This document shows, one piece after another, positions 1-64,000 of a DNA stretch of 64,000 nucleotides; positions within the stretch are counted from its first letter, which is position 1, and each line of letters opens with the position of its first letter. Source of the stretch: Alphaproteobacteria bacterium (lineage in GTDB: Bacteria; Pseudomonadota; Alphaproteobacteria; Bin95). Both the position numbers and the translations under genes were made by a program. Under the pieces are notes generated by a model. The model did no database searches and was not told the origin of the DNA. It saw only the letters and a list, made by a program, of their open reading frames with translations. The stretch is from positions 448,001 through 512,000 of the forward strand of contig OZ219788.1 in the NCBI GenBank assembly GCA_964291285.2. The letters are read 5' to 3'.

Positions 1-123
1 GTCGGCGTCCTGACAGCGATGATTATCGGCTTCGCACTCGTCGCCGACCTGTCTCTCCTGCCGGCGCTGCTGACGGCTCTGGACCGGAGGAGGCCGACCG
101 GGCAGGACGCGCGCGCGCCTTGA
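1..123 (+). CDS. 3' end of MMPL/RND-family membrane transporter (cut by window edge)
   Basis: Frame 1 reads VGVLTAMIIGFALVADLSLLPALLTALDRRR...TGA, typical of the last TM helix of MMPL/RND proteins. Confidence 0.55.
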   Translation, partial: VGVLTAMIIGFALVADLSLLPALLTALDRRRPTGQDARAP

Positions 124-302
124 TCCACGTCGAGGGAGGTATTTCCGACAAAGGATTCCTGGCGCCGGGGCCAACCTTCCCGGCGATTCGTAGACTTGAC
201 CTTGCCCGGTCGGGATTGCATATCGCCTTCTACTTCTTCGCCCAAGCCGGATAAGATTTTCTTTGTCCTTGCTTGATCCCCGTGAGGAGGCTGAGCGCGG
301 CC

Positions 303-854
303 GTGTTCAATAATCCGTTCGGTTCATTTCAGAATACCGTTGCCGAAGCGAAGGAAGAACGCGAGCAACTGGACCGGTTGCTGACCATTTCCACGCCGCG
401 GGAACGCCTGCTTGTCGCCGTTACTGTCCTGTTGTTGCTCGTTCTCGCAATCTGGCTGTTCGTCGGCAATGTAACCCGCAGCGTTGCGCTGGACGGCGTG
501 CTCGTCGGTCCCGGAGAAAAGCTGACCGCGGGCAACCGGACCGTACAGGCGTTCGTCTGGGTCAAGAGCGGCGCCGCCCCGCATATCGGGCCCGGAATGG
601 CGGCGGAGATAGAGCTGGCCACGGCAGGCGGAGAAGCAGTCGCGCTTGACGGCGAGGTCTCGGAGGTTTCCGCCGTGCCCTTGCCGGAAGGGCTGGCGGC
701 GTTCCAGGCCGCGGCGCCGGTATCCGTGTACCGCGTGGAAGTCGCGCTTGATGCGGAGCCCGGCTTTGCTTCCCTTGCCGGCGTGAAATGCAGGATTGTC
801 GTCGAACTCGGAACGCAATCTCCGGTCGAACTGTTTCGAATGAGACGACCGTAA
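303..854 (+). CDS. NHLP bacteriocin-system secretion protein (short HlyD-like adaptor)
   Basis: EQLDRLLTISTPRE followed by one TM helix; immediately upstream of a C39-ABC transporter; GTG start at 303 chosen. Confidence 0.7.
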   Translation: MFNNPFGSFQNTVAEAKEEREQLDRLLTISTPRERLLVAVTVLLLLVLAIWLFVGNVTRSVALDGVLVGPGEKLTAGNRTVQAFVWVKSGAAPHIGPGMAAEIELATAGGEAVALDGEVSEVSAVPLPEGLAAFQAAAPVSVYRVEVALDAEPGFASLAGVKCRIVVELGTQSPVELFRMRRP

Positions 855-855
855 G

Positions 856-3066
856 ATGGCGTTACGCGCCTCTATGGGGGCTGGCGGCAATGCCGCGCAG
901 AACCCCTCGAAACGAAGGATAGCGACGCCGATAGTGTTGCAGATGCACGCGTCGGAATGCGGCGCGGCCTGCCTCGGCAGCATACTGGCCTATTTCGGGC
1001 GCCGGGTGCCGCTAACCGAACTGCGCGAGAAATGCGAGGTCAGCCGGGACGGCAGCAGCGCCGCGAGCATCCTGCGCGCTTCCAGGCATTACGGTCTTGA
1101 ATGCAGCGGCCTCAGCATGCGCGCCAACCAACTGAAAAAGCTTCAATTGCCTCTTATTCTGTTCTGGCAATTCAGCCATTTCGTCGTCTTTGAAGGATTC
1201 GACGACAACCACTTCTACCTCAACGATCCGTCCACCGGGCGGCGCAGGCTTTCCGTGGAAGAGTTCAACAGGGGCTACAGCGGAATAGCGCTGAGATTCC
1301 AGCGCGGCGCCGATTTCAGCCCCGGCGGCGAGCAGCCCGGCCTGTTCAGGCGATTGGACGCCCTGCTCGGCGGATCGTGGAATGTGCTTTCCGGATCGCT
1401 CGCCTGCGGTTTCATGCTGACATTGCTGACACTCATCGTTCCCGTGTCGCTCACCGTTTTCGTGGACGGCGTTCTGGAAAACCACGGGGCCTGGGGCGGA
1501 TTGGTGGCGGCCCTGCTCGGCGGCGGCGTTCTGGTATATATCCTGTCCCTGCTCAAGCACCGGTTCCTGAAGCGGCTTGCAGCCCGGATTTCGGTGATCG
1601 GCTACAGCCGGGGATTGTCGCGGCTGCTGCGTCTGCCGGTGGAGTTCTTCGAACACAGGCTGGTTGGAGACCTGACCGAACGGGTCTCCTCCATCGACAG
1701 AGTCGCGAAAAACCTGACGGACCAATTCGTTGTGCTCGTCATCGACATGGCAATGAGCGCGGTCCTGCTCGTCGCGATGCTCGCCTACGATGTCCTGCTC
1801 ACAGCGGTCGTGTTGCTGCTGGCCGTGCTGCACGGCATGGCGGCCTATTTTCTCAACGCGCTCCGGATCGTCCAAACCCAGGCGATGAGGCGCGAACAGG
1901 GGCTGCTGATCGGCGTCGGCATGCAGATGTTGAGCCACGCGGACAATCTGCGGATGACGGGGGCCGACGACCGGTTTTTTTCACGCTGGAGCGGCCAACA
2001 GGCGCGTGAACTGCGGGCGCGACAGAGCTGTTCGGAGCTGGGCGCTGTCAACGCCGCGCTTCCGGACTTCGTCGCTGCGCTCCGCAGCGCGGCGATCCTG
2101 GGTGTCGGGGGCAGCCTGGCCCTGGCCGGGGAAATGACCCTGGGGACGCTCGTCGGGTTCTATGTCCTTGCAGAGATGTTCCTGGCGCCCATAGGGCGCT
2201 TTCTGGAGTTCGCCGACAAGCGCCAGGCGCTCGAAACCGATTTGCAGCGGCTCGACGACATTTCCAAGGCGGCCGAGGACCCCTCCTTCGACCGGCGAAA
2301 TGAGGAATCCGGGTCGATCTCCACATTCAGGGGCCGGCTCCAGCTTACGGGGCGGCTTGAATTGCGAAACGTCACCTTCGGGTTCAACAAGAGCCGGCCG
2401 CCCCTGATCGAGAACTTCAACCTTGCGCTCAGTCCGGGGCAGCGGGTTGCCGTGGTCGGTCCGAGCGGCTCCGGAAAATCGACCCTGGCCCGCCTGGTTT
2501 CGGGCGTCTACAAGCCCTGGTCGGGCGAAATCCTGTTCGACGGCCATCCGCGGAACGAGATTCCCGAGGAAGTGCTGCGACAGTCCATTTCCATGGTGGA
2601 CCAGGATGTGGTGCTCTTTTCCGCGTCGCTGCGCGACAACATTACCCTGTGGAACCCGGCCGTTCCCGATGAAGTCGTCTTCGCCGCGACGCGAGACGCC
2701 CGGATCCACGACGAAATTCTGGTCAGGCCGCACGGGTATTCGACCATGGTCGAGGAAGGCGGGGCGAATTTCAGCGGCGGCCAGCGGCAACGGCTGGAAA
2801 TTGCGCGCGCGCTGGTGGGCAATCCGACGATGCTCATTCTGGACGAGGCGACGAGCGCGCTGGATGCCGCGACGGAAGAAGATGTCGACGAGGCCCTGCG
2901 GCGCCGCGGCGTCACCTGCCTGATCGTGGCGCACCGGCTGAGCACCGTCAGGGACTGCGACCAGATTATCGTGCTCGACAAAGGCGTCGAAGTGCAGCGC
3001 GGCACGCATGACGAGTTGATTGCCGACCGGGACGGCACGTACTACAAGTTGGTCATGTCGGGCTGA
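856..3066 (+). CDS. NHLP-family peptide export ABC transporter (C39 peptidase/permease/ATPase)
   Basis: QMHASECGAACL (C39 Cys), HFVV, NDP; TM domain; Walker A GPSGSGKS, FSGGQRQ, LDEATSALD, AHRLST. Confidence 0.92.
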   Translation: MALRASMGAGGNAAQNPSKRRIATPIVLQMHASECGAACLGSILAYFGRRVPLTELREKCEVSRDGSSAASILRASRHYGLECSGLSMRANQLKKLQLPLILFWQFSHFVVFEGFDDNHFYLNDPSTGRRRLSVEEFNRGYSGIALRFQRGADFSPGGEQPGLFRRLDALLGGSWNVLSGSLACGFMLTLLTLIVPVSLTVFVDGVLENHGAWGGLVAALLGGGVLVYILSLLKHRFLKRLAARISVIGYSRGLSRLLRLPVEFFEHRLVGDLTERVSSIDRVAKNLTDQFVVLVIDMAMSAVLLVAMLAYDVLLTAVVLLLAVLHGMAAYFLNALRIVQTQAMRREQGLLIGVGMQMLSHADNLRMTGADDRFFSRWSGQQARELRARQSCSELGAVNAALPDFVAALRSAAILGVGGSLALAGEMTLGTLVGFYVLAEMFLAPIGRFLEFADKRQALETDLQRLDDISKAAEDPSFDRRNEESGSISTFRGRLQLTGRLELRNVTFGFNKSRPPLIENFNLALSPGQRVAVVGPSGSGKSTLARLVSGVYKPWSGEILFDGHPRNEIPEEVLRQSISMVDQDVVLFSASLRDNITLWNPAVPDEVVFAATRDARIHDEILVRPHGYSTMVEEGGANFSGGQRQRLEIARALVGNPTMLILDEATSALDAATEEDVDEALRRRGVTCLIVAHRLSTVRDCDQIIVLDKGVEVQRGTHDELIADRDGTYYKLVMSG

Positions 3067-4982
3067 TGCAGGGCACGGGGCCGGAATATTCGTCGATAGC
3101 GGCGCTCGCCGCGCGCGCCGGCGCATCCGCGCCCTGCGCCGGCAACCTGCCCGTCAGGCTCGACGACCCGGATAGCGTCTGGATCGTCGAACGGGGTGCG
3201 GTCCATCTGTTTCTGGTCGAGTTCAGGGATGGTGTGGAGCAGGCCGCGCCCCGGCACCTGCTGCGCCGGGAAGCCGGGCAGCTGCTGCTCGGCGTCGCGC
3301 CGGACCAAGACGAAAGCGGCAGCGGCACGACGCTCAGCCTGATCGCCAAAGGGTTGCCGGACACCCTTCTGAAACGCCTGCCGGCGTCCCTGCTGGCCGA
3401 GGCTTATCCGGCGGAACTGGCGGAACAGACGGATACCTGGCTGACCGCCATTACCGACACGCTCTCGCGTTTTGTAAGCCGCCTTCCGCGTCCGACCGCG
3501 CTGGCCGAACCCGGCCGGACCCGGACCCTGGACCCTTGTGTGCTGTCCGTACGGCGCGGCGCGGTATGGATATCGGAACCGCCGCGCGGCGCAGGCCTGT
3601 TCATGGGTATTGTCGATCCGGCGGAACTCCGGGAGGCGCACAACCTGCGCGAAACCGCAATACCGCTGACGCGGACCAGCTGGTTCGCCTTGTTCGACGA
3701 GGCGACAATCTCCGGCACATCGACCGAGACCCTGGCACGGCAGGGCAAGCTCCTGCCGGCGCTCGCGTTCTTTCATGCAATCGCTTTTGCCCTGGAACGC
3801 CATAACCGCCGACTGGCAATGGTCGATGACGCAAACCTCGAACGCGCGCGGACAACCAGCCGCCGCACGGCGGAAAGGGCTGCGCGGCAGCGTCTCTTCA
3901 ATATCTATGACCATCCCATCGACCGGGAGGCCAGCGTCGAGGACACGGCTCTGGCGGACGCCCTGCAAATCATCGGCCGCCGTGAAGGAATCGATTTCAG
4001 GATTCCGGCGCGCTCGGGACCGTCCGAATCCCCGGTCGGTCTCGTTGACATTCTCGATGCATCGGGCGTGCGCGCCCGGCGCGTGCGATTCAAGGACGAG
4101 GGCGACTGGTGGCGCGGCGACAGCAACGCGATGCTGGCATTCCGCGCCGAGGACGGCCAACCCATGGCACTGTTGCCGGGGATGCTGGGGCGGTATCGGG
4201 AAACCGATCCGGTAAGCAAGCGCAGCGTCCGGATGACGGGAGCCCGCGCCGATGCGCTGGGTGACGAGGCCTGGATGTTCTATCGGCCGTTGCCGCCGGG
4301 AACGGTGAAACCGGCGGACCTTCTGGGACTCGCCCTTCACGGATCGGCCCCGGATCTGGCGCGGCTTTCGATAGCCGGGCTTCTGGGCGGCCTGGTCAAG
4401 CTGCTGCCGGCGCTGGCGCTCGGATTCGTTGCGCTTGAGGTCGCGGCAGGCGGAACCCCGGGCGCGCTCCATGCCGCGGCCGTGGCGTTGGCGGCGTTCG
4501 GCCTGCTCGGCGCATTGCTGCACCTGCTTCAAACCACGGCGATCATGCGGCTCGGGGGACGTTCGGGGTCACGGGTCGAAGCGGCCTTCTGGGACCGCCT
4601 CATGCGCCTTCCGCCAAGCATTCTGCACCGCCATCCGGCCGGCGACCTGGCCATGTCGGGGATGACATTCCAGTCTCTTCGCGACGGCCTGCAGGGAGTC
4701 GTCGCCGACAGCTTGCTGTCGGTCGTCTTCCTGCTTCCGGTTTTCGGGGTCATCTTCTTCTACGACACTACTCTCGGGGTCGTTGCCCTCGTCTTCAGCC
4801 TGGCCTCGCTGTCGATTACCGTTGCCCTTGGATTGCGCCGGATTTCGCCTTACGGGCGGATGATCGCCGCCGCCCGCCGCGTGGCCGGCCGGCTGTTCCA
4901 GATGTATCCGTTCGGGTTCCGGGGGATGAGGATTGGGTTATCCGCTTGTCGGCATTTTCACACCGGGGCGACGGTTGTGCTT

Positions 4983-5864
4983 CTACCGATTGAGGGTGCG
5001 TTGCCAGTCTTTTCGCAGTGTGCGGAGCCAGATGTCCTTTTTCGGCTGGTCTCGTTTGTTGTGCCTGTCGTAGCGTCCCCGGCCCTGGGTGGTCCCGACG
5101 CGGGTCCAGCCCGATGCGCGGTATACGGCACCGGTGTAGCGGGGCGTTTCGACGAAGGTCTCGATGAGCACCGGCGTGATGTTGTAGCGCCCGGTCCAGT
5201 CGATGGGCAGGCGGCGGCGCACGATGGCGAGGATGTGCGAGCCGAGGTTGGGGATCTCGATCCAGGGCAGGATCAGGAAGCGCGGGTTGTCGACGACGAG
5301 AGGAAGGTTCTTTTCGCGCAGTTCGGGCGTCCATCCGATGAAGCGGTCGCGCGGGGCGAGCTTCCATGCGGCGGTGGAGAAGCCGAGCATGGCGACGGGC
5401 CAGCCGTTGCGGTCGTGGACGGCATAGCGCATCTGGGCGCCGACCAGTGTCTTGTGTCCGAGATAGTGGTAGCGGGCGATGAACTCGTTCCAGAGCCTGC
5501 CTTCGCGGGTGCTGTGCACGACGGTGCGGAAGTCGAGCGGGCGGACCTCGTCGAGGGTCGTGGGCGCCGGGAACAGCGGCGGTTCGGTGTCGGGTCCGAA
5601 CTGGACCGGCCTGGGCCGGTGCTGCCGCCCCCTCGGCGGCGGCAGCTCGATGAGCCCGTCCTTGTGCATGGCGAGCATGGCGACACGGGCCATCATGTCC
5701 TTCAGTCCGCCGTCGGGCTTGAGCCAGCCGATGCGCCGGCAGAACTCGATCGACAGGGCGCGGCGGGAGAGCGGGGCGGGATCGGCGATCAGGGCACGCA
5801 GCAGCGCCATTTCATCTTCGGTGAAGTCGCGCCCGTAATAGCGACACTCGACCGCGCCGGTCAT
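4983..5864 (-). CDS. DUF4338 (Druantia DruA-like) protein
   Basis: RYYGRDFT, LWNEFIARYHYLG, GAQMRY, RDRFIGW, VVDNPRFLILPW, ETFVE, YRASGW, GRGRYD, KDIWL; ATG overlaps the transposase TGA (ATGA). Confidence 0.85.
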   Translation of the reverse strand: MTGAVECRYYGRDFTEDEMALLRALIADPAPLSRRALSIEFCRRIGWLKPDGGLKDMMARVAMLAMHKDGLIELPPPRGRQHRPRPVQFGPDTEPPLFPAPTTLDEVRPLDFRTVVHSTREGRLWNEFIARYHYLGHKTLVGAQMRYAVHDRNGWPVAMLGFSTAAWKLAPRDRFIGWTPELREKNLPLVVDNPRFLILPWIEIPNLGSHILAIVRRRLPIDWTGRYNITPVLIETFVETPRYTGAVYRASGWTRVGTTQGRGRYDRHNKRDQPKKDIWLRTLRKDWQRTLNR

Positions 5865-8026
5865 CCCGCCGCCGCGAGTTCGCGCCGGCGCGCCTCGCTC
5901 ATCGACCACGGCAGCCAGGGCGAGAGGTCTTCCGGCGGCTCGCCGCCGTTCTCCGCGCACGCGGTCAGCCATTCACCGAGCCAGCGCCGGACGTCGATGC
6001 CGTTGATCGCCAGCGTGCCGGCCACCGAGTACATCGTTGCCGTGAACCCGGCGCCTTTCTCGCTGTCGGAGCCGAACGAGAGCCGTCGCCCGATGACCGC
6101 GAAGCGCAGGGAGAGTTCGCCGCGGTTGTTGTCCATGGGCACGAACGGCTTGTCGACGAAGACGCACAGCCCCTCGCGGTGCTTGAGGAGCGAGCGCAGC
6201 GGCCTGGCCCTGCGCGCCCTGTCCGTCAGCCCGGCCAGTTCCGCTTCGGCGGCCGCGAACAGCTCGTCGACCGCCTTCTTCAGCCTGGCGTGCGCGACGT
6301 CGAACGCCGGCGTCTGGCGTTCGAGAGGGTGAGCGGGGTCGTAATGCTCCAGCCGCGCCTCGTTGAGCCGGTAGATCTCCGCGATCCGCTCGATCCATCT
6401 CTGGCACCAGCGCCTGAGCCGCACCCGCCCGGCCGCGCCGTCGATGAACGAGCGCCTTTGGTGCGCCCAGCACCATTGCAGGATCACCTTGCCGGCGAGT
6501 TCGCGGGCCAGCTTTCTGTAGGCGCTGAACCGGTCGCAGACCAGAACCACGATGCCCTGTGTCGAACCGAACAGCTTCATCGCGACCTCGGCGCTGCGCG
6601 AGGGATCGATGTGGTAATAGACCGCGTCCGGGCTCACCGAGGTCCACAGCCAGGCGCGGCTCGACCGGCCTTTCTCGCGCCAGGCCTGAACGCGCCAGGA
6701 TGTTTCGTCGGCATGGCGCAGGGCCGCGGTGTTCTGGTGCGCAAGGATCGCCTCGGCCAGCGGCTCGAACAGCGGCACGAAGCGCTTGATGCTGTCGGCC
6801 AGGGTGCCCGGCGAGATCGTCAGCCCCATGTCGGCCAGCCAGGCCGCGACCCGATGCAGCGGCCGGCAGCAGACGAACCGTTCGTAGAGCATGCACGTCC
6901 AGACGCTGATCCCGTAAGGCGTGGTCTCGAACAGTCGCACCGCCGGCGGCGCGGTCACCTCCCGCGGCGCGGAGGCGCAGTCGCAAGCCCGGCGCCAGCG
7001 CGACCGGACGATGGTGCGCTCGCAGGCCTCGACATCGATCTCGAAGAGGGTGGTGCGCCGCTCGCCGTTGGCGACATAGGGCTTGCCGCAACGCGGGCAG
7101 ATCCGCGCATCTTCCGGCGGGTCGCGCGTCTCCTTCTTCTTCCTGAGCCCGGGGCGCCGGGTGCGGCCGTGCCCGGCGGTGCCGCGCTGCTGGCCGCGCT
7201 CGCGCCCGGTGCCCGGCTTCTTCTGCCGCTCGCTCCTGCTGCCGTAGAGCGCCTTCGACAGGACGCTGCGGGTCGAGCGCAGCTTGTCGAGGTCGCCTTC
7301 CAGCTTCTCGACCCGCGCGGCCAGCGCGGCATTCTCGCCCTTCAGATCCCGCACCTCGGCGCGCAGCCCGGCATTCTTCTCCCGCAGCGACCCGATCAGC
7401 TCCGTGGCCCGCACGACCGCCGCCCGCAGCCGGTCGTTGCGCGCGCGCAGCCACGCGATCGTGCCCTCCCCGGCCTTCACCAGCCGCCTGGCCGCGGCGA
7501 GATGCCGGTCGAACCGCCTGCGCAGAGATTCGGCCACGCGCTCGCCCTCGCGGTGTACCTTCGCGAGCCGCGAGCGCTCCCGGTCGATGTCCTGCTTCAA
7601 CCAGTTGATCTCGTCCCGGTGGCGCGCCTCGACCCGCTCCCGGTGCTCGTGAGACCGGCGCAACGAGAGGTAAAGACCGGCGATCTCGTCGTCCTGATAC
7701 TCGACCCTGCGCTCCAACGCCTTCATGGCCCGCGACGCGGTCCTGGTTACGGCCAACTTGAGCTTGAACCGGCAAGTCTCAAGCTGCCTCTCCAGAGAAC
7801 GCACGCGCGTACAGGCGTCCCTCTCCGACCAGCGCAGTTCCTCGCGGCGCAACTCCGCCACGCGTGCGCGACCCCGTTCCTCCTCGATCCGCGCCTCTGC
7901 CTCTTCAAGCACAGACGCCCAGTCGAGCGGCTCGCACGCCGGCATCACCATGGGAGGCGACCACAAGGTGTCGCCCCCCTCGGCCAGCGTCAGGTCGGTG
8001 CAGAAATCCGCGTCGAAAACCGCCAT
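5861..8026 (-). CDS. tnpC: IS66-family transposase with long coiled-coil N-terminus
   Basis: LYGSRSE, GHGR, CPRCG zinc ribbon, HADETSW, WLW, CDRFSAY, CWAHQRR, DNNRGELSLR, WLPW. Confidence 0.92.
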   Translation of the reverse strand: MAVFDADFCTDLTLAEGGDTLWSPPMVMPACEPLDWASVLEEAEARIEEERGRARVAELRREELRWSERDACTRVRSLERQLETCRFKLKLAVTRTASRAMKALERRVEYQDDEIAGLYLSLRRSHEHRERVEARHRDEINWLKQDIDRERSRLAKVHREGERVAESLRRRFDRHLAAARRLVKAGEGTIAWLRARNDRLRAAVVRATELIGSLREKNAGLRAEVRDLKGENAALAARVEKLEGDLDKLRSTRSVLSKALYGSRSERQKKPGTGRERGQQRGTAGHGRTRRPGLRKKKETRDPPEDARICPRCGKPYVANGERRTTLFEIDVEACERTIVRSRWRRACDCASAPREVTAPPAVRLFETTPYGISVWTCMLYERFVCCRPLHRVAAWLADMGLTISPGTLADSIKRFVPLFEPLAEAILAHQNTAALRHADETSWRVQAWREKGRSSRAWLWTSVSPDAVYYHIDPSRSAEVAMKLFGSTQGIVVLVCDRFSAYRKLARELAGKVILQWCWAHQRRSFIDGAAGRVRLRRWCQRWIERIAEIYRLNEARLEHYDPAHPLERQTPAFDVAHARLKKAVDELFAAAEAELAGLTDRARRARPLRSLLKHREGLCVFVDKPFVPMDNNRGELSLRFAVIGRRLSFGSDSEKGAGFTATMYSVAGTLAINGIDVRRWLGEWLTACAENGGEPPEDLSPWLPWSMSEARRRELAAAG

Positions 8027-8469
8027 GCGCGAGACCGTAGCGCATGCGCGAAGTAGTTACCAGTCAGAAAATCCGTGGAGGCATACGATCCCCCGGAACC
8101 CGAACGGATACTTCCAGATCGTCGGCGGCATCGCCAAACTGCGTATGGAAAACGCGGAAGGGTCGGCTTACGCCATCTGGGCGCAGGACTATCGCCGCCA
8201 GAAGCGCGCGGAGCTCGAAGTGGCCGCGGTCGAGGGACATTCGCGGGCATTCGGCGCCGCGCTGCCCTTTCTTGCCGGCGGGACATTGCTCTTCGCCGTG
8301 ATGGCGACGGGGGAGCGGACCGTCCCGGTCAGCGACTTTCTGGTCGTTTACATCGTCTTCATCGCGTTCCAGTCCGCCGTTGCCCGGCTCGGCGAGTCCT
8401 TCGGCGCCATTGCCGGCATGCTGCCGGCGTTCGACCAGATGCGCCCGCTGCTCGCCGCGGTTCCCGAGC

Positions 8470-8666
8470 AGCCCGACGTCCTCGTCTCCCTCTGCGGCGC
8501 GCTCTACAACATGGCCGACGACACCAACTTCGACGCCGTCGTTGCCTACGCCACCCGGCTGCGCCGCGAAATCGGCGAGTTCCTGGTCACCATGTGCCTC
8601 CAGCGCGACCCGGGCCTCCAGAACACCGCCGGCTTCATCCGCTGGGCCGCACGCCGCACCCGGTAG
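8470..8666 (+). pseudogene. C-terminal fragment of an AAA ATPase paralogous to 37309-38322
   Basis: LVSLCGALYNMADDTNFDAVVAYATRLRREIGEFLV...FIRWAARRTR aligns to LIALCGALYRMADDITLDAIVTYAGRLRREVGEFLV...FIRWAAARTQ. Confidence 0.85.
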
Positions 8667-8814
8667 CCGCAACCATGCAGGCCGCGCCGGAAACCGCTCC
8701 GGCCGCCCGATCCGGGAGTCCGGGTGAAGCCCTGTCCGGTCGAACCCGGCATCCCTGCCGGCGAAACGAACGACGACGCCGTTCTTGCAACCCCTGCCCG
8801 ACGGGACTAGACCC

Positions 8815-9207
8815 ATGAACGCAATGGACTCCAGCAACCTCATCTCCTGGACAATGGCCCACCCGGATGCGGCGACCGCGCTCGCCACCATGGCGCTGGT
8901 GGCCGCAGGCGTCGCCATCGGCCTCGGCCAGATCGGCGTTGTCTTCTACGGCATATGGAAGATGGGCGAAGGCAACAAGGCGCGGGCCGAACAGCACCGC
9001 GAAGCCATGGATGCCGAGGCCAACAGGCACCAGGAAGCCATGGATGCCTACAAGGCAACCATGGATGCGCTCGCCGCCGAACGCGCGGCCAGCGAACGCC
9101 GCCACGAACAGGCGATGCAGGCCGACGAACGCCGCCACGAGCAGGGCATGAAGGCGCTGGACGCCCTGATCCGGAACACGGCGCCCGGGGCCGCTCCGGC
9201 CGCCTGA
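8815..9207 (+). CDS. Small membrane-anchored coiled-coil protein with repeated RHxxAM motif
   Basis: Hydrophobic N-terminal segment, then QHREAM/RHQEAM/RHEQAM/RHEQGM; high GC3 codon bias. Confidence 0.6.
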   Translation: MNAMDSSNLISWTMAHPDAATALATMALVAAGVAIGLGQIGVVFYGIWKMGEGNKARAEQHREAMDAEANRHQEAMDAYKATMDALAAERAASERRHEQAMQADERRHEQGMKALDALIRNTAPGAAPAA

Positions 9208-9256
9208 TTCCCCGCCGATAACCCGCCCGCCTCCGGGCGGCGCCATCCCCTCCGGC

Positions 9257-9388
9257 GTAATGCTTCCGTTATCGGGTGATGGATTGAGATTTCAGCGATT
9301 GAGGGTTTGTTTCCAGTCTCGTTTCAGCGGGCGCAGCCAGATGTCCTTTCTGGGTTCGGCGCGCCTCATGAGGGTGTCGTAGCGGCCG
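9257..9388. repeat. Left arm of a 132-bp perfect inverted repeat (partner 12735-12866)
   Basis: Exact reverse complement of 12735-12866, including the last ~31 codons of the DUF4338 gene. Confidence 0.92.
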
Positions 9389-9436
9389 TGCAAAGGCTTC
9401 TGGTAACGCCTTTGACGATTCGCTATTGTCGCGCGC

Positions 9437-11953
9437 ATGGCGATGCGCGACGGGGATTTCGGGACAGCGCTGGCGCTGCCGGAGGGGGAGGAGGCGATCT
9501 GGTCGCCTCCGATGTCGGCGGTGCCGAGCGAGCTGCGCGACTGGCGGGCGCGGGCGGAAGCGGCGGAAGCGCGTATCAAGGAGTTGCTCCGGACGGAGAG
9601 GGCCGCGCGTTCCCGGGCGGGTTCTCTGAAGTGGCAGCTCGACAGGAGCCGGACCAGGCTGAAGGCGGCCGTCGAGGAGACGGCGCGTATTCGCCGTGCG
9701 GCGAAGGATGCACTGTTCCATCAGGCGGAGGTGGCGCGGCTGGAGAAGCTGCTTGCGGAAGCCGGCGTCGATTCGAGAAAGGGCGCGAACGGACGACTGC
9801 GGAGGGAGAACGCCCGGCTGCACAAGGCGCTGGAGCGAGCGCAGGAGCAGAAGGACAAGATCGCGTCCTTGCGCGGGGAGATATCGGCGCTGCGGAAGTC
9901 GGAACGGGCGGCGCAGGCGTCCCTGTCGAGGGAAGGCGCCAGGTTGAGCAAAGCCCTGGAGCGGACGGACCGGCAGGAGGACATGATCGAGGCGCTGCGC
10001 ACGGAACTGCGCGAGGCGCACAAGGCAACAGCACGACTGGACAAGGAAGTCGCGCGGCTCGGCATGGAGGTCGCGGCGCTCGGCGAGGAGGCGTCGGCGT
10101 CGACGGTCCTGGCGGACGCGATCAAGGCGTTGCGCGCGGAGAATGCCGCCCTGCAGAAGACGGCGAGGGCCTTGGAGAGCCGGTGCAAATGGCTCGACAG
10201 CGAGAACGCCGATCTTCACTGGTCGATCGGAAAATCCCTGGAATATCGGCAGCGGCTCGAAGCCCGGCATCGCGACGAGACCGACCGTCTGCACCGGGAG
10301 ATTGCGCGGGAGCGTTCGTATCGTGCGCGGTCGTGGGAACGCCAACAGGCCGTCGTCGGGCCCCTGAGCAAGCGGCTTGTCCAGCATCGCAAGGCGACCG
10401 TGCGGGCGAAGGACGTCATCGAATCGGTGCGCCGGCGCAACGCCCGACTGCGCACCGAGGTGCGGGAGTTGCGGGCCGAGAGGACAGCGCTGGCCTCGCG
10501 CGCCGAGACGCTGGAAGCCCAGGTCGAGAAGCTGCGCTCGACCCGCAGCGTTCTGTCGAAGGCGCTGTTCGGCAGCAGGAGCGAGAAGCAGAAGAAAGCC
10601 GGCACGGGGCGCAAGCGCGGCCAGCAGCCCGGCGCGCCGGGCCACGGCCGTACCAGGCGGCCCGGTCTCCGGGAGAAGAAGGAACGGCGCAACCCGCCCA
10701 AGGATGCGCGCCTCTGTTCCTGCTGCGGCAAGCCCTATGTCGCCAACGGCGAGCGTTCCACGAGCCTCATCGAGATCGAGGTCAAGGCTCACATCCGCAG
10801 GATCGAGCGGCCGCGCTGGCGCCGGGGTTGCGAGTGTGTGTCGTCGCCGCTGGAGGCGACCGCGCCGCCGGTGGCGCGGCTGTTCCCCGGAACGCTCTAC
10901 GGAACCGGCTTCTGGGCACGGTTCCTGTTCGAGCACTGTGCGTGCCTGCGCCCGCTGAGCCGGGTCGCAGCGTGGTATGCCGACCAGGGCCTGCCGGTCT
11001 CGGCGGGCACGCTGGCCAACAGCCTGAAGCGCTTCGTGCCGCTGTTCGACCCGATCCACAAGGCGATCCTCGCGCATCAGAACCGGACAACGGTGCGCCA
11101 TGCCGACGAGACCGGCTGGCGGGTGCAGGAGTTCCGCCGCAACGGCCGGTCGAGCCGCGCCTGGCTGTGGACTTCGGTCAGCAAGGACGCGGTCTACTTC
11201 CTTATCGATCCCTCGCGCAGCGCCGAGGTCGCGAAGACCCTGTTCGGCGACACCGATTGCACCGTGTTCGTGGTCTGCGACCGCTACAGCGCCTACAGGA
11301 AGCTGGCGCGCGAACTCGACGGCAAGGCGATCCTCTGCTTCTGTTGGGCGCATCAGAGGCGCGACTTCGTCGAGGGCGCCGCCGGCCATGCGCGGCTGGC
11401 CCGCTGGTGCGAGGGATGGATCGAGCGGATCGGGGAGATCTACCGCCTGAACGACGAAAGGCTGAAGCATTACGACCCCGCTCGCGCTCTCGAACGCCAG
11501 ACGCCGGCCTTCGACGCGGCGCAGGACAAGTTGAAGAAGGTGGTCGAGCGCCTGTTCGCGGACGCCGTGGCGGAGTTGGCCGGCCTGCCGGAAAAAGCGC
11601 GCAAGGCAAAGGCCCTGCGCTCGCTGCTCAAGCATCGCGAAGGGTTGTGCGTCTTCGTCGACAATCCCCAGGTTCCGATGGACAACAATCTCGCCGAACG
11701 CGTGCTCCGCGGGCCGGTCATCGGACGCCGGGCGAGCTTCGGTTCCAACAGCGAGGACGGCGCGAAGTTCACCGCGATCATGTACTCGGTCGTGGGTACG
11801 CTCTCGATCAACGGCATCAATGTCCTGCGCTGGCTGGAGGCATGGCTCGAAGCCTGCGCGAAGGACGGCGGCAAACCGCCGGAAGACCTGTCCCCGTGGC
11901 TGCCCTGGACGATGAGCGAGGCGCGCAGGCGCAAGTTCACGGCGCAGGAATGA
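9437..11953 (+). CDS. tnpC: IS66-family transposase with long coiled-coil N-terminus
   Basis: LFGSRSEK, CSCCG, HADETGW, CDRYSAY, CWAHQRR, DNNLAERVLR, WLPW; paralog of 5861-8026. Confidence 0.92.
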   Translation: MAMRDGDFGTALALPEGEEAIWSPPMSAVPSELRDWRARAEAAEARIKELLRTERAARSRAGSLKWQLDRSRTRLKAAVEETARIRRAAKDALFHQAEVARLEKLLAEAGVDSRKGANGRLRRENARLHKALERAQEQKDKIASLRGEISALRKSERAAQASLSREGARLSKALERTDRQEDMIEALRTELREAHKATARLDKEVARLGMEVAALGEEASASTVLADAIKALRAENAALQKTARALESRCKWLDSENADLHWSIGKSLEYRQRLEARHRDETDRLHREIARERSYRARSWERQQAVVGPLSKRLVQHRKATVRAKDVIESVRRRNARLRTEVRELRAERTALASRAETLEAQVEKLRSTRSVLSKALFGSRSEKQKKAGTGRKRGQQPGAPGHGRTRRPGLREKKERRNPPKDARLCSCCGKPYVANGERSTSLIEIEVKAHIRRIERPRWRRGCECVSSPLEATAPPVARLFPGTLYGTGFWARFLFEHCACLRPLSRVAAWYADQGLPVSAGTLANSLKRFVPLFDPIHKAILAHQNRTTVRHADETGWRVQEFRRNGRSSRAWLWTSVSKDAVYFLIDPSRSAEVAKTLFGDTDCTVFVVCDRYSAYRKLARELDGKAILCFCWAHQRRDFVEGAAGHARLARWCEGWIERIGEIYRLNDERLKHYDPARALERQTPAFDAAQDKLKKVVERLFADAVAELAGLPEKARKAKALRSLLKHREGLCVFVDNPQVPMDNNLAERVLRGPVIGRRASFGSNSEDGAKFTAIMYSVVGTLSINGINVLRWLEAWLEACAKDGGKPPEDLSPWLPWTMSEARRRKFTAQE

Positions 11954-12831
11954 CCGGCGCCGTCGAGTGCCGCTACTACGGGCGCGACTTCACCGCCGAC
12001 GAGATGGCGTTGCTGCGCGCCCTGATCGCCGCCAACCCGCAGCCGACCCGCGCCGCCCTGTCCAGAGAGTTCTGCCGGCGTATCGAGTGGTTCAAGCCCG
12101 ACGGCGGCCTCAAGGACATGATGGCCAAGGTGACCATGCTCGCCATGCACCGCGACGGCGTGATCGTCCTGCCGCCGCCGAGGGGAAAACAGGGCCGGCC
12201 CAGGCCCATCGTCTTCGGGCCCGACACCGAGCCGCCGCTGTTCCCGGCGCCGACGACCCTCGACGAGGTTCGCCCCCTCGACTTCCGCACGGTCGTGCGC
12301 GACACCCGCGATGGCAAGCTCTGGAACGAGTTCGTCGCCCGCTACCACTATCTCGGATACAAGCCCCTGGTCGGCGCCCAGATGCGCTACGCCGTCCATG
12401 ACCGGAACGGCTGGCCGCTGGCCATGCTCGGCTTCTCCACCGCCGCATGGAAGCTCGCCTCGCGCGACAGCTTCATCGGATGGTCGCCCGAGATGCGCGA
12501 AAAGAACCTGCCGCTGGTGGTCGACAACCCGCGCTTCCTGATATTGCCGTGGGTCGAGATCCCCAATCTCGGCTCGCACATCCTCGCCATCGTGCGACGG
12601 CGCCTGCCCACCGACTGGACCGAGCGCTACAACATCACGCCCGTGCTCATCGAGACCTTCGTCGAAACGCCCCGCTACTCCGGCGCCGTCTACAAGGCGT
12701 CGGGCTGGACCCGCGTCGGGACCACTCAGGGACGCGGCCGCTACGACACCCTCATGAGGCGCGCCGAACCCAGAAAGGACATCTGGCTGCGCCCGCTGAA
12801 ACGAGACTGGAAACAAACCCTCAATCGCTGA
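11950..12831 (+). CDS. DUF4338 (DruA-like) protein
   Basis: MTGAVECRYYGRDFT..., closely similar to 4983-5864; ATGA overlap with the transposase stop. Confidence 0.85.
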   Translation: MTGAVECRYYGRDFTADEMALLRALIAANPQPTRAALSREFCRRIEWFKPDGGLKDMMAKVTMLAMHRDGVIVLPPPRGKQGRPRPIVFGPDTEPPLFPAPTTLDEVRPLDFRTVVRDTRDGKLWNEFVARYHYLGYKPLVGAQMRYAVHDRNGWPLAMLGFSTAAWKLASRDSFIGWSPEMREKNLPLVVDNPRFLILPWVEIPNLGSHILAIVRRRLPTDWTERYNITPVLIETFVETPRYSGAVYKASGWTRVGTTQGRGRYDTLMRRAEPRKDIWLRPLKRDWKQTLNR

Positions 12832-12959
12832 AATCTCAATCCATCACCCGATAACGGAAGCATTACCCTCCGGCAACGGGCCCTGCACGCGCAGCGGCCC
12901 GTTTCGCACCTCTGCGCCCTTCTCCGGCGCACCCCTCCCACCCTCATCGGAGACCCCCC

Positions 12960-13007
12960 ATGGACCTCACCCGAGACGCCATGCTCGTCAGCCTGCGGAT
13001 CAACAAC
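12960..13007 (+). pseudogene. 5' stub of a DUF3150-like gene, cut by an IS1380 end
   Basis: MDLTRDAMLVSLRI matches MNLSHDAMLVSLRI at 37160; GGAG RBS upstream. Confidence 0.75.
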
Positions 13008-14051
13008 CCTAAATCCGGCAGTTGACGAGCTTGATCGCTGTCTCGGGGTAGTGTGAACGGTCGGATTTGGGCGTGGATTTCAGCACGTGGTCGCGGCCCT
13101 GGGTGGCGGCAGCCAGGGTTGACGCCCCGGTTCGCGGCCATGGAGGTATTTCCTGAGCGCCTCGGCGAGGATGCGGCGCCAGCGATCCCCGGCGCTCAAC
13201 TGCTCCGCAGTTTGCGTCAGCGACCGGAAGAAGCCGGCGATCCGGCGCAGCGCCGCCATCACCGTCTTGCGACGCCCGTGATGGGAGGTCACCGTCAGCC
13301 GGGTCTGGCCGGCGTGGTGGGTCTGGCGGGCAACCCCGTGCAGGAGCAGCGGCCGGCTGGTGATCGCCTCGCGGTGATGGTCGGGGTCGGCGAGGCGCAC
13401 GAACAGGCTCCACCAGTTGTAGATGAGCGCGATCAGCCGGGCCATGTGCCGGCAGCGCGTCAGGTCGCGCGTGGTGAAGCCGCCCCAGCCCCACTGGTTC
13501 TTCAACTCGTCGAAGCCGTTCTCCGCGTCCGCCCGGTCGCGGTAGAGCTGGGCCAGCGAGCGTATCTCCAGGTCCAGCGAGGTCGCCAGCACCGCGAACT
13601 CCCACACCCCGGTGCCGGGCTGCGCCCCGGTCCGGAACAACTCGCCCCGGGCCTTGTCGCCACGCGTCAGCGCCAGCGTCGCAGGAAGCCGCCGACGCAG
13701 CACCACAACCCGGCGCGTCCGGCTCCAGCCCTGCAGACGCAGATCGGCCCCGATCCCCGACCAGCCCTGGCCCGCATCCTCCCAGCCGTCCCGCGCCATC
13801 AGCCGCCCGGCAAGCCGGCGCGCCCCCTTCGTCAGGCGCAGCTTGAACAGATAGTCCGGACCCGCAGCCTCGCACGACGCCATGTTGGCCTCGCTGCCCC
13901 AGTCCTTGTCGCCCCGCACCAGACGCGGCCAGCGATCCCGCCCAAGACGGTCGAGCAACGCCCACAAGGACGGCGCCGCGCGCCTCGAATGGTGATGGTT
14001 GCCCGGCGCCACCTCGACATCCGGAACAAGCCGCGTCCCCGCCATCACAAA
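13008..14051 (-). mobile_element. IS1380-family element, 5'-truncated (transposase fragment 13080-14051)
   Basis: LVRGDKDWG, YRDRADAENGFDELKNQWGWGGF, ALIYNWW; terminal CCTAAATCCGGCAGTT at 13008. Confidence 0.75.
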
Positions 14052-14252
14052 CGTCCATTGCCGGGCGGGTCGGCCACCCCGTATCATGAAAACAGGTGCC
14101 GGCCGCGCGGGCGGGACTTCGGGCTTTTACGGGGTTGCCTACCGGTCACGGTCCGCAAGACGGGCGCCGCAGATGGCGAGTATCGGACGCCTCGGGAGCA
14201 GTGCTCTGGCGGGGAGGGGTTTTTTGCGCCCGATCCCCAACCATTTTCACGG
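14052..14252 (+). repeat. ~202-bp non-coding MITE-like element, copy 1
   Basis: Near-identical to 53358-53559 and to the reverse complement of 59047-59248. Confidence 0.85.
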
Positions 14253-14300
14253 CAAGACCCCGCCTGAGGGTCCTCGATCGGCTCCACGCCCGCCGCAAAC

Positions 14301-15650
14301 TCAGATCCCGATACCCTGCGGTCTACGTCGGATGCTTGCATCCGATCGCTCCGGATCCCCGGTTCTGCCCCGGAGGGAGGATCGCCCTCCCTCCGGTGAT
14401 GCCGACGCACCGGGCCTGGACGGCGCAGGTATGTCGGCCGATGCATCGCCATGCTCCGCCTCGTCCGACAGTGGGGGCGGTTTGGTGCTGTATCCCATGG
14501 CGCGCGCGATGGCGGCCGCAGCCTGCGCGGCGGCGTCGCGCATTGCGCCATCGTCGAGATGGGCGTAGATCGCGGTGGTCTCCCGCTTGCGGTGTCCGAG
14601 CAGCCGTCCGACCGTGGTGAGCCCGACGCCGTTCATGACGCCCTGCGAGGCCCAGGTGTGGCGGCAGTCGTGGATGCGAAGGCCCGGAAGCCCCGCCTCG
14701 TCGCGGATACCGCACCAGAAGGTGTAGAGCCTTGCCGATGTGAGGGTCTCGGGGAACACCCGCTCCCGGCCATCCGGTCGCGGCAGCGCCTCGACCAGCC
14801 TTGCCGCTTCGGGTCCGAGCCAGATGGTGCGCGGGCCGGTCTTGGAGTCTTCGATGCGCGCGCTCGCGCCGTCTCCGGCCAGCTCACCGATCTCGTCCCA
14901 CCTGAGGTTGATGACTTCGGAGAGCCGCGCTCCGGTCAGGGTCAGCAGCCGGATGGCCGCCACCGGCCAGGGGTGTTCCTCCCGGTGGCGGTCGAGCACC
15001 GCGCCGAGACGCTCCAGCTCTTCGCGGCTGAGGTAACGCGCGACGGGCTTGCGGGGGTTCTTCACGATGTTGGCGCAGGCATCGGGGACATGCTCGCCGA
15101 GGTCGCCCCACTGCCGGGCCGTCCCGAGCATGGCTCGGAGTATCTCGAAGGCGCGGTTGGCGGCGCCGGGCCTGTCCGCGCTGGCGGCGTCGAACCACGC
15201 CGAGACCCGCGCATGGTCGATGGCGTCGAGCCGGAGCCTGCCGAAATGCGGCATCAGGCGGTTCTTCAGGTAGATGTCGAAGGTCTTGAGCGAGGACGGC
15301 TTCCAGCGGTGTTTCCGCCGCGAGCGGTAACGGGCGGCGAAGTCCCGGAACAGCGGCGCCTTCTCCTTGCGCGGCGGCGTCACGTCTTCGCCGCCCCACA
15401 GGCGGGCGAGCACGGCTGCGCCTTCCCGGCGCGCCGCGTCGAGAGGCAGTTCGGGGAAGCGCCCGAGGGTGATCTTGCGCATGCGTCCCCGGACGCGGGT
15501 CTGGACGATCCAGGACCGGACGCCGGAGGGCTGCACCCTGACCCCGAAATGCGCCAGCAGATTGTCCCACAGGGTGTATTCCCGTTCCGCCGGCTTGGCG
15601 GCGGCGACGGCCTTCACGGTGAGCCGGACACGATGCCTGCCGCCGCTCAT
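14301..15650 (-). CDS. Tyrosine recombinase/integrase with Arm-type N-terminal domain (second of a pair)
   Basis: EYTLWD..FGVRVQPSG, LTGARLSE, SKTG, HDCRHTWAS, LLGH, TAIYAH. Confidence 0.92.
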   Translation of the reverse strand: MSGGRHRVRLTVKAVAAAKPAEREYTLWDNLLAHFGVRVQPSGVRSWIVQTRVRGRMRKITLGRFPELPLDAARREGAAVLARLWGGEDVTPPRKEKAPLFRDFAARYRSRRKHRWKPSSLKTFDIYLKNRLMPHFGRLRLDAIDHARVSAWFDAASADRPGAANRAFEILRAMLGTARQWGDLGEHVPDACANIVKNPRKPVARYLSREELERLGAVLDRHREEHPWPVAAIRLLTLTGARLSEVINLRWDEIGELAGDGASARIEDSKTGPRTIWLGPEAARLVEALPRPDGRERVFPETLTSARLYTFWCGIRDEAGLPGLRIHDCRHTWASQGVMNGVGLTTVGRLLGHRKRETTAIYAHLDDGAMRDAAAQAAAAIARAMGYSTKPPPLSDEAEHGDASADIPAPSRPGASASPEGGRSSLRGRTGDPERSDASIRRRPQGIGI

Positions 15651-16783
15651 CGCCCGCTCTCCTTCCCGGTCATGGCCTCGTGGACGATGCCGGAGATGCG
15701 CCCGGCCGCCTCGCGGACATGCTCGTCGGCGAGATGGGCGTAGCGTTCGGTGGAGGCGGTATCGGCATGGCCGAGCAGGCGGCCGACGGTGTAGAGGTCG
15801 AGGCCGCTCATCACGGCATGGGAGGCGAAGGTATGCCGGCAGTCGTGGATGCGCACATCGTCCAGCCCGGCGAGACCGCGCAGCTTCTGCCAGCGCAGGC
15901 CGAGGTCGGTCATCGGGCCGTCGCCCTTCCCGTTCGGGAAGACGAAGCGTCCCTCGCGCGGCAGGCCAGTCAGGACGGCCCGCGCGGGCGGGGGAAGCTG
16001 GAGCGCCTTCGGTCCGGTCTTGGAGTCCGGCAACACCGCGCGGGTGTCCCGTATCCAGTCCCATTGCAGGCCGGCGATCTCGGATGACCGTGCGCCGGTG
16101 AACAGCAGCAGGCGGATGGCGGCGGCGGCCTGCCGGTCCTCCGCATGGTCGAGGACGAAGCCGAGGCGCTTCAACTCGTCCAGGGACAGGAAGCGCTCGC
16201 GCGGCGCCGTCCTGTAGCGCCGCATGTTGCGGCAGGGGTTGGAGCCCTGCGGGCGAAGGTTCCAGAGTTCCGCCTGCCGCATCATCACCGACAGCACCGG
16301 CAGGGTCCGGTTGGCGCTGCCGGGGGTTCCGCTGAGGGAATCGAACCAGCGCCGCACATCGGCGCGGTCGATCTTCGCGACGGGCATCGCGCCGAAGAAG
16401 GGCACGAGGCCGCGCTCGACCAGATGGGCGTTGGCCTTCCTCGTGGAGGGTTTCCAGCGCCGCCCCTGGCGGCGCATGAAGTCGGCCGCGAAGTCGGCGA
16501 ACAGCGGCCCGGTCTCGCGGTCGGCTTTGGCTTCGGCGATGGCGGCAATGGCCTTCTCCCTCGCCTCGGCGGCGGTCATGTCGTCGGTCGTGCCGAGGAT
16601 CGCCCTGGGCGCGCCGAACTGGCGTGAGGTCCGGACGAAGAAGGTCTTCGTCCCGTTCCCGGCGACGGTGAAGCCGAAGGCGGGCAGGTCCCTGTCGATG
16701 ACGGTCAGGCCGTATCGTCCGGGTTTCTTCTCCCTGAAGGTGCGGCGGACCGTCCGCTCGTTGACGGGGGCATGGATGCGCAT
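15647..16783 (-). CDS. Tyrosine recombinase/integrase (first of a pair)
   Basis: FTGARSSE, DSKTG, HDCRHTFAS, LLGH, TERYAH; stop overlaps the next ATG. Confidence 0.92.
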   Translation of the reverse strand: MRIHAPVNERTVRRTFREKKPGRYGLTVIDRDLPAFGFTVAGNGTKTFFVRTSRQFGAPRAILGTTDDMTAAEAREKAIAAIAEAKADRETGPLFADFAADFMRRQGRRWKPSTRKANAHLVERGLVPFFGAMPVAKIDRADVRRWFDSLSGTPGSANRTLPVLSVMMRQAELWNLRPQGSNPCRNMRRYRTAPRERFLSLDELKRLGFVLDHAEDRQAAAAIRLLLFTGARSSEIAGLQWDWIRDTRAVLPDSKTGPKALQLPPPARAVLTGLPREGRFVFPNGKGDGPMTDLGLRWQKLRGLAGLDDVRIHDCRHTFASHAVMSGLDLYTVGRLLGHADTASTERYAHLADEHVREAAGRISGIVHEAMTGKESGR

Positions 16784-17429
16784 GGGCGTGTCTCCGTTGT
16801 CTGTTCCCTCGGGCGCCGTCCGTCCCGGGGGAACGGAACGGCGCTCCTGAACGGACAACGCGACCCGCGCGGGGGATCGCGGCCACAGGGCGGATCAGGC
16901 CCAACCGTCTGTCACGCAACGGAAAACTGCCGACCGATGCAGGCCGGCCGGGCCTCGCTCCCTGCATCAAGGATGCGTCGGGTGTGTGAACCGAGGCCGC
17001 CCCGGGCGGTCCGAAGCGGCCTGATGTGCTGCATTGACGGTGGGGGGATCGACGCCGGCGAGAGCGACGGAGGGGAGCAGCCGCGGCGTTTGAGCGGCGG
17101 GCTGTGCGGCCGGAGGCGCCGGCAGTCGTGCGCAGCACGCTGCCGAAGGCTCGGGCGGTCATGTCCGCACGGGTGCGGACAGCGTTGCACGGCGCAGTGC
17201 GATGCGCGGTGCGCGGCGAAGCCGTCACCGGCGAGGCACGGAGTGCAGCGGCGGCGAGCCGGGGCGGTGCCCGCAGCCGGCCAGGGCGAGCGGGGCGCGT
17301 TCGCCGACGAGCGCGGTGCGCAGCGCCGGTGCGAGGAGACCGTTGCGGTCCGGCGGGCGGTGTGCGCATACGAAAACGGGCCACGCCGCCGCCGGAGCGG
17401 AGACGACGCGGCCCGTCGAGGTGCTGCGG

Positions 17430-18356
17430 TCAGGCGGCGCAGCGCTGCACGGGGATGCCGAGGCTGCGGGCCTTGTCGACGAGGTTCTCGGTGATGCCGG
17501 AGCCGGGGAAGGCGATGACGCCCTTGGGCAGGAGGTTGAGCAGTTCGTCGTTGCGGCGGAAGGGTGCGGCGCGACCGTGGCGGTCCCAGTCGGGCTTGCA
17601 GACGACCTGGTGGACGCCGTTGCGCTCTGCCCAGCTGGCGGCGATCTTCTCGACGCCGGGGCCGCCGCCGTGGACGAGCACCATGTCGGCATACTTGGCG
17701 CGGACCTTGTCGAGGCGCTCGATGACGGCCGCCGGGTTTGCGATGTCCTTTCCGCCTGCGATGGCGACCAGTGTGCCTTGGGGCAGGTGTGCCTGTGTCT
17801 TGCGGTCCTTTCGGGCGCGGACGAAGTCGCGGGCGTCGATGGCTGCGGAGGTCAGATGTCCGGTCTGGCTGGCGTGGCTGCCGCGCCGGGGCCGCCATGT
17901 GTCGCCGGTGTCTGCGCGGTAGGCTTCGGCGGCCTCGTCGCGCAGGGTCTCGAAGGCGTCGCGGCGGTCGCCGAGGTTCTGCGCGCGGTCGGTCACGAGT
18001 TCCAGTTCCAGGGACCTGATCTCGGAGCCGTCCTGTGTGCGCTGGAGGTCCTGGAGTTCGGGGGTGAGCTTGTCGACACTACGGTCGAGGCGCTGTGTCT
18101 GTGCGTGGAGCATGTTGACGAAGCCCCAGAGGAGGTGTTCGCGTTCGTCGGCCATCTGGTATCCGTCGGGCGCGACGCCCTGGCTGAGGATGCGGAAGGC
18201 TTCGGCGACGGCGGTGATGGCCTCGTCCTGGTCCCAGATCTCTCGGGTGTCGAACTCGTCGCGCTCGGGGGTTGCGCCGAAGAGGGCGGCGTTGTCGCAG
18301 ACGATCGCGGTTGCGGACTGCGCTGCGGTTTCGATTGTGTCGGTATGGAAGGTCAT
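17430..18356 (-). CDS. DUF2493 / YspA-related SLOG-domain protein
   Basis: VAIAGGKD, VLVHGG, AASWAERNGV, PDWDRHGRAAPFRRNDELL, IAFPGSG. Confidence 0.85.
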   Translation of the reverse strand: MTFHTDTIETAAQSATAIVCDNAALFGATPERDEFDTREIWDQDEAITAVAEAFRILSQGVAPDGYQMADEREHLLWGFVNMLHAQTQRLDRSVDKLTPELQDLQRTQDGSEIRSLELELVTDRAQNLGDRRDAFETLRDEAAEAYRADTGDTWRPRRGSHASQTGHLTSAAIDARDFVRARKDRKTQAHLPQGTLVAIAGGKDIANPAAVIERLDKVRAKYADMVLVHGGGPGVEKIAASWAERNGVHQVVCKPDWDRHGRAAPFRRNDELLNLLPKGVIAFPGSGITENLVDKARSLGIPVQRCAA

Positions 18357-18880
18357 GTCGTTTTCCTTTCGGTTTCACGTTCGGGGCCGATCCCCGTTGT
18401 GATGTCCTGTCGGGACACGCGCGCGGACCGCAGCCACCGGGGCCGGAATGAATGGCCTGGCGGGATGCGCGAGTGGTGCGGGCGCACAAGCGAGCGCAGC
18501 GAGTGCGGAGCCACGGTCGCGCATTCCGTCAGGACTAGGCGCTTGCGCCGTTTCATTCCGAGTCCCGGCCGGAACGGAGCGTCAGCGGAGTGGAGGACCC
18601 CGCAGGGGTTGGCGTAGGGAGCACGTGTGACACGATTGGACATCACAGCGGGGTGGCGTATTTCTCTCCCCCAGCACGGACCCCATCGTCGTTTCGGCAC
18701 GGCGTCGTGAAGGATCCGCGGCCCTTGTTAGTGACTGCCCGGAACTGCAAGCGGAGCGCGCAGCGACCGGAGGGGTGAGGGACAGGAGCGGATGGCCCGG
18801 TCGCGAAGCGGCGCGCCCGAATCCCCCGCCGCCATCGCCGCGGGGTTCGTCGGGGGCGATGCGTCGGAAGACGCTGGCGC

Positions 18881-19237
18881 TCATGACACGCTGCCTTCTG
18901 CCTGCCGGTCGTTGCGCTCGGCCAGCACCTGCGCGGCCCATTCCGCGGCCCGGGCGAGGACATCGCCGTGGCAGGGCAGCGGTTCGCACCAGCAGGCGAG
19001 CCAGCAGCCATTGAGTTCGGCCAGCTCCTCCAGCGAGACCTCGCCCGCGCGGATGCGGCGCCAGAGGTCGGCGCGGTAGCGGGCGATCGCCTGCGCGCGG
19101 TCCTGCCCGGGGGCGATTCGGAACGGATTGCCCCACCGGGTGCGGCGGTCGATCAGCACGGTGTTGTTGAAGACATGCGCGTATTCGAACGCCTCGCGCA
19201 GCCGGGTCTCGGTTTTCAGATTGACGACGGCTTTCAT
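18881..19237 (-). CDS. DUF4326-domain protein
   Basis: IDRRTRWGNPF and LACWCEPLPCHGDVL motifs. Confidence 0.85.
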   Translation of the reverse strand: MKAVVNLKTETRLREAFEYAHVFNNTVLIDRRTRWGNPFRIAPGQDRAQAIARYRADLWRRIRAGEVSLEELAELNGCWLACWCEPLPCHGDVLARAAEWAAQVLAERNDRQAEGSVS

Positions 19238-20349
19238 GGACTCCCTCCACTCTTCGGGTCGGCTTGCCCGACCCTCCGCTCTCCTCTTCCTCCCCCGGAC
19301 CGGGAGCCCGCGCCGGCCGGGGAGCCGGAGGCGCAGGCGGCGGTACGGAACAGCGGCGCGAAGCGGGCGCGGAGCGTTGCCGGGCCGAGGGCGACGAGGT
19401 CGTCGTTGAAATCGTTGCCGGCGGGCAGGATGACGGTGGCGGCGACGCCGGCCCGCGCGCAGCGCCGGGCGAGGCGTTCGGCCGCGAGCGCGCCGTGCTC
19501 GTCATTGTCCTGCGCGATGACCAGCCGCGTGAGGCCGGGCGGCGGCGCGAACGCGCCGAGGCTCCCGGCCGAGAGCGCGGCGGCGGCCGTGATCTCGGGC
19601 ACGGCGGCGACCAGCGAGAGGACCGTCTCTATGCCCTCGCCGACGACGAGCGGCGCGTGGCCGGCAGGCGCGCCGAAGCGCACCGCGAGGCCGTGGATGC
19701 GGCCGAGCGCCTTGCGCGGCGCGGCGATGTCCGCCTTGGCGGGTGCGCGGGGATCGAGCCAGGTGCGCTGCACACCGAGGATGGCGCCGTCGTCGCCGGT
19801 GACGGCGGCGACCAGCGCCGGGAAGCGGTGCACCGCCGGGCCGTCGCGGTAGCGAAGCTCCGGGTGATAGCGCAGCGCCGCGAAACGGCAGCGCGCGAGA
19901 CCCCGGGCATGCAGGTAGCGCTCGGCGTGGCTGCCGGCAATGGCGCGGCAGCGCCGCCACAGGCGGCGGGCAGCCTCTGTCGCGTCCCAGGGCGCGTCCG
20001 GGGCTCCCGGATACCCGGAACAAGTCCGGGCACTGTCCGGGTCAGGCTCCAGGGCGAGGAAGGCGCACGCCTCGTCGAGCGCCGCGCGCAGCGTCGGCGC
20101 GCCCGAGCGGTAGCGGACCAGATCGAGCAGGTCGCCGTGCGTGCCCCGGGCCGCATCGGTCCACTTCCCCGGCGTGCCGGGTCCGGAGAGGCGGACGAAG
20201 AGCGAGCGTCCGCGGGCGCCGTCGAGGTCGCCGCAGATCCAGTAGCGGCCCTGCCGGCGGCCATGGGGCAGATAGCGTCGGCAGACCGCCTCGGCGCGCG
20301 CGGCAAGCGCGGCGGCGATGGCGGCGGCGGGAGACGGTTGGTGCTGCAT
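19234..20349 (-). CDS. TOPRIM-domain primase-like protein
   Basis: GKWTDAA..GDLLDL, AERYL, GVQRTWLD, VVGEGIET, IAQDND, DFNDDL. Confidence 0.85.
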   Translation of the reverse strand: MQHQPSPAAAIAAALAARAEAVCRRYLPHGRRQGRYWICGDLDGARGRSLFVRLSGPGTPGKWTDAARGTHGDLLDLVRYRSGAPTLRAALDEACAFLALEPDPDSARTCSGYPGAPDAPWDATEAARRLWRRCRAIAGSHAERYLHARGLARCRFAALRYHPELRYRDGPAVHRFPALVAAVTGDDGAILGVQRTWLDPRAPAKADIAAPRKALGRIHGLAVRFGAPAGHAPLVVGEGIETVLSLVAAVPEITAAAALSAGSLGAFAPPPGLTRLVIAQDNDEHGALAAERLARRCARAGVAATVILPAGNDFNDDLVALGPATLRARFAPLFRTAACASGSPAGAGSRSGGGRGERRVGQADPKSGGSP

Positions 20350-20481
20350 GCGGGACTTCCTTCCATGTCGAGCGGGACGCCCGATACCGGCCGCCCTCCG
20401 CCTCTGGACGGCGCCGGAAGGCGAGCGGCCCGCGCCAGGCGCGGGCGCGGCGCCCGGACGGACCGCCTCCGGTTCGGCTGC

Positions 20482-20511
20482 AAAAAAAGGCCGGCGCGCG
20501 AGGCGCCGGCC
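20482..20511 (-). terminator. Rho-independent terminator after ssb
   Basis: GGCCGGCGC..GCGCCGGCC stem followed by T7 on the minus strand. Confidence 0.75.
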
Positions 20512-20537
20512 CTGTGGGGAAGGAAGAACGGGAAGCT

Positions 20538-20981
20538 CTAGAACGGGATCTCGTCCCCGTCCATCGGGTCGCCGCCGGCCGGCGCGGAGCCGTCCGCCGC
20601 GTCCGGGCCGGGCTGCGCGGCGTTGCCGTTCGGCTTGTCGAGGAACTGGACGCGCCCGCCGGGGACCAGCAGGATCTCGGTCGAGAAGCGGTCGCCGTCC
20701 TCGCCCGGCTTCGACCAGCGCCGGGTCTGGAGCTTGCCGTCGATGTAGACCAGCCGGCCCTTGGTGGCGTGCTTCCCGAGCATGTCGATCAGCCCGTCCT
20801 GGAAGGTCACGACCCGGTGCCACTCGGTCCTGTCGACCTTCTCGCCGGTCTGCTTGTTGATGAACGACTCGTCGGTCGCGATGCTCAGGTTGGCGACGCG
20901 CCCGCCCGAGGCGAGGTGGTTGACGGTGACGTCCGCGCCGAGGCGGCCGATGATCTGCACCTTGTTCAGTCCGAAGCTCAT
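20538..20981 (-). CDS. ssb: Single-stranded DNA-binding protein
   Basis: LNKVQIIGRLGAD, TEWHRVV, GKLQTRRW, acidic DEIPF tail. Confidence 0.95.
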   Translation of the reverse strand: MSFGLNKVQIIGRLGADVTVNHLASGGRVANLSIATDESFINKQTGEKVDRTEWHRVVTFQDGLIDMLGKHATKGRLVYIDGKLQTRRWSKPGEDGDRFSTEILLVPGGRVQFLDKPNGNAAQPGPDAADGSAPAGGDPMDGDEIPF

Positions 20982-21073
20982 TGCGATACTCCTTCAGGTT
21001 CGCGTTCATGACGGTGGGTTGCGAACGACCGGAGGCCGGGACACCCTCCCGACCCCCCGCCCGTTCAATCTCT

Positions 21074-21343
21074 TCAGGCCCTCCTCCACCTCCGGTTCGC
21101 CGGAGGGAGCGGCGCCGCCGGGTCCCGGAACTCCGCCGGCGCCGCTTCCTGGAGGGACATCCCGAGGGCCGGTTCCGGGAAGAGGCTCGCGAAGCCGTGC
21201 ACCGGACAGGCCGCGCCCCGGTCGGGACAGCGGATGGCGCGCTCGTCCTCCGTGATCTCGCGGACGGTGCGGCGGTCGACGCCGAGTTCGGCGAGCAGGT
21301 CGCAGCCGGTCGGAAGGTCGAGGGATGTATCGGGATGAAACAT
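21074..21343 (-). CDS. Hypothetical protein
   Basis: Co-oriented ORF MFHPDTSLDL... with GAGGAG RBS. Confidence 0.4.
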   Translation of the reverse strand: MFHPDTSLDLPTGCDLLAELGVDRRTVREITEDERAIRCPDRGAACPVHGFASLFPEPALGMSLQEAAPAEFRDPAAPLPPANRRWRRA

Positions 21344-21465
21344 GGCGGGAACTCCTCTGCCGTTGCCCTGCCCGGCAACCTGTGCCGGACACCGATCCGG
21401 CATCGGCGGGGAGTTCCTCTCCTCCGCCCTGCCGGACACTCGCCCGGCAGGCGCTTCACTCCTCT

Positions 21466-22002
21466 CTACGACGGGGGGACGGCGCGGCGGATCGCGGCCA
21501 GGCGCTCGCAGACGGCGCGCGGCGGCATCGACCCCAGGTTCAGCACCGGGATGCCGCGGGTCCGGGCGATGCGGATGGCCATGCCCGTGCCGCCGGTTGA
21601 CGCGCCGCGCTCGCTCCACCACACGACCGCATCGACCGGTCGCTCCAGGGTCCCGCCGAGCACCACCGCCGCGTTCCGGGCATGCAGCTTGCGCACGGCC
21701 GGCGAACAGCGCTCCCAGGCCGGATGCAGGGGCGCCGCGATCTCCAGGCTTGCCGCCATCGCCGCCGGAGACAGGGTCCGGCAGTCGGCGCCGCGATGCC
21801 CGTTATAGCCCCGCCACGGCAGCCAGATCGTCCGCTGCTCTGCTGACGCTCCCGCCGCAAACGCCGCATCGGCGCCGCCCGCTCCGCCGCTCGACAGATG
21901 CCAGCCGGTCCGAGCCAGCCATCCCGCCATCGTGGTCATGTCGGCCAGCATCCCCGTCGGCGTCGCCCGCGCCCCGATCCCCGCATAGGTCAATGTCGTC
22001 AT
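21466..22002 (-). CDS. DprA-like SLOG protein (phage-type)
   Basis: YAGIGARATP, LSSGGAGGADAAF, LHARN, GGTGMAIRIA, IPVLNL. Confidence 0.8.
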   Translation of the reverse strand: MTTLTYAGIGARATPTGMLADMTTMAGWLARTGWHLSSGGAGGADAAFAAGASAEQRTIWLPWRGYNGHRGADCRTLSPAAMAASLEIAAPLHPAWERCSPAVRKLHARNAAVVLGGTLERPVDAVVWWSERGASTGGTGMAIRIARTRGIPVLNLGSMPPRAVCERLAAIRRAVPPS

Positions 22003-22411
22003 GGTCCGATCTCCCCGGTTGCGTCCGCCGCGGCTCCCTCCCGGTCATCGGCTTCGCTCCCGAACCGCCTTTCTACACCTCTGCGGCGCGAACGGGTCGG
22101 CCTCGCCTGCATTGCCGCGCTGCGCGGGACATCGGTGCGCATGAACGGGCGGGGATCGATGGCGCGGCGCGGGTGACGACAGATGGCGGCGGGCCGGCAG
22201 CGGAGCATGGCCGCCATGTGCGAGCCCCCATGGGCCGCCGGACGGCGCAGGGCCGGCTACGCAGTCGTGCGGCGGCCGAAACCGGGCGGCCCCGGCAAGA
22301 CGGCGACGGGCCGGCTGCACAGCAGGAAGACGAAAGCGGTCGGGTCGCCCGTTCCGTCGCGCCGGAAAGGAGACGACATGGCGAAAGGAACGGTCGGAGG
22401 GCGATTCTGCC

Positions 22412-22681
22412 TCAGTGCCACGGCTCGCCGTCGGGATCGCCGTCCCCGGCGCGCATGGACGCCGCCGCCATGGTGGTCCAAGCCTCGCGGTCGTAACCGA
22501 GCCGACGGTTCAGCCTGTCGCAAAGGCCGAGAGCATCGTCGAGGTCGAGGGCGATGAGCGCGGTGGGGACATGCCCGGCGAGGCCTTCGATGACGATTCT
22601 GATCTGCTGGGCATCGACTTCGACGTCCCAGGCGGGCGCGAAGCAGAAGTTCGGGCAGTCCGGCAGGGTCTGCGCGGTCAT
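22412..22681 (-). CDS. Hypothetical protein
   Basis: MTAQTLPDCPNFCF... with AAGGAG RBS, co-oriented. Confidence 0.55.
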   Translation of the reverse strand: MTAQTLPDCPNFCFAPAWDVEVDAQQIRIVIEGLAGHVPTALIALDLDDALGLCDRLNRRLGYDREAWTTMAAASMRAGDGDPDGEPWH

Positions 22682-22772
22682 GGCGTCGGTCTCCTTGTCG
22701 GGGCGGGTCGGCGGCCGCCCGGCCGGCAATACGTATCCCGGCCGGGCATTGAACGGGGGAATTCTCCGGGAG

Positions 22773-25700
22773 TCACGCGGCGGGCGGCCAGCGTTCGAGG
22801 ACGCGCTCCAGCGCGCCGGCATGGGGCGCGAATATCCGGGCGCGGAACGAGACGATCTCGATCGCGCAGCCCATGCGCCGGAGCGTCGGCAGGTCGGTAT
22901 CGGCCGGCCCCTCGACCTCGATGCGGTCGGCGCCCATCAGGCGGCGGCGGGCGAGCCGCCAGCCATTGGCGAGCGCGAGCGGGTTGCCGCGTTCCATCAC
23001 CGCCGCGAAGGCTTCCGCGGCGGTGATGGCGGGTCCGCCGTCGAGGCCGAACCCGGCGCGCACGGCGCGGACCTGCTCCGCGTCGAGCACGCGCCCGATG
23101 AGGGCCATGCCGTCGTCGCTGGTGAGCCGGCGGACGCGCATGTTCTCGGCCGGGAGGCGGTCCCAGACGGGCAGCAGCAGGCCGGTGGCGAGCCAGAAGC
23201 GGGACTCGCGGTGGGACGGCAGGCCGGCGGTCTCGGCGTCCCAGAGCATGCGCCAGTGCCGTTCGTCGGCATGGCTCCAGCTGGAAGCGGCGAACTCGGC
23301 CCGGGCCATGCGGTCCCGGGCGGCGGGGCGGAGCAGCTGCACGCGTTCCTGCACCCCGCCGTCCTCGAGCATGCGCGACGGGGCGGGCAGCAGGACGGCG
23401 GCGCGCCTCGAGCGCGCGTTGACCACGAGGCGGGGCTTCCCGTCCGGTCCCGGATCGCGGCTTCCGATCTCCAGCGCGGCATCTGCGGTGAGCGGCATGA
23501 GCCTGTCGCGGCGGACGATCCCTACCAGTTCGGTGGCGGCCCCGGCGCCGGGATGCTCATGGAGCGTCTCCCTGCCGGCGACAGTGAGCGAGTCGGCGGT
23601 GACCGTCTCGACCCCCCGTTCGTAGCTGCCGGCCTCGATGGCCTGCTCGATATTGGCGGCGATGCGCTCTTCCAGCGCGGCGAAGAGCCGGTTCTGCTCG
23701 TCGATGGGGAGCGCCAGCAGCCGGTTGAGGAACTTCGGCATCGGCGGCAGGTCGTCCTTGAGCCCGCCCTCGTGGACGATCCTGAGGCCGGTCGACTCCT
23801 GGAACCGTTCCGCGTTCCAGCCCTCGATGGCGCCGCGCCAGAGCGCGCCGTAGAACTGCCTGAGCGCCGCCTTCGCGTAGGCGCTCTCCAGGTTGTCGCT
23901 CTCGCGGAAGAGCGCGGCGTCGCCCATGGCGGTCTGGCTGTCGCGTTGGCCGCGGGTGATGGCGCCCAGGCTGTCGAGCCGCCGGGCGATGGTGGCGATG
24001 AAGCGGCGCTCGCCCTTCACGTCGGTGGTGACGGGCCGGAAGAGCGGCGCGGAGGCTTGGTGCGTCCTGTGGGTGCGGCCCAGCCCCTGGATCGCCTGGT
24101 CGGCCCTCCAGCCGGGCTCCAGCAGGTAGTGGATGCGCCGCTCCGTGTTCCCGCAGGAGAGGTCGGCATGGTAGCTCCTGCCCGTCCCGCCGGCCATGGA
24201 GAACACCAGGATGCGCTTGCTTCCGTCCATGAACGCGGCGGTTTCGGCGAGATTGGCGGAGGCGGGCCGCGAGCGCAGCGCGAGGCGTTCGCCCCTTGCG
24301 TCCACGATGCGCAGCACCCGCCGCGACCGGCCGGTGACCTCGGCGACGGCCTTGTCCCCGAAATGCTGCACGATCCGGTCCAGCGCCGTCGGCACCGGCG
24401 GCAGGGCGGCGAGCTTTTCGATCAGCGCGTCGCGCCGCTCCTCGGCCTCCTTGCAGACGATCGTGTTGCCGTCGGCGTCCCTGGCGGGGCGGCCGAGCAG
24501 CTTGCCGCCGTCGTCGGTGAAGGGCTCCTGCAGCTGCACCGGGAAGGCGTGCATCAGGCAGGACAGGATGGCGTCCCGGGGCGTGAGGTCGATATTGAGG
24601 TCGTCCCACTCAGAGGCCGGGACCTCGGCGATGCGCCGTTCCATGAGCGCCTCGCCGGTCGAGACCAGCTGGACCACGGCCGAGCGCCCGGCTTCGAGGT
24701 CGGCCTCGATGGCGCGGATCAGGCTCGGGCACTTCATGCCGGTGAGCAGATGGCCGAAGAAGCGCTGCTTCGTGCCCTCGAAGGCGCTCAGCGCTGCCGC
24801 TTTTGCGCTCCTGTTGAGCGTGTCCTCGCCCCGGACGATGCCGGTGGCCTTCAGCGCCTCCCCGATATTGTGGTGGATCACCTTGAAGGCGCCGGCATAG
24901 GCATCGTAGATGCGCCGCTGCTCCGGGGTGAGCGAATGTTCGAGTATGTCGACCTCGATGCCGTCATAGGCGAGCGCCCTTGCCTGGTAGAGGCCGAGGG
25001 CCTTGAGGTCGCGGGCAACGACCTCCATCGCGGCGACGCCGCCGGCCTCCATGGCGGAGACGAAGGCGGTGCGGGTCTCGAACGGCGTCTCGCCGGCGGC
25101 CCAGAGGCCGAGCCGGCCGGCATAGGCGAGGCCGGGGAGCGTGGTGGCGCCGGTGGCCGAGACATAGGCGATGCGGGCGTCGGGCAGCGCGTTCTGCAGG
25201 CGCAGGCCGGCGCGGCCCTGCTGCGACGGCTTCGTCTCGCCGCGTTCGCTCTTCGAGCCGGCGGCGTTGGCCATGGCGTGGGCCTCGTCGAAGACGATGA
25301 CCCCGTCGAAGGCGCGGCGGTCCTCCTCGTCCAACGAGCCGGCGAGCCACTCGACGACCTGCTCCAGCCGCGAGGGCCTGCCTTGGCGGGACGGCGAGCG
25401 CAGCGTGGCGTAGGTGGCGAACAGGATGCCCTCGTCGAGGGGGATCTCCCGCCCCTGGCGAAAGGCGCCGAGCGGGATGACGTCGCTCTCCAGCCCGCCG
25501 AGCGCGGTCCAGTCGCGCCTTGCGTCCTCCAGCAGCTTGTCGGACTGGGAGAGCCAGAGGGCGCGCTTCCGGCCCCTCAGCCGGTTGTCGAGGATGACGG
25601 CGGCGACCTGCCGGCCCTTGCCGCAGCCGGTGCCGTCGCCCAGCATCCAGCCCCGGCGGAAGCGCACCGGCTTCGACAGGGTCTCGCTTTCCCGGGTGAC

Positions 25701-27257
25701 GAGGGAGGTGTCGATGTCCGCCTCGTCCTCTCCGTCCTGCGGGCAGCGGTGGACGGTCTCCCAGCCGGAGCCGATGCGGTATTGCGCTGCCAGATGGCGG
25801 GAATGGGCCTCGCCCGCCAGCACGACGCTCTCGAGCTGGGCGTCGGACAGCAGGCCGTCGGTCACCACGCGCTCCGGCAGCATGGGCCGGTATGCCGGCG
25901 CCGGATGGGGCACGGCGGCCATGGCGGCGGACTGCACCAGCGGCGTCGGATGCTCGACCGCCCCCGGCACCCGCACCGCGCCGGGCCGCCAGGGCGCCCA
26001 GGGGCCGGTGTCGGCGGCGGGTCGGGTATCCTGTTCGGCAGGCTCGACCGGCCCGGTCTCGACGACCAGCTCCGTAACCGGCCCCCGGTCATGGGCCTGC
26101 CGGGTCTCGGGCGTCGATGCGGGCCTGGGTCCCTGCCGCTTCGCGGGCGGCGGCGCGACGGCTGCGCCGAACAGGTCGCGGGCGGGACCTGCCGGCGTGC
26201 GCACGATCGGCTGGCGCTTCGGCACGCGCGCGATGACGGCATCGAGCAGTTCGGCGGCGTTCGCGGCGCGGGCGGTCGTGTCCAGCTCGACTTCAGGTCC
26301 GGCGCCGCGCTCCAGCACGGTGAGGCGGGTGTCGAAGCCGGTGCCGCGCCTGGCATAGGCCCGCCCGTCGATCGCCATGGTGAAGATGCAGCGGGCGTCG
26401 TCGAGCGAGCCGAAGGCATCGCGCCATGCGGTGCCGCCGGGCGCGCAATGGGCCGAGGTGACCGCGACCAGCCGCCCGCCCGGCGGCAGCATCGAAGCGG
26501 CCGAGCGGACATGGCGCAGATCGGCGCCGCGGGCGGTGCGGTCGACGCCGGGCGTTGCCGAGAAGGGCGGGTTCATCAGCACCACGGTCGGCCGGACGTC
26601 GCACAGCCGGTCCGCGATCCCCTCGGCGTCGAACGCGGTGACGGCGGCCCCGGGGAACAGCCGCGTCAGCAACCGCGCCCGCGTGGGCGCGTATTCATTG
26701 AGATGGAGCGCGCCTGCCGCCCGGTCGCCCAGCGCGCACTGCGCCATCACCGCCAGCATGCCGGTGCCGGCGGAAGGTTCCAGCACGGTATCGCCCGGCC
26801 GGATGGCGGCGGCCTGGAGGGCGGCATAGGCGAGCGGCAGCGGGGTCGAGAACTGCTGGAGGCGGACCTGCTCCTCCGAGCGCCTGGTGTGGGAGGGTTC
26901 CAGCGCGGCGACGGCCTCCAGCATCGCCAGCATGCGGCGGGGTCCGCCCGCATTTCGGCGCATGGCCCGGGCGTAGCGCTGCATGAAGATCACCACGGCC
27001 GCCTCGGCGGCTTCATAGGCGTCCTTCCAGACCCAGCCGCCCCCGGCGTCGGTGGCGCCGAAGGCCTTTGTCATGGCGGCGCGCAGCGTCGCGGCGTCGA
27101 GCGGCCGTCCGGCCTCCAGCACCGGCAGCAGGGTTCGGGCGGCGGCGATCAGGGCGTCGCCCGCGGCCGGGCGGTCCGACGGGGCGGCCGGATCGATGGG
27201 GACTGCGGGAGGAAGAGGGCGCGCGAGGGCGTCCGGCGCCGTGGGGGCGTCGAGCAT
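22773..27257 (-). CDS. SAM-dependent methyltransferase + strawberry-notch-family helicase
   Basis: QQFSTP, VLEPSAGTG, MNPPFS; LSDAQLE, GDGTGCGKGR, FDEAH, SATG, GTGRSYHAD, QGLGRTHR. Confidence 0.92.
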   Translation of the reverse strand: MLDAPTAPDALARPLPPAVPIDPAAPSDRPAAGDALIAAARTLLPVLEAGRPLDAATLRAAMTKAFGATDAGGGWVWKDAYEAAEAAVVIFMQRYARAMRRNAGGPRRMLAMLEAVAALEPSHTRRSEEQVRLQQFSTPLPLAYAALQAAAIRPGDTVLEPSAGTGMLAVMAQCALGDRAAGALHLNEYAPTRARLLTRLFPGAAVTAFDAEGIADRLCDVRPTVVLMNPPFSATPGVDRTARGADLRHVRSAASMLPPGGRLVAVTSAHCAPGGTAWRDAFGSLDDARCIFTMAIDGRAYARRGTGFDTRLTVLERGAGPEVELDTTARAANAAELLDAVIARVPKRQPIVRTPAGPARDLFGAAVAPPPAKRQGPRPASTPETRQAHDRGPVTELVVETGPVEPAEQDTRPAADTGPWAPWRPGAVRVPGAVEHPTPLVQSAAMAAVPHPAPAYRPMLPERVVTDGLLSDAQLESVVLAGEAHSRHLAAQYRIGSGWETVHRCPQDGEDEADIDTSLVTRESETLSKPVRFRRGWMLGDGTGCGKGRQVAAVILDNRLRGRKRALWLSQSDKLLEDARRDWTALGGLESDVIPLGAFRQGREIPLDEGILFATYATLRSPSRQGRPSRLEQVVEWLAGSLDEEDRRAFDGVIVFDEAHAMANAAGSKSERGETKPSQQGRAGLRLQNALPDARIAYVSATGATTLPGLAYAGRLGLWAAGETPFETRTAFVSAMEAGGVAAMEVVARDLKALGLYQARALAYDGIEVDILEHSLTPEQRRIYDAYAGAFKVIHHNIGEALKATGIVRGEDTLNRSAKAAALSAFEGTKQRFFGHLLTGMKCPSLIRAIEADLEAGRSAVVQLVSTGEALMERRIAEVPASEWDDLNIDLTPRDAILSCLMHAFPVQLQEPFTDDGGKLLGRPARDADGNTIVCKEAEERRDALIEKLAALPPVPTALDRIVQHFGDKAVAEVTGRSRRVLRIVDARGERLALRSRPASANLAETAAFMDGSKRILVFSMAGGTGRSYHADLSCGNTERRIHYLLEPGWRADQAIQGLGRTHRTHQASAPLFRPVTTDVKGERRFIATIARRLDSLGAITRGQRDSQTAMGDAALFRESDNLESAYAKAALRQFYGALWRGAIEGWNAERFQESTGLRIVHEGGLKDDLPPMPKFLNRLLALPIDEQNRLFAALEERIAANIEQAIEAGSYERGVETVTADSLTVAGRETLHEHPGAGAATELVGIVRRDRLMPLTADAALEIGSRDPGPDGKPRLVVNARSRRAAVLLPAPSRMLEDGGVQERVQLLRPAARDRMARAEFAASSWSHADERHWRMLWDAETAGLPSHRESRFWLATGLLLPVWDRLPAENMRVRRLTSDDGMALIGRVLDAEQVRAVRAGFGLDGGPAITAAEAFAAVMERGNPLALANGWRLARRRLMGADRIEVEGPADTDLPTLRRMGCAIEIVSFRARIFAPHAGALERVLERWPPAA

Positions 27258-27462
27258 GGACAGTCTCCGTGCTGGAAGGGCGTGGCGGCGGCGGCGCGGC
27301 GCGAGTCTTCCCGCACCATCCCCGCCGGACTGCCCCCGGACGGCTGACCGGACTCCCGCCGGCGCCGGGCGCGCCGGGGCAACCCGGCGCGGGCGGAGGA
27401 TGCGTTCGGGAAGGTGCGGGGTTACCTGGGGAACCCGCGCCGTTGAGGTCGGGCGTGGCGGA

Positions 27463-27902
27463 TCAGCCGAACCGTTTGCCATCCCCGGTAAAGGTGAAGG
27501 AGTTCACGGCGAGGGCCTCGTCGACAGCCGGGTCGGAGGTCCCGGCCTCCCGGGCGTCGCGCAGTTGCCGGTAGAGCCAGCGGGCCAGGTTGCGAAGGGC
27601 GACGGTATCGTCGGCGCCACGGACATGGCTGTACCGGCTCTCGAACGAGGCGCCGTCCTCCTGGCTGCCGAACCCGCTGAACCATATGTTCGACCGTTCC
27701 CGGGTTCCGCCGCCCTGGAGGCGCACGGCATGGGTGTCGAGCGTGATGCCGACGATCCGGCAGACGGTCTCGAAGTCGTCGAGGACATGGTCGTACCAGT
27801 CGTCGAAGAGGCCCTCGTCGCGATACCGGGCGCGGGCCTTCTCCTTCGCCGCGTCCGAAAGCTCGTCGATCGTGCAGATCGTGATCTCGATGACCTGGTC
27901 AA
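27463..27902 (-). pseudogene. Degenerate conserved ICE gene (family often annotated 'antitoxin of TA stability system')
   Basis: DELSDAAKEKARARYR, IWFSGFGSQEDGASFE, LARWLYRQL, FTFTGDGKRFG; no clear start; appears internally shortened. Confidence 0.55.
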
Positions 27903-28420
27903 CCCTCCTGCGGACGGGCGTTGCGGGGGATGCCGGTGACGCGCACGAACCTGACCGCCTCCCGGACGCGGCGGAGCGCGACGCGGTCGTGGTCGGCCCG
28001 GGACCAGTGGGCCGGCATGCGGGCAAACCACGCACCGGAATCCGCGACGAAGCCGTCCGCACAGGCCACGAAGTGGCGGCTCGCGGAGATCGCCCAGGTT
28101 CCGGCGGGCGCGGCGTCGAGGAACGCGCCCAGCGTGATTGCGCGCTCGTCGAAGGGGACGCCGGCGAAGAGGCGCTCCCATTCCTGCTCGCGCCGGGCGA
28201 AACGGCGGTTCCGGTATTTCGGATGGCGGAGCGCATAGTCCGGCGCCCACCCGAACGCTTCGAGCGCGGCGGCGAGTTCGTCGATGAAGACGCCGTTCAC
28301 CGACGGCCGGTCGAACAGGCGGCGGATGACGGCGGCGGCCTCGTGGGTCGGCACGCCGGCGATCGCGGAAATCGCGGACGGGCCGCACTTCGTGGCGCGG
28401 CCGGTGATCCGGTGGAGCAT
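27899..28420 (-). CDS. Small papain/C39-like fold protein
   Basis: CGPSAIS at a helix start, HFVA and DS downstream, giving a Cys-His-Asp order. Confidence 0.5.
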   Translation of the reverse strand: MLHRITGRATKCGPSAISAIAGVPTHEAAAVIRRLFDRPSVNGVFIDELAAALEAFGWAPDYALRHPKYRNRRFARREQEWERLFAGVPFDERAITLGAFLDAAPAGTWAISASRHFVACADGFVADSGAWFARMPAHWSRADHDRVALRRVREAVRFVRVTGIPRNARPQEG

Positions 28421-28611
28421 GGCGGTCTCCGGGCTGGAAGGGCGCGGGCGTCCGGCACGGCGGGACCTCCCTCGCCGCACTGCCGGCCCGCCCCGCTCCG
28501 GCTGGCCGGTCTCCGGGCGGAGAAAGGCGTGAAGAAGGAAGTCGGAACGCCGACGCCACCCCTGCCGCCGGGGTGGGCGGTGGGGCGCTCAGGCCGCCGG
28601 GCGGCGCAAAC

Positions 28612-29298
28612 TCAGTTCAGCGAAACCGGTTCGACGCAGCGCGGATCGTCGTTGGCCGGCCGGTTGACGCGCGTCGAGGCCGGATGGGCCGTCATGTCAT
28701 CAGCCGGGTACGGCGCGAGCGGTGTCTCCTCGCCCGCAAGCCAGGCGGCCCAGGCGTCCGGCGGCAGGATGACCGGCATGCGGCCGTGGACCGGCGCCAC
28801 CGTCTCGTTGGCGGCGGTGGTGAGGATCGTGCAGGTCTCCACCGTGTCGCCGGGGCTGCGGCCGGCGAGCAATCCCGCAAGAGCGGCGCCCCCGGGAACG
28901 GTCCAGCGCTCCCACAGGCCGGCGAAGACCAGGGGCGCGCCGTCCCGGAAGCCGAACAGCCAGGGCTGGCGAGTTCCGCCCCGGCGCTGCCACTCGTAGA
29001 AGCCGTCCGCCGGGATCAGGCAGCGGCGATGACGGAAGGCCGAGCGGAAGGACGGCTTCCGCGCGGCGGTCTCGGACCGGGCGTTGATGAGCTTGTGGCC
29101 GATCGCCGGGTCCTTCGCCCAGGCCGGAATCAGCCCCCACCGCAGCATGGCGAGGGTGCGGCCGGCGGCGCGCGCGACCGCCACGTCCTGGCCCGGTGCG
29201 GCGTTGTAGCGGGGCCGCAGATCGAGCGGCGTACCGATCGGGTCGAGCCGCTCCTGGAGAGCTTTCCATGCAAGGCGGTTGGTGAAGCGGCCACACAT
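28612..29298 (-). CDS. SOS response-associated peptidase (SRAP/YedK/HMCES)
   Basis: MCGRF, RYNAAP, RWGLIP, INARSET, RCLIPADGFYEW, HGRMPVIL. Confidence 0.95.
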   Translation of the reverse strand: MCGRFTNRLAWKALQERLDPIGTPLDLRPRYNAAPGQDVAVARAAGRTLAMLRWGLIPAWAKDPAIGHKLINARSETAARKPSFRSAFRHRRCLIPADGFYEWQRRGGTRQPWLFGFRDGAPLVFAGLWERWTVPGGAALAGLLAGRSPGDTVETCTILTTAANETVAPVHGRMPVILPPDAWAAWLAGEETPLAPYPADDMTAHPASTRVNRPANDDPRCVEPVSLN

Positions 29299-29310
29299 GG
29301 GAACATCATC

Positions 29311-30051
29311 TCATGGCAACCCCCTCTCGTGGAAGCTGACCGAGCCGGTCGGCGTGACGATCAGATGGTCGAGCAGCGTGACCTCGATGGTCTTCAGCGC
29401 GTCGCGGAGGCGGTCGGTCATGGCGATGTCGGCTCTCGATGGTTCCGGGTTGCCGGACGGGTGGTTGTGGACCGCGATGACCGCGCTGGCCTGAAGCTCC
29501 AGGCAGCGGATGCAAACCTCCCGGGGATAGACCGGAGTGTGGCAGACGGAGCCCTTCTGGAGGCGCTCGTCGGCAATGAGGAGATTGTTGCGGTTCAGGT
29601 ACAGCAGCCTGAACTCCTCGACCTCGCGGTGGCCGGCGAGGGTGCGGCAGTACTCGATCACCCTGTCGTAGCCGGCGAGGGACGGGCGCGGGGTGTCGGG
29701 CATTTCGGCCCGCGCCATGCGGATGGCGAGCGCTTCGGCGGCCTTGAGGGCGGCGATGGCGTCTTCAGACAGGCCCGGCACGGTGTGCAGGCGGTCCGGC
29801 CGTGCTGCGAGCGCGCGCGGCGCCGTGCCGAAGGTGTCCAGCAATGCGCGGGCAAGCGCCCCGGCATCGTCCACCGGCGGGCGCCCGGAGAGCAGCAGTT
29901 CGAGCAGGTCGCGGTCGTCGACCGCCTCGCGCCCGGCGCGGAGGAAACGGCGCTGGAGCCGGCGGCGGTCGGCGGTCTTGCGGGCCGAGGCCGGCGCCGC
30001 AGGCATGTCGTAAAGCGGCATGTCGTCGAAACCCGTCGCGGAATCGGGCAT
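29311..30051 (-). CDS. radC: RadC-family JAB-domain protein
   Basis: DRDLLELLL, EEFRLLYL, VYPREV, HNHPSGNPEPSRAD, LLDHLIV. Confidence 0.92.
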   Translation of the reverse strand: MPDSATGFDDMPLYDMPAAPASARKTADRRRLQRRFLRAGREAVDDRDLLELLLSGRPPVDDAGALARALLDTFGTAPRALAARPDRLHTVPGLSEDAIAALKAAEALAIRMARAEMPDTPRPSLAGYDRVIEYCRTLAGHREVEEFRLLYLNRNNLLIADERLQKGSVCHTPVYPREVCIRCLELQASAVIAVHNHPSGNPEPSRADIAMTDRLRDALKTIEVTLLDHLIVTPTGSVSFHERGLP

Positions 30052-30326
30052 GGCGATGTCCTCCATGGGAGTGGAACCGAAGCGCCCCGCAGGGTCAGCG
30101 GGCAGCGGCTTCCGCCGCCGGGCGGGTCGACCGCGACCCTGCCGTCGCGGACGGTGACCGTCACGGTGCGGCCGGTCGGCATCGGCAGGTCGGTCCACAC
30201 GGCGATGGCGCGTTTCTGCGCCGCGTCGCCGGGGCCCTGCGGAGCGGTCCCCGAGCGTGTCGGCCTCGACCGTGACGGTGTTGCAGCAGTGCGCGTTGTA
30301 GCCGACCTGCACGGTCCGGGGCCGGC

Positions 30327-32069
30327 TCACGGCGCGGCCTCCGGGGCGCCGCCGAGGGTCACGGTGACGTCGGGCCGGCGGATGCGGATGTCGACGGCGC
30401 GGTTGCGGGGCGCAAGCCACATCAGCTCGCGCCGCACCGCCTCGGCGATGGATGCCCGGCAGGCCTCGTCGTCGGACAGCAGCAGGCGGGTCGCGAGATG
30501 CAGCGCGTCCTCCTCGAAACGGGCGCGCTGGGTCTCCCAGCTGTCGGCGTCGGCATCGTCGGAGGGCGAGAAGAACCCCGCCATGAGCAGCGCGGCGAGC
30601 TCGTGCGGCTGAAGTGGGCTGTCTTCGGTGACCAGCGGCATGGCCTCGTCGATCCGGGACCAGGCCTCGCCGGCGAACGCCATGTCGGCCGGCAGGTCGA
30701 GGGTGCGTTCCGGACCCGACGCCGGGCGAACGGTGAGCTCGATGCGGATGGCGGCGGGGCGGGCCGGCAGCGGCGCGGCGCGAGACGGCCCGGGCAGCGG
30801 ATACTCCGCGAGCGTCGTCCAGTCGTCCCCGGCAGCGACCCGGACGGTTATATCCGTCACCCGGTCGAGCGCGTCGTACCAGCCATGGCCCTCCAGCCGC
30901 CGGTCGGCCTCGAAGAGCCGCGGCGCGATGCCGGCGCGTTCGGCGGCGCGCCACAGCGCCTGCGCCTCGGGCGGCTCCGGATCGCGGTCCATGACCAGGG
31001 CGTCATGGCCGGCATCGGCCAGCTTGCCCGGTTCGCGCCAGTCGTTGCAGTCGGCGATCATGGGCCGCCAGGGCCGCAGGGTGGCCGGCGGCGGCGCGAT
31101 GGCGATGCCGGCCTCGCGCGCCCGCATCCAGTCGGCGAAGGCCGGGCGCGGCGAGGGGTCGGCCGCCATGGCGCGCCAGACCGCCAGCCGCGCGGCCTCG
31201 CGCATCTCTCCGGGAAAGGCGTTCTCGACCGCTTCCTTGCGGGCCGGCAGGACCAGTTCGAGGTCCGGGCAGTCTTCCAGATCCGCCAATACGGTCCAGG
31301 TCGCGCCGTGGACGGTCTCGACCGTGGGCAGGCGGAGCGCCAGGGTCAGCCCGAAGACGTTGAGGTCGGGGTCGTTGTAGCCGCTGCGGCGGTCCCTGAA
31401 GACCCCGAAGACGAGGCCGCGCCAGGGCTCGACATGGACCGCGCCGTCGAGGAAGGCGCGGCGGGGCAGTTCCTCCCCGGCGCCGTCTCCCCCGCCGTCC
31501 TCGAAGACGACCGGCAGCGGGTAGTGGCGGGCGGCATTCCCGGCCGCGCTGCGGATGGCCAGGGCGGGTTCGGTCGCCTCGAACGAGACTGCCGTCCCGC
31601 AGGGATACGGGGCCTCGTTGTCGCCCTGCACCCCGGCGTCGGCCTCCCCGAGGAAATGCGCCGGTTGCAGCGCGACGCGCCAGCCGGGCAATATCTCCCC
31701 GTCCGGCGAGCGGGGCCTGGACGAGACGGCGCAGTTGCGGCGCGCGAGGCTGGCGAAGCCGAAGCCGGCGGCGTCCTCGCGGCGCACCAGCGCGTCGTCC
31801 CAGCCGTTCTCGCCGAAGCTCAGCAGCACGGCGGGATCGGCGATGCCTGAGCCGTCGTCGGAAACGGTGACGGTGAGCGGCGTCTCGCCCGCAATGGCGG
31901 CGGTTTCGTGCGCCCGGGCGGCGGCAACCGAGATGCGCACCCGTGTGGCGCCGGCGCGGCGGCTGTTCTGCAGGGTCTCGGCGAAGATGTCGGCCAGGGT
32001 GGCGGCGTAGATGCGGGTGACCCGCTTCACGGCGGTTTCGTGGATGCGGGCGCGGATCGTCCGGTTCAT
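30327..32069 (-). CDS. GHKL (HATPase_c) ATP-binding protein
   Basis: ETLQNSRRAGA, DDGSGI, AAGFGFASL, GTAVSF. Confidence 0.8.
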   Translation of the reverse strand: MNRTIRARIHETAVKRVTRIYAATLADIFAETLQNSRRAGATRVRISVAAARAHETAAIAGETPLTVTVSDDGSGIADPAVLLSFGENGWDDALVRREDAAGFGFASLARRNCAVSSRPRSPDGEILPGWRVALQPAHFLGEADAGVQGDNEAPYPCGTAVSFEATEPALAIRSAAGNAARHYPLPVVFEDGGGDGAGEELPRRAFLDGAVHVEPWRGLVFGVFRDRRSGYNDPDLNVFGLTLALRLPTVETVHGATWTVLADLEDCPDLELVLPARKEAVENAFPGEMREAARLAVWRAMAADPSPRPAFADWMRAREAGIAIAPPPATLRPWRPMIADCNDWREPGKLADAGHDALVMDRDPEPPEAQALWRAAERAGIAPRLFEADRRLEGHGWYDALDRVTDITVRVAAGDDWTTLAEYPLPGPSRAAPLPARPAAIRIELTVRPASGPERTLDLPADMAFAGEAWSRIDEAMPLVTEDSPLQPHELAALLMAGFFSPSDDADADSWETQRARFEEDALHLATRLLLSDDEACRASIAEAVRRELMWLAPRNRAVDIRIRRPDVTVTLGGAPEAAP

Positions 32070-32177
32070 GGACGGACCTCCATGGATTGCTGAAACGGAA
32101 ACGCCCCGCCGGCGCTGCCCAGGGTCTGAAGCCCGGAGCAATGCGCCGGCGGGGCGTCTTGCGGGGTCTGCGGTCGC

Positions 32178-34577
32178 CTACCGGACCTGGCGGAGGAACT
32201 CGGGGATCTCCGTCGGGTGGGCGGCCTGCCCGTTGACCGGACCGGTCGCCCCGATACCGTCCGGCCCGTTCGCGGCGACCGTGCCGGGACCGGCCTCCCC
32301 GGCATCGCCCGGATCGGTCTCAGGAGCGGTATCGCCCGCGTCGGCGGCGCCGTTGCCGGCCTCCGCCGCTGCGCCTTCCGGGGGTTCCGGTTCGGCAGCG
32401 GTCTGCGTCGCATGACCGTTGCCGGCCGGCGCCGCCGGACCGGTTCCGGAGGTCGCTTCGGCACCTTCCGGGGTTGCGGCGGTTCCGGCGGCGTCCGTCG
32501 CCGCATCCCCGGCATCGCCGACCGTGCGCCCGGTGTCGAACGCGGTGAAGCCGGGCGGCGTCCAGGCGAGCGCGGCGGCGTGCATGGCGGCGCTCACCCC
32601 GACCGGTGGATCGCCGGCGGCGAAGGCGGCCTCCATCGCCTCGGCGAGCGCGGGCTTCCTGTATTTCGACCGCGCCGAGGCCCAGTTGATGCCGAACACC
32701 GTGCGGGCGATGTCGAGGACCCGCGCCTTGGAAATCCGCGACCACAGCATCGGCCCCGTCGGGCGCACATGCTGCGCGAAGTCGATGCCGAGCCGGGCCA
32801 CCGTGGCTTCGAGTTCGGGCCGCGCCTGCGGCTCGAAGGCGAGCTGGCCCTTCACCGTGCGCGCGACGCAGGCCGCGAACAGCGCCTGCTTCTCCGCCGG
32901 GGGCAAGGCCCGGAGCGCCGCGAAGGATCCGCCGTCGTCCTCGATGGTCAGCCAGTCGAGCGACAGGTGCGAGCGGTCTGCCAGCATGGCCTCGCCCGGC
33001 GACCAGGCCGCGAAACCGGCATCGTTCATGCGGGTCATGGGCCTGTCGGGGGTTTCCTTGACCGCGATGTCGAGGGCGTGGCCGTGACGGCCCGGCGCGA
33101 ACACGGCGCGGCCCATCTGGAACAGCGCGAGGTCGAAGGCGGCATCGAAGTCGCAGGCGAGATGCGCCTTGACCAGCGCGGTGCGGATCGCGCGCAGGTC
33201 GTCGGCGAGCCCGACGCCGACGCCCGCCTCCCTGCGCGCCTCGGATTCGGGGTCCTTCGGCGGCGCCATGGGCGTCGAGATGGGCGGATTGACGGACGGG
33301 CCTGCGGGGCGGTCGTCATGGCCGACGGTGTGGGCATCTTGCGCGGCGGCGTGCGCGCCGTGGCCGTTGCCGGCGGCGCCGGTTTCCGCCGGCATGTCTT
33401 CGGGCTTCACCAGGCCCTGGATGACCTGCATCGCGCCGTCATGGCCGACGGTGACGATGCAGCCGGCGATCGCGAAGTCCTCGCGCCGGAACACCGCGCG
33501 CGCCTCGACGGCGGCCTCGATCCCGTCGAGCCGTGCCTCGACGGCCTCCGCTTCGGCGGCCAGTTCGCCGGTCCACTCGTCGTCATCGAGATTGACGAGT
33601 TCGTCGTGGCGGGTCGTCAGCTTGTCGATCTCGGCCCGCTCCGCGTCGGTCGGCGTACCGGGCCGGGGCTCGATGCGGCCGTAGCGGGCGGTGTCGCTCC
33701 AGTCGACCTCGACCATGGGGACAGCCCACTTCCAGCGCGTCGCCAGCTCGTCGGCGGCGGCCCGGAGCTTCTCCGCCGCCAGCTTCTCCAGCAGCACCGG
33801 GTCCTCGAACCAGACGCCGTGCTCGCATTCGTCGGCGAACAGGTCGCGCATGACCTGGCCGCCCGCGGCCTCGTAGGCATCGACCCCGACGAAGCGGGCG
33901 ACGGCCGAGGCGCCCGGCACGCGCTCTTCGGTCAGCAGGCGCTTCACCTGCCAGGCCGACGGGCGGCCGGCCTGTCCGGAGAGTTGTTCCCATACCGTCA
34001 TCTGGCGCGCGCGGTCGGCGGTGACGGCGAAGGCCTTGAGCACTTCGAGGTCGATCCCGCCGGCCCGGTAGGCGTCCAGAAGCTCGGGCGCGGCGTTGCC
34101 GAGGCGCAGGCGCTGCTCGACGGTGCGCTCGGAGGCGCCGAACCGCGCCGCGATGGCGGCAACCGGCTGCCCGGCGTCGGCCAGTCTCGTGAACGCGACC
34201 ACCTGGTCGGCCGGGTGCATGGCGATGCGGACCACGTTCTCGGCGAGCGAGAGTTCGGCCGGCTCGGCGTCGCCGGTCCTGACCAGGCAGGGCACCGGGT
34301 GGTCGGCGTCGAGCGCCTTGTCCCCGGCCAGTTCCTGCATGGCCTTGAGGCGGCGTCCGCCGGCGACCACGGCATAGCGCCCGATGCCGTCCGAACCGGG
34401 TTCCTCGGGCCGGACGACCAGGTTCTCCAGCAGGCCGAGGGCGGCGATGGAGGCCTTGAGCTCGGCGTCGGCCCGGGCATCGGGCGGGGTCTTGCGGACG
34501 TTCTCGGGGGCGAGGCCGAGCCGGGCGAGCGGGATGTCCCGGATCGGCGGCGCGGCCCCGGGGGCGATGAAGTTCAT
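32178..34577 (-). CDS. ParB/RepB/Spo0J-family protein (long ICE type)
   Basis: ENVRKT, GLLENLVV, VAGGRRL, SLAENVVR, HTH IAARFG..VEQRLRL, FVGVDAYEAAGG..DLF. Confidence 0.9.
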   Translation of the reverse strand: MNFIAPGAAPPIRDIPLARLGLAPENVRKTPPDARADAELKASIAALGLLENLVVRPEEPGSDGIGRYAVVAGGRRLKAMQELAGDKALDADHPVPCLVRTGDAEPAELSLAENVVRIAMHPADQVVAFTRLADAGQPVAAIAARFGASERTVEQRLRLGNAAPELLDAYRAGGIDLEVLKAFAVTADRARQMTVWEQLSGQAGRPSAWQVKRLLTEERVPGASAVARFVGVDAYEAAGGQVMRDLFADECEHGVWFEDPVLLEKLAAEKLRAAADELATRWKWAVPMVEVDWSDTARYGRIEPRPGTPTDAERAEIDKLTTRHDELVNLDDDEWTGELAAEAEAVEARLDGIEAAVEARAVFRREDFAIAGCIVTVGHDGAMQVIQGLVKPEDMPAETGAAGNGHGAHAAAQDAHTVGHDDRPAGPSVNPPISTPMAPPKDPESEARREAGVGVGLADDLRAIRTALVKAHLACDFDAAFDLALFQMGRAVFAPGRHGHALDIAVKETPDRPMTRMNDAGFAAWSPGEAMLADRSHLSLDWLTIEDDGGSFAALRALPPAEKQALFAACVARTVKGQLAFEPQARPELEATVARLGIDFAQHVRPTGPMLWSRISKARVLDIARTVFGINWASARSKYRKPALAEAMEAAFAAGDPPVGVSAAMHAAALAWTPPGFTAFDTGRTVGDAGDAATDAAGTAATPEGAEATSGTGPAAPAGNGHATQTAAEPEPPEGAAAEAGNGAADAGDTAPETDPGDAGEAGPGTVAANGPDGIGATGPVNGQAAHPTEIPEFLRQVR

Positions 34578-34909
34578 GCCAGTCTCCATGGAGGGTTGCG
34601 GACGGTCGGCGCGGGCGGCCCACTCCGGCTGCCCCGCGCCTGCCCGGACCGCCGCCCCGCTCCGGCTCCGGGCGGTGCGGTCCGGCGGGCGCCGGCGCCG
34701 GATACGGGCCGACGGTGCGGTGCGGCGGTATCGGAAACGGCGGCAGACGGCGCGCGGCCGGAAGTGGTCCGGCCGGCGCTGCTGCGGGCGGGGAGCGGCG
34801 GTCAGCCCCGCGTCACGGGGTCGGATGCGCAGGCGGCCGGCAGCGCCGGGGGCCGCCGGCAGACGAAGGCGCCGTGGAGGGTCGGGAAGCGGCGCGCCGC
34901 CGTCGGAGG

Positions 34910-36268
34910 TCAGGCGGCGATGTCGATGCGCTCGCCCCAGGGCGCGGGTCGCCGCCACGGGCCCTCCCCGTGGTCGCACCACAGCACCGGGAACGGGGGC
35001 TCCGTCGACGGATATCGGGAGCACTCCATGTCCGTGAAGTAGAGGCACACGCCCGGCTGTATCCCCTGCTCGTCGAGCCACTCGAAGCCCGGGCGGAAGT
35101 CCGTGCCGCCCCGGCCCCTGACGGCGATTTCGTCGGGAAGCTCGTCTGGCGCGTATTCCGCCGCGTCCTGCACCGCGGCGTCGACCTGGAGCACGACGAC
35201 GCGGCCGGGCCGGATCTCACTGGCGACCTCGCGCAGCTCCGCCCAGAACTCCGCCAGGGTGGCCGCCGGCAGCGAGCCCGAGGTGTCGATGATGACGGCG
35301 ATGGCGTCCATGCCCTCGGAATGGATTGAGGGGAGATAGAGGCCGGAGTCGATGAAGCGCCGGTTGGGGACGCTCCAGCTGTAGTCGCTCTTCACGGCGT
35401 CGGTCATGTAGCGCCGGAGCAGCGAGCGCCAGTCGAGCGCACTCGCATGGGCGCCGCGCACGGTTTCCTCGACCGCGCCGGGCAACCGGCCTTCGGCCCT
35501 GGCGAGACCGAGCGCCTGGTGCATGGCCTCGTCCCAGGCCTGTTCCTCCCGCGTCATGTCGCCCGGCGAAGGCGCGGCGTCCCCGGCGCCGCCCGCCGGC
35601 GCGTCCATGACCTCGCCGGTGCCCGACGGATCGCAGCTTGCGTCGCCGCCGTTGTCATCGTTGCCGGAACCGCCGTCATCGTTCGAGGCGTCTGCCGAAC
35701 CATCCGCCTTCCCGTCATCGCCGCTACCGGATTGCTCCCCGTCATCGCCCCGGTCGGATGGGCCGCTTCCGCCGGGCATGGGAGCGCCTGGCGAACCGGC
35801 GCCGGCGTCTCCGCCGCCGGACGGCGGATTGCCGGCATCGCTCGACCCGTCGTCCTCCGGTTCCGGTTCCGGCAGGCGGTCATAGGCTTCCTCGACGCTG
35901 ATCCCGTCCCAGGCTTCGGCGTCGGGCGGCAGTGTGAAGCCGGCATCCCTCAGCAGCCCGTGGGTGACGAGCTGGGAGGCGCGCTGCCAGCGCTCCGGGT
36001 CGCGCTCGCCCCGCCGCGTGTGGTGCTTGAGCGCGCAGGCCAGCACCACGCGGGCGATCGCGGTCTCGATCAGGTGGGCGTCGGTCTCCGCGATCCATTG
36101 CGGCGAATAGCGGATCTCCCGTCCGTCGCTCGCCAGCGTCTCGCGGCCCGCGTCGGCTCGGACCGGCAGGCGAAGCGCCAGGCTGCCGAAGAAGGGCTGC
36201 TCCCGCAGCAGCGCCGTCACGCAGCGGCTCACCCGCTGCGCCGACTCCGGGCAAGGGCGGGCGCCCAT
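34910..36268 (-). CDS. DUF2201-type metallopeptidase-like + vWA domain protein
   Basis: QPFFGSLA, SDG, LDWRSLLRRY, PNRRF, IDTSGS (MIDAS), GRGGTDF, YFTD. Confidence 0.85.
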   Translation of the reverse strand: MGARPCPESAQRVSRCVTALLREQPFFGSLALRLPVRADAGRETLASDGREIRYSPQWIAETDAHLIETAIARVVLACALKHHTRRGERDPERWQRASQLVTHGLLRDAGFTLPPDAEAWDGISVEEAYDRLPEPEPEDDGSSDAGNPPSGGGDAGAGSPGAPMPGGSGPSDRGDDGEQSGSGDDGKADGSADASNDDGGSGNDDNGGDASCDPSGTGEVMDAPAGGAGDAAPSPGDMTREEQAWDEAMHQALGLARAEGRLPGAVEETVRGAHASALDWRSLLRRYMTDAVKSDYSWSVPNRRFIDSGLYLPSIHSEGMDAIAVIIDTSGSLPAATLAEFWAELREVASEIRPGRVVVLQVDAAVQDAAEYAPDELPDEIAVRGRGGTDFRPGFEWLDEQGIQPGVCLYFTDMECSRYPSTEPPFPVLWCDHGEGPWRRPAPWGERIDIAA

Positions 36269-37160
36269 CACGCGGCCTCCCGCGCCGGGGAGACCTCCGC
36301 CGCGAAATATCCCGCGAACCTCTCCGCCAGCGCATCCGCGTCGCGCTTCACCCGCGCGCGGGCGACCGGATCGAAACTCTTCGACGGCCTGAGCGCGTCC
36401 GGCTCGACGCCGGCGATCTTCTCCTTCACCTGCCCGCAGAGCCGGGCGAGTTCGTCGTCGCCGAAGATATTCAGCCGCGGCACGATGTCGACAAGGTCGC
36501 GGATGTTGCCGATCATCGAGTCCCGGAACACCAGCGGCTTGCCCTCGCCGTCCTCCCGCAGGCGTTCGGAGACCCGCTCCACGGCCTCGCCGAGGCGCCG
36601 GTAGAGGTCGCCCACCGCATCGTGCAGCCGCTCCTCCACCTGGCTCTCGATGTCGCGCTTCACCCGGTCGGTGTCGTCGGAGGCGAGCTTCGCCATGAAG
36701 TGGTCGGCACCGGGACGATCCGCCAGCGCAGGCCGAACCTGTCCCGGAGGTCTTCCTTCGAGGGATAGTCCCCGATGCGGAACAGCTTGCCGAGGTCGAG
36801 CCGGGCCTTTTCGATATTGTCGTCATAGTCCTCGATGAAGCGGGCGCGCTCGCGCACCATGCGCTCGCGCAAGCCGTCCATCAGCCCGGTGTAGCGCTCG
36901 TGGTTGGCGACGGGGAGCAGCCGGCTCCCCCGGTCGTCCCAGGGCAGGGTCTGGGCGTCGTGGGCCGCGCGCGCCGCGCTGACGGTGGCGTTGATGGCGG
37001 CGAAGGCGGCCCTGGGCAGCAGGCACTTGTTGTAGCGCCCGGCGCTGACGCTCGCCTCGTGGTGGACGGCGACATGGGTGCTGGCCTGCCGGTCATGGAG
37101 CCGGCCCGACCAGGCGGCGATGCGCAGGCTGACCAGCATGGCGTCGTGGCTGAGGTTCAT
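36268..37160 (-). pseudogene. DUF3150-like protein, frameshifted near 36705
   Basis: Two abutting frames: MNLSHDAMLVSLRI...WRIVPVP and DHFMAKLASDD...EAA; TGATG coupling to the vWA gene. Confidence 0.7.
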
Positions 37161-37308
37161 CGGCGTTGTCTCCCTTGCAGTGGTTATCGGAGGGTCCATA
37201 CGGGGACGTTCGGAGCGGCGGCGAGACCGGATGCCCGCACGGCGCAGCTGCGCGACGGCGCGTCTCCCGGCGGGTAGTGGATGAGTCGCCGGACCGCGGG
37301 ATCCTCCG

Positions 37309-38322
37309 TCATTGCGTGCGCGCGGCGGCCCAGCGGATGAAGGCGGGCGAGTGCTGGAGGGCGGGGTCGCGCCGGATGCAGGACCCGACCAGGAACTCGC
37401 CGACCTCGCGGCGCAGGCGCCCGGCATAGGTGACGATGGCGTCGAGCGTGATGTCGTCGGCCATGCGGTAGAGCGCGCCGCAGAGCGCGATCAGCGCGCT
37501 GGCATTGTCCGGCACGACCGCGTTCCCGGGATCGTCCAGCACGGCCCGGGGATGGGGCAGTTCGCGCCACACCTTGAGGAAGGCCGCGAACTCCACCGCC
37601 GCCGCCTCGCCCACCGTGCCCCGGAACAGCGCCCGCTCGACCGAGGGGTCGAGACCGGCGCGCCGGCTGACGATGCCGGAGACCATCTCCCAGGTGCGGG
37701 GGCAGCAGAACGCCTTCTCCTGCGGGTCGAAGCAGTGCAGCAGGTCGGGGCGCATCCGGATGTAGAACAGCACCTCGGGCGCGATGCCGTTGGCCGCCCC
37801 CCAGGCGAGCCAGTCTTCCGCGTCCACCCGGACCTCCAGATGGACGAAGCGCGACGCCAGTGGCGTCGGCATGCGGTGGACCACGCCGCGGTCGCTCTCG
37901 CGGTTGCCGCAGGCGATCAGCGAGGCGCCCTCGGGCAGTTCGTATTCGCCCACCTTGCGGTCGAGCACCAGCTGGTAGAGCGCCGCCTGCACCATCGGCA
38001 CGGCGGACGGCAATTCCTCCAGGTTGATGAGCCAGCGGCCCGGATCGTCTGCCGGCGGCAGGAAGGCGGGCGGCGCCCAGCGGGTGCGCCCGTCGGCGTC
38101 GCGCCACGGGATGCCGCGCAGGTCCACCGGATCGAGCAGCAGCGCGCGGACATCGACATAGCGGCGCGAACCCTCGGCGGCGGCCTGCTGCGCGAGCGCG
38201 CTCTTGGCGCAGCCCGGCGCGCCCCAAAGGATCGTCGGCTGGCGCGCTTCGACCAGCAGCGCCAGGGTCGGCGCAAGCTCGCTCGGACGCAGCGTGTAGT
38301 CGGCGGAAACGGTGTCGGTCAT
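37309..38322 (-). CDS. MoxR-like AAA ATPase
   Basis: WGAPGCAKS, DLRGIP, INLEEL, VQAALYQL, GNRESD, LASRF, PRTW. Confidence 0.9.
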   Translation of the reverse strand: MTDTVSADYTLRPSELAPTLALLVEARQPTILWGAPGCAKSALAQQAAAEGSRRYVDVRALLLDPVDLRGIPWRDADGRTRWAPPAFLPPADDPGRWLINLEELPSAVPMVQAALYQLVLDRKVGEYELPEGASLIACGNRESDRGVVHRMPTPLASRFVHLEVRVDAEDWLAWGAANGIAPEVLFYIRMRPDLLHCFDPQEKAFCCPRTWEMVSGIVSRRAGLDPSVERALFRGTVGEAAAVEFAAFLKVWRELPHPRAVLDDPGNAVVPDNASALIALCGALYRMADDITLDAIVTYAGRLRREVGEFLVGSCIRRDPALQHSPAFIRWAAARTQ

Positions 38323-38831
38323 CGGCAGCCTCCGGAATGGCGGAAATACGGCGCGGGCTCCCTCCGGGCGCCCGGCCGTTCACCCGAACCTCCGCGGCCC
38401 TTTCCTCATCGTGCCGGGGGAGCTTGTGCCGGCGCGCCAGGCGGAGGCCGCGCAGGGCGGCAGTGTGCGGTCAGGCGCCGACCGGGTCCGCCGGGTCTTC
38501 GAGGTCGCCGCCGCCAGCCAAGGAAACGCGGGTCGGTTCCGGCAGCGGCCTGCCGATGGCAGGATGTCCGGCTGCCAGGCGCGGCGCGTGTTGAAACCGG
38601 CCTGCGGACGGGTTATGGGTTGCAGCGGCGGGTTCGCTGCGGCCGTGCGGGCGCGGCAGCTTGGAATTCGACAGGAATTCACTACGGGGGATGAGGTCAT
38701 GACAGTGACGCCGGGCGATGGCGGGATGCATGACCTGCGGCTCTTCGGGCGGGGCATGAGCGCCTCACGCGCGCGAACCCGAACTCGTTGTACCCCCTCC
38801 CTCTCAAGAGTCAGGGCTAGGGGCTGAGCCG

Positions 38832-39024
38832 GTGGGCGCCCTCGGGAGAACCGCCCGCCGCCTGAGCGCGGGACTCGCCTTCGTCTTCTTCGCGCTGGTG
38901 GTGCTCTCCGCACCCGAAAATGCGCATGCGGCCAAGACCGTCACCATATCGACCGCGTCAACCACGATCACCGAGGGCGATTCCGGCAAGAAGGATGTGA
39001 CGATCAACGTCAAGCTCGGGGAAG
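38832..39024 (+). pseudogene. 5' fragment of a secreted Calx-beta-like surface protein
   Basis: Signal peptide ending AHA, then TVTIST..ITEGDSG..VTINVKL; cut at the IS66 end GTAAGCG. Confidence 0.55.
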
Positions 39025-39765
39025 GTAAGCGTTCGTTCGTACGGTGAGGTGTTGCTGTTTTCGTCCGTTCGACGGGCTTTCGTCAGGGAGTTCCAGCGTC
39101 ACCTGGAGCGGTTTCGTGCGCCGCCGGGCCGGATGCGCGGTGAGGTTGGCGGGCACTGGCGCCATGCCGTGTTTTTCGCATTGGTTGCCGTTTGTCCCGG
39201 CGCTGCGGAGGAGGAGCTGACCGCCATCCTGTGCCGGTTGCAGGGTTCGGCGATTGAGAGTCCGCTTCCTGTCCTTGCGGAGCGGGTAGAGCCAGATGTC
39301 CTTCTTCGGCTTGTCGGCCCTGTCATGTCGGTCGTAGCGGCCGCGCCCCCTGGTTGTTCCGACGCGGATCTGGCCCGCGGCCCGGTAGACGCCGCCGCTG
39401 TGGCGCGGGACCTCGACCAAGGTCTCGCAGGGCGTGGTGTTGTAGCGCGCGGTCCAGTCTCCATGCGGCGGTCAAGAAGCCGAGCATGGCCAGCGGCTCG
39501 CCGTTCCGGTCATGGACCGCGCATCTGCCCGACCAGGCGCGTGTATCCGAGGTAGTGTCAGCGGACGACGAACTCGTTCCACAACCGGCTTTCCCGGGTG
39601 CCCACGATTCGGAAGTCAGCGGGCGGAGCTCGTCGAGGGTCTTCGGGGCGGCAAGCGGCGGCGGCTCGGTGTCCGCCCCGAACGTGATCAGCTTCGGGGC
39701 CGGCGGGGTCCGGGCTGGCGGCAGCAGAAGGCGCGGACGATGGCCGAACGGGTCTGCTCCGTGAT
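39025..39765 (-). mobile_element. Decayed IS66/DUF4338 element, copy C (right end only)
   Basis: GTAAGCG terminus at 39025; frameshifted pieces FGADTEPP, HDRNGEPLAMLGF, GRGRYDRH..KKDIWL..RTLNR. Confidence 0.75.
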
Positions 39766-39769
39766 CGTC

Positions 39770-39844
39770 ACCCGTGGTGGCCTTGTATTCGAGCGTTTCC
39801 GACTCTCCGGCGGCAACGATTGCGTAAATCTGCTCAGGCGTCAT
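39770..39844 (-). pseudogene. 5' stub of a Schlafen/AlbA_2-domain protein
   Basis: MTPEQIYAIVAAGESETLEYKATTG (GESxxxEFK-type motif), truncated by the IS remnant. Confidence 0.65.
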
Positions 39845-39883
39845 GGGCTATTACCATCGCGGGGTCCCGCACTATGCGTGCTT

Positions 39884-41791
39884 CTATGGAATCGCTTCCG
39901 AACCCATATCGGTTGGTAAGGGCTCCAAGGTCTGCACGATCTCCTCCAGAATATCGAATACCTTTTCAAAGTGCCGAAAGTCTTGGTCCGTGCCTTCGTT
40001 ACGTAGCCAATCGCAGAGATTTCTTTTCTCGTCCTTATTTACACTCCAACATTCTGGAACTTGCTCTTGCCGTCCTCTAATGGTTCTGGCATGAGATGAG
40101 GCGATATCTATAAATTTCGGGTGATGTTTCCGAGCCCTCTCCAAAGTTGTCCTATCAAAAAGATTTTCGACTCCTTTCTTTATGGGATGATTTTGGAAGT
40201 AAGGCATTTTCCTTTTGTAGATGCTGGCTTCCTTGTCTTCCCTGTCTTGGCTTTCCGGATCATGCAGCAAGATTATCGTCTTTTCAGACAATGTGCCAAA
40301 ATTTACAAGCTTTTTTAAGCTCGTCCACATCATCTTCAGGTTTCCATTACCCCCAGAGCATTCAATTTCGAATTTTTCCAGGACATCATTTTTTCCAAGG
40401 AACGTTGCCGCACTCCTAAGGTAATCCCGATCTGTTTCACCTTCGACGATTATCATCAAATGTTGTGCATTTTCAACCAAATACCGAACCTCATTTGAAA
40501 ATCTTGTAGTGTCCTTATACGCCTGAAATGCTTGATCGAACTCGTCAAACTCCTCTGGAGAGATGCGAGAGCCGCTCGGAAGGTCGTAGATCTCGAATCC
40601 GTCGTCTCCAAACACCTTTGCCATTCCGAGGGCAAACAACACCGAATGCGTAGTCATTACAAACTGAATTTGAGGAAACATCCGAATCAGTGTCGGGAGT
40701 ATATCGTGCTGATGTCGTGCATGAAGATGCAGGTCAACCTCATCAACTACTACAACCCCTTTCACGTTTTCGATCGAAGTAAAAGGCATATTCCGCGCTT
40801 CCCTGAGATCAAAATCCCTCAGTATGGAAAAAAATAGTGTTAACAGAGTCATCTCTCCGCTGGACAGCTGGAAGAGATTGGGGACCAATGGCTGCTGATC
40901 GCCCTCCAAGCTTATGACTCGATTGTGTCTCCCGCCGATGCCAAACCGAAGATTTCTCTTTGCAGCCAATTCTGGCATAACGGCACGCAAGACTTCCAGT
41001 ACCGAATTGTACATATTTGTTGCATCGCCTTGATACCCAAGAAACAGGGGAAGCGTTGTAGTTTGCTTCTGCTCCTTATCCGAAGTAGCGGGAAGGGCAA
41101 TGGGAAAGTTGCCCGAGTGTATTTCGAAAGCTGCACGGTCATAGACAACGTCATACAACCAATCGTGGATGTCTCGAAGCGGCGAGTGAGCGATCAATCG
41201 ACGTCGAGTTTCTCCTTTCAGGCGAGAGCCCTGTGTATAATGTGGCTTGGCGCGTAGATTGCCCTCATTCAGCCAAGCTGGTTCTTCAGTACGATTGGAT
41301 GGAAAATAGAGTAAACAATTTTCTGATATTATGTTTTTTACGGCCGTGCTGTGTGAAGGATCCAGTATGTTGGATTTGAAGTGATCCATTTCTTCGTTAT
41401 CGAAGTGAGCTTCCCAAGCATCAAACCCGGGATTGCCGTCTGTCATCGGTGCTTGGGTATACTCTCCTTTTGGCTTTCTCAGGCGGAGTTCTTGAATAAA
41501 ATATTCAGGACGAAAGTCACACCTAGCATAGTAATATTCGGCTTCAACGGAGATGTAGGAGCTGCTGCGCAGCTTGAATACCCTGCCGGCATCCAATTCT
41601 CTCGAGTCCGGATAAACGCTGTCCTTGGCCATCACCATGGCATTGACTATGTGGGAAAGGACTATGGTCTTGCCGGAGCCGTTTTCGCCAACAAGCAGAA
41701 CGGGTTTCGGGCGATCTCCGTCGAACGGGAAGTGGAGGTCCAGATTCCGGAGCGGGCCGTAGTTCGCCAGCTGAAGCCGTGTCAGGTACAT
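39884..41791 (-). CDS. ABC-ATPase + TOPRIM (OLD-like) ATP-dependent nuclease
   Basis: GENGSGKT, LSSGE, VVVDEVDLHLH, TTHS; IIVEGETD, LLHDPE, GVENLF; markedly lower GC. Confidence 0.85.
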   Translation of the reverse strand: MYLTRLQLANYGPLRNLDLHFPFDGDRPKPVLLVGENGSGKTIVLSHIVNAMVMAKDSVYPDSRELDAGRVFKLRSSSYISVEAEYYYARCDFRPEYFIQELRLRKPKGEYTQAPMTDGNPGFDAWEAHFDNEEMDHFKSNILDPSHSTAVKNIISENCLLYFPSNRTEEPAWLNEGNLRAKPHYTQGSRLKGETRRRLIAHSPLRDIHDWLYDVVYDRAAFEIHSGNFPIALPATSDKEQKQTTTLPLFLGYQGDATNMYNSVLEVLRAVMPELAAKRNLRFGIGGRHNRVISLEGDQQPLVPNLFQLSSGEMTLLTLFFSILRDFDLREARNMPFTSIENVKGVVVVDEVDLHLHARHQHDILPTLIRMFPQIQFVMTTHSVLFALGMAKVFGDDGFEIYDLPSGSRISPEEFDEFDQAFQAYKDTTRFSNEVRYLVENAQHLMIIVEGETDRDYLRSAATFLGKNDVLEKFEIECSGGNGNLKMMWTSLKKLVNFGTLSEKTIILLHDPESQDREDKEASIYKRKMPYFQNHPIKKGVENLFDRTTLERARKHHPKFIDIASSHARTIRGRQEQVPECWSVNKDEKRNLCDWLRNEGTDQDFRHFEKVFDILEEIVQTLEPLPTDMGSEAIP

Positions 41792-41883
41792 GTGGTCATT
41801 CCCTTGGATGGTCGGTGCTTTAGCACCAGGTCAGCATCCGCCAAGAGGCGGAAGTTCCTGACCGTGACTTTATGAAGGTGCAT
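41782..41883 (-). pseudogene. 5' stub of another OLD/ABC ATPase
   Basis: MHLHKVTVRNFRLL is a typical first strand (NFR motif). Confidence 0.55.
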
Positions 41884-41941
41884 GTGCGGACCTGTGTATG
41901 TGCGGACCTGTGTGTCGGGGGATGTGTGTGTGTGTGTCGGG
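41882..41941. repeat. 16-bp tandem duplication plus (TG)n microsatellite
   Basis: ATGTGCGGACCTGTGT x2, then a TG run of about 7 units. Confidence 0.8.
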
Positions 41942-42197
41942 CAGGCGAGGTCGAGTTTCCCTGAAGCTCCGAGAGTACAGTTCCCAGCAGCCGAAAGCAC
42001 CATGATCCGGAAGGAACCCAAGTCAGGTGCATAACACAGACTCCACGCGGCCGCACCTCAGTGGCGCGGACCGCGCCTGCCGTTCGGCGAGACGCCGCTC
42101 GGGCGTACTGCCGCGGGTGTCGGCCTCGATGCCCGCCTTCGGCAGGGTGCAGGCGTTGTCCAAACCAGCGAAGCCACGCTTGCTCCTGCGCCCGTCC

Positions 42198-42212
42198 GGT
42201 GTAAAATACACC
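42198..42212. promoter_or_regulatory. Palindromic putative operator upstream of the RHH gene
   Basis: GGTGTA-AAA-TACACC, about 28 bp before the ATG. Confidence 0.45.
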
Positions 42213-42240
42213 AGATGGGTTGGGTGAGGAGTCGAAGCTC

Positions 42241-42477
42241 ATGGGTCGGCCAAGGCAGAACAAGCAGACCGCCCGGCTGAGCGTCAGCTTCGAGAAAGCG
42301 GATTATGAGCAGGTTGCCGCGATTGCCGAAGCCAACGATGTGTCCACCGCGTGGATCATCCGGCAGGCCGTCACCGCTTATCTGGACGCTTACCGAGATT
42401 CGGCGCTTCCTTTTGATCCACGGCGTGGGCAAACGCCGGAACGCGCGCCGGTAACCGAGGGAAGGCGGGGCTCGTGA
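42241..42477 (+). CDS. CopG/ribbon-helix-helix regulator
   Basis: RLSVSF..DYEQVAAIAEANDVSTAWIIRQAV. Confidence 0.8.
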   Translation: MGRPRQNKQTARLSVSFEKADYEQVAAIAEANDVSTAWIIRQAVTAYLDAYRDSALPFDPRRGQTPERAPVTEGRRGS

Positions 42478-42608
42478 GCAAAAAGAGCGATCTCCCCTTC
42501 GGCAGCGAGTTTTCGCCCTCGCAGATTGAACTACCGAAGGCGCTGGAGTTTGCGGCTCGGCATGGCGGTAATTGGCGCGCCTTCGAGGAGACCGTGCGGG
42601 AAGCCTAG
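42474..42608 (+). pseudogene. 5' fragment of a putative restriction endonuclease, cut by IS630
   Basis: GTGA coupling to the RHH gene; SKKSDLPFGSEFSPSQIEL recalled from REase N-termini (not verified); ends at the IS target CTAG. Confidence 0.45.
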
Positions 42609-43790
42609 TCATCTGAATCTAAAGTTCGTGGCATAAGTTTTGTTCGACGCGGAGACAGAAGCGCTTGACGGCGGCGAGGATTTCGTCAGCTGATTTGGTC
42701 CATTTGAAGGGCTTGGGATTTTCGTTGTGGGTTTCGATGAAGGCCCGGATGTCGGTTTCGAGTTGCAGGGTCGAGCGGTGGACGCCGCGTTGCAACTGCT
42801 TGCGGGTCAGTTCGGCGAACCAGCGCTCGACCTGGTTGAGCCACGAGGCGGATGTCGGCGTGAAGTGGACGTGCCAGTGCGGCCGCCGGGCCAGCCAGGC
42901 TTTGACCGCGGCGGTCTTGTGGGTGGCGTAGTTGTCCATGACGATGTGGATGTCGAGCCCGTCCGGGACATTGCGGTCGATCACCTTGAGGAAGTCGAGG
43001 AACTCCCTGGCCCGGTGGCGGCGATAGCACTTGGCGATCACCGCACCGGTGGCGATGTCGAGCGCCGCGAACAGCGAGGTCGTGCCGTTGCGCTTGTAAT
43101 CGTGGGTGCGCCGCTCAGGGATGCCGGGCAGCATCGGCAGGACCGGCTGGGTGCGGTCGAGGGCCTGGATCCGGCTCTTTTCGTCGACGCAGAGCACCAG
43201 CGCGCGGTCCGGCGGCGAGAGGTAGAGGCCGACAATGTCGCGGACCTTGTCCACGAAGTGCGGATCGGCCGACAGCTTGAACGTCTCAGCCCGGTGCGGC
43301 TGCAGGCCGAACGCGCCCCAGAGGCGCCAGATCGACGTGTGCGACAGCTTCGCCTCCTTCGCCATCGAGCGCAGCGACCAGTGGGTCGCGTCCGCAGGCG
43401 TCGAGGTGAGCGTGCGCTCGATCACTTCCGCCACTTTCTCGTCCGCGATGCTCCGCGGGCGCCCCGGACGGGGCTCGTCCGAAAGCCCCTCGATGCGGTT
43501 CTTGACGAAACGCCTGCGCCACTTGCCGACGGTGTGCTCGTGCATGCCGAGTTCTGCGGCTACCGCCTTGTTGCCCAGCCCGTCAGCGCAACGCAGGATC
43601 ATGCGGCAGCGATCCGACAGCGAGCGCGCCACACGGTGACGCCGAACCTGCGCTTCCAGAAACGACCGTTCCTCATCGCTCAAGACCAAGGCCGCCAGCG
43701 GCCGTCCCGTACCGCGCCCCATCGAGATGACCTCCTTTGTCCGACCCGGAAGACCATCCTACAATGAACTCTACTTCAGTGCCAGGTGAC
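42608..43790 (-). mobile_element. IS630-family element
   Basis: Imperfect IR GTCATCTGAATCTAAAGT / GTCACCTGGCACTGAAGT, TA on both flanks. Confidence 0.88.
42619..43722 (-). CDS. IS630-family transposase
   Basis: RPGRP, THWS, VDEKS, MDNYATHK, FTPTSASWLNQVERWF. Confidence 0.95.
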   Translation of the reverse strand: MGRGTGRPLAALVLSDEERSFLEAQVRRHRVARSLSDRCRMILRCADGLGNKAVAAELGMHEHTVGKWRRRFVKNRIEGLSDEPRPGRPRSIADEKVAEVIERTLTSTPADATHWSLRSMAKEAKLSHTSIWRLWGAFGLQPHRAETFKLSADPHFVDKVRDIVGLYLSPPDRALVLCVDEKSRIQALDRTQPVLPMLPGIPERRTHDYKRNGTTSLFAALDIATGAVIAKCYRRHRAREFLDFLKVIDRNVPDGLDIHIVMDNYATHKTAAVKAWLARRPHWHVHFTPTSASWLNQVERWFAELTRKQLQRGVHRSTLQLETDIRAFIETHNENPKPFKWTKSADEILAAVKRFCLRVEQNLCHEL

Positions 43791-43792
43791 TA

Positions 43793-44629
43793 GGTCGTGT
43801 ACCCATAAGGGGTTTCTTCTTCAGCGCAGCTGTGATTCAAGCTCCCAACATCAGGGAGCGAGGACATGGGCCGGTACGATCTGACGGACTTCGAATGGCG
43901 GGTGATCAAGCCGTTGCTGCCGAACAAGACCCGTGGGGTGCCGCGGGTTGACGACCGGCGGGTGTTGAACGGCATTCTGTGGGTGCTTCGCGCGGGGGCG
44001 CCGTGGCGAGACCTGCCGGAGCACTACGGGCCTTGTACGACCTGCTACAACCGGTTCAACCGCTGGCGCAAGAAGGGCATCTGGGATCAGTTGATGGATG
44101 CGGTGGTGGAGGCTCACGACGGCAATGTGCAGATGATCGACAGTTCGAGCGTCCGGGTTCACCAGCATGCGGCGGGATCAAAAAAGGGGGTCCGGATCGT
44201 TGCATGGGCCGTTCCCGTGGCGGACTGACCACGAAGATCCACGCCGTGTCGGACGTGAGCGGCCTGCCGGTCCGCTATGACCTCAGCCCTGGCCAGGCGC
44301 ACGACACCACGGCCGCCGGTGCCATGCTGGCGACCCTGCCGCCCGACAGTTTCCTCATCGCCGACAAGGCCTATGACGCCAAATGGATCCGTGACCTGAT
44401 CGAGCAACACGATGCCGTCCCGATCATCCCCGACCGCGAAGGCGCGAAGACCAGGCACGCTTTCTCCAAACCCTTGTATAAATTGCGAAACCGGATCGAA
44501 CGCGCCTTCAACAAACTCAAGCAGTTCCGCCGCATCGCCACCCGATACGAAAAGCTCGCGGCCAACTTCCTCGCCATGATCAAGATCGCTACTGTCAGGC
44601 TCTGGCTACGCGCTTATGAGTCCACGGCC
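43793..44629 (+). mobile_element. IS5-family (IS427 group) element
   Basis: IR GGTCGTGTACCCATAAG / CTTATGAGTCCACGGCC, TA flanks. Confidence 0.88.
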
Positions 44630-44632
44630 TAA
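43866..44632 (+). CDS. IS5-family transposase, two ORFs joined by a probable -1 frameshift
   Basis: DLTDFEW, PWRDLP, IDSS; slippery A6G5 near 44180; GRSRGGLTTKIH, ADKAYD, IERAFNKLKQFRRIATRYEK. Confidence 0.9.
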
Positions 44633-44738
44633 TCTTCAAAAGCGATTCCCTTGGCCCAGCTACCCCCATATCTTGTGTTGGGCGAGTGTTTCTCCTCAGT
44701 ATGCTCGGTTTCAATAATAACCAAGGGGATTGCGGAAC

Positions 44739-45896
44739 ATGGCCATCAAACCACCTGATCAGGGCTTCATCTTCTGGCCCGTCGGCACGGGCGACAGCAC
44801 GACCATTCGAGTAACAGAAACGGTTTACCTTCAAATCGACCTTCGGCACATGGCCAAGGCGGGAAACCGCAGCGACCCCGCCTGGCCGGTCATCGACGAG
44901 CTCATACGTATCCTTCCGAGACTCAGCGGCACGCCATACCTGTCGGTGTTCGGACTTAGCCATCCCGATCTCGACCATTGCCAGGGCTTCGAGGAGTTGA
45001 AACGCCGCGTCATCGTCTCCGAACTCTGGATGTCGCCGCGCACCTTTCGCGAATTCATGGAGGGCGACGACCTTTGCGACGACGCACAAGCCTTTCACGA
45101 TGAGGCCATGCGTCGCGTCCAAGCCGCTATCCGGGCGGGCGGCGACCCCGGCCGGGGTAACCGCATTCGCATCATCGGCTACGACGACCTTCTGTGCGAA
45201 CGCGAGTTTCGTGGCTTCCCCGCGCAGTTCCTGACCATTCCCGGTAAGACCATTACGACACTGGACGGTGAGGATCTCTCCAATCGGTTCGAGGCGTTTG
45301 TCCACGCCCCGTTTCGCGAGGACAGCTTCGGTGACCGCAACGACTGCAGCCTCGCCTTCCAGGTCTCGCTCTACAATGGCAACCACGCTGGCCGGGCACT
45401 GCTCATGGGGGACCTCAGCTATCCCGTCATCCGGCGAATCTTCCACCGAAGTATCCGCACGACACTCGCCTGGAATGTGCTGCTCGCCCCGCATCATTGC
45501 TCGAAGTCCGCCATGTACTGGAAGGAAGAGGGGGACAGCGACGAGACCCTAAAGGAGCATATCGTTCGCGAGATCGCTGCCGCAGCCCTCAACCCGGGAC
45601 ATGTCGTCTCGAGTTCCGAACCTGTGCCGACACGCAACGACCCGGGCGACAACCCACCTCACGCCAAGGCGAAGAGACAGTACGAACGCATCGTCGCCAA
45701 CGCCTTCCTGTGCACCCACGAACACCCGAACCGCAAGAATCCCAAGCCGATCATCTTCGAGGTCGACCGGAACGGTTTCGCATATGTTGGCGACACACAA
45801 TCGAGCAGCTCCATGAGCGAGGTGCTGAAGGCTGTCGGCGGCGTCGCCGCGTCGCCGCCTGCCGTCGCGGTCGGATTCGGTCGTGGCAATAAGTGA
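44739..45896 (+). CDS. Metallo-beta-lactamase-fold (ComEC-like) hydrolase
   Basis: VGTGDS, SHPDLDHCQG, NDCSL, LMGD, APHHCSK; C-terminus AVGFGRGNK. Confidence 0.88.
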   Translation: MAIKPPDQGFIFWPVGTGDSTTIRVTETVYLQIDLRHMAKAGNRSDPAWPVIDELIRILPRLSGTPYLSVFGLSHPDLDHCQGFEELKRRVIVSELWMSPRTFREFMEGDDLCDDAQAFHDEAMRRVQAAIRAGGDPGRGNRIRIIGYDDLLCEREFRGFPAQFLTIPGKTITTLDGEDLSNRFEAFVHAPFREDSFGDRNDCSLAFQVSLYNGNHAGRALLMGDLSYPVIRRIFHRSIRTTLAWNVLLAPHHCSKSAMYWKEEGDSDETLKEHIVREIAAAALNPGHVVSSSEPVPTRNDPGDNPPHAKAKRQYERIVANAFLCTHEHPNRKNPKPIIFEVDRNGFAYVGDTQSSSSMSEVLKAVGGVAASPPAVAVGFGRGNK

Positions 45897-48800
45897 AGGG
45901 CAACGGATTGCCCTCACCCAACTCCGGCGTATCGCCAATACGCACCGATCTCCCATCCGGATCGTCGGTATCGACGATGACCCGGCTCCCGGCGCTTATC
46001 TGAACGTCGATATCTCGCTCGACTGCACGCACTACCCGCGTGTCGAGGGAGGCCTTCCGCTGCACGACCGAGAAGGCATCACGCTTTCGGTGCCGGCGGA
46101 TTTTCCATTCAGTTCGCCGTCGGTCGACACCCCCCATTCCCGGTTCCACGGCTTCGGCCATGTGCAGTGGGGAACCCGTCTCTGCGTTTATCTGTCCACC
46201 GAGACCCAGTGGATCCCCTCCCAAGGCATGTTCGGGTTCTTGGCGCAGATCGACGAGTGGTTTCGACGCGGAGCGCGAAACGAGCTCGACGATCCCGAGG
46301 GACCCCTGCACCCGCCGGTCACCTACCCGGTTGCCACAACTACGATCTGCGTCAACGCCGACACCCCGGCTCGTGATACCTGGCCATGGTTCGGCGCCGC
46401 CACCCTCCATGAGCCCAAACCGGCCCTTCTCGAAGTCCAGGCGTGGATCCCCCTGCATGCGCTCCCCGACCACATGCCGTTTGCGCCGACCGTGCTGCTG
46501 AACTTCGAGCTTCCGTTCGAGTACCCGCGCAAAGTACGATACCTTTTCGACTACCTGGAGGCCAAGGGACGTCTGGGCTACCGCTTCCTTGCCCACATGA
46601 TGGTCGCTTCCGAGCGGATCCCCGATAGCACCTCACTCTACATCGGCATCGGTGCGCCGTCGCGCGGCATCGCTGGCGACCCCGCACAACGAAACCAGCA
46701 CCTCACCTTCTGGGAAATTGAGCCGGGGGACGTCGCCAAGCTGCGCGCCGCATCCATCGCCTGCCAATTCAGCAACCGCTACAAAGGACAGGACACTCCC
46801 GCTGCCATACAGGCATTGAGCGACACCATCCTCGGCACCTTGTTTACCTGGAGGAAGGAAGCCCGTGTACGATGGTGTCATGTGATTGAGAACCGGCCCG
46901 AAGTCATCACTCGGCGCGACGAGGGCACATCGATGGACTGGTTTCGCGGCAAGCGCGTTGCGCTCTGGGGCTGCGGGGCGATCGGCGGGCTCATCGCCGA
47001 ACATCTCGTACGCGCCGGTGTGTCCCAACTCAAGCTCTTCGATCGAGGCCGTGTCGCTCCCAGTCTGCTGATACGGCAGAATTTCTCCGCACTCGACGCC
47101 AATGAGCCCAAGGCCGCGGCGCTTGCCGGGCGTCTGCAATCCATCGCCCCCGGACTTCAGGTCACGACCCGGTCCGAGGACCTCATCTCGCACACCCTCG
47201 CCGAACCGGACTGGGACGCGGATGCCGACCTCATCATCGACGCGACCGCGTCCCTGCAGGTGCGCAGCAAGCTCGAGGCGCTGCTCAAGGAGCACGAGCG
47301 CCAGGCTCCCATTGCGACCTTGATGATCAGCGCCACCGCCCGCCAAGCGGTTGCGGTGCTCGCTCCAACCGGATACCGCGCCGGCCCCCTCGACGCGCTT
47401 CGCCGTCTCGGCATCGCCGCCATCGCGCGGGACTGGCTGAGCGACTGGTCCGAAGCCTTCTGGACCCAGGGGGCCATCGACGGCCTCCGCCAACCCGAGC
47501 CCGGCTGCTCCAATCCGACCTTCGTGGCGTCGCATACCGATGTCGCCGCGCTCTCTGCCCAAGCCCTCAACGCTCTCGCCCAAATCCTCGCCGAACCGGA
47601 CGATGCAGCCAGCGGTCTTCTCATTTCGTGCTCTCCCCATCGTCGCGAGCACAGGTTCCGCTTTCGACCCGACATGCGCTGGATCGCCGATGGAATCGAC
47701 TTCCGCATGTCCATGAACGCCTGGCGCGACATGACGGGCTGGGTCCGCGCCGGCGCCCGTGAACGCTCCGCCGAGCACGAGACCGGCGGCCTGCTGTTCG
47801 GCGAGTTGGACGAGACCCTCGGAATCGCGTGGATTACCAACGTCAGCGGCCCCCCGCGCGACAGCACCTTCTCTCCCGAGGGCTTCGTTTGCGGAACGCA
47901 CGGCACGAGGGAGCTGTGCGAGGACTACCGCGCGCGCACCGACGGTATCGTTCGCTACATCGGCACCTGGCATTCCCATCCGGTCGGTAGTGCCCAACCC
48001 AGCTTCACCGACTACCTGGGCATCACCGACATCTTTACAGCGGCTCCTGATGACGGCGCCCATCATTTGATGGCGATCGTCGGCCACGCGGTCCGTACGC
48101 AACCGGAACTCGGAGTCTACACATTCCAGAAACAGAAACTCGCCGCGCTTGATACCGAAACCGAGCTGGCCCTTTCGGTCCGCGGCGGCATCACCACTCC
48201 GCCTCCCGTCGCGGCGCTCGACAAGGTGATCGGTCTGGCACTCTCTGGCGGCGGATCACGCGCCGTTGCGTTTCACCTTGGCGCCTTGCGCGCGCTCGAA
48301 GACCTGAACTTGCTCAATGAGGTCGACGTGATCTCCGGCGTGTCGGGTGGGGCCGTCATGACCGGGAGGCTCGGCTATACAGAAGCACCGTTCGTCGACA
48401 TAGATCGCAACATCGTCCAGTTCCTTCGCCGGGGCCTGGTAGTGCCGGGACTCGTGAAACTCATCCATCCCGCGCGCGCTGCGCCCCTTGTATGGAACTT
48501 CGTCTTCGTCGCCTTCCCAACGCTCCTTGTCGACCTCCTCACCGGGTCGGCGAGTCGTGTCGCCTCGCTCTTCCCGGGTCTCCGCAGTGCATGCGCCGCG
48601 CTGTCCCGCACCTCGTGGCCCATCCGACGCCGCTACTCGCTAACGCATGTGTTGGCCGACGCCATTGCCGACGTGGTCGGCCCGCAGACATGCGATGCAC
48701 CCACCCGTCAGCACAAGTTGATCGTCTTCAACGCGTGTGAGCTTCGAACCGGCACTGCCTTCCGCATGAGCAACCAACGCTTCGGCTCCTACCGGTATGG

Positions 48801-49383
48801 ATGGGCTCCGGCCAGAGAACTTCGCGTGGCCGACGCCGTCGCAGCCTCGGCCGCTTACCCGCCGTTACTTCCGCCCTTCGACTGGAGAAGGCCGTTCAAA
48901 CGAAACGACAAGACCGAAATGCAGCGGGTCATCGTGACCGATGGCGGCGTTTTCGAGAACCTCGGCATTACCGTCATGGAACCTGACCGGGATCCCCGGA
49001 TCAGCACGATTGACTACGACGTCGACATCATCATTGCAAGCGACGCCGGGATCGGCCAGTTCACCGGCGAGATCCGCCCCCTCAGCTGGCCGAAGCGCAT
49101 GAGCCAAGTCGTCTCCGCAATCATGCGAAAGGTCCAGGACGCGACCAAGCAACGCCTACACGAGCACGCCAAGGCGGAACGCATTGACGGCTTCGTCTAC
49201 GCCGCTCTCGGACAGATCGACCGGCGGGTGCCGCTCAAGCCAGCCAACTGGGTCGACAGAGAAGATGTGATTCGTTATCCGACCGATTTCTCCGCGATGT
49301 CGGAGGTCGACATTCGACGGCTCTCCGGACGAGGTGAGGCCATCATGCGGACTCTGGTCACGCAATACCTTCTGAGTGACTGA
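45883..49383 (+). CDS. E2 - E1(ThiF) - JAB - patatin phospholipase fusion protein
   Basis: E2 HVQ..LC (C101); E1 GCGAIG, RQNF, IDATA, EPGC (C542); JAB ETGG, WHSHP..PSFTD; patatin SGGGSR, GVSGG, DGG. Confidence 0.9.
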   Translation: MAISEGQRIALTQLRRIANTHRSPIRIVGIDDDPAPGAYLNVDISLDCTHYPRVEGGLPLHDREGITLSVPADFPFSSPSVDTPHSRFHGFGHVQWGTRLCVYLSTETQWIPSQGMFGFLAQIDEWFRRGARNELDDPEGPLHPPVTYPVATTTICVNADTPARDTWPWFGAATLHEPKPALLEVQAWIPLHALPDHMPFAPTVLLNFELPFEYPRKVRYLFDYLEAKGRLGYRFLAHMMVASERIPDSTSLYIGIGAPSRGIAGDPAQRNQHLTFWEIEPGDVAKLRAASIACQFSNRYKGQDTPAAIQALSDTILGTLFTWRKEARVRWCHVIENRPEVITRRDEGTSMDWFRGKRVALWGCGAIGGLIAEHLVRAGVSQLKLFDRGRVAPSLLIRQNFSALDANEPKAAALAGRLQSIAPGLQVTTRSEDLISHTLAEPDWDADADLIIDATASLQVRSKLEALLKEHERQAPIATLMISATARQAVAVLAPTGYRAGPLDALRRLGIAAIARDWLSDWSEAFWTQGAIDGLRQPEPGCSNPTFVASHTDVAALSAQALNALAQILAEPDDAASGLLISCSPHRREHRFRFRPDMRWIADGIDFRMSMNAWRDMTGWVRAGARERSAEHETGGLLFGELDETLGIAWITNVSGPPRDSTFSPEGFVCGTHGTRELCEDYRARTDGIVRYIGTWHSHPVGSAQPSFTDYLGITDIFTAAPDDGAHHLMAIVGHAVRTQPELGVYTFQKQKLAALDTETELALSVRGGITTPPPVAALDKVIGLALSGGGSRAVAFHLGALRALEDLNLLNEVDVISGVSGGAVMTGRLGYTEAPFVDIDRNIVQFLRRGLVVPGLVKLIHPARAAPLVWNFVFVAFPTLLVDLLTGSASRVASLFPGLRSACAALSRTSWPIRRRYSLTHVLADAIADVVGPQTCDAPTRQHKLIVFNACELRTGTAFRMSNQRFGSYRYGWAPARELRVADAVAASAAYPPLLPPFDWRRPFKRNDKTEMQRVIVTDGGVFENLGITVMEPDRDPRISTIDYDVDIIIASDAGIGQFTGEIRPLSWPKRMSQVVSAIMRKVQDATKQRLHEHAKAERIDGFVYAALGQIDRRVPLKPANWVDREDVIRYPTDFSAMSEVDIRRLSGRGEAIMRTLVTQYLLSD

Positions 49384-49416
49384 ACTTCAAACACCCTGAC
49401 CTCGTCCAACGTTAAG

Positions 49417-50179
49417 CCGAAGTTCCAGCACCGATCAGACGTATCATTATGAATGTATTGACGTTTGAAAAAATCGGGTGTGTCGCTACTGGGAACGCTA
49501 CAAGCGTACGCCGAGGTAGTCTAGGGCCTTTTTCTGGAGCGGCGTGGGCCGCGTGGTGACCTGGAAGGGTTGGGCGCCCGCAAGGCGGGGCGCCACGGTG
49601 TTGCGGGTGGCGAGATCGTCGATGAGGGTGGAGAAGCTGTGCCACCCCCGGGTGTCCTCTTGGTTGCCGCCTTGGCCCGGGCGCTCGCCGAGACCTCTGC
49701 TGGCGCCACGACGGAAGGGCGCCTTCGGCATCCTCGTCGTCGAACAGCATGGGCTTCAGTTTCTGGCGCATGTGCCATTCGATGTAGTAGGCGAGCATGC
49801 ACAGGAAGACATGGGCCCGGGGCTCGGTGCGGTGGTAGACGGGACGGACCTTCAGATCCACGGTCTTCAGGCTGCGGAAGGCCCGTTCCACCGAACTCAA
49901 CCGCTTGTAGGCGCGCACCGCGCCGGGACCGTCGAGCTCGCTCTGCGGCAGGCTGGTGCGGATCACGTAGAGGCCGTCGAGCCTGGCCTCGGCGGCGATG
50001 GCAGCCTCATCGCGCCCATAGGTGAAGACACCGTCGTCGTCGATGGACCACGTGAAGTGCTTCGCCATCTTGTACTTGCCGATGACCTTCCGCTCCCCGA
50101 TCTTCCCGGCGCTTGTCGCGCCGTGTCGCTGCTGCGATCGGTTCAAGCAGGGCCTCGGTGGCCTCGAGCAGTTCCTGGC
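49417..50179 (-). mobile_element. IS1634-family remnant (decayed 3' part)
   Basis: KYKMAKHF, DGLYVIRTS, YKRLSSVERAFRSLK, RAHVFLCMLAY; frameshifts. Confidence 0.8.
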
Positions 50180-50369
50180 TGTCAATCGGCGTTCAAAGTT
50201 GACCCCGGATCGGCGCGGAAGATTGACCCCTCTTTAGGTTGTCCCGGTAGTCAACAGGAGGGCCCCGCGCGGCTCCGCGTAGCGCCCTGCGATACGTGGA
50301 GCGGAGCCGCGTGGGAGGTGCCTGTTGACCCACCGGGGCAACCGGGCCGCCGGCCTGGGCGTCGCCGGG

Positions 50370-51098
50370 TCACGATCGATGTTTGAAGCGCCAGCTCTGG
50401 TTGCCGGTTTCGACAATGTCGCAATGATGGGTCAGGCGGTCGAGGAGCGCGGTGGTCATCTTGGGATCGCCGAACACGGAGGGCCATTCGCCGAAGGCGA
50501 GGTTTGTGGTGATGATGATCGAGGTGCGCTCGTAGAGCCGGCTCATCAGGTGGAAGAGCAGCTGTCCTCCGGCCTGGGCGAAGGGGAGGTATCCGAGTTC
50601 GTCGAGGACGACGAAGTCGCGCCGGGCGAGCTGCTGGGCGGTACGACCCTGGCGCCCGGCGCGATGCTCGGCCTCAAGCAGATTGACCAGGTCGACGGTG
50701 TTGTAGCAGCGCCCGCGGCAGCCCTGCCGGATGCAGGCGCGCACGATGGCGACGGCAAGATGCGTTTTGCCGCTGCCGGTTCCGCCGACCAGGACGAGAT
50801 TGCGCTTTCCTTCCAGGAAGGCGCCGGTGACCAGTTCCTGGATCAGGGCCTCGTTGACCGGGGAGGCCGCGAAGTCGAAGTCGGCCAGTTCCTTGGCCAT
50901 CGGCAGCCTGGCGCTTGCCATCTGGTATTTGATCGAGCGCGCCGTCTTGTCGGCGATCTCGGCCTGCAGCAGCGCGGCGATGATCTTCGGCGCCGGGTGG
51001 CGGCGCTTGATGGCGTCGGCGAGGATATCGTCCCAGGCGGCGCGCATGCCCGACAGCTTGAGGGCGGTCATCATCGCCAACACGTCATGACGCTCCAT
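50370..51098 (-). CDS. istB: IS21 helper ATPase
   Basis: [31 protein letters not shown]. Confidence 0.93.
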
Positions 51099-52599
51099 GG
51101 CCGGCCTCCCTCAGACGGTCGTAGCGGTGGCAGTCGGCCACTGGCTGATGGCGAAGCTGCAAGCCCTCGGGCGTCGGGATGGGCGGAACCGGCGCCGGCT
51201 GGCGATGCCGGGCGAGGATGTTGAGCACGACGTCGGCGCTGCAGGCGCCATTGGCGAGCGCCTCGGCGCAGGCGGCTTCGACCGCCTCAAGTCCGTCCTC
51301 CAGAACCGCTGTAAGGATCCGGACGATCTGGCGGTCGCCATCGTCATGGCCGGACAGCCGGGCTCGCAGCCGACCGAGGGCATCGGGCAACGGCCAGTCC
51401 TTGAAGGGCGCGCCGTTGCGCAGCGCGCCGGGCTTGCGTGCCAGGATCGGCACGTAGTGCCACGGATCGCAGGTGACCGTGCCGCGCGCGAAGCTCCGGG
51501 GGTGCTCGGCAACCGTCTCGCCGTCCTGGCGGATGACGATCCGGTTGGCGTAGGCCCGCACGTCGACCGGCCGGCCGACGGCGCGGGCGGCAACGCTGTA
51601 GTGGTTGTTGTCGAAGCGCACCAGGCAGGTCTTCGAGACCGCCGACTCAACCGCGTGGAAGCCGTCGAACGGACCGCAATACCCCACCAGGAACGGCTGC
51701 TCCTCCTCGAACACCTCCCACACCGTCTTGCCCGCGATCGACGGATGCGCGCGGCGCTTGGCGTCCCGGATGCAGGCGTCCATGAGCCATGCGTTCAGCT
51801 CATCATGGGAGCGGCCCCGCAGGCGCGGCACGAACAGGCGGCTGCGGGCGTAGCCCACCTGGTTCTCTACCTGGCCCTTCTCCCATGCCGCCCCGGGGGT
51901 GCAGGCCACAGGCTCTACCAGGTGATGGGAGCACATCTCCAGGAAGCGACGGTTGTAGGCGCGCTCCTTGCCGATGAAGATCGCGCTCACCGCCGTCTTC
52001 ATATTGTCGTAGATCCCCCGGCGGCACGACCCGCCGAAGAGCCGGAACGCCCGCTCGTGCGCCTCGAACACCATCTCCTGGCCTTCGCGCGGGAAGACCT
52101 GCACCAGCATCATGCGGCTGTGGCAAAGGCGCATGTGCGCCGCCTTCACCCGGGTCGTCACGCCCGACAGAACCGCGTATTCGTGGCTCCAGTCGAACTG
52201 GTAGGCCTCGCCGGGGGCAAAGCTCAGCGGCACGAACGCCTGCGAAGCCGACAAGGCACGGCGCTCGCGGCGCCAGACGCCGGCATAGCGACGAACGGCG
52301 TCATAACCGCCGGCATAGCCCAACGCCGCCAGCTCCTCATACATCCGCATCAGCGACAGGCGATCCCGGCGAGCCTTCTTCTCGTTCGCCTCCAGATAGC
52401 CGTCCAGAACCTCGATCCACGGACCCGGCTTTGGACGCGACTGAACCTTCCGCCCGTAGCTGAACGACGTCTCTCCGCTCCGGACCGCCTTGCGGACCGT
52501 GTTCCGGGATACCTTCAGCTCCCGGACAAGCTTCTTGATCGGGACCCCCTTGCCCAGATGCTCTCGACGGATACGCGCGATCGTCTCCACAACCAACAT
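51085..52599 (-). CDS. istA: IS21 transposase
   Basis: [42 protein letters not shown]. Confidence 0.93.
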
Positions 52600-52717
52600 C
52601 TCCCACCTCCTCGTCCATCAAGAAAACGAGGCGGCTTCAAAGGACACAGCCCTCGGGGGGTCAATTTTGGAAGCCGATCACCCCCGAACGGGGGTCAATA
52701 TTCCACGCCGAATTACA

Positions 52718-53590
52718 TCGGCAAAACGCATCTGGCCATAAGCCTCGCGATCGCCGCGGCCGAAGCTGGACGGCGCGTCTACTACGGCACGCTCGCAGGG
52801 CTGATCGACTCCCTCACCGAGGCCAAGGCCGCCGGCAACCTGTCCCACCGGCTGCGCGTGCTCACACACCCGGCGCTGCTGGTGGTCGACGAGATCGGCT
52901 ACCTGCCCGTCAACCAGGACGGCGCCGTGCTCTTCTTCCAGCTCATCAACGCCAGGCACGAGAAGGCATCGACCGTGCTGACCTCGAACAAGGGCTTCGA
53001 GGACTGGGGCGGCGTGCTCGGCGACGAGGTCATGGCGGCGGCTCTCATCGACCGCCTGGTCCACCACTGCCACATCGTCAACATCCGGGGGAACTCCTAC
53101 CGGATGCGCGATCATCAGAACCTGCTGCAGTCCGGCTCGGACCGGCGACGCAAGAGGGCCGCCGCGTGATCCCCGCCCGGAGCAAAAACGGCAACGGTGA
53201 CCGCCGCCCGCTATGGATAACCGGGTTGTCGCCGCCAGACTCGCGGCGGTCGCTGCGCCAACCCGGTTACCCAAAGCTCCATCGAGGCCCACACCCCAAG
53301 CACCGTGCCGGGCGAAAGGGATCAAAGACAAAAGTGAGCAATTTTCACTTGCCAAAACCTTCATTGCCGGGCGGGTCGGCCACCCCGTATCATGAAAACA
53401 GGTGCCGGCCGCGCGGGCGGGACTTCGGGCTTTTACGGGGTTGCCTACCGGTCACGGTCCGCAAGACGGGCACCGCAGATGGCGAGTATCGGACGCCTCG
53501 GGAGCAGTGCTCTGGCGGGGAGGGGTTTTTGTGCGCTCAATCCCCAATAATTTTCACGGCAAAATGCGCAATTTTCGGCTGCCATTGACA
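52718..53590 (+). mobile_element. Right-hand remnant of a second IS21 (istB fragment 52718-53169)
   Basis: GKTHLA, VDEIGY, TSNK, IDRLVHH; GCAATTTTC repeats; terminal CATTGACA. Confidence 0.82.
53358..53559 (+). repeat. 202-bp MITE-like element, copy 2, inside the IS21 end
   Basis: Flanked by the direct repeat CAAAA (53353-53357, 53560-53564). Confidence 0.88.
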
Positions 53591-53788
53591 CCTGAAATCG
53601 AACCGCTTCGCCAACCGTGTGTTCAAGGATGTCGCCGCCCTGAGAGAAGCCTGCCGGACGGCATCGCAATGGCTCATCGAGCAACCCGACATCATCACCA
53701 AAACAACCCGGCGAAGCTGGGCCGTCGCACCATCGTGACGATCCCCACGACCCAATGCATCGGTCTATATGACTTGCGGTTGGTATGA
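53591..53788 (+). pseudogene. IS630-like transposase C-terminal fragment
   Basis: LKSNRFANRVFKDVAALREAC..W..QPDII. Confidence 0.55.
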
Positions 53789-54105
53789 TGTTCATTCGAA
53801 CCAGCTGACGGGCTGGCGCCGCCTGGCGCGGGATGGTCGTCTCGTGCTGCTGTCGCTGGATACGGATATGGCGTTTGTGCCGCTGGCGGTGAGTGCGGAG
53901 GGGTCCGGCGTTCCCGCGGCGGTTGGCGAGCGGGTGGAAGTGGTTCTGGAGAGGGTTACGGTCCGTCTGGACGCGGCGGTGCCGGCGGACCGGCTTGCCG
54001 AGATCGTCTCAGCGCTGAACGCGACGTCATGATCTTCCCGTCGAACCGTGTGCGGATCGTCGTCGCGACCAGGCCCGTGGACTTCCGCCGCCAGCATGAC
54101 GGGCT
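53789..54105 (+). pseudogene. IS66 tnpA (partial) and tnpB stub
   Basis: NQLTGWRRLARDG..FVPL; MIFPSNRVRIVVATRPVDFRR..DGL, cut by IS21. Confidence 0.8.
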
Positions 54106-55307
<1,202 letters not shown>

Positions 55308-55588
55308 TAACCGGTTAACGCACATCATCCGACCTCTCGACGCTCCGACGCCGCCATCGCTGGGCACGAAAATCCCCATCGCCAGCCTCAATCCGGCACA
55401 CCTTCCGCGCGTATCAGGGAATCGAGAGCCGATATTTCCCAACCTCCTGTTCTTGCGGTGTCCGTTAGAATTCAACGTCGTGGTGCCCAGCAGGGCAAGG
55501 ATCTTTTGCTCCTGCCGGCAGCGCGACCTCGCGATCCCCCGAAAGACGGGGCGGCGCGTCGGGAGGACAGCCCTCGCGGCCGCTCACC

Positions 55589-58381
55589 TCAGCCCAGGAA
55601 GTCGAAATCGGCCTCGGTCAGCTGCGCCGCCCGAATCCCCTCGACCACGATCGAGAAGGTGTCGGCAGGGTCACCGATCACGGTGTCGTTGCCGCTTTGC
55701 TTGATATCGAGATCGGAGAATTGCAGGCTGCCCCTGATGACGATGATGTCCTGCCCGTCTTCGAAGTCGCGGATGCGGTCGGTTTCGGATTCGTTGTCGA
55801 AAACGAACCGGTCGGCCCCCTTACCGCCCATTAGCGTGTCGGTGCCTTTGCCGCCCACCAGCGTGTCGTCGCCGCTCCCGGCGTAGAGGGTGTCGTCGCC
55901 TCTCCCCCCTCTGAGGATGTCGTCGCCGCCGCCGTAGTCGTTGAGCCAATCGTTGCCGTTCCCGGCGTAGAGGATGTCGTCGCCTGCCCCGCCGTAGAGC
56001 ACATCGCCGCGGCCACTGCCATTGAGGGTGCCGCCGAAGTCGCCGTTGGCAAAGTAGTTGAGTACGCCGGGCCGGACGATGAAGTCGTTTCGATCCAAGG
56101 AGTCTGCCGCAACGTCTACCAGGGTGATCGTGTCGCCGTCGCCGTAGCGGATGACGGCATCGGCACCGTCCTGCTCAATCACCAGCGCCGCAAACCTGCG
56201 AGGGGACACACCAATGATGTCGATCCTGTCGCCTCCTCCGAAGTCGGTAATGGTATCATGCCCGTCTCCCGCTGCGAACCGGAAAGTGTCAGCGCCCCCG
56301 CCGCCCGTCAGCGTGTCGGTTCCGGTGCTGCCGTCGAAGAGATCGCGGCCGTCGCCGCCGTTGAGAATGTCGTCGCCGCCCTCGCCGTAGAGGTCGTCGT
56401 CACCCGAGTCGCCGTTGAGAGTGTCGTTGCCAATCCCGCCGAAGAGATCATCATCGCCGACCCCGCCGTTCAGGTCGTCGTCGCCGCGCCCGCCAGCGAG
56501 GTCGTCGTCGCCCGCGTCGCCGTTGAGGGTGTCGTCGCCTCCGCGTCCGAAGAGCACATCGTCGCCTCCGCCACCGTTCAGGGTGTCGTCCCCGTCGCCG
56601 CTGATGTAACAGTCGACGCCGGACCCACCGTTGAAGGTAACGCCATTGCGGGGCAGCGGGTCCGCGGGCTTGCCCATGTCGAACGGCTCATCGCCCGAGG
56701 TGCCCGGGATCGTGTCCGTGTCCTCGCCGCCATCGTTGCCGGCATTCGGATCGCCGCCATCGTTGCCGGCATTCGGATCGCCGCCATCGTTGCCGGCATT
56801 CGGATCGCCGCCATCGTTGCCGGCATTCGGATCGCCGCCATCGTTGCCGGCATTCGGATCGCCGCCATCGTTGCCGGCATTCGGATCGCCGCCATCGTTG
56901 CCGGCATTCGGATCGCCGCCATCGTTGCCGGCATTCGGATCGCCACCATCGTTGTTGGCATTCGGATCGCCACCATCGTTGTTGGCATTCGGATCGCCAC
57001 CATCGTTGTTGGCATTCGGGTCACCACCGTCGTTGTCGTTATCGAGGGGGTTGTCGTTGTCGTCGTCGCTCGTACTGGCACCGTAGGCGGCCTTTTCGTG
57101 ATTGTCGCCGCCACCGCCAGCGGGCAGGATGAAGTCGTTCGCATCCAGACTGTCTGCCGAGACGCCCGACAGCCTGATCGTGTCGCCGCCGCCGTAGCGA
57201 ATGACGGTATCGGCGCCGTCCTGCTCGATGACCAGTGCCGTGAACCCGCCGGATACGCCGTCGAGGCGAATCCTGTCGCCGGCCCCGAAGTCGGTAATGA
57301 TGTCGGCGCCGTCTCCCGCCTCGAACACGAAGGTGTCGGCGCCCTTGCCGCCCCCCAGCGTGTCATCGCCCGCGCCGCCGCGCAGCGTGTCGGCACCCCT
57401 GGCGCCGCGCAGCGTGTCGTCGCCCGCGCCGCCGTCCAGCGTGTCGTTGCCCTTGCCGCCCCCCAGCGTATCGTCGCCAGCCCCGCCGGTCAGCGTGTCG
57501 GCACCCAGGCCGCCATAGAGGAGGTCGTCGCCGGCCCCGCCGGTCAGCGTGTCGGCGCCCCCGTAGCCACGCAGGGTGTCGGCGCCATCACCACCGGTGA
57601 GCGTGTCCGCGTCCTTGCTACCCTTCAGCACCTCCCCGCCAGAAGGCCCGCCGCTCGAGGCATCATCGTCGCCGTCATCGTTGCCGTCCGGCGGCGCACC
57701 CTGTGCAGGAGCGTCCTCGCCGCCGTCCTCCGGCGAGGCTGCCTCGACGGGAAGGAACCGGAAGTCGTCCGCGCCAAGGGAGGCCGCCGTCACGCCCTCC
57801 AGCTTGATCGTGTCGCCGTCGCCGTAGCGGATGACGGTATGGAAGCCCTTCTGCTCGATCACCAGATCCCCGAAACCGCCGGACACCCCGGCGATCTCGA
57901 TGATGTCGCCAGCCTCGAAATCGCCGATGTAATCGGCCCCGTCGCCGACCGCGAACGCAAAGACGTCATGGCCACTGCCGCCATAGAGCGAGTCCGCGCC
58001 CCGGCCGCCGGTCAGCCTGTCGGCGCCCCGGCCGCCTTCCAGACGGTCGTTGCCCGCACCGCCATCGACCGTGTCGTCCCCGTCGCCGCCATACAGCGTG
58101 TCGTTGTCCGTGCCGCCGTCCAGCGTGTCGTCGCCCGCGCCGCCGTCCAGCACATCGTTGCCAGCACCGCCGTCCAGCGTGTCATCGTCCGAGCTGCCGG
58201 GGTTCATGAGGAGAAAGTCCGCGTCGGCTCCCGGGCTTGCGGTTCCGCCCGTCAGCGTGTCGTCGCCGTCGCCGCCCGTCAGGATGTCGTCGCCGAGGCC
58301 GCCCTTCAGGATGTCATTGCCGACGCCCCCCGTCAGGATGTCGTCGCCAGCGCCGCCGGTCCGGGAAATATCCTGTGTCAT
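55589..58381 (-). CDS. RTX/hemolysin-type Ca2+-binding secreted protein
   Basis: Many GGxGxDxLx nonapeptides in blocks each closed by DxIxDF..DF modules; C-terminal LTEADFDF type I secretion-like end. Confidence 0.92.
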   Translation of the reverse strand: MTQDISRTGGAGDDILTGGVGNDILKGGLGDDILTGGDGDDTLTGGTASPGADADFLLMNPGSSDDDTLDGGAGNDVLDGGAGDDTLDGGTDNDTLYGGDGDDTVDGGAGNDRLEGGRGADRLTGGRGADSLYGGSGHDVFAFAVGDGADYIGDFEAGDIIEIAGVSGGFGDLVIEQKGFHTVIRYGDGDTIKLEGVTAASLGADDFRFLPVEAASPEDGGEDAPAQGAPPDGNDDGDDDASSGGPSGGEVLKGSKDADTLTGGDGADTLRGYGGADTLTGGAGDDLLYGGLGADTLTGGAGDDTLGGGKGNDTLDGGAGDDTLRGARGADTLRGGAGDDTLGGGKGADTFVFEAGDGADIITDFGAGDRIRLDGVSGGFTALVIEQDGADTVIRYGGGDTIRLSGVSADSLDANDFILPAGGGGDNHEKAAYGASTSDDDNDNPLDNDNDGGDPNANNDGGDPNANNDGGDPNANNDGGDPNAGNDGGDPNAGNDGGDPNAGNDGGDPNAGNDGGDPNAGNDGGDPNAGNDGGDPNAGNDGGDPNAGNDGGEDTDTIPGTSGDEPFDMGKPADPLPRNGVTFNGGSGVDCYISGDGDDTLNGGGGDDVLFGRGGDDTLNGDAGDDDLAGGRGDDDLNGGVGDDDLFGGIGNDTLNGDSGDDDLYGEGGDDILNGGDGRDLFDGSTGTDTLTGGGGADTFRFAAGDGHDTITDFGGGDRIDIIGVSPRRFAALVIEQDGADAVIRYGDGDTITLVDVAADSLDRNDFIVRPGVLNYFANGDFGGTLNGSGRGDVLYGGAGDDILYAGNGNDWLNDYGGGDDILRGGRGDDTLYAGSGDDTLVGGKGTDTLMGGKGADRFVFDNESETDRIRDFEDGQDIIVIRGSLQFSDLDIKQSGNDTVIGDPADTFSIVVEGIRAAQLTEADFDFLG
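56724..57020. repeat. 11 x 27-bp coding tandem repeat (GGDPNA[G/N]ND)
   Basis: 8 copies TCGCCGCCATCGTTGCCGGCATTCGGA plus 3 variant copies. Confidence 0.93.
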
Positions 58382-58772
58382 CGCGCTCTCTCCTCAACGC
58401 ATGGGTCCATGGCAGGGCATGAAGGCATCCCGCGCCGAAAAGCCGGTTCCGCCCGCCAAAGCGTCGGCTCGCAGAGCGCATCCTGCCCGGCGCTCCCGGC
58501 CGTTGCAATCGAATTCGGCCCGGCGGCAGGCGCACTGTGGCGTTCCCGGCCCTGTCAGGTTTGGACCGGCCTCCGGACGGTTGACACGCTGCCGTCCGCG
58601 ATGGGGTAACCCCAGGCCGCCGTGGTCCGCCAGGCGCTGTAGGTGGCCGTGGGCACGCGCCCGCGCTTGCCCGTCTGAGAGCGGTTGGCGAAGAGCGCAT
58701 TGGTACTGGGGGGCACGGGAATTTCGAGGCAGTGGATACCCGGCGGGAACTTCCCGACCGTTGATCGGGAAG

Positions 58773-58938
58773 TTACGATTTGTCCGCTGCCTTGGCGGCC
58801 TTGTTCGCTGCCTCGGCGTTGGCCTTCTTTGCAAGCTGCCGCCTGAAAGTGGCGAAGTTCACCTCCGCCTCGGCGTTGGCCTTGTCCTGCTGATTGGCGG
58901 TGGCGGGCGGCCCATCGTTCCACGGCTCAAACAACCGA
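58773..58938 (-). pseudogene. Possible 3' gene fragment (Ala/Lys-rich)
   Basis: EPWNDGPPATANQQDKANAEAE...KANAEAANKAAKAADKS*, no start. Confidence 0.3.
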
Positions 58939-59046
58939 TATGAGGCGTGTGCGCTGTTTGGAAGTGCTTTCTGAGCAAGGCATTGCGGAGGGTCTGGATT
59001 TTTCTTACCCCATCAGGATGGCTGATTTCCGGGGTTTTTGCGGTTG

Positions 59047-59248
59047 CCGTGAAAATTATTGGGGATTGAGCGCACAAAAACCCCTCCCCGCCAGAGCACT
59101 GCTCCCGAGGCGTCCGATACTCGCCATCTGCGGCACCCGTCTTGCGGACCGTGACCGGTAGGCAACCCCGTAAAAGCCCGAAGTCCCGCCCGCGCGGCCG
59201 GCACCTGTTTTCATGATACGGGGTGGCCGACCCGCCCGGCAATGAAGG
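59047..59248 (-). repeat. 202-bp MITE-like element, copy 3
   Basis: Reverse complement of copy 2 with about 2 mismatches. Confidence 0.88.
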
Positions 59249-59401
59249 TTTTGGAGGGAAAGGTTTTGTGGATTTCCCCCCCATGGCCGTGCGCGGGCTG
59301 GTTTTCGGGCGCGTCGCGTTGAGGCGCGGGACTGAGTAGAAGGTGTCGCCATCGGGCCTGCGGCCCTTGTTCCATCCACCGGTGCTGGTTGGGAGAACGT
59401 G

Positions 59402-60025
59402 ATGGCGACAGCGGAGAAGTTACCGTTTTCGTGGCGGTCTGTCGAAGGTCTTCCGGATCTTGCGCGGTTGCGTGTGGTGCTGGAGGTGCTTCCGGACGAG
59501 GAGGTTGTGGCAGCGCTTGAGGCGGGTCGCGGTCGCGGGCGGAACGACTATCCGGTGCGGGCGATGTGGCGTGCGTTGATCGCGGGGATCGTGTTCCAGC
59601 ACGCCTCGATGCAGTCGCTTCTGCGGGAGCTGGGCCGCAACCCGGCATTGCTTGAGATTTGCGGTTTCGAGGCGCTGCCCTTGCAGGGCGCGCCGGTGGT
59701 GGCGCTTTGCGCGGGGCGGGTGGTGAGGTATCCGGCGCCGTTGCGCTCGACGGTGCCGGGCGCCTGGAACTTCTCGCGGTTCCTGGGGCGCGTGGTGCGC
59801 CTTGAGGACGAGCGCGGCCTTGTGTCGGGGATGATCGGGCGCCTGCGCGCATCGTTGTTCGAGGAACTGCCGGACTTCGGTCGCCATCTCGGCTACGACG
59901 GCAAGGCGGTCGGGAGCCATTCGACGGGCCGGGTTGCCGGGGCCAGGGGGAAGACCTCGGACCCCGATGCGGATTGGGGCAAGCACGAGACGGGCGGGGT
60001 GAACGCGAAGACCGGCGCGGCGTAA
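59402..60025 (+). pseudogene. Transposase N-terminal fragment (DUF772-type)
   Basis: GRGRNDYPVRAMW, SLLRELGRNP, CGF, NFSRFL, DGK, DPDADWG; premature end. Confidence 0.75.
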
Positions 60026-60443
60026 ATCTCGAACGTGATTTTTCGAGTTAGGGCACTATCTGACAGAGGGTCGCATTCCTCCCATGAAGGGGGTTTGAAT
60101 ACTGGATATTTTCGGGCATGGCAAGAGGCATTGGCACGAAATCCGACTGACCTACAGGAAGGTTATGAACGCGATAGTGGCACTGGGGGAAGTAAAACAG
60201 TGGCAACGCATTGTTTCCGGGGGGCATTGAGGGTAGCTTTATGCATGAATGCAGTTCTGGCACGAAAAAAGCCACGACCATCGTGGTGATGCACCAAATC
60301 AACCTGTGAGAGGATAAATATGATAACTGATACAGGAAAAACACAAGCACACTTGCCGGTAAAGCACGGAATTCTGATGGCTGCGGCAGGTCCGGGGGCG
60401 TCGTCATGAGCCGGGCTCCGGGGGGTGCCGCACGCAGCATGCG

Positions 60444-60806
60444 GTGATGGCGACCGCGAACGAGTGGGCGCGCATCAGGGAGCTTGCCGACGAGGCGGGC
60501 ATGGAAATATCGCGCTACATCGTTCACCGGGCCATCATGGCGGAGGCGGTGCCGGCCGTCGTCATGCGGCGCGCGGTGCGCGAACTGCTGGTGCTGCGCG
60601 AACTGCTGGTGCTGGCAAAGATCGAGCAGGAGCGCATGGAGGACCTCGACCTGGGGGACCGCTGGGCCGCTCTCGGCGATGCCGTGGATGCCTGGCTCTC
60701 CCGTGAGGGCGACCTGGACCGTCTGACCGATCCCGGCGCGGCGGCGCGCTGGCAGGCGGTCTCCGTCGGCGCCGATCCGGAGGGCGGCCCCGCGCCGCAG
60801 CCCTGA
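60444..60806 (+). CDS. RHH/MobC-like protein 1
   Basis: EWARIRELADEAGMEISRYIVHRA. Confidence 0.6.
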   Translation: MMATANEWARIRELADEAGMEISRYIVHRAIMAEAVPAVVMRRAVRELLVLRELLVLAKIEQERMEDLDLGDRWAALGDAVDAWLSREGDLDRLTDPGAAARWQAVSVGADPEGGPAPQP

Positions 60807-60813
60807 GGCGGTC

Positions 60814-61143
60814 ATGGCAAGAGTGGTTCGCCGCACCCTGCGCTGCACGGCGGTCGAGAAGGCGGCGATCAGGGAGAGGGCCGAGGCGGCGGGCATGCCG
60901 GTCTCGCGCTTCCTGATAGCCTGCGCGCTGCACGAGGATGCGGGCGGGGCGCCCCGCGAGGAGCCCCGGCTCGTGCTCTCGGAGGAGGAACAGCGGACAT
61001 TGCATGAGCGGGTGGCGCGGATGGACGCCGTCCATCGTGCCTTGCACGAGGCGCTTCCCGGCACGGACCTGTCGCTGTTCGGCGCGATCGCGTTCATCCA
61101 GCGCGCGCTTCGGGAGCGCCCTTCGGGATGGGCGGATCGATGA
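60814..61143 (+). CDS. RHH/MobC-like protein 2
   Basis: TLRCTAVEKAAIRERAEAAGMPVSRFLIACAL. Confidence 0.65.
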   Translation: MARVVRRTLRCTAVEKAAIRERAEAAGMPVSRFLIACALHEDAGGAPREEPRLVLSEEEQRTLHERVARMDAVHRALHEALPGTDLSLFGAIAFIQRALRERPSGWADR

Positions 61144-61589
61144 CGGCGCGCGGTTCCGGCGCGCGGGTGCGGCTGACCATCTCGTGCTCCGACCTGGACT
61201 GGGAGCGAAGCCGGGAGATCGCGGACCGGCGGGGCATTTCGATCAACGGGCACATGATTTCCGCCGGGCTGAGCGTCGAGCTCGACCCGGAGGCGTTGTC
61301 CGGTCCTTCGCTCGTCCTGTCCGGGGCGGAGCAGCGGCTTCTGTTCGACCGGGTCGCGCGCATGGCGGACAGCACCCTGGCGGCGGCGGGCCCGGGCGGG
61401 AGTTCCATCGAACGGCTCCGGCAATCGGTGGAGCTGCTGCTCATGACGGTGCTGCGCGACATGGTCCGGCAGGGCCGGGAGGACGAACTCGGGCCGCTGC
61501 TGGCGGAGACGTTCGGCGCCGACCACGCCCCGGAGATCGAACGGCAGTTCCGCAAATGGATGGAGAACGGGACGCCGCTGTTGGGCTGA
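61140..61589 (+). CDS. RHH/MobC-like protein 3
   Basis: LTISCSDLDWERSREIADRRGISI; ATGA coupling; shares LVLS.EEQR.L..RVARM with protein 2. Confidence 0.6.
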   Translation: MTARGSGARVRLTISCSDLDWERSREIADRRGISINGHMISAGLSVELDPEALSGPSLVLSGAEQRLLFDRVARMADSTLAAAGPGGSSIERLRQSVELLLMTVLRDMVRQGREDELGPLLAETFGADHAPEIERQFRKWMENGTPLLG

Positions 61590-61745
61590 GCGGCAGTATT
61601 GTCCCTGCGGCGTGCCGATGCTGCTCGATCGGGTTGTTTCGGAAGCGCCGGCGTTTTCGGCCAGCCAGAGCGCTCACTCATCGGCGCCGGCCTCCGCAGC
61701 GGCGCCGCTTCTGTCGGGGTCGCTTCCGGTAAGGGGCAGGACCGC

Positions 61746-62546
61746 TTATCGTTGGGTTCCGGCTGAAAGCGAAGCGCCGGCCTGCGACGAATGTCCCGGC
61801 CTCGCGAGCGTTCGGGCCGCCATCGCCGGGCGCCCGGTTTGCGTCCGTCTCGCCGCCCACAGCGATGCGGGCCGGCCGCGCTCCGGCCGCGCGCCTTGCC
61901 CGGCCTTCGGCGGGGGCTGCGGGGCTCGTTGCTCGAAGGCCCCGCTCTCGCGCACATGGCGCTGGAAATTGCCGGGATCGAGCGAAGCGTTCCAGACGAC
62001 CTCATAAACCCGTCTGAGTTGCCGGATCGTAAACTCCGGCGGACAGAACCCTGCGGCAAGCGCCGTGTGCTCCAGCCCGGAACGAATCCGCCCCAGGGCA
62101 TCCCTGACAATCCGCTCATGGTCGAAGGCGAGGCGGATGGCACCGCTCTCGATGCGCTCCACAGGCACAAGACGGGCCGCAGCAGCGTCCCCGCCACCGC
62201 GCGGGGCCGGCAGGCGGGCGCAAACCGCCCAATAGGCGACGGTAACGACCCGCATGCGCGGGTCCCGGTCCGGGGCGCCGTAGGCGGCCAGCTGCTCCAG
62301 GCGCCAGGCTCCTTCGATGAGTCCGGTCTCCTCCGCAAGTTCCCGGGCGGCGGCTTCCTCCAGATCCTCGTCCGGGCGCACGAAGCCGCCGGGCAAGGCC
62401 CAGGCCCCGGAATAGGGCTCTCCGCCCCGCTCGATCAGCAGCACCTGGAGCGCGTCGTCCCTGACGGTGAACAACGCGATGTCCGCCGTGACAGCGAACG
62501 GCGGGAATGACCTTGCGTCGTATCGGGATGAAGCTTCGGAAACCAT
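61746..62546 (-). CDS. nrtR: NrtR-like Nudix + winged-helix regulator
   Basis: WALPGGF..E....AAARELAEETG, PDRDPRMRVV, LAFDH, FTIRQLRRVYE, NFQR, GRPA. Confidence 0.88.
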   Translation of the reverse strand: MVSEASSRYDARSFPPFAVTADIALFTVRDDALQVLLIERGGEPYSGAWALPGGFVRPDEDLEEAAARELAEETGLIEGAWRLEQLAAYGAPDRDPRMRVVTVAYWAVCARLPAPRGGGDAAAARLVPVERIESGAIRLAFDHERIVRDALGRIRSGLEHTALAAGFCPPEFTIRQLRRVYEVVWNASLDPGNFQRHVRESGAFEQRAPQPPPKAGQGARPERGRPASLWAARRTQTGRPAMAARTLARPGHSSQAGASLSAGTQR

Positions 62547-62558
62547 CTCTCCAAAATA

Positions 62559-62608
62559 AATTGTTGATTTGACAATATCAAGCACCATATATTGTCTGAA
62601 CAACAATT
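62559..62608. promoter_or_regulatory. Two NrtR-type operators in the divergent promoter
   Basis: attGTtgatttgACaat and attGTctgaacaACaat both fit the GT-N7-AC core. Confidence 0.7.
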
Positions 62609-62727
62609 AAAAGCGGTGGCCCGGCTTCGATGAATGAAATCGTGCTCGTTCTCAACTTCCTTTCCTTTGCGCTCTCCGGAGCGTTCCTCCTCTACGTCGT
62701 TCTGGCGAGCCTGTGATGGAGACATGC

Positions 62728-63687
62728 ATGACAGTCCTGAACCTGGACGCCGCCGCCGTGGGCGCGCCGATCACGCGGCTCGGCATATCGTTCTTCCCGG
62801 TCTACGCGCCGGGCAACCGGCTGCCGGCGATCGCCACCGGCGAATCCTCCGGGCTGCTGGTGGACGAACTCGACACCGCGTCGGTGGAAGCGTTGCGGGC
62901 GACCAATCCCACTGACAAGCCGGCGCTGGTCGTCGAGGGGGAGCACTTTCTGGGCGGCCTGCAGAACCGCGCGGTCAACGCCACCGTGCTGGTGGCCGCC
63001 ATGTCGAAAGTGGAAATCCCGGTATCGTGCGTGGAGCAGGGACGCTGGGGACGCCGCCAGGCATGGCGGCGCGCCGAGGAGTTTGCGCCGCCCCGCATTC
63101 GGGCGGCACAGCACGCGGGTGTCGTCCGGTCCCTGCGGCGGGACGGTTCGCGCGAGGGCGACCAGGGCGGCGTCTGGCAGGAAGTCGATGCGATGCTGGA
63201 GGAGGAAGGTGTCGTATCAAACACGGTGGCGGCATCGGACCTGAAGCAGGCATACCGGCGGGAATCGTCTCGCGCGGAAGCCGTCGAGGAACTCGTCGCA
63301 GGCGGTCCGCTGCCGGGCCAGTGCGGAATCGTCGTTGCCCACGGCGGCCGGGTGACGGGGATGGACCTGTTCGGCGCGCCGCACCTGCTCTCGGCCCACT
63401 GGGGGCGGCTGGTGCGCTCGCATTATGTCGAACCGGCGCTGGTGGGAGGGCGGCCGTCCCTGGACCGTGTCCTGTCGCTCATCCGGCGTTTCGGACGGGC
63501 ACCTGCGCGGGAAATGCCGGGCGTGGGCCTTGGCGTCGAATATCGCATCCACGCCGGCAGGCTGGCCGGGCAGGTGCTGGCGCTGTACGGTGCGGTGGTC
63601 CATGCGGCCTTCTCGCGGGACGCTCGCAAAGAACAAACCGATCATGGTCGAAAGGGAAGGAACTGTCATGGTTGCTGTCATGGTTGA
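62728..63687 (+). CDS. ARPP-1 (DUF6569) family protein
   Basis: EGEHFLGGLQNR, IPVSCVEQGRW, DQGGVW, GQCGIV, DLF. Confidence 0.75.
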   Translation: MTVLNLDAAAVGAPITRLGISFFPVYAPGNRLPAIATGESSGLLVDELDTASVEALRATNPTDKPALVVEGEHFLGGLQNRAVNATVLVAAMSKVEIPVSCVEQGRWGRRQAWRRAEEFAPPRIRAAQHAGVVRSLRRDGSREGDQGGVWQEVDAMLEEEGVVSNTVAASDLKQAYRRESSRAEAVEELVAGGPLPGQCGIVVAHGGRVTGMDLFGAPHLLSAHWGRLVRSHYVEPALVGGRPSLDRVLSLIRRFGRAPAREMPGVGLGVEYRIHAGRLAGQVLALYGAVVHAAFSRDARKEQTDHGRKGRNCHGCCHG

Positions 63688-64000
63688 CACGAATCGCGCG
63701 CGAGGGCTGATGGCCGGGATCGCGGTGGGAAACCTGCTGGGAATCGCAATGGAAGGGTGGCCGCGGCAGCGCATCGCCCGGGAGTACCCGGCAGGTGTTC
63801 GGGAGATCGCCGCGAAACCGGGATATCCCGACGACGACGATCTGGCGCAGGCCATCGAAATCGCCGACGCGGCAACGGCCGACGGGGGACTGGATGTAGA
63901 CGACCTGGGCAGGCGCTTCTGGGCGTGGGCCGAAACGAACGGCGCGGGCATGGGCGGCCTGACCGGGGACGTGCTGGCATTGTACGGCGGCAGCTATCCC
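63668..64000 (+). CDS. ADP-ribosylglycohydrolase family protein (runs off window)
   Basis: RARGLMAGIAVGNLLG..E, PDDDDLAQ, FWAW, GMGGLT. Confidence 0.8.
   Translation, partial: MVAVMVDTNRARGLMAGIAVGNLLGIAMEGWPRQRIAREYPAGVREIAAKPGYPDDDDLAQAIEIADAATADGGLDVDDLGRRFWAWAETNGAGMGGLTGDVLALYGGSYP

What the first reader, a model, noticed from the sequence alone, without database searches (positions are those of the whole stretch)
44739..49383. Two-gene candidate defence system: MBL hydrolase + single-chain E2-E1-JAB-patatin
Seen: an MBL-fold gene overlaps by 14 nt a 1166-aa ORF carrying, in order and with motifs intact, an E2 (C101), a ThiF/E1 (GCGAIG, C542), a JAB protease (HSH..SxxD, ~aa 697) and a patatin lipase (GGGSR, S821, D1020). 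No CD-NTase, purine/pyrimidine cyclase or beta-grasp Ubl lies nearby. Known: E2-E1 (Cap2) and JAB (Cap3) conjugate and deconjugate CD-NTases in type II CBASS, patatin (CapV) is a CBASS death effector, and MBL + E2-E1-JAB operons have been noted. I do not know of a patatin fused onto this machinery. Inference: a messenger-free system in which conjugation or JAB cleavage directly gates a membrane-lytic effector. It is intact amid IS debris, which suggests selection or recent arrival.
Basis: partly seen in the sequence, partly recalled or inferred. Interest (0 to 1): 0.92.

Follow-up and report, generated by a model that had tools for sequence, protein, structure and literature searches.

The report
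Patatin-bearing variant of 6A-MBL defence
This is an intact, mobile two-gene cassette of the already named 6A-MBL anti-phage system, in a widespread but apparently undescribed form in which the ubiquitin-like E2-E1-JAB enzyme also carries a membrane-lipase (patatin) domain.

Summary
An MBL-fold gene (44739-45896) overlaps by 14 nt a 1166-aa gene (45883-49383) with E2, ThiF/E1, JAB and patatin domains.

The core is not new. NCBIfam names both proteins as the anti-phage 6A-MBL system (NF058524, 285 bits against a cut-off of 220; NF058523, 338 against 320).

The patatin module is the new part, and it is no artefact:
- It is fused in more than 150 protein clusters.
- More often it is a separate gene just downstream of the JAB (30 split against 7 fused metagenome loci).
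- It also occurs on Rhodococcus and Streptomyces plasmids, and in a second five-gene E1/JAB/MBL/patatin operon type.
- One relative carries a metallophosphoesterase in its place.

The MBL resembles the ComEC nuclease domain. Its disordered tail ends in a conserved VGFG plus 2-4 residues.

Likely mechanism (inferred): the JAB trims the tail, E1 and E2 conjugate the MBL enzyme, and the patatin is a second, membrane-directed effector.

The own genome holds no CD-NTase. How the lipase is gated is unknown. I found no paper describing the patatin form, but I could not read the primary 6A-MBL paper.

The parts
44582..49386 (+). Mobile two-gene cassette (conserved unit)
   Evidence: blastn of the own locus against 8 related genome loci. 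Similarity starts about 90-150 nt upstream of the MBL start and ends at the stop of the long gene (L001 6700-11503, plus an offset of 37882). Contigs of related strains diverge at about 44629-44654 and at 49386-49387 (table 7).
44739..45896 (+). 6A-MBL MBL-fold enzyme gene (385 aa from the ATG; an alternative TTG lies at 44730)
   Evidence: NF058524 at 285.5 bits against a cut-off of 220. AF2 pLDDT 85.5. Best fold matches are the ComEC beta-lactamase-like domain 9ic4 (E 2e-12, TMt 0.73) and the phosphorylcholine esterase Pce.
44961..44978 (+). MBL metal-binding motif HPDLDH (H75, D77, D79, H80)
   Evidence: Invariant in 26 of 26 aligned MBL relatives, together with H189, D225, H252 and H253.
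45798..45893 (+). Disordered C-terminal tail of the MBL enzyme (aa 354-385), with VGFG at 45870-45881 followed by RGNK
   Evidence: pLDDT below 50 for aa 354-385. [VIA]GFG plus 2-4 residues in 21 of 26 relatives; 4 of 26 end exactly at Gly. Of 14 further loci, 5 end at Gly and 9 have 1-6 residues after the last Gly.
45883..49383 (+). E2-E1-JAB-patatin gene (1166 aa; Cap2_3-like plus patatin)
   Evidence: AF2 pLDDT 82.9, pTM 0.75. Best fold match is Cap2 7to3_A, E 4.5e-18.
45994..46371 (+). E2 (Prok-E2_A) domain; catalytic C101 at 46183-46185
   Evidence: Pfam. C101 invariant in 109 of 109.
46945..47682 (+). E1 (ThiF) adenylation domain with GCGAIG (aa 363-368) and the catalytic-Cys loop; C542 at 47506-47508
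   Evidence: Pfam. G363/G365/G368 and C542 invariant in 109 of 109. The loop 530-546 has low confidence in the model, as expected of a mobile crossover loop.
47758..48132 (+). JAB/JAMM metalloprotease domain (E633, H697, H699, S707, D710)
   Evidence: Pfam. PADLOC JAB models over aa 628-757. Residues invariant.
48133..48228 (+). JAB-patatin linker (aa 751-782), with the conserved VRGG at 766-769
   Evidence: pLDDT below 50 for aa 753-760. G768 and G769 are at least 90% conserved in the close family. The motif is deleted in the distant fused forms L010 and L013.
48229..49380 (+). Patatin-like phospholipase domain (GGGSR 789-793, S821, D1020)
   Evidence: Pfam. Residues invariant in 109 of 109. 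Fold match to PlpD 5fya, E 3.5e-8.
48439..48606 (+). Hydrophobic helical insert in the patatin domain (aa 853-908)
   Evidence: Helices 853-860, 863-896 and 898-908 in the model. The only stretch of the protein with a Kyte-Doolittle 19-residue mean above 1.6 (1.85 at aa 869). The insert reaches at least 1.6 in 60 of 67 family members.

Best explanation
This is a 4.8-kb horizontally mobile cassette encoding a patatin-bearing variant of the 6A-MBL anti-phage system.

Shown:
- Gene 1 is a ComEC-like MBL-fold phosphodiesterase or nuclease with an intact metal site and a disordered C-terminal tail ending VGFG-RGNK.
- Gene 2 is a Cap2-like E2-E1 fused to a Cap3-like JAB and a catalytically intact patatin lipase.
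- The patatin recurs with this machinery in fused form, in split form and in a second operon form.

Inferred:
- The MBL enzyme takes the place that the CD-NTase holds in type II CBASS.
- The JAB trims the 2-4 residues after the conserved Gly.
- The E1 adenylates that Gly and passes it as a thioester from C542 to C101.
- The MBL enzyme is then ligated to a target, which primes or places it.
- The JAB also reverses the conjugation.
- The patatin is a second effector, directed at the membrane and probably docked there through its hydrophobic helical insert. Its activity is coupled to the conjugation cycle rather than to a nucleotide signal, and the outcome is abortive infection.
For: Identity:
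- NF058524 at 285.5 bits against 220, and NF058523 at 338.2 against 320.
- Cap2 7to3 is the top fold match.
- All active-site residues are invariant in 109 of 109 relatives.

MBL as the conjugated substrate:
- The tail aa 354-385 is disordered.
- [VIA]GFG plus 2-4 residues occurs in 21 of 26 relatives, and 4 of 26 end exactly at Gly.
- In the canonical branch the C-termini are HG or AG, with or without 3-6 further residues.
- No Ubl gene lies in the two-gene cassette.

Patatin as a component of the system:
- Of 51 metagenome loci where the sequence upstream of the patatin could be read, 46 carry a JAB (7 fused, 30 adjacent, 9 five-gene operon).
- Split patatin ORFs overlap the JAB ORF by 16-29 nt in L017, L022 and L024, three of the ten split loci examined; the stop-to-stop overlap across all ten ranged from -10 to 295 nt.
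- Plasmids of Rhodococcus sp. DK17 and Streptomyces sp. NBC_01220 carry MBL (NF058524, 260 and 268 bits) | E2-E1(-JAB) | (JAB) | patatin.

Effector-like modularity: one relative (P0351) has a Metallophos domain in place of the patatin.

No messenger synthase: 0 SMODS matches in the genome.

Mobility: the cassette is 71-96% identical across Alpha- and Gammaproteobacteria and Terriglobia, with unrelated flanks.
Against: - Nothing here is experimental.
- Anti-phage activity is reported only for canonical 6A-MBL. I know it second-hand, from passages in a review and a preprint's methods. The primary paper is not held.
- The window's clade is a divergent branch. NF058523 is only 18 bits over its cut-off. 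The MBL is 26-29% identical to MBLs of the canonical branch.
- MBL conjugation, tail trimming and the coupling of the lipase are all inferred by analogy.
- The last four MBL codons overlap the downstream start, so part of the tail's conservation could be a constraint at the nucleotide level.
- The patatin is only faintly similar to known defence phospholipase models (PADLOC E 0.002, NCBIfam 19 bits against 400), so its substrate is unproven.
- Patatin is absent from most 6A-MBL systems. Of the 9 genomes other than the own one that scored over the cut-off, 7 have none within the 1.5-kb flank, 1 has a split one and 1 is cut. It is therefore accessory, not core.
Confidence: 0.6

Rival explanations
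1. CBASS-like signalling. The MBL enzyme, once primed by conjugation, makes or unmasks a small molecule (for example a hydrolysis product of a nucleotide or lipid). That molecule activates the patatin allosterically, as cGAMP activates CapV.
For: The Streptomyces plasmid operon (MBL | E2-E1 | JAB | patatin) has the same set of roles as type II CBASS, with the MBL in the cyclase's place. PMC11601596 calls the conjugated proteins 'signaling enzymes'. The patatin works equally well as a separate protein (30 split loci), as diffusible-signal effectors do. Its conserved C-terminal region (aa 1040-1166) has no assigned function.
Against: MBL folds are hydrolases, and the best fold match is a nuclease domain (ComEC). 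Canonical 6A-MBL has no separate effector, so there the MBL must itself be the effector. No known ligand-sensing domain was found in the long protein. The patatin is not of the CapV family.
Confidence: 0.15
2. The patatin module is mainly a membrane or lipid-handling adaptor, not a death effector. It anchors the E2-E1-JAB machine at the membrane, or supplies or removes a lipid acceptor, so that the MBL enzyme is conjugated at or onto the membrane in an Atg8-PE-like way.
For: The clade-specific hydrophobic helical insert is the only TM-like stretch in the protein (Kyte-Doolittle 1.85; at least 1.6 in 60 of 67 members). The same preprint Discussion states that Cap2-type E2-E1 is related to Atg7 (PMC11601596). 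The second-best fold match of the MBL is a phosphorylcholine esterase.
Against: The catalytic Ser-Asp dyad and the oxyanion loop are invariant in 109 of 109, so hydrolysis itself is under selection. A Metallophos domain can replace the patatin, which fits an effector better than an anchor. There is no evidence for lipid conjugation in any bacterial system that I know of (recalled).
Confidence: 0.1
3. The cassette has a non-defence role: a selfish addiction module, or a lipid or nucleic-acid housekeeping function carried on mobile elements.
For: It lies among IS elements and ICE-type genes (RadC, ParB_N, DUF2201) and on plasmids. One copy (L007) is broken by IS and integrase insertions, as happens to costly cargo of any kind.
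Against: Both proteins pass curated models of an anti-phage system. The patchy, horizontally spread distribution across phyla is typical of defence genes. The effector-domain swapping is also typical of defence genes.
Confidence: 0.08
4. The fusion is an assembly or stop-loss artefact of this MAG.
For: None found.
Against: The same single frame occurs in 8 of 9 genome loci. All 120 best clusters listed carry the four domains, or three with a truncated N-terminus. So do 38 of the 120 clusters listed. Contigs of other runs bridge the junction without indels.
Confidence: 0.01

Closest known systems
6A-MBL anti-phage system (Iyer et al. 2006, operon type 6a; NCBIfam NF058523 'cap2_3' and NF058524 'MBL-fold protein'; reported as a Pseudomonas aeruginosa defence against jumbo phages)
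   Same: A two-gene operon: a specialised MBL-fold protein followed by an E2-E1-JAB triple-module protein. Both curated models are passed. The catalytic Cys, JAMM and metal residues are intact. The MBL has a C-terminal Gly-bearing tail.
   Different: The triple-module protein carries an extra 400-aa patatin domain. Model NF058523 ends at aa 732. The window's clade is a divergent branch (338 against 430-673 bits for the other genomes; MBL 26-29% identical to theirs). In a sample of 401 Pseudomonadota genomes, 10 exceed the cut-off. Only the own genome (fused) and one other (split) have the patatin.
Type II CBASS (CD-NTase + Cap2 + Cap3 + CapV patatin effector)
   Same: A Cap2-like E2-E1 (top fold match 7to3), a Cap3-like JAB, a patatin-fold lipase, and a conjugated enzyme with a flexible C-terminus.
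   Different: There is no CD-NTase in the genome; an MBL hydrolase stands in its place. Cap2, Cap3 and the lipase are one polypeptide. The patatin is not of the CapV family (PADLOC phospholipase effector model E 0.002). No known messenger is involved.
Bil and Bub bacterial ubiquitin-like conjugation systems
   Same: E1, E2 and JAB chemistry used for defence. The JAB may pre-process a C-terminal tail.
   Different: Those systems have a separate beta-grasp Ubl and separate E1 and E2 proteins (PMC11601596). Here there is no Ubl gene and the enzymes are fused. BubCD is only a weak fold match (rank 22).
Five-gene operon found here: Phd-like/E2-like 176 aa | ThiF 298 aa | JAB 305 aa | ComEC-like MBL 286 aa | patatin 400 aa (L029, L032, L033, L036, L040, L041, L045, L046, L047)
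   Same: The same clade of patatin (37-45% identical), together with E1, JAB and an MBL hydrolase.
   Different: All components are separate genes. The MBL is a shorter, ComEC-like type (TIGR00361, 98.6 bits, below its cut-off) and not NF058524. I found no name for this operon.

Membership tests
6A-MBL anti-phage system | MBL-fold protein of the specialised 6A type | tested here: met
   NF058524 (equivalog) at 285.5 bits against a cut-off of 220, covering model positions 1-346 of 346. Single copy in the genome.
6A-MBL anti-phage system | Triple-module E2-E1-JAB protein (cap2_3) | tested here: met
   NF058523 (equivalog) at 338.2 bits against a cut-off of 320, over aa 57-732. The margin is narrow, 18 bits. 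Pfam finds E2, ThiF and JAB in that order.
6A-MBL anti-phage system | The two genes adjacent and co-oriented, MBL first | tested here: met
   A 14-nt overlap here. The same order holds in 9 of 9 genome loci. It also holds in 12 of the 15 metagenome loci that have an E2 hit and at least 1400 nt of upstream sequence.
6A-MBL anti-phage system | Protection against phage | not testable with these tools
   Known only second-hand, for canonical P. aeruginosa systems. The primary paper is not held.
Type II CBASS | CD-NTase (SMODS) cyclase | tested here: not met
   0 matches to PF18144 in the own genome, which is 100% complete.
Type II CBASS | Cap2 (E2-E1) and Cap3 (JAB) | tested here: inconclusive
   Homologous folds: 7to3_A at E 4.5e-18 and PADLOC E1-E2 model PDLC00857 at 256 bits. 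However, the Cap3 equivalog NF050170 reaches only 23 bits against a cut-off of 200.
Type II CBASS | CapV-type patatin effector activated by a cyclic nucleotide | tested here: not met
   The patatin domain alone hits the PADLOC phospholipase effector model at E 0.002 (15 bits), over the glycine loop only.
Bil/Bub systems | A separate beta-grasp ubiquitin-like protein | tested here: not met
   The conserved cassette holds only two genes. I made no dedicated profile search for small Ubl ORFs.
Patatin-like phospholipases (PF01734) | Oxyanion loop G-G-G-x-R, nucleophile elbow G-x-S-x-G, catalytic D-G-G | tested here: met
   GGGSR at 789, GVSGG at 819, DGG at 1020. Invariant in 109 of 109. PF01734 at 62.9 bits against 27.7.

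The most novel reading that the evidence does not exclude
The patatin lipase is switched on directly by the ubiquitin-like conjugation cycle on the same polypeptide, with no nucleotide messenger. That would make this the first defence in which an E1-E2-JAB machine directly gates a membrane-lytic effector. It would act together with a conjugated ComEC-like nuclease. One possibility is that the lipase opens a membrane around phage DNA so that the nuclease can reach it; canonical 6A-MBL is listed among jumbo-phage defences.
Probability: 0.2. Interest if true: 0.8.

Novelty: new variant of a known kind. Interest (0 to 1): 0.6.

Why it matters
Type II CBASS showed that bacteria use ubiquitin-like conjugation to prime an immune enzyme. 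6A-MBL is its least understood cousin. This variant adds a recognisable effector (a lipase) to a system that has no cyclase.

That raises a sharp, testable question. Either an MBL hydrolase generates a signal, or conjugation itself controls an effector.

Nature also provides a ready-made series for dissecting the coupling:
- fused, as in this window;
- three-gene, as on Rhodococcus sp. DK17 pDK1;
- four-gene, as on the Streptomyces sp. NBC_01220 plasmid;
- five-gene, with a different MBL;
- a version with a metallophosphoesterase in place of the patatin.

The conserved Gly-bearing tail of the MBL enzyme gives a precise handle for testing conjugation: trimming and G381 mutants.

For annotation, these proteins are currently labelled only 'ThiF family adenylyltransferase' or 'patatin-like phospholipase'.

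Tried and rejected
Complex prediction of the patatin domain (A2, residues 772-1166) with the MBL enzyme (A3): verdict 'no answer', score 0.00. This is no evidence either way.

JAB cleavage at the conserved linker VRGG (aa 766-769) as the gate. I considered it and demoted it for three reasons:
- the motif is deleted in the distant fused forms L010 and L013;
- it lies in a confident beta-strand of the model;
- in most relatives the patatin is a separate protein.

Composite transposon. Only a 36-nt, 83% inverted match (43877-43912 against 55136-55171), inside IS5-type transposase coding sequence. Not pursued.

Phage carriage. A scan of viral contigs with A2 gave 16 pattern matches and 0 relatives.

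Expression. No RNA holder was listed.

Single or multiple origin of the fusion. A quick tree of 51 patatin rows was built from 53 hits of at least 330 aligned residues, after dropping L098 (a duplicate of the own locus) and L007 (broken). It places the window's family as one clade (support 100). Fused and split forms are intermingled at weak nodes, and the fused label needs 1-3 changes. The careful search did not finish. This is unresolved.

Literature.
- Searches: 6A-MBL (2 papers); patatin + Prok-E2/ThiF/JAB (nothing relevant); patatin/JAB/metallo-beta-lactamase/ubiquitin-like/phage (nothing relevant); Cap2/Cap3/MBL/conjugation; E1-E2-JAB spellings (1 irrelevant paper); patatin + ThiF + JAB + anti-phage (0 papers).
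- Iyer 2006 has 0 occurrences of 'patatin'.
- I saw only passages of PMC1779556, PMC11601596, PMC13276650 and 10.1101/2025.09.30.679545.
- The primary 6A-MBL paper (van den Berg 2024, Cell Host Microbe) is not held. Its supplements, and supplements generally, were not seen. They may list patatin-associated subtypes.
Full report
**What is there**

The window holds two overlapping co-oriented genes. The first runs 44739(ATG; alternative TTG at 44730)-45896. The second runs 45883(GTG)-49383 and encodes 1166 aa. They overlap by 14 nt.

Pfam finds four domains in the long protein, in this order, all above their gathering cut-offs:
- Prok-E2_A, aa 38-163
- ThiF, aa 355-470
- Prok-JAB, aa 626-715
- Patatin, aa 785-1030

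The upstream protein has the MBL motif HPDLDH (H75/D77/D79/H80) plus H189, D225 and H252/H253. These are invariant in 26 of 26 relatives.

**It is a named system at its core**

NCBIfam release 20 scores the upstream protein as 'anti-phage 6A-MBL system MBL-fold protein' (NF058524, 285.5 bits against a cut-off of 220). It scores aa 57-732 of the long protein as 'anti-phage 6A-MBL system cap2_3 protein' (NF058523, 338.2 bits against 320).

The operon type dates from Iyer et al. [quoted passage not shown] That paper does not contain the word patatin.

Three later papers mention the system:
- A review passage attributes 6A-MBL to van den Berg et al. 2024, as a defence found in Pseudomonas aeruginosa (PMC13276650).
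- A preprint's methods list it among 'known jumbo phage defense systems' (10.1101/2025.09.30.679545).

I could not read the primary paper.

**The fusion is real and widespread**

- All 120 best 90%-identity clusters found with the whole protein (54-100% identity) carry JAB, ThiF and patatin. All but five also carry the E2 domain; those five are shorter proteins of 993-1051 aa.
- In 109 of 109 relatives of at least 1100 aa, the catalytic residues of all four domains are invariant.
- Of nine genome loci, eight have the same intact pair at 71-100% protein identity. They come from Alphaproteobacteria, Rhodobacterales, Thiotrichales, Pseudohongiella and Terriglobia MAGs.
- The ninth locus (L007) has both genes broken, by IS1595 and IS5-type insertions in one gene and by integrase, IS91 and DDE insertions in the other.
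- Nucleotide similarity between loci begins about 90-150 nt upstream of the MBL start and stops at the stop codon of the long gene. The unit that moves is therefore a 4.8-kb two-gene cassette, window about 44582-49386.
- Contigs of two further runs (same study as the best holder, so not independent of the source) bridge the JAB-patatin junction without indels. Contigs of related strains diverge at about 44629-44654 and at 49386-49387.

**The patatin is a recurrent accessory of this machinery, and is usually not fused**

The patatin domain alone finds a family of about 360-410-aa patatins and JAB-patatin ORFs at about 40-45% identity.

I scanned metagenome contigs with JAB-patatin patterns and kept 80 loci. 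The sample is biased by the query. I classified the loci by domain hits and stop-to-stop frames:

| Class | Loci |
|---|---|
| Fused | 7 |
| Split (patatin ORF directly after the JAB ORF) | 30 |
| Five-gene operon | 9 |
| Patatin with no JAB in at least 1.5 kb upstream | 5 |
| JAB proteins with no patatin downstream | 18 |
| Cut or other | 11 |

So 46 of the 51 patatins whose upstream sequence could be read sit with a JAB.

In the ten split loci examined, the patatin's glycine loop (L-S-G-G-G) lies close behind the end of the JAB ORF; in L017, L022 and L027 a Met stands two to three residues before G-L-A-L-S-G-G-G. The stop-to-stop frames overlap the JAB ORF by 16, 28 and 29 nt in L022, L017 and L024, and by -10 to 295 nt across all ten.

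The five-gene operon is: a 176-aa protein with a Phd-like N-terminus, then ThiF (298 aa), JAB (305 aa), a short ComEC-like MBL (286 aa) and patatin (400 aa).

On plasmids of cultured bacteria the same set occurs in other arrangements:
- Rhodococcus sp. DK17 pDK1: MBL | E2-E1-JAB | patatin.
- A Streptomyces sp. NBC_01220 plasmid: MBL | E2-E1 | JAB | patatin.
- In both, the 'hypothetical' first gene passes NF058524 (260 and 268 bits).

A search with a split-type E2-E1-JAB protein listed 120 clusters:
- 81 unfused (602-802 aa)
- 38 with a fused patatin
- 1 (P0351) with a fused calcineurin-like phosphoesterase instead

In an even sample of 401 Pseudomonadota genomes, 10 exceed the NF058523 cut-off. 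The count includes the own genome, and the unpublished G383 as one of the negatives. Among the 10:
- the own genome is fused;
- one (G233) is split;
- seven have no patatin within 1.5 kb;
- one is cut.

The patatin form is thus a minority subtype.

**Structures**

The long protein folds confidently (pLDDT 82.9, pTM 0.75). Its flexible parts are the C542 loop (530-546) and the linker (753-760). Inside the patatin domain there is a helical insert at 853-908.

That insert is the only TM-like hydrophobic stretch of the protein. Its Kyte-Doolittle 19-residue mean is 1.85, and it reaches at least 1.6 in 60 of 67 family members.

The best solved match is Cap2 in the Cap2-CdnD complex (7to3_A, E 4.5e-18). 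The patatin part matches PlpD.

The MBL protein folds well over aa 1-353 (pLDDT 85.5). Its tail, aa 354-385, is disordered. The best matches are the ComEC beta-lactamase-like domain (9ic4, E 2e-12, TMt 0.73) and the phosphorylcholine esterase Pce. It therefore looks like a phosphodiesterase or nuclease.

**The tail**

In 21 of 26 aligned MBL relatives the protein ends [VIA]GFG plus 2-4 residues; four end exactly at Gly. In 14 further loci, five end at Gly and nine have 1-6 residues after the last Gly. The canonical-branch loci among them end HG or AG, with or without 3-6 further residues.

This resembles a ubiquitin precursor. The tail is disordered, the cassette has no Ubl gene, and a JAB is always present. 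On that basis I infer that the MBL enzyme itself is the conjugated substrate and that the JAB both matures and de-conjugates it.

**Mechanism and its limits**

Shown: the identity of the parts, their integrity, their mobility, and the repeated association of the patatin with them.

Inferred: tail trimming, adenylation, the C542-to-C101 relay, conjugation of the MBL enzyme, and a membrane-directed lipase as a second effector.

How the lipase is gated is open. The own genome has no CD-NTase, and its class III cyclase domains lie on other contigs. That favours a model without a nucleotide messenger. A product of the MBL enzyme acting as a signal is not excluded. The many split forms argue against obligatory cis-cleavage of the linker.

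**Context**

The cassette lies among transposase genes and fragments:
- DDE_3, 42619-43722
- DDE_Tnp_1, 43979-44632
- a weak DDE_Tnp_1 match, 49412-50185
- an rve/Mu-type transposase and a truncated IstB, 51085-53169

It also lies within a region holding RadC, ParB_N and DUF2201 genes. This fits a mobile island. GC content is 0.59-0.67 across the cassette, against 0.45-0.71 around it.

**Verdict**

This is a new variant of a known kind, worth experimental follow-up.

Noticed in passing
L045:3815-8182 (also L029, L032, L033, L036, L040, L041, L046, L047): A five-gene operon for which I found no name: a 176-aa protein with a Phd-like N-terminus (preceded by a shorter paralogue), then ThiF (298 aa), JAB (305 aa), a ComEC-like MBL (286 aa) and patatin (400 aa). 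It is a second, independent arrangement of E1/JAB/MBL/patatin.
   Followed up: partly
P0351 (1161 aa; found): An E2-E1-JAB protein with a C-terminal calcineurin-like metallophosphoesterase (PF00149, aa 789-1101) where the patatin sits in the window's protein. The C-terminal module therefore appears to be swappable.
   Followed up: partly
L007:3795-16331: A decayed copy of the cassette in another Alphaproteobacteria MAG. The MBL gene is split by IS1595 and IS5-type elements. The long gene is split by an integrase, an IS91 (Y2) transposase and a DDE transposase.
   Followed up: partly
L053:2237-11474: A patatin of the same clade flanked by two MBL-fold genes (502 aa and 281 aa), next to 541-aa and 1120-aa proteins with no Pfam match. 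No E1 or JAB was detected.
   Followed up: no
window 48178-48189 (aa 766-769, VRGG): A ubiquitin-tail-like VRGG in the JAB-patatin linker. The two Gly are at least 90% conserved in the close family, within an otherwise variable stretch. The motif is deleted in distant fused relatives.
   Followed up: partly
window 39884-41791 (- strand): A 635-aa AAA_21/AAA_15 (AbiEii-type/OLD-like) ATPase ORF in a low-GC patch (0.45-0.52, against 0.6-0.7 around it). It may be another defence gene of foreign origin.
   Followed up: no
window 29311-36826 (- strand): Three genes typical of integrative/conjugative elements: a RadC-like JAB protein (29311-30954), a 967-aa ParB_N protein (32178-35081) and a DUF2201 metallopeptidase/VWA protein (34910-36826).
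   Followed up: no
window 55589-58381 (- strand): A 930-aa RTX calcium-binding repeat protein. Its 27-nt periodic DNA repeats appear as direct-repeat family D1 at 55812-55993.
   Followed up: no
window 44600-44760: Word depth is 6-20 times higher than over the cassette in runs X1 and X2. Several different continuations start at 44629-44636. This is the end of a multi-copy IS5-type element abutting the cassette.
   Followed up: partly
L121:1-890 (Streptomyces sp. NBC_01220 plasmid): The four-gene MBL | E2-E1 | JAB | patatin operon lies next to TnsA-like and Mu-transposase-C genes. This suggests carriage by a Tn7-like element.
   Followed up: no

Follow-up and report, generated by a model that had tools for sequence, protein, structure and literature searches.

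A conserved, conjugation-like C-terminal tail on the MBL-fold protein of a patatin-linked 6A-MBL cassette

The conjugation of whole enzymes, rather than ubiquitin-like domains, by bacterial E1–E2–JAB systems is a recent discovery. In type II CBASS, Cap2, which resembles ATG7 and ATG10/ATG3, adenylates the disordered, conserved C terminus of the CD-NTase, and Cap3 cleaves exactly after the last CD-NTase residue in a GFP fusion (Ledvina et al., 10.1101/2022.03.31.486616). The terminal Gly or Ala of the CD-NTase is required for thioester formation and for defence (Jenson et al., PMC10097602). A two-gene cassette in the window analysed here (the whole 64,000-nucleotide stretch of contig OZ219788.1, from the metagenome-assembled genome of an uncultured alphaproteobacterium) pairs comparable machinery with an MBL-fold protein that ends in a low-complexity linker, Gly-Phe-Gly and four further residues. 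Is this enzyme itself the payload of the ligase encoded directly downstream? The idea of an MBL as payload is already in print in general terms (PMC11601596); here we ask what the tail, its extension and its relatives say about it.

A two-gene cassette with a fused patatin module

The cassette lies on the forward strand between insertion-sequence (IS) fragments, and its features are as follows.

42619–43722, − strand: upstream flank, DDE_3/HTH transposase (Pfam)
43979–44632, + strand: upstream flank, DDE_Tnp_1 transposase fragment (Pfam)
44739–45896, + strand: gene A, 6A-MBL system MBL-fold protein (385 aa from the ATG at 44739)
45792–45881, + strand: disordered linker and tail, residues 355–384, ending in G382-F383-G384 (pLDDT, conservation)
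45882–45896, + strand: extension R385-G386-N387-K388 and stop codon (RGNK, 45882–45893; TGA, 45894–45896)
45883–45896, + strand: 14-nt overlap of the end of gene A and the start of gene B, translational coupling (ORF coordinates, related loci)
45883–49383, + strand: gene B, 1166-aa E2–E1–JAB–patatin fusion, Cap2/Cap3-like plus phospholipase (Pfam, PADLOC, NCBIfam)
45994–46371, + strand: E2 domain, Prok-E2_A, residues 38–163, invariant H93 and C101 (Pfam, alignment)
46945–47292, + strand: E1 adenylation core, ThiF, residues 355–470 (Pfam, PDB sequence matches, alignment)
47758–48027, + strand: JAB/JAMM metallopeptidase, Prok-JAB, residues 626–715, with E633, H697-x-H699, S707 and D710 invariant
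48235–49380, + strand: patatin-like phospholipase module, Pfam match at residues 785–1030, extending to the C terminus (Pfam, Foldseek, alignment)
49412–50185, − strand: downstream flank, DDE_Tnp_1 fragment
51085–52599, − strand: downstream flank, rve/Mu-transposase-C ORF
51097–53169, + strand: downstream flank, ORF containing an IstB_IS21 match

Residues of gene A are numbered along the 388-aa frame that opens at TTG 44730, the start given in the ORF list. The true start is probably the ATG at 44739, which has GGGGA 9 nt upstream and is favoured because homologues begin MAIxPPDQGF. The protein has no Pfam match, and its identification as an MBL in the original prediction is borne out by NCBIfam NF058524 ('6A-MBL system MBL-fold protein'; 285.5 bits against a curated cut-off of 220 bits, E = 5.5e-85, profile match at residues 15–349) and by Foldseek, which ranks the beta-lactamase-like domain of ComEC (9ic4, E = 1.7e-9) first among its matches to the AF2 model. 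H78, D80, D82, H83, D228, H255 and H256 are invariant in alignment A1 of 25 gene A homologues, and the H-x-D-x-D-H and PHHCS motifs occur throughout the MBLs of the 6A-MBL family, gene A included. H192, the candidate for MBL motif 3, is aligned with Leu in canonical 6A-MBL members, so the metal site is only partly mapped. This ComEC-like hydrolase is probably a phosphodiesterase or nuclease.

Gene B supplies the neighbour that had been assumed in the original prediction, with E2, ThiF-type E1, JAB and patatin in one 1166-aa protein. Over residues 57–732 it scores 338.2 bits against NCBIfam NF058523 (cut-off 320), PADLOC recognizes both an E1–E2 (PDLC00857, 1.3e-76) and a JAB (PDLC00890, 3.3e-20), and its sequence matches in the PDB include the Cap2 structures 7to3 and 7tsq. 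Invariance was scored across 25 sequences whose identity reaches down to 38%: in the E1 domain it covers the Rossmann motif G363-C-G-A-x-G368 together with R398, Q399, D405, K410, D449 and D453, and C542 (47506–47508), assigned by position only, is likely the E1 catalytic Cys. In the patatin module, which PF01734 also detects in 116 of the 120 gene B homologues among the matches listed, the invariant residues are G789-G-G-x-R793, S821 in GxSxG and D1020-G-G. The best PDB folds for this module are CapV (9jeh, E = 1.5e-10), plant patatin (1oxw, 3.5e-9) and CapE (9ioq, 7.1e-9); CapV/CapE were ranked first by the fold search alone, narrowly above plant patatin. Sequence-level kinship to CBASS effectors is weak (PADLOC PDLC00755, E = 0.002; NCBIfam DS2_1, E = 0.01).

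On sequence criteria, this two-gene cassette belongs to the 6A-MBL anti-phage family, with a patatin linked to it. Operon type '6a' was first listed by Iyer, Burroughs & Aravind in 2006 (PMC1779556), and in 2024 van den Berg et al. named 6A-MBL and tested it in Pseudomonas aeruginosa, according to papers that cite their study (10.1101/2025.09.30.679545, PMC13276650 and PMC11601596); the first two of these papers also record protection against phage for the P. aeruginosa system. As in other 6A-MBL systems, the MBL-fold gene directly precedes an E2–E1–JAB triple-module gene, here on the same strand and overlapping it, both products score above the NCBIfam equivalog cut-offs, and the MBL shares with canonical members a C terminus of an aromatic residue, His or Ala followed by Gly. 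The differences are equally clear. Canonical 6A-MBL is a two-gene system with no further effector, whose partner protein measures 744–815 aa and lacks patatin in 7 canonical loci, whereas a patatin of about 400 aa is fused to gene B; canonical MBLs score 344–450 bits, the MBL of the window only 285 bits; and canonical tails are mostly terminal HG, YG or AG, whereas those of the patatin branch read [V/T]G[F/Y]G followed by an extension. In a quick tree (SH-aLRT, drawn with a midpoint root) of 54 sequences of our choosing, namely 16 plus 10 locus ORFs and 28 of 78 full-length representatives, a deep split with SH-aLRT 100 separates the MBL of the window from the canonical ones, and all 16 patatin-linked loci fall on the side of the window.

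The A–B gene order is repeated in 16 related loci, and other genomes contribute a further 9 loci with it. The patatin can be fused or, as in L060 and L061, a separate third gene in this branch, which is abundant in metagenomes and common to different phyla at about 70% identity. The patatin-linked branch, with patatin fused or as a third gene, looks undescribed; a literature search found no description of the MBL tail or of the patatin fusion, points that van den Berg et al. (2024) and Burroughs (2015) may contain.

The tail and its four-residue extension

The translation of 44730–45896 (+ strand) ends in ...VGDTQSSSSMSEVLKAVGGVAASPPAVAVGFGRGNK and the stop codon. The low-complexity linker, GFG and four residues of the original prediction are all present in it; the interval given for them, 45802–45896, does run from codon S358 to the stop but begins one base off, S358 occupying 45801–45803. 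Residues 355–388 have a pLDDT below 50 throughout in the AF2 model, and G382, F383 and G384 (codons at 45873–45881) are invariant among the 25 aligned homologues of A1.

Aligning the C termini of homologues for a conserved xFG, as had been suggested for this protein, shows that the motif is indeed conserved, both in close and in distant relatives. GFG followed by 2–4 variable residues forms the C terminus in 117 of the 120 close homologues among the matches listed. The three exceptions end in ...GRIRSWH (P0087), ...GRIRS (P0095) and ...GGFRVCRR (P0117); we read the first two as +1 frame versions of GTC GGA TTC GGT CGT GG. Among distant full-length representatives (28–49% identity; at least 340 aa, 78 of the 150 listed, the 72 shorter ones being left out as fragments), 65 of 78 carry [F/Y/H/W][G/A] within their last 8 residues and 33 terminate exactly on it. 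The same pair appears by chance at a rate of 9.3%, as estimated from internal 8-residue windows of these proteins, and the conservation of the tail is well above this rate. The 13 representatives that have no motif include longer proteins with other C termini (P0242, P0252, P0254 and P0262). Tails at nine canonical 6A-MBL loci in other genomes include PHG, THG-LR, PHG, KHG-DDD, GHG, AHG-CRNKDS, RAG and RAG, and the motif stands at the very C-terminal end in 6 of 10 MBLs from the searched genomes. Across the family, what follows the motif varies in both sequence and length (0–6 aa). An aromatic residue or His, then Gly or Ala, placed 0–6 residues from the end and followed by variable residues or by none, is a feature of the whole family and, at the level of sequence, the pattern of a ubiquitin-like precursor. 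We propose that G384 is the mature, conjugated C terminus and that RGNK is a pro-peptide taken off by the JAB domain.

The extension may have a simple origin. The GTG at which gene B begins lies within CGT GGC, the codons of R385 and G386, and among 17 intact related loci 11 likewise have the gene B start codon in the two codons that follow the motif (NGT/NAT GGC, with [AG]TG as the start codon). This placement suggests that the extension arises from the overlap of the two genes and would need removal. The same layout invites the further idea of a constraint on the DNA, in which the end of gene A is conserved for the ribosome-binding site and start codon of gene B and GFG is no more than the ribosome-binding region in translation: the 14-nt overlap places the gene B start within the extension codons, and GGA TTC GG sits 6–13 nt 5′ of the GTG. 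However, every GFG codon varies synonymously among related loci (GGA/GGG, TTC/TTT and GGT/GGC/GGA), which argues for selection on the protein, and distant members arrive at an aromatic residue or His followed by Gly through other codons and residues (TYG, PHG, RFA), many of them ending there with no overlap. At locus L018, gene A ends exactly on TYG, clear of gene B. We regard the DNA-level account as very improbable overall: the synonymous variation and the overlap-free distant members largely refute a ribosome-binding constraint as the cause of the motif, and we accept this account for the extension, not for GFG.

Payload, docking element or free hydrolase

For the patatin-linked 6A-MBL cassette, we consider it probable that the MBL is itself a ubiquitin-like payload, trimmed and ligated by the gene B protein and taking the role that the CD-NTase has in type II CBASS. 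In the proposed sequence of events, gene A would be made as a precursor ending in ...GFG-RGNK, which owes its four extra residues to the gene B start codon that lies within their codons. Gene B's JAB domain would cut off RGNK to expose Gly384; once adenylated by the E1 domain, this glycine would form a thioester first with the E1 Cys (C542) and then with the E2 Cys (C101), after which the MBL would be ligated to an amine of a target; the JAB domain could also reverse the ligation. Conjugation might then switch on or relocate killing activities, namely the MBL hydrolase, the fused CapV-like patatin phospholipase or both. Trimming, adenylation, transfer, and the identity of target and effector we infer from comparison, and to name phage, host or the patatin domain as the target is pure speculation. 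Because the encoded C terminus is Lys and not Gly, the whole scheme depends on the trimming step.

The original prediction had already cast the MBL as the conjugated payload, and the conservation of the tail, the residues of the machinery and the analogy to CBASS support it by comparison. Modelling the tail in the E1 adenylation site, a check that it had proposed, also came out in favour, if mildly, and carries little weight in our reading. With two copies of E1 residues 320–610, tail residues 350–384 and ATP as input, three runs gave an ipSAE of 0.53, 0.57 and 0.56, against 0.00 in three controls (0.56 versus a best control of 0.00), with a partner pLDDT of 41 or higher and 48% or more of the contacts common between runs. 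The tool's verdict is 'weak support': of the solved complexes in its calibration 58 of 80 reach the mark, as do 2 of 110 mismatched pairs, and scores at or below 0.60 account for only 7 of the 80 solved complexes and for both mismatched pairs. By the tool's own account, 0.56 falls in a band where a prediction is wrong more often than not unless it was plausible on prior grounds. The score may also have been remembered from the solved Cap2–CdnD complexes 7to3 and 7tsq.

A different reading of the tail is that it serves docking or regulation: E1 and JAB would bind it, perhaps with a thioester or cis-adduct on gene B, and the MBL would be held inactive or beside the patatin, with no third-party target. 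Cap2 does form CD-NTase–Cap2 conjugates in vitro, which have been used as an activity read-out (10.1101/2022.03.31.486616), PMC11601596 and PMC10097602 describe the physiological targets of CD-NTase conjugation as not yet known, and a cis-adduct would unite all activities, as the ligase, the peptidase and the phospholipase share a single polypeptide here. We nevertheless think this reading unlikely, as E2 Cys101 and His93 are invariant and would be superfluous for mere docking, and CBASS conjugates have been found on many cellular proteins, in correlation with activity (PMC10097602).

It is also conceivable, if distinctly improbable in our view, that in this branch the MBL never serves as a substrate; the RGNK-ended protein would then be a free hydrolase, GFG would serve folding or another partner, and E2–E1–JAB would act elsewhere or regulate the patatin. 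The Lys at the encoded C terminus with its putative trimming, the weak ipSAE of the complex and the patatin module as a second candidate effector all suit this possibility. Against it, 33 of 78 distant homologues and 6 of 10 MBLs from the searched genomes have the motif as their last residues, folding is a poor explanation for a segment predicted to be disordered, and the cassette holds no other candidate payload gene. A separate small ubiquitin-like gene was sought in the cassette, with none found: only 107 nt upstream and 28 nt downstream separate the two genes from the IS fragments, which rules it out as the payload for want of room.

In 5 of 21 related loci, an upstream block encodes a split E2/E2–E1–JAB and a ComEC-like MBL; it is absent from the window. 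These MBLs end in ...TRHVA, TRLVG, TRCVR, TRCVR and TRRVA, with no clear conjugation motif, and the block was set aside as support for the payload reading.

Kinship with CBASS and a possible conjugation-gated phospholipase

The payload reading finds its closest parallel in type II CBASS, which has the counterparts of the Cap2-like E2–E1 and Cap3-like JAB of gene B and whose phospholipases CapV and CapE are among the best folds for the patatin module. The CBASS payload ends in a conserved Gly or Ala on a disordered tail; the conserved Gly384 also lies on a disordered tail and would be its end if the residues after it were trimmed. The set of MBL, E2–E1–JAB and patatin, which L060 and L061 encode as three genes, parallels CD-NTase, Cap2, Cap3 and CapV. 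In CBASS, however, Cap2, Cap3 and phospholipase are separate proteins, not one polypeptide; the operon includes a CD-NTase, whereas the cassette of the window has two genes and no CD-NTase; and CD-NTases mostly end on the Gly or Ala itself (PMC10097602), whereas four residues follow Gly384 and the payload would need trimming. The claim that Cap2 substrates often carry an aromatic before the terminal residue fares less well: the CdnD peptide from E. cloacae used in crystallography does end in ...TGRFA (10.1101/2022.03.31.486616), but the penultimate residues of CD-NTases vary (PMC10097602), so the aromatic characterizes the MBL family rather than Cap2 substrates generally. One MBL representative, P0264, ends in ...GTGRFA.

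Precursors with a comparable layout are known elsewhere. Atg8 ends in Phe-Gly followed by one residue that is removed. In Atg8/LC3, which have a single C-terminal Gly, and in the ubiquitin-like pre-proteins of bacterial Bil/Bub systems, a reactive Gly precedes a short, variable, dispensable extension, as in gene A; their payloads are β-grasp proteins, whereas that of gene A would be an enzyme of about 40 kDa whose processing we infer. The single Gly of Atg8/LC3 is mentioned as an exception in PMC10097602.

An SMODS (CD-NTase) match was sought in the whole genome, estimated to be 100% complete, and not found, so there is no known cyclic-nucleotide signal to link the payload to the patatin. This leads us to a tentative proposal, which we hold to be possible though somewhat doubtful: that the patatin branch is an immune pathway of three modules (MBL, Cap2/Cap3 and a CapV-like phospholipase), in which a ComEC-like hydrolase replaced the CD-NTase as payload and the phospholipase is gated by the conjugation cycle. 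As no CD-NTase of the SMODS family was found, gating would be direct, either through a thioester or adduct on the same polypeptide or through the product of the MBL.

The 6A-MBL family would offer a second, independent payload for enzyme conjugation. Its MBLs carry the conjugation motif family-wide, many of them as putative precursors with 1–6 extra residues, and in the patatin branch, where the pro-peptide is an overlap with the next gene, this predicts that trimming by JAB is obligatory. With ligase, peptidase and CapV-like phospholipase on one chain, and no CD-NTase (SMODS) match in the genome, this branch could reveal the activation of an effector by conjugation itself, independently of a nucleotide signal. 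If the proposal holds, the pathway would be an abortive-infection switch of the CBASS kind that needs no nucleotide second messenger.

The MBL gene and its partner as a 6A-MBL system

The MBL-fold protein gene (gene A) and the E2-E1-JAB-patatin fusion gene behind it (gene B) carry the following features.

44730-45896, +: gene A, open frame of 388 aa
45883-49383, +: gene B, GTG start at 45883, 14 nt ahead of the gene A stop; 1166 aa
Gene B aa 38-163, +: Prok-E2_A domain (Pfam)
Gene B aa 355-470, +: ThiF domain (Pfam)
Gene B aa 626-715, +: Prok-JAB domain (Pfam)
Gene B aa 785-1030, +: Patatin domain (Pfam)
48430-48630 (approximate), gene B aa 850-935: helical insertion in the patatin module, separating the GxSxG strand from the remainder of the fold
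42619-44632 and 49412-53169: transposase flanks (DDE_3, DDE_Tnp_1 twice, rve/Mu-C, IstB_IS21)

No Pfam model matches the gene A product. NCBIfam identifies it as the 'anti-phage 6A-MBL system MBL-fold protein' (NF058524; 285.5 bits, cut-off 220) and the gene B product as the '6A-MBL system cap2_3 protein' (NF058523; 338.2 bits, cut-off 320; residues 57-732), which is also matched strongly by the PADLOC CBASS-derived E1-E2 and JAB models. According to two citing papers (10.1101/2025.09.30.679545, PMC13276650), 6A-MBL was shown to be anti-phage in Pseudomonas aeruginosa by van den Berg et al. 2024. Because gene A homologues begin with MAIxPPDQGF in the alignment and GGGGA lies 9 nt upstream of the ATG at 44739, the true product is probably 385 aa long and starts there; residue numbers here follow the 388-aa frame. 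Its AlphaFold2 (AF2) model is an MBL fold (mean pLDDT 73, pTM 0.79), with the ComEC beta-lactamase-like domain as the closest solved structure (9ic4, E 1.7e-9) and phosphodiesterases and RNase-type MBLs next in rank. The metal-binding motif reads H78-x-D80-x-D82-H83, not HxHxDH, and since this motif, D228 and P-H255-H256-C-S are conserved family-wide in our alignments, the enzyme is probably active.

Transposase genes and fragments flank the pair on either side and leave 107 nt upstream and 28 nt downstream, so the cassette in this genome can hold no further gene. One ORF in the downstream flank (51097-53169, +) has its IstB match confined to the last 140 residues and overlaps an opposite-strand rve ORF, and the ORF calls in this part are provisional. 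Past the transposases, 3 kb upstream, a 635-aa ORF (39884-41791, -) with AAA_21 (AbiEii-type), AAA_15 and AAA_23 matches is an OLD/ABC-type ATPase of a kind known from defence systems; the adjoining 184-aa ORF (42058-42612, -) has no Pfam match.

The C-terminal tail and the probable overlap origin of its extension

The original prediction described a tail of GFG plus four residues at 45802-45896. The translation of gene A, which ends ...SSSSMSEVLKAVGGVAASPPAVAVGFGRGNK, confirms this (G382-F383-G384, then RGNK at 385-388), but the start of that stretch falls one base inside codon S358. From residue 355 the tail is predicted to be disordered (pLDDT < 50, AF2).

The motif recurs among homologues. 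A search returned 2536 proteins at E ≤ 0.001, and among the best 120 (67-97% identity), 117 end in ...[AVIT]GFG plus 2-4 variable residues, with extensions including RGTE, HGTQ, RDTE, CGAK and RGA. P0087, P0095 and P0117 are the homologues without it; since the GRIRS(WH) end of two of these is what a different reading frame of the same nucleotides gives, those two are probably frameshifted calls. Searched exhaustively with HMMER, a set of 50%-identity representatives yielded 579 relatives, of which 150 were listed; we retained the 78 with a length of 340 aa or more and set the other 72 aside as fragments. Sixty-five of these 78 carry [F/Y/H/W][G/A] among their final 8 residues, compared with 9.3% of internal 8-residue windows in the same proteins, which is more than chance. 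The pair is the exact C terminus in 33 of the 78 (...TYG, ...EHG, ...RHG, ...RFA, ...RYA, ...GFG), and the other motif-bearing representatives have 1-6 extra residues. MBLs above the cut-off were present in 11 of 401 other genomes of the phylum, with ten ends reading PHG, THG-LR, PHG, KHG-DDD, GHG, AHG-CRNKDS, RAG, RAG, GFG-R and GYG-D. Five longer relatives of 504-714 aa (P0164, P0149, P0254, P0252 and P0262) have extra N- or C-terminal regions, and the terminal motif is absent from four; these proteins may come from different gene contexts.

Comparison of gene junctions indicates that the extension after GFG is dictated by the overlap of the two genes. The codons 3′ of GFG are CGT GGC AAT AAG TGA, and the GTG within CGT-GGC is the gene B start. 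Among 17 related loci with both gene ends intact, 11 have CGT, TGT, CAT or AGT followed by GGC (N-[G/A]-T-G) directly after the motif, which accounts for the R, C, H or S at residue +1 and the G at residue +2. The gene B start codon is shifted one or two positions along at L012, L013 and L021; L014 and L015 have a TYG-RA end and a TGATG junction; and at L018 the C terminus is exactly TYG and the next gene begins after that end. Conservation of GFG itself as a DNA-level constraint of the overlap is very unlikely, because all three codons vary synonymously among loci (GGA/GGG, TTC/TTT, GGT/GGC/GGA), so what is maintained is the protein motif. Read from sequence, a putatively reactive Gly with a variable, dispensable stub behind it is what marks a precursor in need of trimming.

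A candidate conjugation pathway for the MBL protein

Across 25 gene B homologues, with identity down to 38%, the invariant residues include H93 and C101 in the E2; the G363-C-G-A-x-G368 Rossmann motif, R398, Q399, D405, K410, D449, D453 and C542 (within PEPGCS) in the E1; the JAMM set E633, H697-x-H699, S707 and D710 in the JAB; and G789-G-G-x-R793, S821 and D1020-G-G in the patatin. The conjugation machinery thus appears intact, with C101 and C542 assigned as candidate E2 and E1 catalytic cysteines by position only; those of Enterobacter cloacae Cap2 are C109 and C548, as given in 10.1101/2022.03.31.486616.

In type II CBASS, that work describes the homologous Cap2 adenylating the CD-NTase C terminus, forming thioesters and ligating the CD-NTase to targets, and Cap3 cutting exactly behind the last CD-NTase residue, including in a GFP fusion. 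Conjugation requires a terminal Gly or Ala, according to PMC10097602. By analogy, the JAB domain of gene B would remove RGNK, its E1 would adenylate G384, and the MBL would be handed via C542 and then C101 onto a target amine. The distant MBL representative P0264 ends in ...GTGRFA, and the E. cloacae CdnD peptide crystallized in the Cap2 E1 site ends in ...TGRFA (10.1101/2022.03.31.486616); two unrelated enzymes thus share an identical five-residue end, on which the MBL and CD-NTase families converge.

We also modelled the tail (residues 350-384) with two copies of the E1 (residues 320-610), ATP and alignments of our own making. The ipSAE values of the predictions were 0.53, 0.57 and 0.56, whereas three controls each scored 0.00; partner pLDDT was 42-43, and 48% or more of the contacts were shared. 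As values of 0.60 or below were obtained for only 7 of 80 solved complexes and for both passing mismatched pairs (2 of 110), and resemblance to solved complexes may be remembered, we take this placement in the adenylation site as weak support and give it little weight.

The proposal that the MBL is itself the conjugated payload is thus supported as far as sequence comparison reaches. It agrees with the field's existing assumption for 6A-MBL, and its core is already in print in general form in PMC11601596; our literature search found no paper showing conjugation for an MBL or describing an MBL tail.

A patatin-linked branch of 6A-MBL

The NF058523 model covers 665 positions and stops short of the patatin module. 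The partner proteins of seven canonical 6A-MBL loci measure 744-815 aa (stop to stop) and, in contrast to gene B, show no patatin match; when the first 760 residues of gene B served as the query, 116 of the top 120 homologues carried PF01734. The full fusion stands in one frame at 14 of 22 related loci; it is split by a frame break at L009 and L015, cut by contig ends at L012 and L021, and rearranged at L016 and L017, while L019 is a short contig and L022 a mere 29-residue match. L060 and L061, from two other genomes, encode the patatin as a gene of its own, third in order and immediately 3′ of E2-E1-JAB. A quick maximum-likelihood tree of 54 MBLs, midpoint-rooted for drawing only, has a deep split (SH-aLRT 100) with all 16 patatin-linked loci on one side and all 7 patatin-less loci on the other. 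Tails read [V/T]G[F/Y]G on the patatin-linked side and mostly terminal HG, YG, AG, FA or YA on the other.

Among PDB structures, the patatin model (pLDDT 77) best matches the CBASS phospholipases CapV (9jeh, E 1.5e-10) and CapE (9ioq, 7.1e-9), with plant patatin close by at 3.5e-9; kinship with CBASS effectors is weak at the sequence level. After the GxSxG strand the module has a long, poorly conserved, hydrophobic helical insertion (model residues ~94-149) that may be a lid or membrane-binding element.

MBLs 67-87% identical to the gene A product come from MAGs labelled Alphaproteobacteria, Pseudohongiella, Terriglobia, Longimicrobiales, Prochlorococcaceae, Binatia and others, which together with the IS flanks in the window points to frequent horizontal transfer of the patatin-linked cassette. 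That the MBLs of L001-L013, at this identity, span at least five phyla (Pseudomonadota, Acidobacteriota, Gemmatimonadota, Cyanobacteriota and Binatota) implies that the spread is recent.

Five of the 21 related loci carry an additional, split cassette directly upstream of the MBL gene on the + strand (L009, 2441-5958; L013, 2733-5970; the same block in L014, L015 and L020); it is absent from the window. It comprises one or two small E2-like genes, one with a Phd/YefM-like N terminus, a ThiF-type E1, a JAB and a 280-290-aa ComEC-like MBL ending in TRHVA, TRLVG, TRCVR or TRRVA, with no aromatic-Gly tail. It looks as if two related E1/E2/JAB+MBL systems travel in tandem. Stretches of about 1-3 kb break up the MBL gene at L017 (6001-10148) and L020 (5959-8785), and at L061 (1152-5981) about 2.4 kb separates the two E1 halves of gene B. 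These broken relatives, with L009 and L015, may be products of misassembly, or may show that a costly system is often inactivated.

A whole-genome search for a SMODS-type CD-NTase found none in this genome, which is estimated to be 100% complete. As far as we searched, the family-wide precursor pattern of the MBL tail, the overlap origin of the extension and the patatin-linked branch are new. That branch, unlike type II CBASS, has no known second messenger, yet it follows the same gene logic, with the MBL in the position of the CD-NTase.
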